From Macrostomum lignano (Eukaryota), in assembly GCA_002269645.1 (NCBI GenBank), contig NIVC01004104.1, forward strand, positions 1 to 35,921: a DNA stretch of 35,921 nt, given 5' to 3'. The position numbers and the translations under genes are program-made. This document shows, in pieces, positions 1-35,921 of this stretch. The notes beneath the pieces were generated by a model that saw only the letters and a program-made list of their open reading frames with translations, was not told the DNA's origin and ran no database searches. Positions within the stretch are counted from its first letter, which is position 1. Every line of letters begins with the position of its first letter.

Positions 1-1784
<1,784 letters not shown>

Positions 1785-2036
1785 CTGACTGACTGACTGA
1801 CTGACTGACTGACTGACTGACTGACTGACTGACTGACTGACTGACTGACTGACTGACTGACTGACTGACTGACTGACTGACTGACTGACTGACTGACTGA
1901 CTGACTGACTGACTGACTGACTGACTGACTGACTGACTGACTGACTGACTGACTGACTGACTGACTGACTGACTGACTGACTGACTGACTGACTGACTGA
2001 CTGACTGACTGACTGACTGACTGACTGACTGACTGA
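1785..2036. repeat. (GACT)n microsatellite abutting the GPCR ATG
   Basis: Directly visible; the minus strand reads ...AGTCAG-ATG. Confidence 0.97.
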
Positions 2037-2279
2037 CACAGACGGGAGCACTGAACACCAAAGATGGCCGCCTTATATACAGAAGCATTCCTGTGGACTC
2101 GGGGGAGCGGATGGTATTATGAAGAGTTGGAAATCCCAGTCTGATAAAGCAAAATTTCTGCTCGCCATCGCTGCTGGCTAATTGCCCTGCCGTCTGCTGG
2201 CTTCCTGCTGTGCATTTCATCGAAAATGTAATTGGATAATCCGGCAGCTTGCAATAATAAGCAGCGCTCATCTAATTAT

Positions 2280-3340
2280 GAGCCGGGATTGTTTGATCAA
2301 ATTATTTTTTAAAAGCCTTTGAGCTCAGTCAGCTGGTGTTTACTTTTTTCAGTATCTGGGCGGATTAAAAGCAGCAGCTCTGTATGTGGGTATTGATACA
2401 TTATTATGTTTGCATTGGCATGCAGTCAGTAGCCAACTGCTTTTATAAATATAAGTCGCTAAAGTTGTATGCGCAATATCTACTACAACTACTAATTGGT
2501 ATCAACAAACATTTCTAATATGGTTTGAAGAAACCCACTTTGTTCATTTATTTAATTGAGTAGAAAATCGACCATGCATTATATGTCGTATCATTAAAAA
2601 TATTTGTTATTCTCATTCATGAATTAATAATATTTTTAGTATTTTTACTATTTTAAAAATACTATTGTTGATTGAATGCTAATATTATTATTGCTATTAA
2701 TATAATTATTTTTATTATTATTCCTAATATTCTTACTTTAAAAACCATTTTTCAATAATTTATCGGTAATAGTATAATTGCTATAAATACTGCTATTCTC
2801 ATTAATAAAGTCCTTCCTATCTAACATTTCTTATAAATGAAAATAGGGAACAGTTTCACGATTCGCAGCTTTATTAGAAAAGAAATAAATATTGCAATCA
2901 TGCAGCTGTTTTTTTATAGTTTCTACATGTATATACTGTAATTCATATTCTTAACAGATAAAAAATTTATTCACACGTGTATTTTATTGTGTAAATAATA
3001 AAAAAGTAGCAAAAGGGAATGTTTTCCAACAAAAAATTCTGAAATTATCAGTCAATTTTATTGAAGTTCATCGTCTTTGATGCTTCAAGTTTTTGATACG
3101 AGAAATGACGACTAGAATTTACGTGCATTCTAATAGTAATATTTCTAGTTCTTTTATTTGTGCGCTACAAAAAATAACAGCTTTTCCGTTAAAAATATCA
3201 TTTAGCGCTTTGTTGTTTTGATTTCTCCGACAAAGTTTTGTTATAATAATTATATCTATAGAAGCCAAGCGACACATATTCAAAATGTTGCGAAAAAACG
3301 AATTCTAAAATACCCAGTGTACATTGCTCAAAGCCGACAA
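2280..3340. promoter_or_regulatory. AT-rich spacer between divergent genes, candidate bidirectional promoter
   Basis: Strongly AT-rich block between the GPCR (-) and EFCAB12 (+) starts. Promoter function is inferred. Confidence 0.35.
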
Positions 3341-3342
3341 AC

Positions 3343-6300
3343 ATGCCTTCGTTTAATACACATGAACCACAGATCGCCAAGAAAAAGCAGTCTAGAGTTA
3401 TACTGAAGCGAAGGTACATTTCTGATGTAGTCGAAGTCGAAGAAAAACCACCGCCAAAGCCTCCAAAAGTACACGATACTGGAGTTAGCGATGAAGTACT
3501 GGAAGGTCTTACAGATGCATTTGAACTACTGTACAATCCAAACTACTTTGGACACCTAGAATTTGAAGAGCAAATAAAAAAGTTCAAAAGTCGAGATCTC
3601 CTTGAAGCAAAATTGTACAAAACTGCCCTTAAAGCATTCGGCAATCAGCGATTTGTTCGGGAGCGCCTAGCGAAAGACAATGGAAGAAAACGAGTATTCG
3701 TTGCTCAGCCACTGTCTGAACTCCGCGGCTTTGATTCATTTTCATCAGTGTCTTGCCTTCCTAAAATCAGCAGTGACTCTAGGAACGCAGACTCTTCAGA
3801 ATCCGATGCAGCCACGGCAGAGCTCGAGGATCCGGCGGCACAAGAGATGTCAAGATATCAACAGTGGCTGAAGAAGCGCCAAGTGCAACATCGGGACTTG
3901 GAGCGCATGGGAGACGTTGAGCGCTACCTCCGAGGCAAGGGCGGCCAGCTGTCCAGCATGGAGAGGGCCACCCTTCACAAAATCGAGGAGAGCCGTCGGC
4001 CAAAAGAAGTTGAGCAGGTGGTCGAGGAGGCGGCCGAGGTCCGCACGCGCCCGCCCTCCAAAGTGTCGGTAAAGCGGCCGTCCCCGCTGGCGCTCTTTAT
4101 CATCGATGGCGAGCTACGCAAGCGGAAGCTGCGCCTGTCGGACCTGTTCACCAGCATCGACAAGGACAAGGACTGGCTGCTGACCCGGGACGAGTTCCGC
4201 AAGGCGATGCGGCAGAACCGCGTGCCACTGCCGGAGCCGCTGCTGGAGGACATGATCATCACCCTGGACCAGGACAACAACAACCAGCTGGACTACCGGG
4301 AGCTCGCCCAGGGACTCGAGCAGTACAGGCGCGAACGGCGCTCGCCGGAGTTTCTAGCGCTGCTGTCGGAGGAGTCGAACCAGTTCCTGCTAGCCAGGGG
4401 CGCCGACACCACCGGCGCCTCGTCGCCGTCCGAAGGCGACGCTGCCGAGTCGCCAAGCGGCGACGGCGCCGGCGCCCGCAGCCCAGACTCGGCAACCGCC
4501 GGCGGCCCCGCCGGTTCCGCCACTGCAGCAACCGCGTCCGGTGCCGAGTCGCAGTTGTCAACCCTGCGGCCTGGTGAATTCGACACCTCGCAGGTGCGCG
4601 CCGACATGGCGTGGGAATACCCCTGTTAGGCATGGGATACCCCTGTTAGGCATGGGATACCCCTGTTAGGCATGGGATACCCCTGTTAGGCATGGAATAC
4701 CCCTGTTAGGCATGGAATACCCCTGTTAGGCATGGGATACCCCTGTTAGGCATGGAATACCCCTGTTAAGGCATAGAATACCCCTGTTAGGCATGGAATA
4801 CCCCTGTTAGGCATGGAATACCCCTGTTAGGCATGGAATACCCCTGTTAAGGCATGGAATACCCCTGTTAAGGCATGGAATACCCCTGTTAAGGCATGGA
4901 ATACCCCTGTTAGACATGGAAATAGCTATCATCTCCTATTAGATATGACGCCTCCAAAGACTCAGCTGAACCAACTCTCAATGTCTCAGCAAAGATTCAA
5001 ACCCTGAACCACTCCAGGAGCGCTACTCGGTGAACAACGCGGAGGCCTCGGCGGAGCTGCGCAGGCGGGACCGGGTCGCCCTGCGCTACATGCGCAAAGG
5101 CCGCCATCGGGGCGAGGAATTCCGCTCGATGGTGAAAACCTTCGACCGCGACATCGACGATCACGTGACACCGTCCAGCCTGCCGGAGCGCCCGCTGGCC
5201 GAGCAGGTGGACGCCTACAGGCAGCGGCAGCTGCGCGAGTTCATGTCCATTGTGGAGGCGTGCAAGGAGCGGGGCGTGGTGTTCTCCGAGCGGCTCTGCC
5301 GGCGGGTCTTCCTGCACCCGGCGGACCGCACCAGGAAGCAGATCGGCCAGCAGGTGAGTCCGCCTGGGAGCTGCTGAGCTGCGCATGGCTTTGAGCACAC
5401 TGCTCAGGAATCTCGTCTCCTGTTTACATCAATTTAGTTCTCGCCTCACCATGAAACCATCCGTAGATTTCGACTCGGCAGTGAAAGTAAACTTTTTTCG
5501 TTTTAACAAAAACGACTTCACAGTAAGCTAAGAAGACTCACAAAACACTTTTAAAAACGGTCCCAGCTTCACGACCCCTATCACCCCTCACCCTTCATCC
5601 TAAACTCACTCCTCACCCTCCTTCACCCAAAGCTCACTTCTCACCCTCCATCATCAAGCTCACTTCTCACCCTCCATCATCAAGCTCACATCTCACCCTC
5701 CATCATCAAGCTCACTTCTCACCCTCCATCAAGCTCATTTCTCACCCTCCATCATCAAGCTCACTTCTCACCCTCCATCATCTCAAGCTCACCTCGCACG
5801 CCACCATCTCAAGCTCAAATCTCACCCTCGGTTACCTAAACCTCACCCTCGGTCTTTCTCAACTCAACTTTATTCCAACTTCCAAAACTTTCGTCAGGTG
5901 GCACCCCTGGGTTCGAATCCCAGCGAGCTGCCGTCCAGCGCTCTGCTGCCGCCCGGCCAGCGGGCCACCCTCGCCGCTGCCGCTGGAGGTCGTCGAGGTG
6001 GCGACACAGGCGCGGTCGGAGTCACTGGCGGCGGTGCCGTCGGCAGCGGCGCGCCATGGTGGCGCCAGGGCGGAGGCAGCGGTGGCGGCGGCGGCGGCGG
6101 CGGCGGTCGCGCCAGCAACATGGCGCGGCTCGGACGGGCTTTGCCGACCCGGCGCGACCTGCTGGTTGACGATGACGACGCCGAAGTCGAGCTGCCGACC
6201 GGCACGGCGGTGGTGCGGCGGAAAGTCGACTGCTGGCTGACGTTCGAGGAGTTCCAGCGACTCACCGACAAGATCGACTATTCGAGACAGGTGAGAAAGC

Positions 6301-7270
6301 CGTTATGACCCTGTCTAACAGTGTGATGACCCTGTCTAACAGTGTGATGACCCTGTCTAACAGTGTGATGACCCTGTCTAACAGTGTGATGACCCTGTCT
6401 AACAGTGTGATGACCCTGTCTAACAGTGTGATGACCCTGTCTAACAGTGTGATGACCCTGTCTAACAGTGTCATGACCCTGTCTAACAGTCGTGATGACC
6501 CTGTCTAACAGTGTGATGACCCTGTCTAACAGTCGTGATGACCATGTTTAACAGTGTGATGACCCTGTCTAACAGTGTGATGACCCTGTCTAACAGTGTG
6601 ATGACCCTGTCTAACAGTGTGATGACCCTGTCTAACAGTGTGATGACCCTGTCTAACAGTGTGATGACCCTGTCTAACAGTGTGATGACCCTGTCTAACA
6701 GTCGTGATGACCCTGTCTAACAGTGTGATGACCCTGTCTAACAGTCGTGATGACCCTGTCTAACAGTCGTGATGACCCTGTCTAACAGTCGTGATGACCC
6801 TGTCTAACAGTGTGATGACCCTGTCTAACAGTCGTGATGACCCTGTCTAACAGTGTGATGACCCTGTCTAACAGTGTGATGACCATGTTTAACAGTGTGA
6901 TGACCCTGTCTAACAGCCGTTTAAACAGCAGTTTAATCAGCTAGGGGGGTTCCAATCCAAGAACTGTCGACAGTCCTTGTCCAACTCCGCAGGCGCATCT
7001 CCGTGGACCCGCAAGGATGCTTTCTGGCCGGGCCGCCTGGAAGGCCGGGTCCGCCGTTTCCTAGAAAGCGGACTGGACGGCGCCTCCGCCTACGGGCCGC
7101 AGCTGATGTTCCAGGCCACCCAGCCCGCGCGGGGCGGGCGCAGCCACCCCTACCTGCCCAAAGAGAGCTGGCCGGTGGTCGGGGGTCACGTGACCTACGG
7201 CTCCATCGACCCGACGCTGGCGCACGAGATCACGGGGCCTCGGCGGCTGCAGCAGAAACTGGCGCACTAG
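3343..7270 (+). CDS. EFCAB12: EF-hand calcium-binding domain protein 12-like. Exons 3343-4593, 5018-5353, 5898-6290, 6974(or 6993)-7270
   Basis: EF-hand pair (DLFTSIDKDKDWLLTRDEF; LDQDNNNQLDYREL) plus motifs I recognise from EFCAB12 (VDAYR...RVFLHPAD; AFWPGRL...VRRFL). GT donors at 4594, 5354, 6291 and AG acceptors at 5017, 5897, 6973 join in phase 0. Start codon uncertain. Confidence 0.72.
4612..4918. repeat. 20-21 bp minisatellite (catggRatacccctgttagg), EFCAB12 intron 1
   Basis: About 15 visible tandem copies. Confidence 0.95.
5630..5830. repeat. ~26-bp degenerate minisatellite (aagctcacttctcaccctccatcatc), EFCAB12 intron 2
   Basis: Visible tandem copies. Confidence 0.85.
6304..6917. repeat. 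21-22 bp minisatellite (tgatgaccctgtctaacagtg), EFCAB12 intron 3
   Basis: About 29 copies; source of the MTLSNSV repeat ORFs. Confidence 0.96.
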
Positions 7271-7476
7271 ACTGACTGGAGACTCCAGAAAATTTTGTGC
7301 TGCTCAGCCATCATGCTGCTGCCAATCTCGCTTTCACTTAATTTGCATGTTTCACTCAAGTGTTTTCATCGAATTTTCGGATGATCTGCTTTGATTCCGT
7401 GCATGCCTTCCCATTGTACACATGCTCTAATATATTGCAACAATCAGCTTTAATCTGTAAGTGGCCGCTCAGACTT

Positions 7477-7482
7477 AATAAA
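7477..7482 (+). terminator. Candidate polyadenylation signal of EFCAB12
   Basis: AATAAA about 200 nt after the stop at 7270. Confidence 0.4.
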
Positions 7483-7507
7483 GTCATTACCTACGAAGCA
7501 AAACTGT

Positions 7508-8130
7508 GAATGAGCAGGATGGGGCATGAGCAGGATGGGGAATGAGCAGGATGGGGAATGAGCAGGATGGGGAATGAGCAGGATGGGGAATAAGCAGGAT
7601 GGGGAATGAGCAGGCTGGGGAATGAGCAGTGGGATAGGCCGGGGGATGAGCAGGGAATGAGTAGGGGGATGAGTAGGGGAATGAGCATGGGAAGGAGCAG
7701 GGGAATGAGCAGGGGAATTATCAGGGGAATGAGCATGGGAAGGAGCAGGGGAATGAGCAGGGCAAATATCAGGGGAATGAGCAGGGCAATGAGCAGGGGA
7801 ATGAGCAGGGGAATGATCAGGGGAATGAGCAGAGAAATGAGCAGGGTGAATAGCAGGGGAATGAACAGGGGAATGATCAGGGGAATGAGCAGGGGAATGA
7901 GCAGGGGAATGAGCAGGGCAAATATCAGGGGAATGAGCAGGGGAATGAGCAGGGGAATGAGCAGGGCAAATATCAGGGCAATGAGCAGGGGAATGAGCAG
8001 GGGAATGATCAGGGGAATGATCAGGGGAATGAGCAGAGAAATGTGCAGGGTGAATAGCAGGGGAATGAACAGGGGAATGATCAGGGGAATGAGCAGAGAA
8101 ATGAGCAAGGTGAATAGCAGGGTGACAAGA
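7508..8130. repeat. 12-14 bp purine-rich minisatellite (gagcaggggaat)
   Basis: Visible; source of the MSRG/IPLL repeat ORFs. Confidence 0.93.
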
Positions 8131-8419
8131 AGGGTTATGAACATGAAGTGCTGGAGTTGTTATGCCCATGGATGAATAATATAACTGGATCGCCAGAAGC
8201 TCGATTTTTTGGTCCTAGCCATAGACAAGCAGCAGCATCACAAGAAGCTCAGAATGCCGTACTTTCACACATGTTCTGTAAATTGCCCGTGATCAGTGCT
8301 TCGTAAAATTGGCCCTGCAGCTAAATGACAACTGAAAATAGACTTTTTTGCCTTTTGTGATAAAAGTTCTATGAACAAATTGTATTGTTATTCATTGTAT
8401 ATATACATATACGTAAGAG

Positions 8420-9970
8420 TATTGGTTTTGACAATTAATATGAGAAGATGGACAATCAAAATGAAAACAGCCGTAGATCTGCATGCAGAAGCTCAGCGCA
8501 GCTTTGCAGCAGCTGCGGCTTAGGCCATAGACTTTTTTGACGATCGAAATGAGAATTGGTCAATCAAAATGGCAACGCGCAGTTAGTTTAGCGAGGCAGC
8601 ACATTTAAGCATTAGCCAGCCATCTTTCTCAGCCATCTCTCTAGTTTGCTGGTAATAGCACCACATGTGAGTCCAGAGGACCGACGTCGGCTCATCGAGG
8701 CAATAGATCGAGGCACACCGGTCAAGGACGCAGCAATAATCCTTCAGCTATCAAGTTCAACTGCTCATCGCATCGTGAGGCTGTACAGGAATGAGGGAAG
8801 GATGAACGGTATGCCTCGTGGAGGCCGAAAAAAAGCAAGGTGCAAGGTGGATGAGGAGATTCGTGAATTTCTGGAAGCAGAGGTGAACCGCAACCCCTTC
8901 CTCACCCTGAGCGAGATGGCACAGCGGGTCAACAACCATTTCTTCGACAAACTGGACATCTCGTACAGAAGTGTGGACAGAATTCTACAGGGATTGATGT
9001 ACACAGTTAAGCTGGCCACCAAGGGCACGGATGTGCGCTCGAGAACGAACAGCCAGGAGAACATTGAGGCTCGGTGAGAGTACGCATAGTTCGTGCTGAA
9101 CTTGGACCCTGCAGTACGATTGGTATTTCTCCATGAAACGGGCTTCAATTTGTGGACCAGACGATCGCAGGGTCGCAGCCTGAAGAGGTGAGGCGAAGGG
9201 TCACAACGCAGCGCGGACCAAATGTGATTGTTTGCATGGCGATAGCCGATGAGTTTGGCCTCGTGCACTCGTCGGTGTTCCGAGGAGGCCAGACGAACGC
9301 CAGATTTCAGATCTTCATCGACGAACTGAACTGTGGCTTCGTGGCTTGTCGTGATGGACGGTCCGCATTTCCATCGAGCAGCGCGCATTCCGCAACATCT
9401 GCAGCACGCTGTGTCCATCCGCATTCTTCTGGGATATTCACCTTTTCTGAACCCTTCGGAATTCGCCAACAGTTGCCTCAAGGCCAAGATCAAAAGCAGA
9501 CTGGCGCAGCCTGACATCGTTGAGGAAGAGGCAGTTGCCCCAGAAGGCATGAACCAGGAAGAGTGGCGTTACATGCTGCTGGAGAGAGTGGCGCGTGAGT
9601 CACTGCCTGAAGCCGTGACTCCGGACAAGGCAGCTGCGTAGGAATTGCGCTGCTTCCGTCATCTTGGACGCTGCCTTGCTGGGCAGGAGTTCTGAACCTA
9701 TGCTGTTGGACTGCTGTGTTTCCATCTTTTTTCTGACTGTGTTGCCATTTCTGTTGTTAATTTCTTGCTTCTATTGTTAAATTTTCATTTAAATAAACGT
9801 TCACACTGCTCCCGTTGCCATTTTGATTGACCAATTCTCATTTCGATCGTCAAAAAAGTCTATGGCCTAAGCCGCAGCTGCTGCGAAGCTGAGCTGAGCT
9901 GCTGCATGCAGATCTACGGCTGTTTTCATTTTGATTGTCCATCTTCTCATATTGATTGTCAAAACGAATA
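8420..9970 (+). mobile_element. IS630-Tc1-mariner DNA transposon with 158-bp TIRs, degenerate transposase
   Basis: TIRs 8420-8577 and 9813-9970 are near-perfect reverse complements with TA at both outer ends. HTH ORF 8646-9077; catalytic pieces FLHETG (first D mutated to H), VMDG and YSPFLNPSE are broken by stops and frameshifts. Confidence 0.9.
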
Positions 9971-10087
9971 TTATAATGACAGGCACCATTTTTTATTGTT
10001 TAAATCAGAAAATACTTTTCGACCATAGACAATTTATTTTCATATGTTTCTAAACATATCGGCACACCTAATTACATATATTCCCAG

Positions 10088-13000
10088 GCTCTACTGGTCC
10101 GGTGCTTGTGTTCGAATCCATCATTAACAAATTTTGCAAGGGACTGCTCGGCTGGGATTATCTATCATTCAGACTGTGGATTGGAATCTGGATATTTGTC
10201 ATATTGCTGCTGTTTGTGGCATTCGACTTGAGCGCCCTGGTTAAGTGAGTCGCTGGCACTTTAAGTCAGATTGCGTCACATGATCCAGTCAGATTGCGTC
10301 ACATGATCCAGTCAGATTGCGTCACATGATCCAGTCAGGTTGTGTCAGACAATCCAGTCAGGTTGTGTCAGACAATCCAGTCAGGTTGTGTCAGACAATC
10401 CAGTCAGGTTGTGTCAGACAATCCAGTCAGGTTGTGTCAGACAATCCAGTCACGTTGTGTCAGACAATCCAGTCAGGTTGTGTCAGACAATCCAGTCAGA
10501 TTGTGTCAGACAATCCAGTCAGGTTGTGTCAGACAATCCAGTCAGGTTGTGTCAGACAATCCAGTCAGATTGTGTCAGACAGTCTAGTCAGATATTGTGT
10601 CAGACAGTCCAGTCAGATTGTGTCAGACAGTCCAGTCAGATTGTGTCAGACAGTGCAGTCAGATTGTGTCAGACAGTGCAGTCAGATATTGTGTCAGACA
10701 GTGCAGTCAGATATTGTGTCAGACAATCCAGTCAGGTTGTGTCAGACAATCCAGTTAGATTGTGTCAGACAGTCCAGTCAGGTTGTGTCAGACAATCCAG
10801 TCAGGTTGTGTCAGACAATCCAGTCAGGTTGTGTCAGACAATCCAGTCAGATTGTGTCAGACAGTCTAGTCAGATATTGTGTCGGACAGTCCAGTCAGAT
10901 ATTGTGTCAGACAGTCCAGTCAGATATTGTGTCAGACAATCCAGTCAGATTGTGTCAGACAATCCAGTCAGGTTGTGTCAGACAATCCAGTCAGGTTGTG
11001 TCAGACAGTCCAGTCAGATTGTGTTAGACAATCCAGTCAGATATTGTGTCAGACAATCCAGTCAGGTTGTGTCAGACAGTCCAGTAAGATTGTGTCAGAC
11101 AGTCCAGTCAGATATTGTGTCAGACAGTCCAGTCAGATATTGTGTCAGACAGTCCAGTCAGATTGTGTCAGACAATGGAGCAGGCCCTATTCTAATCCTC
11201 AGGTACATCACCCGTTTCACGGAGGAGTCCTTCGCCAGCCTGATAGCTCTAATCTTCATCATCGAGGCCTTCAAGAAGCTGAGCAACATTCTGAAAGCCT
11301 ACCCAGTGAATTCCGATTGGCATCCCACTTACACGCCGAGCCTGACTTGCACCTGCGAGCTGAAGCCCGGATTCAACAGGTCGCAGCCGCTATCGCAGGG
11401 TCAGCACCTGCGCATTCCCAGCTACTACGACTCGGACGGGCTCTACTACGTGAACCACTCTGCCATCCCCTACTATGACTGGGGCTGGTACGAGAACAAG
11501 AAGCTGTGCAGCTCGCATGATGGCCAGTGGGTTGGCAGCGGCTGCAATCAATTCGCTGTGCCCGACGTATTCTTCTTCTCCTGCCTGCTCAGCATTGGCA
11601 TTTTTGTGCTCAGCTACGGACTCAAGCTAATGAGAAACTCGCCATTCTTTCCTAATCGAGTTCGAGCGCTTATTAGCGATTTCACCGTCATGCTGGCCAT
11701 TGTCGCCATGACTGTCCTCGACCTGCTTGTCGGCTTGCAGACGCCGAAGCTGCACGTGCCTGAGACCTTCTCGCCAACGCTGGGCTACGAGACTTGGGGC
11801 TGGATTGTGCCAGGAACCAGAATCCCTTGTACTCCATCCCACTGGCACTGCTACCCGCCCTGCTGGCCACCATCCTGATTTTCATGGACCAGCAGATCAC
11901 GGCTGTCATCGTCAACCGCAAGGAGAACAAGCTGAAGAAGGGGCTCGGCTATCACCTGGACCTGCTCATTATGGCCCTGCTGATTGGTATCAACTCCATA
12001 TTGGGCATTCCCTGGTTTGTGGCCGCCACCGTGCTGTCAATCAATCATGCAATAGCGCTGAAGATCGAGAGCGAGACAAGCGCGCCCGGCGAGAGACCCA
12101 AGTTTCTGGGCTGCCGGTGAGTCAACTGTCAGACTAATGGCTCACCTGTCAGACTGATGCCTCACCTGTTAGACTGATGCCTCACCTGTTAGACTAATGC
12201 CTCACCTGTTAGACTAGTTAATGCCTCACCTGTTGGACTAGTGAATGCCCCACCTGTTGGACTAGTTAATGCCTCATCTGTTAGACTAGTCGATGCCTCA
12301 CCTGTTGGACTAGTTAATGCCTCACCTGTTAGACTAGTCGATGCCTCACCTGTTAGACTATTTAATACCTCACCTGTTAGACTATTTAATACCTCACCTG
12401 TTAGACTACTGGCTCACCTGTTAGACTAAAATATTGTATGATTGCAATGAGACCCGTTGATAGACGTGCTCAATACGAACTCACTGTGATTTATTGCTCC
12501 GCAGCGAGAACCGAGTCACCGGCTTCCTGATCTTCTTGCTCATCGGCCTGTCGGGTTCCTGACGCCGGTGCTGAAGCACATTCCCATGCCTGTGCTGTAC
12601 GGAGTGTTCCTGTTCATGGGCATCTCCAGCCTGAGGGGTGTGCAGCTGGTGCAGCGTGTGGGCCTGATGTTCATGCCGCAGAAGTACCAGCCCGACTACA
12701 TCTTCCTCAGGTGAGACTTGGCTGCATTATTCATCAAAGATTATCTCCAAATATTATACCGGACTATCCCTCAGTCTTTATCCCAGATTATCCCTACTAT
12801 TTATCCCAGATTATCCCCACTCTTTATCCCAGATGTGCAGTTCTCATCCTCAGATTATCCCCTTATCCCGCAGGCACGTGAGGATCGCCCAGGTGCACAA
12901 GTTCACCATCATCCAGGTGGCCTGTCTGGCGATGCTGTGGGCTGTGAAGGCGATCTCCCAGATCTCCATCCTGTTCCCAATCATGGTGCTGGCAATGTGC

Positions 13001-13333
13001 TTTGTTCGCTGGGCCCTGAACTACATGTTCACCAGACACGAGCTGAAGTGGCTGGACGATATCATGCCGCCCATAACTCTCTGCCAGTCTTGCAAGCCCG
13101 GCTCAGCCAGTGAGTCCAACAATTCCGCCGTTGTGGAACTGCAGATGCAGTCCTCGTCTTTCGACAACGAACAGGCCAAAGTTCATCCGCCTTCCTACAG
13201 CGGCTTGAAGAAGCCCATTGGAGTAACATTCAATGTGTCTGACGAGATTGCCCAGGTTGGCGGAAAGCGCGCCGACTCAGAAGGCAAAGGTGGAATCAGT
13301 ACACGACTGCCTAGGCGGGAGGACGAGAAGTGA
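10088..13333 (+). CDS. SLC4-family bicarbonate transporter/anion exchanger, membrane domain only. Exons 10088-10244, 11203-12116, 12505-12710, 12874-13333; 1-nt frameshifts near 11810 and 12553
   Basis: Family motifs [87 protein letters not shown]. Canonical GT-AG junctions in compatible phases. No 5' exons found in the window. Confidence 0.9.
10262..11175. repeat. 23-25 bp minisatellite (tccagtcaggttgtgtcagacaa), SLC4 intron
   Basis: Roughly 39 copies between the donor at 10245 and the acceptor at 11202. Confidence 0.96.
12125..12428. repeat. 20-24 bp minisatellite (gcctcacctgttagacta), SLC4 intron
   Basis: Visible tandem copies right after the donor at 12117. Confidence 0.92.
12740..12870. 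repeat. Degenerate ttatccc repeat, SLC4 last intron
   Basis: Repeated ttatccc/cagattatccc motifs. Confidence 0.65.
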
Positions 13334-13385
13334 GTTTACCCAGAACTTCACAAGCGTAAAGTTACTCTGCTTGTGAAGCGTTCCC

Positions 13386-14066
13386 AGATCAGTTTGAGCA
13401 GTTCTCTCAGATCAGTTTGAGCAGTTCTCTCAGATCAGTTTGAGCAGTTCTCTCAGATCAGTTTGAGCAGTTCTCTCAGATCAGTTTGAGCAGTTCTCTC
13501 AGATCAGTTTGAGCAGTTCTCTCAGATCAGTTTGAGCAGTTCTCTCAGATCAGTTTGAGCAGTTCTCTCAGATCAGTTTGAGCAGTTCTCTCAGATCAGT
13601 TTGAGCAGTTCTCTCAGATCAGTTTGAGCAGTTCTCTCAGATCAGTTTGAGCAGTTCTCTCAGATCAGTTTGAGCAGTTTTCTCAGATCAGTTTGAGCAG
13701 TTCTCTCAGATCAGTTTGAGCAGTTCTCTCAGATCAGTTTGAGCAGTTCTCTCAGATCAGTTTGAGCAGTTCTCTCAGATCAGTTTGAGCAGTTCTCTCA
13801 GATCAGTTTGAGCAGTTCTCTCAGATCAGTTTGAGCAGTTCTCTCAGATCAGTTTGAGCAGTTCTCTCAGATCAGTTTGAGCAGTTCTCTCAGATCAGTT
13901 TGAGCAGTTCTCTCAGATCAGTTTGAGCAGTTCTCTCAGATCAGTTTGAGCAGTTCTCTCAGATCAGTTTGAGCAGTTCTTTCAGATCAGTTTGAGCAGT
14001 TCTCTCAGATCAGTTTGAGCAGTTCTCTCAGATCAGTTTGAGCAGTTCTCTCAGATAGTTTGAGCA
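13386..14066. repeat. 23-bp minisatellite (cagatcagtttgagcagttctct)
   Basis: About 29 nearly identical copies starting about 50 nt after the SLC4 stop. Confidence 0.97.
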
Positions 14067-14965
14067 GGTCTCAGACAATACAATATCTGTTATGCCAAAC
14101 TCTCCCCCAGAAACGCGGTTCCAGAGTCGGATACTCTGCTATCGCCGGGCACTCTGCAAATTCTCGTCCAACCGCCGTCAGGCAGATCTTCTCCGGAGCA
14201 GCAGAAGCGCTCGAACAGTTGATTAGAATCACCAAAGAAATGAGATGAGTAACAAAATATGAATTGGAAGATTCCCAATTAACGCGTCTTCCGGATTTGA
14301 AGTGAAACTATTTGTTAAAATTGTCGATAATTAATATTCAACAGTTGAACTGTATGTTAGTTTTTTTCGAATGTCTAAACAAAATGCAAAGTTGTGTACT
14401 TTTAATGCCTGTCCAGCAGTAGCCAGCAGTATACTTGATTTTATTTATTTCAATTATGCAAATATTTGTCAATATCAGTTTTTTTATTTCGCTTGTGTGT
14501 GCGCGCGGGTGTGCAATTGTCTACAAGTTGGTTTGTTAGCTTTCATTGATTCAATGAACTTTTATGCGCAGTGTTTTTACTCGCGTATTTTGTCCAATTT
14601 TTAGGAGCTTAATAAGTAATAACAATTAGATCTTAAATGTGCACATCGCTCTACTTATCCGAGTCCAGTTCAGTAGTATGCTTAGCGCTTTTTTCCTTCT
14701 ACGCGTTTTTGTCTATTTTTGCGCCGCAAAATATCACAATATGGCATTATTTCGATATTGAAAATTTTTTCTCTGCCTGAGTGCAAATTTTTCTCTTTCT
14801 CATTGGCAAGAACTTTTTTCTTCTCGTTAAAGCAGCTTCGTTTTGAAGGCTGTAGCTGACAAACGAAGCATTATTTTGCTATTCTCAATTTTTAGACGCT
14901 ACTGGTTCTATATTTTTGTAAATATTTGCCTTTTTGCAATGAAACCAACTATTCGGCCTTTGTAG

Positions 14966-15471
14966 GATATGTAAAGAAAGTCGACAACAGTAAACAGACT
15001 GGCGCTGCTGGAGGCAAGGCAGCTGAGTTATCTGATGCAGACGAGATCGTCCTACAAAGCACAGGCAGAGAATCACCAGTGACGCAAGGACTGCGAGTCA
15101 CTGAGAGCACCGTGCTCAAAGATACTCCGTCCTGTGCTGCCACATCAGCTAGCGCGTCGGGAATGTCGCTCAGTGCTCCGTCTGCTGTACAGTCACGTTC
15201 TACGCCATCAATGCTGCAGCTGCTTACTGGAGACGTGAATGAGCAAGACCTTCAGGATCTTCTGGATGGCAATGGCAATGGAACGGCTTCCTTCCCATCT
15301 ACACCAAAACGCCAGATTAGCAGTGGTGGGAGCATGGATCGCAAAGTTTTGAAGAGGAAAGACGAGTTACTGCTGGAGCATCTGGAACTCAAAAACAAGA
15401 AGCTGAAGATGGAGATGGCTTTGATCCAATATGAACTGTCTTCAAAGGGAATCAGATGGGACGCTAACTGA
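14966..15471 (+). CDS. Probable last exon of a Harbinger accessory (Myb/SANT-like) protein
   Basis: KQTGAAGG...LSDADEIVL linker and a C-terminal coiled coil (ELLLEHLELKNKKLKMEM); acceptor tttgtag at 14965; convergent with a Harbinger transposase, the usual PIF/Harbinger layout. The Myb exon itself was not identified. Confidence 0.55.
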
Positions 15472-15695
15472 GCGATCGATATAGCTGGTGTTTTGCTGTT
15501 ATGTTTTATTTTTTATTACTGCTGCCGTGTTTAATGTGACGATCGCAGTTTAAAGTGTTTTAATATATTTAATATGCCTATCTTGTCGTTATAGTCTTAA
15601 CACTTTCGAACACAGCGAAACAATATTGATAAATAAAACAATAAACAATGAACAACAAGAACAACAAGAAGTACATAGTAATTCTGAGTATAACT

Positions 15696-16330
15696 TCATT
15701 GAAAAAAGGCAACGAGTTGATCGCGTCGCGTAAAGTCTTGCTGAATGCCATCCACACCAATCGCAACGTTCTCAATTTCAGCGAAATACTGCAGAACTGC
15801 ACCGTCATCAATGGCACCCTCGTGTACGATGCACCAGTTGTGCAGCACTGAACAAGCTTTCTCGATTTCACTGGCGTACGCGGGTCCCTTGACTCTTAAC
15901 ATGCGCAGACATGGAAATCGGATTTTTAACAAGCCAATGGCCCTTTCAATGATGCTGTGCGGCGATGAGCTGAGTTAAACCGATTCTCTGCCTGAGTCAG
16001 GTTGTTTCGTAGAACGGGGGGAATCAACCACTGAAGGCAGGGATTTATTGAGTCACCAAGCAGGACACACCCAGAAAAAAAGCGAAAGCCGTGTCGCTCG
16101 AAACTAGTAAACAGATTGGAGTTTCGTAGCATACGTGCATCGTTCACGCTACCTGGCAACGAGGAGTTCACATAGAAAAGTTGGTGCTTCGGTCCGCAGA
16201 CAACCATGACATTCAGTGAATTTCCACCCTTTCTGTCCACGAACTAAGCTTCGTTCTCATGTGGGGTGCGAATATTAATCAATAGTACATTCGGCGCCCG
16301 AGGATTTCTCATTAACGCCCGCAAAGCATG
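15696..16330 (-). pseudogene. PIF/Harbinger (DDE_Tnp_4/HARBI1-like) transposase, C-terminal half, degenerate
   Basis: DRKGGNSLNVMVVCG, PGSVNDARML, LLGDS, ENRFNSAHRR, LLKIRFPCL, ACSVLHNWC; stops and frameshifts; N-terminal half absent. Confidence 0.88.
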
Positions 16331-16343
16331 GGTATTACTATTG

Positions 16344-16596
16344 TGCCATAGACATTTGTGTCCTTGACAAAGTGGGACAAAATTAGCGGGCAGTTAATGA
16401 CATTAACTGCCCGCTAATTTGCATTAAATTAAGTTTGAAATAAACAATCGGGCGTTAAATGTCATTAACTGCCCGCTAATTTGCATTAAATTAAGTTTGA
16501 AATAAACAATCGGGCGTTAAATGTCATTAACTGCCCGCTAATTTGAATTAAAGTAAGTTTGACTCCTGCAAGCGGGCTTAAATGTAGTCTATGGCA
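16344..16596. mobile_element. MITE-like unit with 10-bp inverted ends (tgccatagac...gtctatggca), internal perfect palindrome and 62-bp tandem repeats
   Basis: Palindrome 16380-16420 (20-bp arms, 1-nt centre); 62-bp period at 16401, 16463 and 16525; no clear TSD. Confidence 0.55.
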
Positions 16597-16810
16597 TTAA
16601 AAGTCAAGAATAAGTGCCCAGCGGGCACAAAGGTCATGGTACAATATATTACACCTTTTTGCATTCAATTTCAACCAAAGTCGCATTCAATTTCAGCAAG
16701 CTGGCATTCAAAATCGGCAATCTAAATTTAGCCAACCAAATCTTCATTCGGGTAGTGTAGCTCGCTTGGCTAGTAAAAGGAAAATGAATCCGAAAATCAA
16801 CATTGTGTGA

Positions 16811-16852
16811 GTAACGACGCGTTTCGCACTCCTAGATGCATCTTCAGGTTTA
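16811..16852 (-). ncRNA. Minimal type I hammerhead ribozyme (Penelope-associated)
   Basis: Minus strand reads UAAAC-CUGAAGA-UGCAUCUAGGAGUGC-GAAAC-GC-GUC-GUUAC: catalytic core, short stem II, palindromic ACGCGU stem III, GUC cleavage triplet, weak stem I. Confidence 0.72.
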
Positions 16853-17130
16853 TTTTTTCAACAACGAAATTAAACAGGTTTGCGAATAAATATGTGGAGT
16901 TGGTTATAGGTAAACAAGAAAAATTAGAAAAATTATTGAAGTGTCCAATCGGCGTTTGCTGATTGGTTGTAAACACCCACCCCAAGTCCACCCCCCTCTC
17001 TGCACTGCACCCCTCCGCCGTGAGGCTTATATCACCTAGCTTTTACTCAGCCTGCCACACCTTTCTCGCGCTGCATGAAATCTTTTTTATCGTACGGAGT
17101 GGCGTGAGTGCTGCCTAGGCTGCAACTGCA

Positions 17131-18204
17131 ATGGCCGAGATTTCAATTGACCAAATGACTGCAAGGCAGCTTAGAGACCGTCTGCGCCAACTGGGACTGC
17201 CCAGTGGCGGTCGCAAGCGAGAGTTGCAAGTCAGATTGGAACAAGCCAGTTTCTCGAATCAAGCCAAGCGACGTGGACGGCCAACAGCCACTCACTCGAG
17301 CGAAATCGACCGAGTCAGCACCAGCAGCAGCGACGACGATGAAGAAGCGACCCTGGACGAGGCTGGCGCCCCGCAGGGCACCGACGATCTGGACAAGAGG
17401 ATCGCCCGTCAGGAGAAGCTGCTTCGGCTGAGGACTCTTCAATGCCAGACTGCTGAGATCGAGGCTGAGCTGGAGAACAAGCCTTGCCAACAGAGCCGTA
17501 AGTTGCGGAGCCCCTTGCCGATTGACCGGTCCCCTGCTGCCTATGAGCCGGAGCTGGGACTGCCAGACCTGGGCCCTCAAGGCCTCTACAGCACTTCTGC
17601 CAGGCCGTCGGGACCGTCAAAGCCCCTTCTGGTAAAGGACTTTATCAACCGTGATGGCGAGGAGCCTGCCTCTGACGAGAAGTCCAGAGTCCGGACTGAG
17701 CAGATCTCGGCGGGTCAGTGGGTAGCAGGCAGCAACCGAATCCTGCTGAAACTCTTCGACGAAGGTTTCTTGGTCACCGTTAAGGATGGCGCGGTGGATC
17801 TTGAACAGCTGAAGGCCTACGTTCGCTACTGTGTGCAGTTCGGCGAGTTTATGCACCAGGGTTTCAGTCAGGCCGCCCTCAACTGTTACGATGAAGACTT
17901 CAGGATCCTGCAACATCAGTCGAGCGGCAGCTGGGAGCGGGAGTCGCTGCAGCTGCTATCCAAGCACATTCTGGCACCAAAGTCAAATCAGGGCGGCAAC
18001 GCGATCTCCCAGCGCACCAACTTCAAGCCCAGTAGGCCAAAGCAGCAGCCGTCCGGCTTCGTCGGCCCGATCGATCCTGAGGGGCGGGAGCTGTGCGTGA
18101 AGTTCAACCGCAACGGCTGCCTACGGCGCGACTGCAAGTTCAGGCACGTCTGCTCCGCCTGCTACGAGGCGCACCCGCGCCAGTTCTGCACTTCAAAAAA
18201 CTAG
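17131..18204 (+). CDS. Ngaro ORF1 (gag-like) with N-terminal SAP domain and C-terminal Cys/His zinc finger
   Basis: MTARQLRDRLRQLGLPSGGRKRELQVRL (SAP pattern); CVKFNRNGC..CKFRHVCSAC...HPRQFC. Confidence 0.85.
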   Translation: MAEISIDQMTARQLRDRLRQLGLPSGGRKRELQVRLEQASFSNQAKRRGRPTATHSSEIDRVSTSSSDDDEEATLDEAGAPQGTDDLDKRIARQEKLLRLRTLQCQTAEIEAELENKPCQQSRKLRSPLPIDRSPAAYEPELGLPDLGPQGLYSTSARPSGPSKPLLVKDFINRDGEEPASDEKSRVRTEQISAGQWVAGSNRILLKLFDEGFLVTVKDGAVDLEQLKAYVRYCVQFGEFMHQGFSQAALNCYDEDFRILQHQSSGSWERESLQLLSKHILAPKSNQGGNAISQRTNFKPSRPKQQPSGFVGPIDPEGRELCVKFNRNGCLRRDCKFRHVCSACYEAHPRQFCTSKN

Positions 18205-20666
18205 ATCGCGGCCGGGCGGGGGGCTCAACTGGCAGCGCAGCTGCCCCGGCCGAAGCCAAAGTCGAACCCCCGCTGCCCCCCGGCTGGCCCTGTCCCAAGC
18301 CCCTCGAGTCCGTTGCTTTCTCATCCGACCTCGCCACAGCCGCCTGGGAAGCTGAGCTGGCTGACGATCCTGACCGCGAATTCCTGCTGAATGGCATCCG
18401 CAACGGTTTCCAACTCACCTGCCCTGACCCGTCAGAAAGAGCCTCAACTATGTCAGAAATCCAGAACTACCTATCAGTCAACAGTTACCGGCAGCTGGTC
18501 GAGCAGCAGGTGCGAGAGGAAATCCTTAATGGCCGCTACGTTCAAGTAAGTGACAAACCGGAGGTCATCAGCGCCCTTGGCGCCATTCCGAAGGGCAACA
18601 ACGAAGGACTCATCCACGACTGCTCTAACCCTCCGGGTCTCTCCCTAAACAGCCAATTTTCCTCCGACTACAGAATCAAGTTCGAGACTGTCAGCCACTT
18701 CACCGCCAAGCTGCAGCCCGGTTGGTTCATGGCCAAAGTCGACCTCGCCAATGCCTACCGGAGTGTCGGCATCAGCCCGCACGATTTTCGGCTCACCGGC
18801 TTGAAGTGGAAATTCAGCGACCAGTGCAGCGATTCGTACATCTGCGACACGCGGCTCCCCTTTGGCGCTGCTGCCTCCGTGGAAGTTTTCCACCGCCTGA
18901 GCCAGGCTGTCAAGCGCATGATGCAGAGACGGGGCTTCAACGATATCGGAAGTTATCTCGATGACTTCGCCATAGCAGCCTCCAGCAAGGACGACTGCCA
19001 GCTCGCTCTCGACACCCTGCTCAATCTGCTGCGGAAGCTTGGCTTCTCCATCAACTGGAGCAAGGTGGTGGCGCCGTGCACCAGACTAGTCTACCTGGGC
19101 GTCCTCATCGACACCGTCAGCGGCCTGCTGGAGCTTCCGAAGGACAAGCTCGACGCCACCAAGTCTCAGCTGCAGTCCGCGCTCTCTCGCAAGCGCATCA
19201 CCAAGCGCCAACTCCAATCGCTCTGTGGCCCCATCAACTGGGTCTGCCAGGTGGTCCGCATCGGGAGGTGCTTCCTGAGACCACTCCTGCTCGAACTCAG
19301 CGACCTGAAGCAGCAGCGGCACAAACTGCGCGTGCACAATGATCTCCGCGAGATCCTTAGCTGGTGGGACGCCTGCCTGGCCGCCTCCCTCAGCTGCAAA
19401 ATCTGGCGTTCTAACGGGCCCAGCTGGGCCATCGAGTCCGACGCGTCCAACTGGGGCGGCTGCGGCATCATCCGCGGCCCAGACATCACCAGCTGGCTCA
19501 TCATGGACTGGCACCGCGACTCAACCGAGATCGAGCCGCTGCACATCAACTTCAAGGAAAGTCTCGCGCCAGTGCTTACGGCCCTGCATTTCCAGCAGCA
19601 GCTGCAACCGGGCAGCCAGCTTGTGATCTACTCTGACAGCACCGCCGCAGTCGGCGCCATCAACAAGGGCTCGTCGCCAAATCGGGTCGTCAACTCGGCT
19701 CTGCAACAGCTGATGCTCCTCGCTGCGCACCGCGACCTCTCCGTCCAGGCCTTCCACGTCCCTGGGACATTCCAGATCTTCGCTGATAGTGGCAGCCGAG
19801 CCGATGACATCAGCGAGCTGACAAACTTCCTGCTCCGGCTCTTTGGCTCTGTTCACGTTGACCTTAGCAACCTTAGAGAGCACACCCTCTCGCCAGCCAC
19901 CTGCGAATTTCTCGCCCTACAGATCGCCCGCCTCAAGTCCCGAGCGCGAACTTCAGCAAGCGCTACCGCGAGCTCTGCCACCTGGCCTTCGCTGAGACTA
20001 CCGCGCGCTCTTACCGCTGCCAGATCGACTCCTGGAAGCGGTTCTGCAAGCAGATGCGCATCGACAGCACCAGACCGCCTCTGCAGCAGGTCGCGCACTA
20101 CATCATCGCGCTGTCCGACCGCCTCTCCTCGCATGCCAGCGTCGGTGCGTACATTAACGCCGCAGACCTGCACTGCAAGCTCAAGACCGGCCGCGGCCTT
20201 CCTCGCCACCCCCGCATCGACCTGCTCCTCCGCGGTGTCCAGCACAAACTCGCCAAGCCACCGGCGCGCAAGGCGCCCATCACTCCGGGTGACTTCCTCA
20301 AACTGCGAGGAACCCTGCGCCTGCAGCAGCCTCAAGATGCAGCCTTCTGGGCGGCGGTCCTGGTCGGATTCTGGGGCCTCCTGCGCCGCGCCAATCTGTG
20401 CTGCTCGAAACCGTTCCCACCAGCCGGCGAGGCGGTCACCTGCGGCGACCTGCACGTATCACCGGATCTGGCCATCCTGCACATTCGGCGCTCCAAGACG
20501 AACCAGTTCCGCCAGCGAGTGCACCGCGTTGTCCTGCCGCGCCTCCGGCACGCGGCGCAGCACCCGCTCTGCCCGGTGGCAGCGCTGCTTCACCACCTGC
20601 GCATCAACCAGCCCGACCGCGCCGCTGCTGCCCACCTCTTCGCTTACCGAAGCAGCGGCGGCCTGA
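18093..20666 (+). CDS. Ngaro ORF2 reverse transcriptase-RNase H (-1 frame to gag; tail overlaps YR)
   Basis: LIHDCS, KVDLANAY, LPFGAAAS, YLDDF, YLGVLID; RNase H ESDAS/FKES/YSDS/FADSGSR. Sequence after about 19900 looks like alternate-frame read-through. Confidence 0.92.
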   Translation: MREVQPQRLPTARLQVQARLLRLLRGAPAPVLHFKKLDRGRAGGSTGSAAAPAEAKVEPPLPPGWPCPKPLESVAFSSDLATAAWEAELADDPDREFLLNGIRNGFQLTCPDPSERASTMSEIQNYLSVNSYRQLVEQQVREEILNGRYVQVSDKPEVISALGAIPKGNNEGLIHDCSNPPGLSLNSQFSSDYRIKFETVSHFTAKLQPGWFMAKVDLANAYRSVGISPHDFRLTGLKWKFSDQCSDSYICDTRLPFGAAASVEVFHRLSQAVKRMMQRRGFNDIGSYLDDFAIAASSKDDCQLALDTLLNLLRKLGFSINWSKVVAPCTRLVYLGVLIDTVSGLLELPKDKLDATKSQLQSALSRKRITKRQLQSLCGPINWVCQVVRIGRCFLRPLLLELSDLKQQRHKLRVHNDLREILSWWDACLAASLSCKIWRSNGPSWAIESDASNWGGCGIIRGPDITSWLIMDWHRDSTEIEPLHINFKESLAPVLTALHFQQQLQPGSQLVIYSDSTAAVGAINKGSSPNRVVNSALQQLMLLAAHRDLSVQAFHVPGTFQIFADSGSRADDISELTNFLLRLFGSVHVDLSNLREHTLSPATCEFLALQIARLKSRARTSASATASSATWPSLRLPRALTAARSTPGSGSASRCASTAPDRLCSRSRTTSSRCPTASPRMPASVRTLTPQTCTASSRPAAAFLATPASTCSSAVSSTNSPSHRRARRPSLRVTSSNCEEPCACSSLKMQPSGRRSWSDSGASCAAPICAARNRSHQPARRSPAATCTYHRIWPSCTFGAPRRTSSASECTALSCRASGTRRSTRSARWQRCFTTCASTSPTAPLLPTSSLTEAAAA

Positions 20667-20920
20667 CGCCTCTGACCGGCACCCGGTTCTGTCGCCTGTT
20701 TCGGCACGTCGTCCACCGTGCCGGCCTGGCAGACCGGTCTCTGTCCCCTCACAGCCTTCGACGCGGCGGCGCCTCGCTGGCGTTCCGCGCCGGTGTGCCG
20801 CTGCCGGTCGTCAAGGCCCTGGGCGACTGGCGGAGCTCGGCGGTTGAGGTGTACCTGGGGCTGGAGAAGGGCTTCGATCTCCAGCTGGCGGCTGTTCGCA
20901 AACTGTCTCAATGCCTATAA
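19877..20920 (+). CDS. Ngaro ORF3 tyrosine recombinase
   Basis: Frame open from 19877 (AFAETTARSYRCQIDSWKRFC); catalytic R (LLRRAN), K (SKTNQ), HSLRRGG, LGDWRS..VEVY. First in-frame ATG only at 20054. Confidence 0.92.
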   Translation, partial: RAHPLASHLRISRPTDRPPQVPSANFSKRYRELCHLAFAETTARSYRCQIDSWKRFCKQMRIDSTRPPLQQVAHYIIALSDRLSSHASVGAYINAADLHCKLKTGRGLPRHPRIDLLLRGVQHKLAKPPARKAPITPGDFLKLRGTLRLQQPQDAAFWAAVLVGFWGLLRRANLCCSKPFPPAGEAVTCGDLHVSPDLAILHIRRSKTNQFRQRVHRVVLPRLRHAAQHPLCPVAALLHHLRINQPDRAAAAHLFAYRSSGGLTPLTGTRFCRLFRHVVHRAGLADRSLSPHSLRRGGASLAFRAGVPLPVVKALGDWRSSAVEVYLGLEKGFDLQLAAVRKLSQCL

Positions 20921-22199
20921 TTTTTCGTTTGCCTGCTCTGGGTTGAAGCTGGTGTGCTGTCTGCTTTCTTTTTCCTCTCGCTTGGACTCAAATGCTCAGA
21001 TTTTTTTTCTTCCCAACTCGTGCACTTTTCTTATTTAGTATTTTATCTTTTTTTTGCAATGATGACTGTTGTTTTATCGATTCAGTGCTGTTTTAATGAC
21101 TGTTTATTTTATTTGCTTGCAAGCGTGACCAGCATTCTGCGTGCCCCCCCGTTTTTCTTCACTATCTTCCCATCATTTTTCGGATTTTGGATCGTCGTAT
21201 CCGCTCGCACTGTATTCGTTACTCGCAAACACTCGCGTCCGTCTTCCCTTCCCTTGGGGTGTGGTGTTTAGTGTCCAATCGGCGTTTGCTGATTGGTTGT
21301 AAACACCCACCCCAAGTCCACCCCCCTCTCTGCACTGCACCCCTCCGCCGTGAGGCTTATATCACCTAGCTTTTACTCAGCCTGCCACACCTTTCTCGCG
21401 CTGCATGAATTTTTTTTGCTTTTTTTGCTTTTTTATATTTTCTGTACTGCACAAATAAACTTGCTGTACAGAGGATCGTCGAATCCACTCGCACTGTACT
21501 CGTTACTCGCAAACACTCGCGTCCGTCTTCCCTTCCCTTGGGGTGTGGTGTTTACAAATCGTTATTGGAGAACACATGAGTTAGTCCGTACGGCAGAGTG
21601 AAGTCCGGGGGCGGAAAGAATGTACACCCAGTACTCTCTCTCATCAAAAGACACGGAGTAGGTGACCCGCGCCACTATGTTGGAGTTGTGTGTTTAGGCT
21701 GGGTGACTGGGCTTTAATGTGCATGGCCTCAAGAATTCTAAGTTTGAAGTCCGACTGACGTTGGTCAATGATTTTAAAGTGCTCGTTTGGGTTGCAGTTA
21801 GAGCAGCTACTGCAATGCACTAAGTGATCTGGTGTGGTGTGTAGGTGTCTTTTGGTTTTCCCCACGTAGGAGACGCTCTGGTCAACAGAGCAGTTGAATT
21901 GATAGACGACACCAGCACGCAGAGCACGGGGCAGAGCACGGTTTAAGCATGCTCGCATTCCATTTCAGCGAACCACATTCAATTTCGGCAATCTGCATTC
22001 ATTTTAATTTTGTCTCAAACTTGTCTGCTCGTCTATGGGTAAACTTTATTGACGCGTGCAGATTTTGCATTCAATTTCAGCAGTTTGCATTCAAATTCAG
22101 CAAAATATTATTAACTAAACGTAAAACGAAACAATTGTCGTCCAAAACATGTACAGTAGGGAACATAGCAGGGAACAAAAGCAGAAAATCGAAGTCACG

Positions 22200-23333
22200 T
22201 CAATTGTGGACCTTCAGTCTCCATTGATGTGCATCCTGGCCAGGCATCTCGGTACAAAGCTGAAGCAGTGATTGTACCACTGGAGGCACTTGAGTGACGC
22301 TGTCGTTCACTGTTAGATCGGCGAAGCGCATCGACTCGTCCCTTCGATATTCAGCCAGTGTACGCCCAGCGCGAGCTTCGTTGGATGGATTGATGAAAAC
22401 TTCGCGGCTGTCACTGAGTTCACTTTTAATGGCCGCCTTCCATGCGGAGATGGCGCTCTCAACGGGTGTTAAAAATGGGCTGTATCTAGAGAGTCGCCGG
22501 AACTCAGCCAGTCCCACAACCTCTTGTAATTCAGCGTCATTATGGCTGCTGACATTATCAAAAATAAGGTATGCAAGTTGGTGCGGCCAGACCATTTGAG
22601 CGTTACCCATCACAATTTGGAGAAATTCAGCGAATTTCTCCTTTGTCATACCGCGAGTGTACGCTTGATAGTGGATCAGACCAATCTGAGGCGAAACAGC
22701 GACGCAGATGGTGATGCGAGTGCTCTTTTGGCCGGAAACGGTTCTGTAGGCCCGTTGACCGCGGAGCGACCTTCCCTGTTGACGTCGCATCCAGGTGTCG
22801 AATCTGAATTCATCGATGAACACCTTGGGAGCATTGATAACATCGACCGAGCACCACCAGTTACAATAAGCTTCACGCTCTGCTAGGACTGCCGGGGAAT
22901 TGCGTTCTGCGGGCACGTCTCGAACAAGTTTGATAGTGTACGCATGGCCCTCCAGTTGTCGGCTTAGTGTAGTCATCGAGACAGCTGGTTTGTCCGGAAA
23001 TCTTATGCGCAGTCGATCATTGATTCCTTTTAGCGTCAGAACAGGATTGTTTTCCAGTAGTTCAGTACAATGCTGCAGCATCTCCTCATCGAACTTCGAG
23101 TACCACCTTCCGCCCTTAGGTTGTTTATATCGGCGGCCTGATCGAACGATTGAATAGGCGGTGGCTCTTTTGATGTTCATGAGCTCTGCAAGTTGTAAAT
23201 AGTCCTGACCTGTCTCATGGGCATCGATAAGGCGGGCTCTATCTCCGTCAGAAACTCGTGCGTATGGTCCTCGACCTTCTTCTGATTCAATTTCTTCGTC
23301 ACCTTGTTCTTCAATGATCTCATCGTCACTCAT
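22200..23333 (-). CDS. IS630-Tc1 transposase (DD32E spacing), near intact
   Basis: ATG at 23333; HTH region; VFIDE, IFDN, YSPFLTPVE. A frameshift near 22290 moves the likely natural C-terminus (KCLQWYNHCFSFVPRCL) into another frame. Confidence 0.88.
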   Translation of the reverse strand: MSDDEIIEEQGDEEIESEEGRGPYARVSDGDRARLIDAHETGQDYLQLAELMNIKRATAYSIVRSGRRYKQPKGGRWYSKFDEEMLQHCTELLENNPVLTLKGINDRLRIRFPDKPAVSMTTLSRQLEGHAYTIKLVRDVPAERNSPAVLAEREAYCNWWCSVDVINAPKVFIDEFRFDTWMRRQQGRSLRGQRAYRTVSGQKSTRITICVAVSPQIGLIHYQAYTRGMTKEKFAEFLQIVMGNAQMVWPHQLAYLIFDNVSSHNDAELQEVVGLAEFRRLSRYSPFLTPVESAISAWKAAIKSELSDSREVFINPSNEARAGRTLAEYRRDESMRFADLTVNDSVTQVPPVVQSLLQLCTEMPGQDAHQWRLKVHN

Positions 23334-23741
23334 ATCTATGCTCGATATCTCCACTTGCAGTCGAAAAAAACATAAAGCTGGGGGTGAAGTGAAATGAAAG
23401 GATCGACAAAGCCTCTTTGCATGTAAACTGTACATGAAATTGATCATTCGTCTGTGGTTGAAATCGAATGTGTTTTGCTGAATTTGAATGCAGACTGCTG
23501 AAATTGAATGCAAAATCTGCACGCGTCAATAAAGTTTACCCATAGACGAGCAGACAAGTTTGAGACAAAATTAAAATGAATGCAGATTGCCGAAATTGAA
23601 TGTGGTTCGCTGAAATGGAATGCGAGCATGCTTAAATTGAATGAAGATTTGGTTGGCTAAATTTAGATTGCCGATTTTGAATGCCAGCTTGCTGAAATTG
23701 AATGCGACTTTGGTTGAAATTGAATGCAAAAAGGTGTAATA

Positions 23742-24760
23742 TAGTTAGGCTGTATTGAGCAGAAATGAGCGAATCAGCCTCGGCGCTTCGCGAGGCTTCG
23801 CGCCTCGTCTGTTTCGCTCATTTCTGCCCTCAACAGCCTAACTACATGTATATTAGTATCGTAGCCAATCTAAGCCTGCCAACGCATTCTATGGTCAAAT
23901 TCCATTTGAAGTAAGCTATTGGCTTCATTTCTCGCCCGCTTCTTCTTGACTTGTCTATGGCCTAAGCACTCGAGACCTGTCATATTGGGCCGTATGCAGA
24001 AAGCTTAGTCCAGACTAGCTAGTCTGGACTTGGGTAGTTCAGTCTATAGTCTATGGTCCAGCTACCTTAGTTCTGTCTATAGTAGACCGGTCTAACTTTG
24101 CGTTTCTGCATACCAAATCCAAGTCCAGACTAGCTTTTCAAGACCGGACTACCCTAGACAGAGCTTTCTGCATACGGCCCATTAAGTCATGTTGAAGTCA
24201 TGTTATAGAAAGAAAAATCCATCGTGTTTTTATTCCTTTACTGTTTGTCGAATATGCTGCGTTATTCTTCAATACGCGAAGACGAAATTAGTGGATTGAG
24301 CTCAATTTCATCACGCATCTCGATCCTCGGGACCATGTCGACAGAATTGGTCAATGGACAGGGCTGACGGATGAGCAAGAGAGGCTAATTGATGAGGAAC
24401 TACGCAATCCTACGCCGGAAGATCAGGTTGGAAACCTGTTTCGTGAATTGACCGAAGAAGAAGAAGCTGGCCTAAATCATGTGGAGCAAGAAAGTAAACG
24501 GAAGTCGACGGTTAAGCAAACTGAATTGCATATTCGCAAACTAAAAGAGTTTCTACGCGTGGAGAATTTACCTGATCACATCGAGAATATGCCAGTGAGG
24601 TATCGCAACTCCTATCTACGCCTGTTCTTCGTTCAGTTAAAAACAGCTGATGGAAAGCCTAAATACTGTCAATGGACTATATATCTAATGTTTATCTCAT
24701 GTTAATGTTAATATCTCATGCTAATGCTAATATTAGCTCAAAATATATACATGTTTCTTT
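23742..24760 (+). mobile_element. Crypton-like (tyrosine-recombinase DNA transposon) 5' fragment with terminal hairpin
   Basis: Imperfect palindrome 23742-23843 with a central cctcggcgcttcgcg..ttcgcgcctcg motif. ORF 24292-24705 (FRELTEEE...STVKQTELHIRKLKEFL..IENMP..YLRLFFVQLKTADGKPKY) resembles the N-terminus of Crypton/DUF3504-type proteins; catalytic domain absent. Confidence 0.6.
23987..24180. mobile_element. Tourist/Harbinger-type MITE, 194 bp
   Basis: 19-bp TIR gggccgtatgcagaaagct / agctttctgcatacggccc; 3-bp TSD ATT on both sides. Confidence 0.85.
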
Positions 24761-24774
24761 GTGCTCACTTTGGG

Positions 24775-25550
24775 CCATAGACAACTTTGCTGGCGGGCAG
24801 ACATCGTTGCTTTCACCCTCGTTTCGGCAGGCTTAGGACTGCTACAATGTTCCATCTACTGCGCCACATATGCTAGGCATTCCACCAAGCTGGAAAAATT
24901 CCACTGCCAGATTCTCCACACCTTGTTGGGGCCAGCACACGATATCTTGAAATAGTGTTTCATTAATGGCCCGAGTGACACGCTTTACAACTTGACACAC
25001 TGTTGCCTCAGACGGTCCATGTGCGTCCCTGATCAAATGATAGTACGAGTTTGTAGCGTAGAAACGTTGCGCCGTCAGTATTTGCTGAGTAGGTGTCAAT
25101 GCGCAGCTACGACGAGTTTGTCGCTGGAGCACAGGTCCGATCAGGCGTTCCAACTCTTCAAACGTATTTCTGTTCAATCTGAAGCGTTGAACAAAGTCTC
25201 TGTCGTCCTCAAAGAATTCTCTCTGGATGTATACCCTCCGTGCTCGTTGAACAGGCTCTTCGTTGATATTCCACAGTTGAAGAAGGTCCATGATTTTGAT
25301 ATTTATCCTGCTTCGAGGGTGGATTAAAATTTGCTTGATTTTATCTACGATTTCTTACCAGTGATAGACTGATAAGAGCTTCGTAAAATTGGATTCAGCA
25401 CCTCTGCCACAAAAAATAGCTAACCATCGTCTATGGTTAGCGATGGTTGATAAGTGGTAAAAAATCAGTGCTTTGTAAAATAGAGATAGAAAAATACCAC
25501 TGGTTCGCTGGTACTTTACCAGTGGTAAGTGCTTCGTAAAATTGGTCCCT
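24775..25550 (-). mobile_element. PIF/Harbinger element, 5' end plus N-terminal half of transposase
   Basis: ORF 25291-24842 (FVQRFRLNRNTF, LTPTQQIL, RFYATN, SEATVCQVV, CGAVDGTL); terminus GGGACCAATTTTACGAAGCAC at about 25549 with subterminal repeats. Confidence 0.85.
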
Positions 25551-25565
25551 GCGATCCAGTTATAT

Positions 25566-26300
25566 TATAGCTTTTTGCAGCCCATTTGGGCTTACACGCA
25601 TTGAATTTAATCCAAGATACGGTTGCCACTGTAACGGTGCTTTTGTCTATGGTAGCAAGGCTGGCACTGCGGCATTTAATTTGGTCCAACAAGCATCAAT
25701 TTAGTCCAAACGCTCGTGAGCCATTCGGAAAACTCTTACCTTCTCGCAACCATCTGCAATTGTTGAGTACCGCTGGAAGTTCAGCGTCTCTACCAGCAAT
25801 TTTCAGTTGCTTTTCCAGAGTCGAAAGCTGGAACTGTTTCTTTAACTTCTGCTGCATTTTCTGCAACGTCAACAAAGGGTTCGTCTCAACTGCATCGAGT
25901 AGAAATTGGAACTGAGGCTCCAGCAACTTGCCTTGGCGATTGCCACCCTTTCGCGGGCGATCTCTGCTTGCAGTGATTTCAACGCGCTGATGGACGTTGT
26001 AAAGCACCTTTTCTGTTACATTCAGCAACCTTGCAATGTCATTTGGGCGTTCATCTCTGTCGAGTGCTTCGATCACATTCGTTCGACAGTCCAGCATATG
26101 GTCCACAATTCTGGGGGGCTGATCTGCTTCTCCACAGCAGTTGCAAGTGAAGCTATATGGACCAAATTGATGCTTGTTGGACCAAATTAAATGCCGCTGT
26201 GCCAGCCTTGCTACCATAGACAAAAGCTCCGTTACAGTGGCAAACGTATTTTGGATTAAATTCAATGCGCGTAGGCCCAAATGGGCTGAAAAAAGCTATA
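25566..26300 (-). mobile_element. Internally deleted IS630-Tc1 element (735 bp) with ~143-bp TIRs
   Basis: TIRs 25566-25708 and 26158-26300 with TA ends; the HTH remnant (IARLLNV..NPLLTLQKMQQKL) lacks the DDE domain. Confidence 0.88.
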
Positions 26301-26568
26301 TTCATCCATGGTTATGCCGAATAAGCTGTAGACATGGGCATCATTTATGGAACAGAAACAATATTTGCACTTTACAGCAGACAACAAACCCAGCTCGGTC
26401 CCCAGCAGTGTCTATGGCACAGACCAGAGCAGAGCAGGCCGCGGGCCCGCACAAGGCGTTGCTACGAGCAAATTCCCCAGCGAATTCACAGAGAACGCGC
26501 TGAAAACCGCCCTAAATTCAAGAATCTGAGCCGCCAGTCGCAACAGATCAATCAAATCAAGAAGCGCA

Positions 26569-27438
26569 ATGGTAGACCTCGACGAATCCACTGACGGACT
26601 GTACGAGATGGCCGCCGAGCTGGCCAAGGAGTTCGAGAAGGTCATCGGCAAGATCAAGCAGCGCGACAGACGGCCGGCGGCGGGACCGGTGATGCAGCAG
26701 CAGCAGCAACACTTGGAAAAGAAGCAGCCGATCCAGGAGCAACAGGAAATGCAGCAGCAGCAGCAGCAGCTCCAGCAGCTCCAGCAGCCGAAGGTGAGGC
26801 AGGCCACTCGGCAGCACCAGAAGCCGCAGCGCCCAGCCGAGCCGCAGCCGGTCGTCGCCACGAACGCCAGCAACCAGGCGGGCTGCGGGCTGCAGCAGCA
26901 GCGGGTCCGCATCGAGCCCAGCGAGCTCCGCCTGGTGCTGAAGCTCGAGTCCTGCCTGGCCGAGAACGGCTCGCTGCTGGTGCGGCCCAGCGTGCGCGAG
27001 GACCGCGGCGGCGCCTCCGAGGCGACCGCTGGGCAGCCATGCAGCGGCGGCGGCGACGCCTCGGAGCTGGAGGAGGAAGAGGACAAGGAGCTCTGCCTGC
27101 AGGTCGTCTGCGGCGGCCCGCAGGCGAAGCAGCGCCAGGGCGGCGCGCAGGTGGCCCGGCAGACCGGCCGACAGCAGCCCAGCGCCATCCACAGCGGCGC
27201 CAGGCGCCTGGCCGGCAGCGGCGGCGCCAAGAGGCACCAGCTGAACAATCATCACGACGACGACTCGGCGGACTCCGGCAGCTCGTACGAGGAGGACTCG
27301 GTGGGCAGCGCCAGCGACTCGGAAAACGCGGCGGGTGTTGCGGCGGCGGCGGCGGCGGGCGCGGATGGCAGCCTGCAGGTGATTCAGGGCCTGCTGGAAA
27401 GCCTCCGGAAGCCGGACTCCTCGGCCGGCCGCCGATGA
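26569..27438 (+). CDS. Intronless Q/G/A/acidic low-complexity protein, unknown function (289 aa)
   Basis: Open ATG-to-stop frame with the same GC3-rich codon usage as neighbouring host exons; no recognisable domain. Confidence 0.55.
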   Translation: MVDLDESTDGLYEMAAELAKEFEKVIGKIKQRDRRPAAGPVMQQQQQHLEKKQPIQEQQEMQQQQQQLQQLQQPKVRQATRQHQKPQRPAEPQPVVATNASNQAGCGLQQQRVRIEPSELRLVLKLESCLAENGSLLVRPSVREDRGGASEATAGQPCSGGGDASELEEEEDKELCLQVVCGGPQAKQRQGGAQVARQTGRQQPSAIHSGARRLAGSGGAKRHQLNNHHDDDSADSGSSYEEDSVGSASDSENAAGVAAAAAAGADGSLQVIQGLLESLRKPDSSAGRR

Positions 27439-28184
27439 AGGCCAACTTCAGTTCGCCCCTGACAGACTGCGGCGCCACAGCCAATCTAGTTTTGTGACAG
27501 AACTTTGCAGACCCCTCGGAGTCGGAGCAGAACAAAAAGTGCTCAAAAGCTGCATTGCCGCTAGCGCAGACAAACTTTTATTACCCTGTAGCTAGGCATC
27601 TATCCCCTACTTAGCTGGCATTTAATCCTTATTTACCCCATAGGCCAACTCCCAACCAGCACAGCTTGCACGTACAGCAACTTCCACAATACACGCCTGG
27701 CAGACGCCTCCGAGCTTTTGTTTGCTAAACATGCCGCTCAGAACTCGGCAGATGGCAATTGTCGCTTTCTCATTGGCTGAAGCGAGAAAAGGGGCGGAGC
27801 AGCAGCGCCATGACAGTCATTTGCGGCTTGTGCAGGAGACACGGGCCTGAGGGGTTGCTGCGCGAGGCTCGCGCTGATGGCTTCTGTTTTTCGAAAAAGC
27901 AGCGAAAACAAAAACAGGAAATCAGCAGTCGATCCTACAAAAGCAGAGTTTTTTCGTGGCTTCCACCGCCAGAGACAAGCAAAACAAGTGACAAGTCGGG
28001 CAACGGGAGGAAGTGCGGATTAAAAGTGGTGGGATCAGACAGCGGAAATCCGGGCGGGCGGTTGCTGTCCGAAATCAGAGGCGAACTCAATCTCAATTAG
28101 TGAGTGCAAAACTCCTCAAACTACTCAAACTTCGTGATCTCGATCGAGCTCGAGTCTGAGCTGCTCAGATCCGCTCAAAGCTGG

Positions 28185-29244
<1,060 letters not shown>

Positions 29245-29359
29245 AGAAAAATCGGTTGAGACTGGGGCTCGGTTTCGCCTCCCTCCCTCGCCTGTTTATT
29301 TAATTGTGGCTGGCAAGAGGCGCTGATTGGCTGGGCGGTCATTTGCTGGACTATCGAGA

Positions 29360-30145
29360 CTCAGAGTGTATCTGGCGCCGTATCTACACACTGAGAGTGT
29401 ATCTGGCGCCGTATCTATACACTGAGAGTGTATCTGGCGCCGTATCTAAACACTGAGAGTGTATCTGGCGCCGTATTTACACACTGAGAGTGTATCTGGC
29501 GCCGTATCTACACACTGAGAGTGTATCTGGCGCCATATCTACACACTGAGAGTGTATCTGGCGCCGTATCTACACACTGAGAGTGTATCTGGCGCCGTAT
29601 CTACACACTGAGAGTGTATCTGGCGCCATATCTACACACTGAGAGTGTATCTGGGCGCCGTATCTACACACTGAGAGTGTATCTGGCGCCATACCTACAC
29701 GCTGAGAGTGTATCTGGCGCCGTATCTACACACTGAGAGTGTATCTGGCGCCGTATCTATACACTGAGAGTGTATCTGGCGCCGTATCTACACGCTGAGA
29801 GTGTATCTGGCGCCGTATCTACACACTAAGAGTGTATCTGGCGCCGTATCTACACACTGAGAGTGTATCTGGCGCCGTATCTACACACTGAGAGTGTATC
29901 TGGCGCCGTATCTATACACTGAGAGTGTATCTGGCGCCGTATCTACACGCTGAGAGTGTATCTGGCGCCGTATCTACACACTGAGAGTGTATCTGGCGCC
30001 GTATCTACACACTGAGAGTGTATCTGGCGCCGTATCTACACGCTGAGAGTGTATCTGGCGCCGTATCTACACACTGAGAGTGTATCTGGCGCCGTATCTA
30101 CACACTGAGAGTGTATCTGGCGCCGTATCTACACCTTGAGAGTGT
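29360..30145. repeat. 31-bp minisatellite (actgagagtgtatctggcgccgtatctacac)
   Basis: About 25 copies, upstream of the lectin ATG. Confidence 0.96.
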
Positions 30146-30547
30146 ATCTGGCGCTGTATCATCTGGCGCCCTATCATCTGGCGCCACAGTTTCAGTTAAA
30201 TGTGTGGGGTCACAATTTCAGTTCATTCTGGCGCTACAATTTCAGTGAACTCTGGCGTCAAGTACATGCTTTGCCCAGGGCAGGTTACCTTTACAACATA
30301 CCTGGCCCTAAATTTGTTTATATAAAAGTTGCAAACTTGTCAACTCAGAAGAAGAAAGGTCCGGGGGTTTTGCGCAGAGCACTCGCTAACAGAAACTTTA
30401 TCTATTGATAAGGCATCAACTCGAAGTCACTACAAGTGCCATTTTGACCCCGAAAATTGTTCTGAATGGTAAGTTCTGCGTTTATAAATTTGGGCCAAGA
30501 CTCCCGCGAAGTGTTGTGCGTTTGTTGGGCTTCCAAGAGTTGAGTGA

Positions 30548-31703
30548 CTGGACTGTATCAAGTGCTGAGTGACTGTATGAAGTGCTGAGTGACTGTATCA
30601 AGTGCTGAGTGACTGTATCAAGTGCTGAGTGACTGTATCGAGTGTTGAGTGACTGTATCAAGTGCTGAGTGACTGTATCAAGTGCTGAGTGACTGTATCA
30701 AGTGCTGAGTGACTGTATCAAGTGCTGAGTGACTGTATCGAGTGTTGAGGGACTGTATGAAGTGCTGAGTGACTGTATCGAGTGCTGAGTGACTGTATGA
30801 AGTGCTGAGTGACTGTATCGAGTGCTGAGTGACTGTATCAAGTGCTGAGTGACTGTATGAAGTGCTGAGTGACTGTATCAAGTGCTGAGTGACTGTATCA
30901 AGTGCTGAGTGACTGTATCAGGTGCTGAGTGACTGTATCAAAAGCTGAGTGACTGTATCAAGTGCTGAGTGACTGTATCAAGTGCTGAGTGGCTGTATCA
31001 AGTGCTGAGTGACTGTATCAAGTGCTGAGTGACTGTATCAAATGCTGAGTGACTGTATCGAGTGCTGAGTGACTGTATCAAATGCTGAGTGACTGTATCA
31101 AATGCTGAGTGACTGTATCAAATGCTGAGTGACTGTATCAAATGCTGAGTGACTGTATCAGGTGCTGAGTGACTGTATCAAGTGCTGAGTGACTGTATCA
31201 AATGCTGAGTGACTGTATCAAATGCTGAGTGACTGTATCGAGTGCTGAGTGACTGTATCAAATGCTGAGTGACTGTATCAAATGCTGAGTGACTGTATCA
31301 AATGCTGAGTGACTGTATCAAATGCTGAGTGACTGTATCAGGTGCTGAGTGACTGTATCAAGTGCTGAGTGACTGTATCAAAAGCTGAGTGACTGTATCA
31401 AGTGCTGAGTGACTGTATCAAGTGCTGAGTGACTGTATCAAGTGCTGAGTGACTGTATCAAATGCTGAGTGACTGTATCAAATGCTGAGTGACTGTATCG
31501 AGTGCTGAGTGACTGTATCAAGTGCTGAGTGACTGTATGAATTGCTGAGTGACTGTATCAAATGCTGAGTGACTGTATCAAATGCTGAGTGACTGTATCG
31601 AGTGCTGAGTGACTGTATCAAGTGCTGAGTGACTGTATGAATTGCTGAGTGACTGTATCAAGTGCTGAGTGACTGTATGAATTGCTGAGTGACTGTATCA
31701 AGT
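30548..31703. repeat. 20-bp minisatellite (gactgtatcaagtgctgagt), left block
   Basis: More than 50 copies. Confidence 0.97.
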
Positions 31704-34700
31704 CTTTGAATGCAATAGATTGAGTTAGAAAATTAACTTCTCTATATAAATGGGGCTTGGTGCTGTACGTATATTAGTAAATGGGGGCTGGGACTGAACT
31801 CGTACGTATAACCTGCACGCGCTTAAAAAATAATGGAACAATGAAAAGTACACGTAGGTGAATCGATACAAGAATGGGGCCCTCTCTCTCGTAAACATTA
31901 CCCCCTTCTTGACATAGGATAAAATTGAATGAAGTAACAAGCTTAATTGAGATGAGCCCTCCACTAGCCAGAAAAAGACAAAACGCGCAAGCAATAACGC
32001 ATAAAAAAGCACGTTCTTTGTGTGAAAAAATAAAGACTGCTAGTAAACAACTACATTAATTAATATGTTGTCAACGAGAATCGTGCCTGCAATAAACTGG
32101 AAACTAAAAGTAACAAAAAGCTGACTCTCCGTGCAACAATCACCACGAAAAACCATCGGACCAACCTGGAAAAGCATTACGCCTCGAAGTTACACAAAAC
32201 CTGATTAAAAAACAATTACGATAAAAAATTCTATGAAAAAGAAAATGACGCAATGCAAAAACGGAAACAATTCATTTGAAAAGAAAAAACATCCACCAGA
32301 AAAAATCAGAAATGGTCAGAAAAAACACTTCTAAAGATCGCATGAGCTTGCAGCAGGAAAAAGGCAACAGAAGTAATCAAAAGCAACAAAAATTGCCGAA
32401 AAGTAAAAGAAACAGATGTTATGAACGCCCGAACTAGCAATACAGTAACAACTAAGCCCACAGGCGTTTAACAGTCAGTCTTTCTGTCACACTCTGTCAC
32501 AATCAGTTACTCAGTTCTTGATGTTTCAATGACACACAGCTTGGACAGAGGCCGTACCAGCACAGCCTGACCGACTTGAACATTGGCCACTCGCACGCGA
32601 CCGTCTTGACCCGGGAAGACCGAGACCACTCGTCCGAGCGGCCAGCGACCTCGCGGTGCGACGGGCTTGACCACCAGCACTACGTCATCTTCCTGCAGGT
32701 TTCTCTGTTGGTCGATCCACTTGGACCTCGGCTGCAGGCCGGGTAGCCACTCTCTGCATCCAGCGCCGCCACACATGCGTCACGAGCTCCTGCACCCGTC
32801 GCCAACGCTTTCTTGGATTAATCGCTACATCCGGTGAAAACTGCCCTCCGGCTTGTCCGTGCAGAAAATGATTGGGCGTTAACGGTACCTCGTCCGGTAC
32901 GTGATTGGGCGTGAGTTAATAAGCGCCTCTGCTCCGGTGATCGCTGAGTGCAACTCCTCATCGTTAACATCCGCGTTGCCGAGGATTGCCGAGCTTCGAT
33001 GCGCTGATCGTTATTTCATGCGCTCCACCAAAATGTGGCGCTGCTGGCGACTGAAAGCTCCATTTTACTCCGTGCACTGCTGTCTTCTCTTGCCATTTGG
33101 TCTTGTTCACACTTTCCAGTTGCTTGAGCTCTTCTGCTCCTCTTACAAAGTTTCCGCCGTTGTCCGAGTGCATGATCTTTGGCAGGCCTCGACGGTTGAC
33201 CATGCGGTAGAACGCATTCAAAAACGAGTCAGTGTCGAGCCCGACGGTGAAATTTACTCATCAGCAGCTGGTTCCAACCACCATCTTTTTCCCATTGTCT
33301 CCGCTTCCGCGACGAATGTCCGCTCGTGACGCTGCTCACGTGGACCCAGGTTGACCACACCTTCAGGCTTCTTGGACGCTTCTGCGTCGTCCGGCATTAA
33401 CGGAATCCTCCTCTCCGGCCAACATTCTTCCTTCTTTTGCAGGAACTCTGGTCCCTGGAACCACAATCACGAATTCGGCAACTCGGAAGCGCTGCAGCTT
33501 ATGGATAAAATGTCCGCTGGATTCAACTTCGTCGGCACGTATCCCCACTGATTCACCTTCACCTCTCGATTCGGTTGGCAACAAACGGTTTGAACGCCCC
33601 GGCTCCGGTTCCGTATCCACGACAGGACGTTTTGACTATCGGTCCAAAGGGTTGCTACTCTAATGTCCATGCCCAGACCATCCGCGATAGTCTTGGTCAG
33701 CCGAACTCCCAGCACCGCGGCCATCAACTCAAGCCTCAGGACGCTGACAGTCAATAGCGGGGCTACCTTCGACTTCGACGCTACGAAGCGCATTGTTACC
33801 TCATCAATATTGTGGCCTCGGCAGTAGACTACAGCTCCGTACGCATCTTGAAAAGCGTCCACAAGCGCGTGAATCTCCGCTTGACGGCCTTGTGGATTCA
33901 GACAACGCGGCACAGCAACTTGTTGAAGAACTGAAAGTTCGCTCATCCATTAGGATGCCTTCTCTGCCATCGCCGGATCGATCGGTTCGTCCCAGTCACA
34001 TCCGTGCTGCCAAATCCCCTGGAGCATGATCTTTTTCGAATGACACATGGAGCTATGAAGCCGCATGGATCGAGCACACTGGCAATGCTTCGCAGCAGCT
34101 GTCGCTTTGTTGTAATCTTTCCGTTGCTATTCGACTCATCCAAGGTGACTGACAGCACATCTTCCTTGGCCCGCCAATTGACACCCAGGGCTTTGCTGGT
34201 TGGTGACTCGCCTGTCAGCAGCAACTCAGACCGCGGGGCCCGCTCGGACTCCGGAACTCTCGCTAGCACTTCCGCCGAGTTGGAAATCCATTTGCATGCT
34301 CTCATCCCGGCTCTGCTCCACAACTCGGTCAACTCTTCGTACAATTTGATCGCGCCATTGGCAGTCTCGCCGCCATTGGCAGTTCTTCCTGATGCCAGCG
34401 TTCGTTCTCTTGCGTCACGAACTGGGCCAAGAATGGCGAGCAGTTAACACCAAAGATGACGCTTCGGACTCGTACACCTTCGGCTCCACATCACGATCTG
34501 CCTCGAGTCCGCGCCATAGAAACCGCAAGAATCGCCTGTCTTCAGCGGCCAATCTGATTCTTAAATACATTTATTCGATGTCACAGGACAATGCCACTGC
34601 ATGCATGCGGAATCTTAGCAGAACCTTGAAGAGATAATTTTGCAGTTTTGGGCCAGCGAAGATGGCATCATTCAAGCAGATTCCATTGCAGCGTGCTGAT

Positions 34701-35033
34701 GCATCAAAGACAATGCGTGTCTTTGTCCGCTCGCACCACTGCAAAGTGCGGCAGGTACCACTCACCGCCACTGGCACTGTGCTGTCGACTTCTTCTGTGC
34801 AACCTTTAACTGGATGCACCTCCTGGTACGCCTTCGCCAGGTCTGGATCTTTCCGCAAACGCTTTTCAGTGCATTTCAACCGATGCAGGGCTGCGTTCCT
34901 GCTACTAGGCAATTCTGTCGGATCCGTCTTCCAAGGATTCGTCACTTGGTATCGTCCAACTTCAAACTCAAGATTCGCTTCAACCATCTGTACCGCCTGG
35001 CGTTCTTCTTCTGACAGGAACGCTCGGGGAGAT
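31704..35033 (-). mobile_element. BEL/Pao LTR retrotransposon fragment (RT, RNase H/A17, integrase, DUF5641-type tail, PPT, partial 3' LTR), decayed
   Basis: RIVFDASA..LNDAIFAGPKLQN, KWISNS, KALGVNW, VDAFQDAYGAVVY, LRLELMAA, RRGLPKIMHSDNGGNF, RGRWPLGRV..GQDGRVRVA. PPT AAGAAGGGGGTAA (31910-31898) is followed by a TGT LTR start at 31897. Many frameshifts and deletions. Confidence 0.92.
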
Positions 35034-35915
35034 GCTGAGTGCTGAGTCACTGTATCAAGTGCAGAGTGACTGTATCGAGTGCTGAGTGACTGTATCAAGT
35101 GCTGAGTGGCTGTATCAAGTGCTGAGTGACTGTATCGAGTGCTGAGTGACTGTATCAAGTGCAGAGTGACTGTATCAAGTGCAGAGTGACTGTATCAAAT
35201 GCAGAGTGACTGGATCAAGTGCTGAGTGACTGTATCAAATGCAGAGTGACTGGATCAAGTGCAGAGTGACTGTATCAAATGCAGAGTGACTGGATCAAGT
35301 GCAGAGTGACTGTATCAAGTGCAGAGTGACTGTATCAAGTGCAGAGTGACTGGATCAAGTGCAGAGTGACTGTATCAAATGCAGAGTGACTGGATCAAGT
35401 GCAGAGTGACTGTATCAAGTGCAGAGTGACTGTATCAAGTGCTGAGTGACTGTATCAAGTGCAGCGTGACTGTATCAAGTGTAGAGTGACTGTATCAAGT
35501 GCTGAGTGACTGTATCAAGTGCTGAGTGACTGTATCAAGTGCAGCGTGACTGTATCAAGTGTAGAGTGACTGTATCAAGTGCAGAGTGACTGTATCAAGT
35601 GCAGCGTGACTGTATCAAGTGTAGAGTGACTGTATCAAGTGCTGAGTGACTGTATCAAGTGCAGCGTGACTGTATCAAGTGTAGAGTGACTGTATCAAGT
35701 GCAGCGTGACTGTATCAAGTGTAGAGTGACTGTATCAAGTGCTGAGTGACTGTATCAAGTGCAGAGTGACTGTATCAAGTGCTGAGTGACTGTATCAAGT
35801 GCTGAGTGACTGTTCAAGTGCTGAGTGACTGTATCAAGTGCAGAGTGACTGTATCAAGTGCTGAGTGACTGTATCAAGTGCTGAGCGACTGTATCAAGTG
35901 TAGAGTGACTGTATG
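35034..35915. repeat. 20-bp minisatellite, right block (same unit and orientation as 30548-31703)
   Basis: gtgactgtatcaagtgc(t/a)ga repeats run to the window end. Confidence 0.97.
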
Positions 35916-35921
35916 AGATCA

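What the first reader, a model, noticed from the sequence alone, without database searches (positions are those of the whole stretch)
18190..18255. Textbook -1 ribosomal frameshift cassette joining Ngaro gag to RT
Seen: gag ends TCA AAA AAC TAG, placing the slippery heptamer A_AAA_AAC (18195-18201) in the gag frame directly before the stop. A 7-nt spacer follows, then a perfect 8-bp all-GC stem (CGGCCGGG 18209-16 / CCCGGCCG 18245-52) with a possible inner hairpin (GGCAGC/GCTGCC). The pol ORF is in the -1 frame through this site and has no ATG until about 18450. Established: X_XXY_YYZ plus spacer plus stem drives -1 PRF in retroviruses and LTR elements. Inference: this YR retrotransposon makes a Gag-Pol fusion by frameshifting; I do not know of this mechanism being established for Ngaro/DIRS elements.
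Basis: partly seen in the sequence, partly recalled or inferred. Interest (0 to 1): 0.75.

Follow-up and report, generated by a model that had tools for sequence, protein, structure and literature searches.

The report
Conserved frameshift joins Ngaro Gag-Pol
This tyrosine-recombinase jumping gene carries, at the end of its gag gene, the same in-phase slippery sequence found in most of its distant relatives, so it likely makes its reverse transcriptase by a retrovirus-style ribosome slip, while other relatives likely use stop-codon readthrough or a +1 slip for the same job.

Summary
The cassette is real and sits in a full-length Ngaro element (A1-gag-RT/RH-YR-B1-A2-B2). A_AAA_AAC (18195-201) precedes the gag TAG and pol is in the -1 frame. 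The first pol ATG lies downstream of invariant pol residues. Among 66 Ngaro families, 29 of the 40 with pol in -1 carry in-phase A_AAA_AAC in the last 12 gag codons, against 0 of 20 same-frame families and 1 of 1610 background windows. The same-frame families have a single stop (TGA-C 10, TAG-G 5 of 20), and all 5 +1 families (one clade) have CGT_TTT_CGT. So Gag-Pol fusion by recoding looks general in these elements, and its mode switches along the RT tree. A longer stem (18210-24/18275-89) out-competes it by 16 kcal/mol, and sister contigs complete that stem while damaging the short one. Relatives show no excess of downstream folding. The recombinase looks spliced from gag rather than frameshifted (phase-1 acceptor in 33 of 37). 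Nothing here is shown by experiment, and an in-frame acceptor at 18340 keeps a spliced pol mRNA possible. Frameshifting was conjectured for Ngaro before; I found no site in print but could not read two key papers.

The parts
16940..17087 (+). Split direct repeat A1 (left terminus)
   Evidence: 99% identical to 21270-21417
17131..18204 (+). gag ORF, 357 aa: SAP domain, C-terminal Cys/His zinc knuckle, ends ...TSKN-stop
   Evidence: PF02037 E=4.6e-8; zinc-knuckle motif as in relatives
17498..17503 (+). Predicted phase-1 splice donor (GTAAGT) after gag codon 122
   Evidence: inference, no RNA evidence
18195..18201 (+). Slippery heptamer A_AAA_AAC in gag phase, followed directly by the gag TAG
   Evidence: in phase in 29 of 40 -1-frame families
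18210..18289 (+). Likely stimulator: 15-position stem 18210-24/18275-89 (14 pairs here, G.G at 18216/18283), 8 nt after the heptamer, enclosing hairpins 18231-45 and 18248-57
   Evidence: mean pair probability 0.93, -50.8 kcal/mol, 4 of 500 shuffles; sister contigs read C at 18216; P0001 residues fit
18209..18252 (+).
   Evidence: P=0.80 only when the RNA is cut at 18260, about 0 when longer; -34.9 kcal/mol constrained
18201..20666 (+). pol ORF (RT + RNase H) in the -1 frame; frame open from 18081; conserved W..EL..DPD..FLL.GI..GF motif from 18345, upstream of the first ATG (18450)
   Evidence: PF00078 E=5e-15
18325..18340 (+). Acceptor-like AG (ends 18339), phase 1 to pol: basis of the spliced-pol rival
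19905..19923 (+). Predicted splice acceptor for the recombinase (AG ends 19922, phase 1 to the YR frame)
   Evidence: same phase in 33 of 37 families
19877..20920 (+). Tyrosine recombinase ORF; its first in-frame ATG lies downstream of the conserved N-terminal helix
   Evidence: PF00589 E=1.9e-5, below the curated cut-off
21189..21270 (+). Repeat B1
   Evidence: 96% identical to B2
21270..21417 (+). Repeat A2
21473..21554 (+). Repeat B2 (right terminus)

Best explanation
This is a full-length Ngaro retrotransposon whose reverse transcriptase is likely made as a Gag-Pol fusion by programmed -1 ribosomal frameshifting at A_AAA_AAC (18195-201). Most ribosomes would stop at the TAG and release the 357-aa Gag. 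A minority would slip back one base by tandem tRNA-Lys/tRNA-Asn slippage and read on as ...TSKN-LDRG... into RT/RNase H (predicted fusion about 1180 aa). The stimulator in this family is predicted to be the long GC stem 18210-24/18275-89, 8 nt downstream, perhaps helped by the adjacent stop codon. Shown: frames, heptamer, its phase-specific conservation, and the position of the first ATG. Inferred: slippage itself, its efficiency, and which RNA structure acts. Related families likely reach the same fusion by readthrough of one leaky stop or by +1 slippage at UUU_CGU. The recombinase is likely made from a spliced RNA as a Gag(1-122)-YR fusion of about 454 aa.
For: (1) Of 91 loci (90 fetched, plus the window), 79 could be classified and 12 were dropped (8 no zinc knuckle found, 4 no pol N-terminus). 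They collapse to 66 families at 80% pol identity. In-phase A_AAA_AAC in the last 12 gag codons: 29 of 40 -1-frame families (28 of 39 without the window; Fisher p=3e-8 against 0 of 20), 0 of 20 same-frame, 0 of 5 +1, and 1 of 1610 background gag windows. Any canonical X_XXY_YYZ: 33 of 40. (2) The constraint is on nucleotides, not residues: Lys-Asn is coded A_AAA_AAC in 29 of 33 cases at the gag end but 1 of 28 in the gag body. (3) Phase: 31 of 32 A6 runs in the last 60 nt of gag are in the X_XXY phase, as ribosomal but not polymerase slippage requires. (4) The pol frame is open from the heptamer in 28 of 29, and only 8 of 29 have a pol-frame ATG before the conserved Trp. (5) In the window, invariant G64, G68 and F69 lie before the first ATG. 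119 of 120 homologue alignments start more than 15 aa upstream of it, and the Met is absent from the 77%-identical P0001. (6) Families without a -1 overlap carry other recoding-type signals: a single stop, TGA-C in 10 of 13 TGA and TAG-G in 5 of 7 TAG; CGT_TTT_CGT in gag phase in 5 of 5 +1 families; and one family with gag and pol in one open frame. (7) A_AAA_AAC is among the shiftiest eukaryotic heptamers (PMC5009743, passage). (8) Long stem. Both runs that cover the site read C at 18216, which pairs with G18283, and list no change in the heptamer. P0001 has GRPG and PPGRP at the two arms.
Against: There is no experimental or RNA evidence. Across the 29 A_AAA_AAC families the 90 nt downstream fold no better than shuffles (mean z -0.10, 0 of 29 below -2; window -1.59). 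Only 2 of 29 have a stem at p<=0.05. A crude pseudoknot scan found candidates in 13 of 29 against 3 of 20 readthrough sites (8 against 1 at p<=0.07, 15 shuffles each), which is only a hint. Seven of the 40 -1 families lack a canonical heptamer. Two have near-canonical ones (G_GAA_AAC, A_AAA_AAG); L075 and L080 sit beside readthrough families on the tree and may be decayed copies; L053, L069 and L065 are unexplained. The window has an in-frame acceptor-like AG at 18339 that scores as high as its YR acceptor. Two coral gene models (P0051, P0100) and one Macrostomum model (P0004) join gag to pol by splicing. All five +1 families also have a pol-frame ATG upstream. With C at 18216 a shifted 9-bp short stem (18213-21/18244-52) also becomes possible (by inspection), so the structure is not settled. 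Families are related and not independent.
Confidence: 0.86

Rival explanations
1. Pol is made from a spliced RNA that joins the gag donor at 17497/98 to the acceptor at 18339/40, giving an in-frame Gag(1-122)-Pol protein that keeps the conserved N-terminal motif; the heptamer is inherited but unused here.
For: Donor and acceptor are both phase 1, and the acceptor scores 12, like the YR acceptor. Gene models P0004, P0051 and P0100 splice gag to pol.
Against: A phase-1 acceptor scoring 12 or more is present in only 9 of 40 -1 families (15 of 65 overall) at scattered positions, against 50 of 395 control windows of 80 nt; the YR acceptor is phase 1 in 33 of 37. The gene models cut into the conserved motif at different places and drop the zinc knuckle, as gene-finder artefacts would. 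Splicing does not explain the phase-locked heptamer.
Confidence: 0.07
2. Pol is initiated separately at ATG 18450, or at a near-cognate codon such as CTG 18273, by leaky scanning, reinitiation or a sub-genomic RNA.
For: An ATG exists at 18450 and a CTG at 18273 in the pol frame. In the +1 class all five families have an upstream pol-frame ATG, two just behind the gag stop.
Against: ATG 18450 would remove invariant G64, G68 and F69 and is absent in P0001. 21 of 29 heptamer families have no pol-frame ATG before the conserved Trp.
Confidence: 0.03
3. The fusion arises by transcriptional slippage, the polymerase adding one A in the A6 run, rather than at the ribosome.
For: The site is an A6 run, and one family (L074) has gag and pol in a single frame through an A8 run.
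Against: 31 of 32 A6 runs are in the codon phase that tRNA slippage needs. Variants without an A6 run (G_GGA_AAC, G_GGA_AAA, C_CCA_AAA, G_GAA_AAC) replace it in relatives.
Confidence: 0.03
4. On the stimulator only: the reader's short stem (or its shifted 9-bp form, or a pseudoknot that uses both 3' arms) is the active structure rather than the long stem.
For: 8 perfect GC pairs at a 7-nt spacer; P=0.80 in RNA cut at 18260; residues A-P-A over its 3' arm are kept in P0001.
Against: It is 16 kcal/mol worse in the longer context. 18216 reads C in X4 (24.7 of 24.7 depth) and X6 (350 of 350), and 18251 reads G in X6 (350 of 350; not in X4), a synonymous change that breaks the short stem.
Confidence: 0.2

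Closest known systems
Ngaro superfamily of YR retrotransposons (order DIRS; DrNgaro1, fungal and Xenopus Ngaro)
   Same: A1-gag-RT/RH-YR-B1-A2-B2 layout (definitions in PMC3783388, PMC9210276 and PMC7192593, passages read); overlapping ORFs.
   Different: In the passages read, no shift site, readthrough context or splice site is given. The quoted conjecture of Poulter and Butler 2015 (seen only as a quotation in PMC13003380) puts frameshifting at the RT/RH-YR overlap. There my data point to splicing instead: YR lies in -1, +1 or the same frame as pol in 21, 15 and 4 families, but the acceptor phase is constant.
-1 PRF at A_AAA_AAC in retroviruses and Ty3/Gypsy elements
   Same: Same heptamer class at the gag end, pol in -1, a 3' structure 5-9 nt away. 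PMC5009743 (passages) reports pol in -1 in 28 of 51 animal LTR retroelements. The use of this heptamer in MMTV, HTLV, BLV, EIAV and astroviruses is recalled, not from a call.
   Different: The element has no protease or DDE integrase domain, so the fusion is presumably unprocessed. No shared 3' structure was detected across families. The held text of PMC5009743 (first 300,000 of 449,034 characters) never mentions DIRS, Ngaro or tyrosine recombinase.
Stop-codon readthrough between gag and pol (MLV UAG; UGA-C leaky context)
   Same: 20 families have one in-frame stop, mostly TGA-C or TAG-G. MLV readthrough was seen in search listings only; the leaky contexts are recalled.
   Different: It concerns relatives, not the window element. 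Tca2 (PMC2194720, abstract start in a listing only) is a reminder that such a stop needs testing.
+1 frameshift at UUU_CGU (influenza PA-X; amalgavirus UUU_CGN)
   Same: 5 of 5 +1-frame families carry CGT_TTT_CGT in gag phase; mechanism in PMC3498833 (passages), PMC5052127 (listing).
   Different: Not found reported for a retrotransposon in search. It is one clade, and the E-site codon is CGU, not UCC.

Membership tests
Ngaro retrotransposon | Split direct repeats in the order A1 - ORFs - B1 - A2 - B2 | tested here: met
   A 148 nt at 99%, B 82 nt at 96%
Ngaro retrotransposon | gag-like, RT/RH and YR ORFs in that order on one strand | tested here: met
   YR motifs R, HxxR and Y are visible in the translation; the Pfam YR hit is below the curated cut-off
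Ngaro retrotransposon | No methyltransferase, protease or DDE integrase | tested here: met
   No such Pfam hit at E<=0.1 on the three ORFs
Ngaro retrotransposon | RT groups with reference Ngaro elements | not tested
   The tree held no named reference element
-1 PRF signal | X_XXY_YYZ heptamer in the upstream ORF's phase, within an overlap open in -1 | tested here: met
-1 PRF signal | Conservation of the heptamer beyond protein constraint | tested here: met
   29 of 33 against 1 of 28 Lys-Asn pairs; 1 of 1610 background windows
-1 PRF signal | Stimulatory RNA structure 5-9 nt downstream | tested here: inconclusive
   Long stem predicted in the window with some support from variants; no folding excess across 29 families
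-1 PRF signal | Transframe product demonstrated | not testable with these tools
   Needs a reporter assay, ribosome profiling or mass spectrometry
DIRS1-like (inverted terminal repeats) | Inverted terminal repeats with an internal complementary region; MT domain | tested here: not met
   No terminal inverted pair in 16700-21900; no MT hit

The most novel reading that the evidence does not exclude
Metazoan-type Ngaro elements run the whole retroviral expression plan without protease or integrase: Gag from the genomic RNA, Gag-Pol by translational recoding, and the recombinase from a spliced RNA as a GagN-YR fusion. The recoding mode has switched repeatedly among -1 slippage (A_AAA_AAC), leaky-stop readthrough, and a PA-X-type +1 slip at UUU_CGU that I did not find reported for a retrotransposon. 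The -1 sites may often work without a strong classical 3' structure.
Probability: 0.6. Interest if true: 0.7.

Novelty: new variant of a known kind. Interest (0 to 1): 0.58.

Why it matters
How DIRS-order elements express their ATG-less downstream ORFs has been conjecture. This gives exact, testable sites. It shows that a controlled Gag:Gag-Pol ratio is probably selected in YR retrotransposons as in retroviruses, and it moves the conjectured frameshift from the RT-YR junction to the gag-RT junction. It also offers a natural panel in which -1, readthrough and +1 signals replace one another on one RT tree (at least 8-9 changes forced by well-supported branches). In practice it means that Ngaro pol and YR proteins are mis-annotated when they are called from the first ATG. 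The mechanism itself is textbook, which caps the surprise.

Tried and rejected
No host genome was held, so sister copies came only from contigs of four runs. Two of them (X1, X18) do not cover the site, and 8 difference rows were not shown. No RNA holder was listed. Run X4 (RNA only by guess) has contigs across 18340 with no joint or loose end there; this is not used as evidence. The laid stretch (17700-18800) did not include the predicted gag donor or the YR acceptor, so the splice was not tested on reads. Viral contigs gave no relatives. The search for a common 3' structure by folding energy was negative, and the stem and pseudoknot scans were weak. The first acceptor scan at the pol junction stopped short of the conserved Trp and missed the 18339 AG; it was redone. 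The YR homologue search (33 hits) showed no protein with a SAP domain on record, so it gave no support for the GagN-YR fusion; most hits come from prokaryote-style gene calls. The search for longer gag relatives gave one garbled Macrostomum lignano model. The careful tree did not finish, so the quick tree was used, and the window's own branch is unresolved. Poulter and Butler 2015 and Goodwin and Poulter 2004 were not held. Literature searches: Ngaro+frameshift, DIRS+tyrosine recombinase+ribosomal frameshift (12), DIRS+retrotransposon+slippery (36, zero papers), tyrosine recombinase+retrotransposon+readthrough+gag (37), Ngaro+splic (43, 25 of 97 listed), DIRS-1+ORF1+translation+frameshift (44), retrotransposon+UUU_CG+frameshift (52), YR retrotransposon+frameshift (53), and a five-term search (60) that returned general recoding papers only. 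No supplements or Repbase notes were seen; they could already mention these sites.
Full report
Observation. Gag ends TCA AAA AAC TAG, with the heptamer at 18195-18201. The pol frame is open from 18081 to 20666, lies at -1, and has its first ATG at 18450. The 8-bp stem 18209-16/18245-52 pairs perfectly. Taken alone these are weak: AAAAAAC occurs ten times in the window on both strands, and such a stem appears in 2.5-3.4% of shuffles.

The element. Direct repeats A (16940-17087, 21270-21417) and B (21189-21270, 21473-21554) give the Ngaro order A1-ORFs-B1-A2-B2. The ORFs are gag (SAP domain, zinc knuckle), RT/RNase H and tyrosine recombinase; no methyltransferase, protease or integrase was found. 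A Macrostomum lignano gene model contains near-identical stretches, so the host is probably that flatworm or a close relative (inference). This copy differs from contigs of all four runs by lacking three bases in frame near 18602-18606, at a nearly invariant Arg, so it may be slightly decayed.

Pol cannot start at its first ATG. In 41 aligned proteins the motif W..EL..DPD..FLL.GI..GF, with invariant G64, G68 and F69, lies before that Met. 119 of 120 homologue alignments begin more than 15 residues upstream of it. The 77%-identical relative P0001 has no Met there, but keeps KKL at the shift site.

Census of junctions. I fetched 80 loci (the best 80 of 235 matches) from metagenome contigs and 10 from genome contigs; the latter are presumably eukaryotic contigs inside bacterial bins. 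With the window that is 91. Twelve were dropped for lack of a recognisable zinc knuckle (8) or pol N-terminus (4). The other 79 fall into pol at -1 (51), same frame (23) and +1 (5). At 80% pol identity they form 66 families: 40, 21 (one of them an open gag-pol fusion, L074) and 5. In-phase A_AAA_AAC lies in the last 12 gag codons of 29 of 40 -1 families, 0 of 20 single-stop families, 0 of 5 +1 families and 1 of 1610 background windows. Counting any canonical heptamer gives 33 of 40. Lys-Asn is written A_AAA_AAC in 29 of 33 cases at the gag end and 1 of 28 elsewhere (p values, which treat related families as independent). 31 of 32 A6 runs near the gag end are in the slippage phase. The stop follows directly in 11 of 29 and within 21 nt in all; pol is open from the heptamer in 28 of 29; 8 of 29 have a pol-frame ATG before the conserved Trp. 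The window's site is 191 nt from the conserved Gly, against 83-140 nt in the other 28, because this family has a longer, GC-rich linker. Exceptions are L042 (G_GAA_AAC), L056 (A_AAA_AAG), L065, L053, L069, L075 and L080.

Other modes. The 20 single-stop families read TGA-C 10, TAG-G 5, other 5. All five +1 families have CGT_TTT_CGT in gag phase, 12-51 nt before the stop, whereas TTT-CG occurs only 20 times in 21,054 gag codons, these five included. This matches the PA-X P-site/A-site motif UUU_CGU (PMC3498833, passages). These five also have upstream pol-frame ATGs, so reinitiation remains possible there. On a quick RT tree the -1 and readthrough families interleave, with at least 8-9 changes forced by starred branches, and the +1 families form one group at 88 SH-aLRT. 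Decayed copies may inflate the count, and the tree is unrooted.

The stimulator. From 18292 on, a stem 18210-24/18275-89 takes over (mean pair probability 0.93 up to 18350, 0.60 at 18400; -50.8 against -34.9 kcal/mol; 4 of 500 shuffles). Its single G.G mismatch (18216/18283) reads C in both runs that cover it (X4 24.7 of 24.7, X6 350 of 350), which gives a full 15-pair stem. X6 also carries a synonymous change at 18251 that breaks the short stem. No difference is listed in the heptamer, including in a divergent X6 contig with six other changes. In P0001 the arms read GRPG and PPGRP, as a complete stem would give, but A-P-A over the short stem's 3' arm is kept too, and C at 18216 also allows a shifted 9-bp short stem. 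So the long stem is favoured, not proven. Across the 29 families there is no folding excess (mean z -0.10), with only a hint of pseudoknots (13 of 29 against 3 of 20 candidates). This is the main result against a textbook cassette being general.

Rivals. An acceptor-like AG at 18339 is in frame with the strong gag donor at 17498 and would give a spliced Gag(1-122)-Pol. Such an acceptor is found in only 9 of 40 -1 families at scattered places (controls 50 of 395), so I give it 0.07. Separate initiation and polymerase slippage get 0.03 each.

The recombinase. YR lies at -1, +1 or 0 to pol in 21, 15 and 4 families (indels in decayed copies may contribute), so no single frameshift can serve it. 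The best pyrimidine-rich AG 20-110 nt before the conserved YR helix is in phase 1 in 33 of 37 families. Nine further families had no anchor motif, and three control windows showed no phase above 65%. Donor-like sites in the gag body are phase 1, 0 and 2 in 84, 36 and 20 cases, without a separate control. In the window the pair is 17497/98 to 19922/23. An earlier AI note on another genome (e1-7172140) reached the same idea; it is not independent evidence.

Literature. Passages were read in PMC13003380, PMC3783388, PMC8547959, PMC6681497, PMC3266345, bioRxiv 2022.06.16.496473, PMC9210276, bioRxiv 2021.04.08.439009, PMC7192593, PMC4157794, PMC5009743 (first 300,000 characters held) and PMC3498833; none was read whole and no supplements were seen. 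PMC13003380 quotes Poulter and Butler 2015 that YR translation is probably achieved by programmed ribosomal frameshifts at the RT/RH-YR overlap. That review and Goodwin and Poulter 2004 were not available and may say the same of gag-RT. Nine searches showed no paper naming a slippery site, readthrough context or splice site for Ngaro or DIRS.

Verdict. The -1 frameshift site is real and conserved (0.86). The stimulator is probably not the one first named. It is a new variant of a known kind, interest 0.58. The wider pattern (three interchangeable recoding modes plus a spliced recombinase) is the more interesting part.

Noticed in passing
window 17498 and 19922; 37 related families: Phase-1 donor in gag and phase-1 acceptor before the YR ORF suggest a spliced GagN(SAP)-YR fusion rather than the frameshift conjectured in the literature.
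   Followed up: partly
L028, L040, L041, L060, L067 (gag ends): One clade with pol in +1 and invariant CGT_TTT_CGT, a PA-X/amalgavirus-type +1 site.
   Followed up: partly
20 families, e.g. L003, L007, L008, L012, L059: gag and pol in one frame with a single stop, mostly TGA-C or TAG-G: likely readthrough.
   Followed up: partly
L053, L054, L057, L062, L066, L069-L071 (gag ends): A clade with pol at -1 but no canonical heptamer; it has a conserved C_CCC_CAA two codons before the stop, a longer linker, pol-frame ATGs and phase-1 acceptor-like sites. The mechanism is unexplained.
   Followed up: no
L074: gag and pol form one 878-codon open frame through an A8 run; a natural fusion or an assembly error.
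   Followed up: no
window 19920-20666: The pol frame stays open for about 740 nt over the YR ORF, as in P0001, whereas most relatives stop pol within a few dozen codons of the acceptor.
   Followed up: no
window 18602-18606: This copy lacks three bases in frame relative to contigs of all four runs, at a nearly invariant Arg of the RT N-terminal region.
   Followed up: no
window 16645-16749 and 23639-23743; 21942-23636: The Ngaro element and a Tc1/mariner-type transposon (164-nt inverted repeats, DDE_3 ORF 22200-23525, minus strand) both lie inside a 105-nt perfect inverted-repeat pair: nested insertions.
   Followed up: no
window 8420-9970 and 25566-26300: Two further inverted-repeat-bounded elements (158-nt and 143-nt arms).
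   Followed up: no
window 4614-14072 and 29359-35914: Many minisatellite arrays with 12-31 nt units; EF-hand (ORF 3262-4629) and bicarbonate-transporter (ORF 10307-11878) coding pieces lie among them.
   Followed up: no
L081-L089: Full Ngaro elements occur in bacterial MAGs of the genome collection, presumably host DNA binned with symbionts.
   Followed up: no
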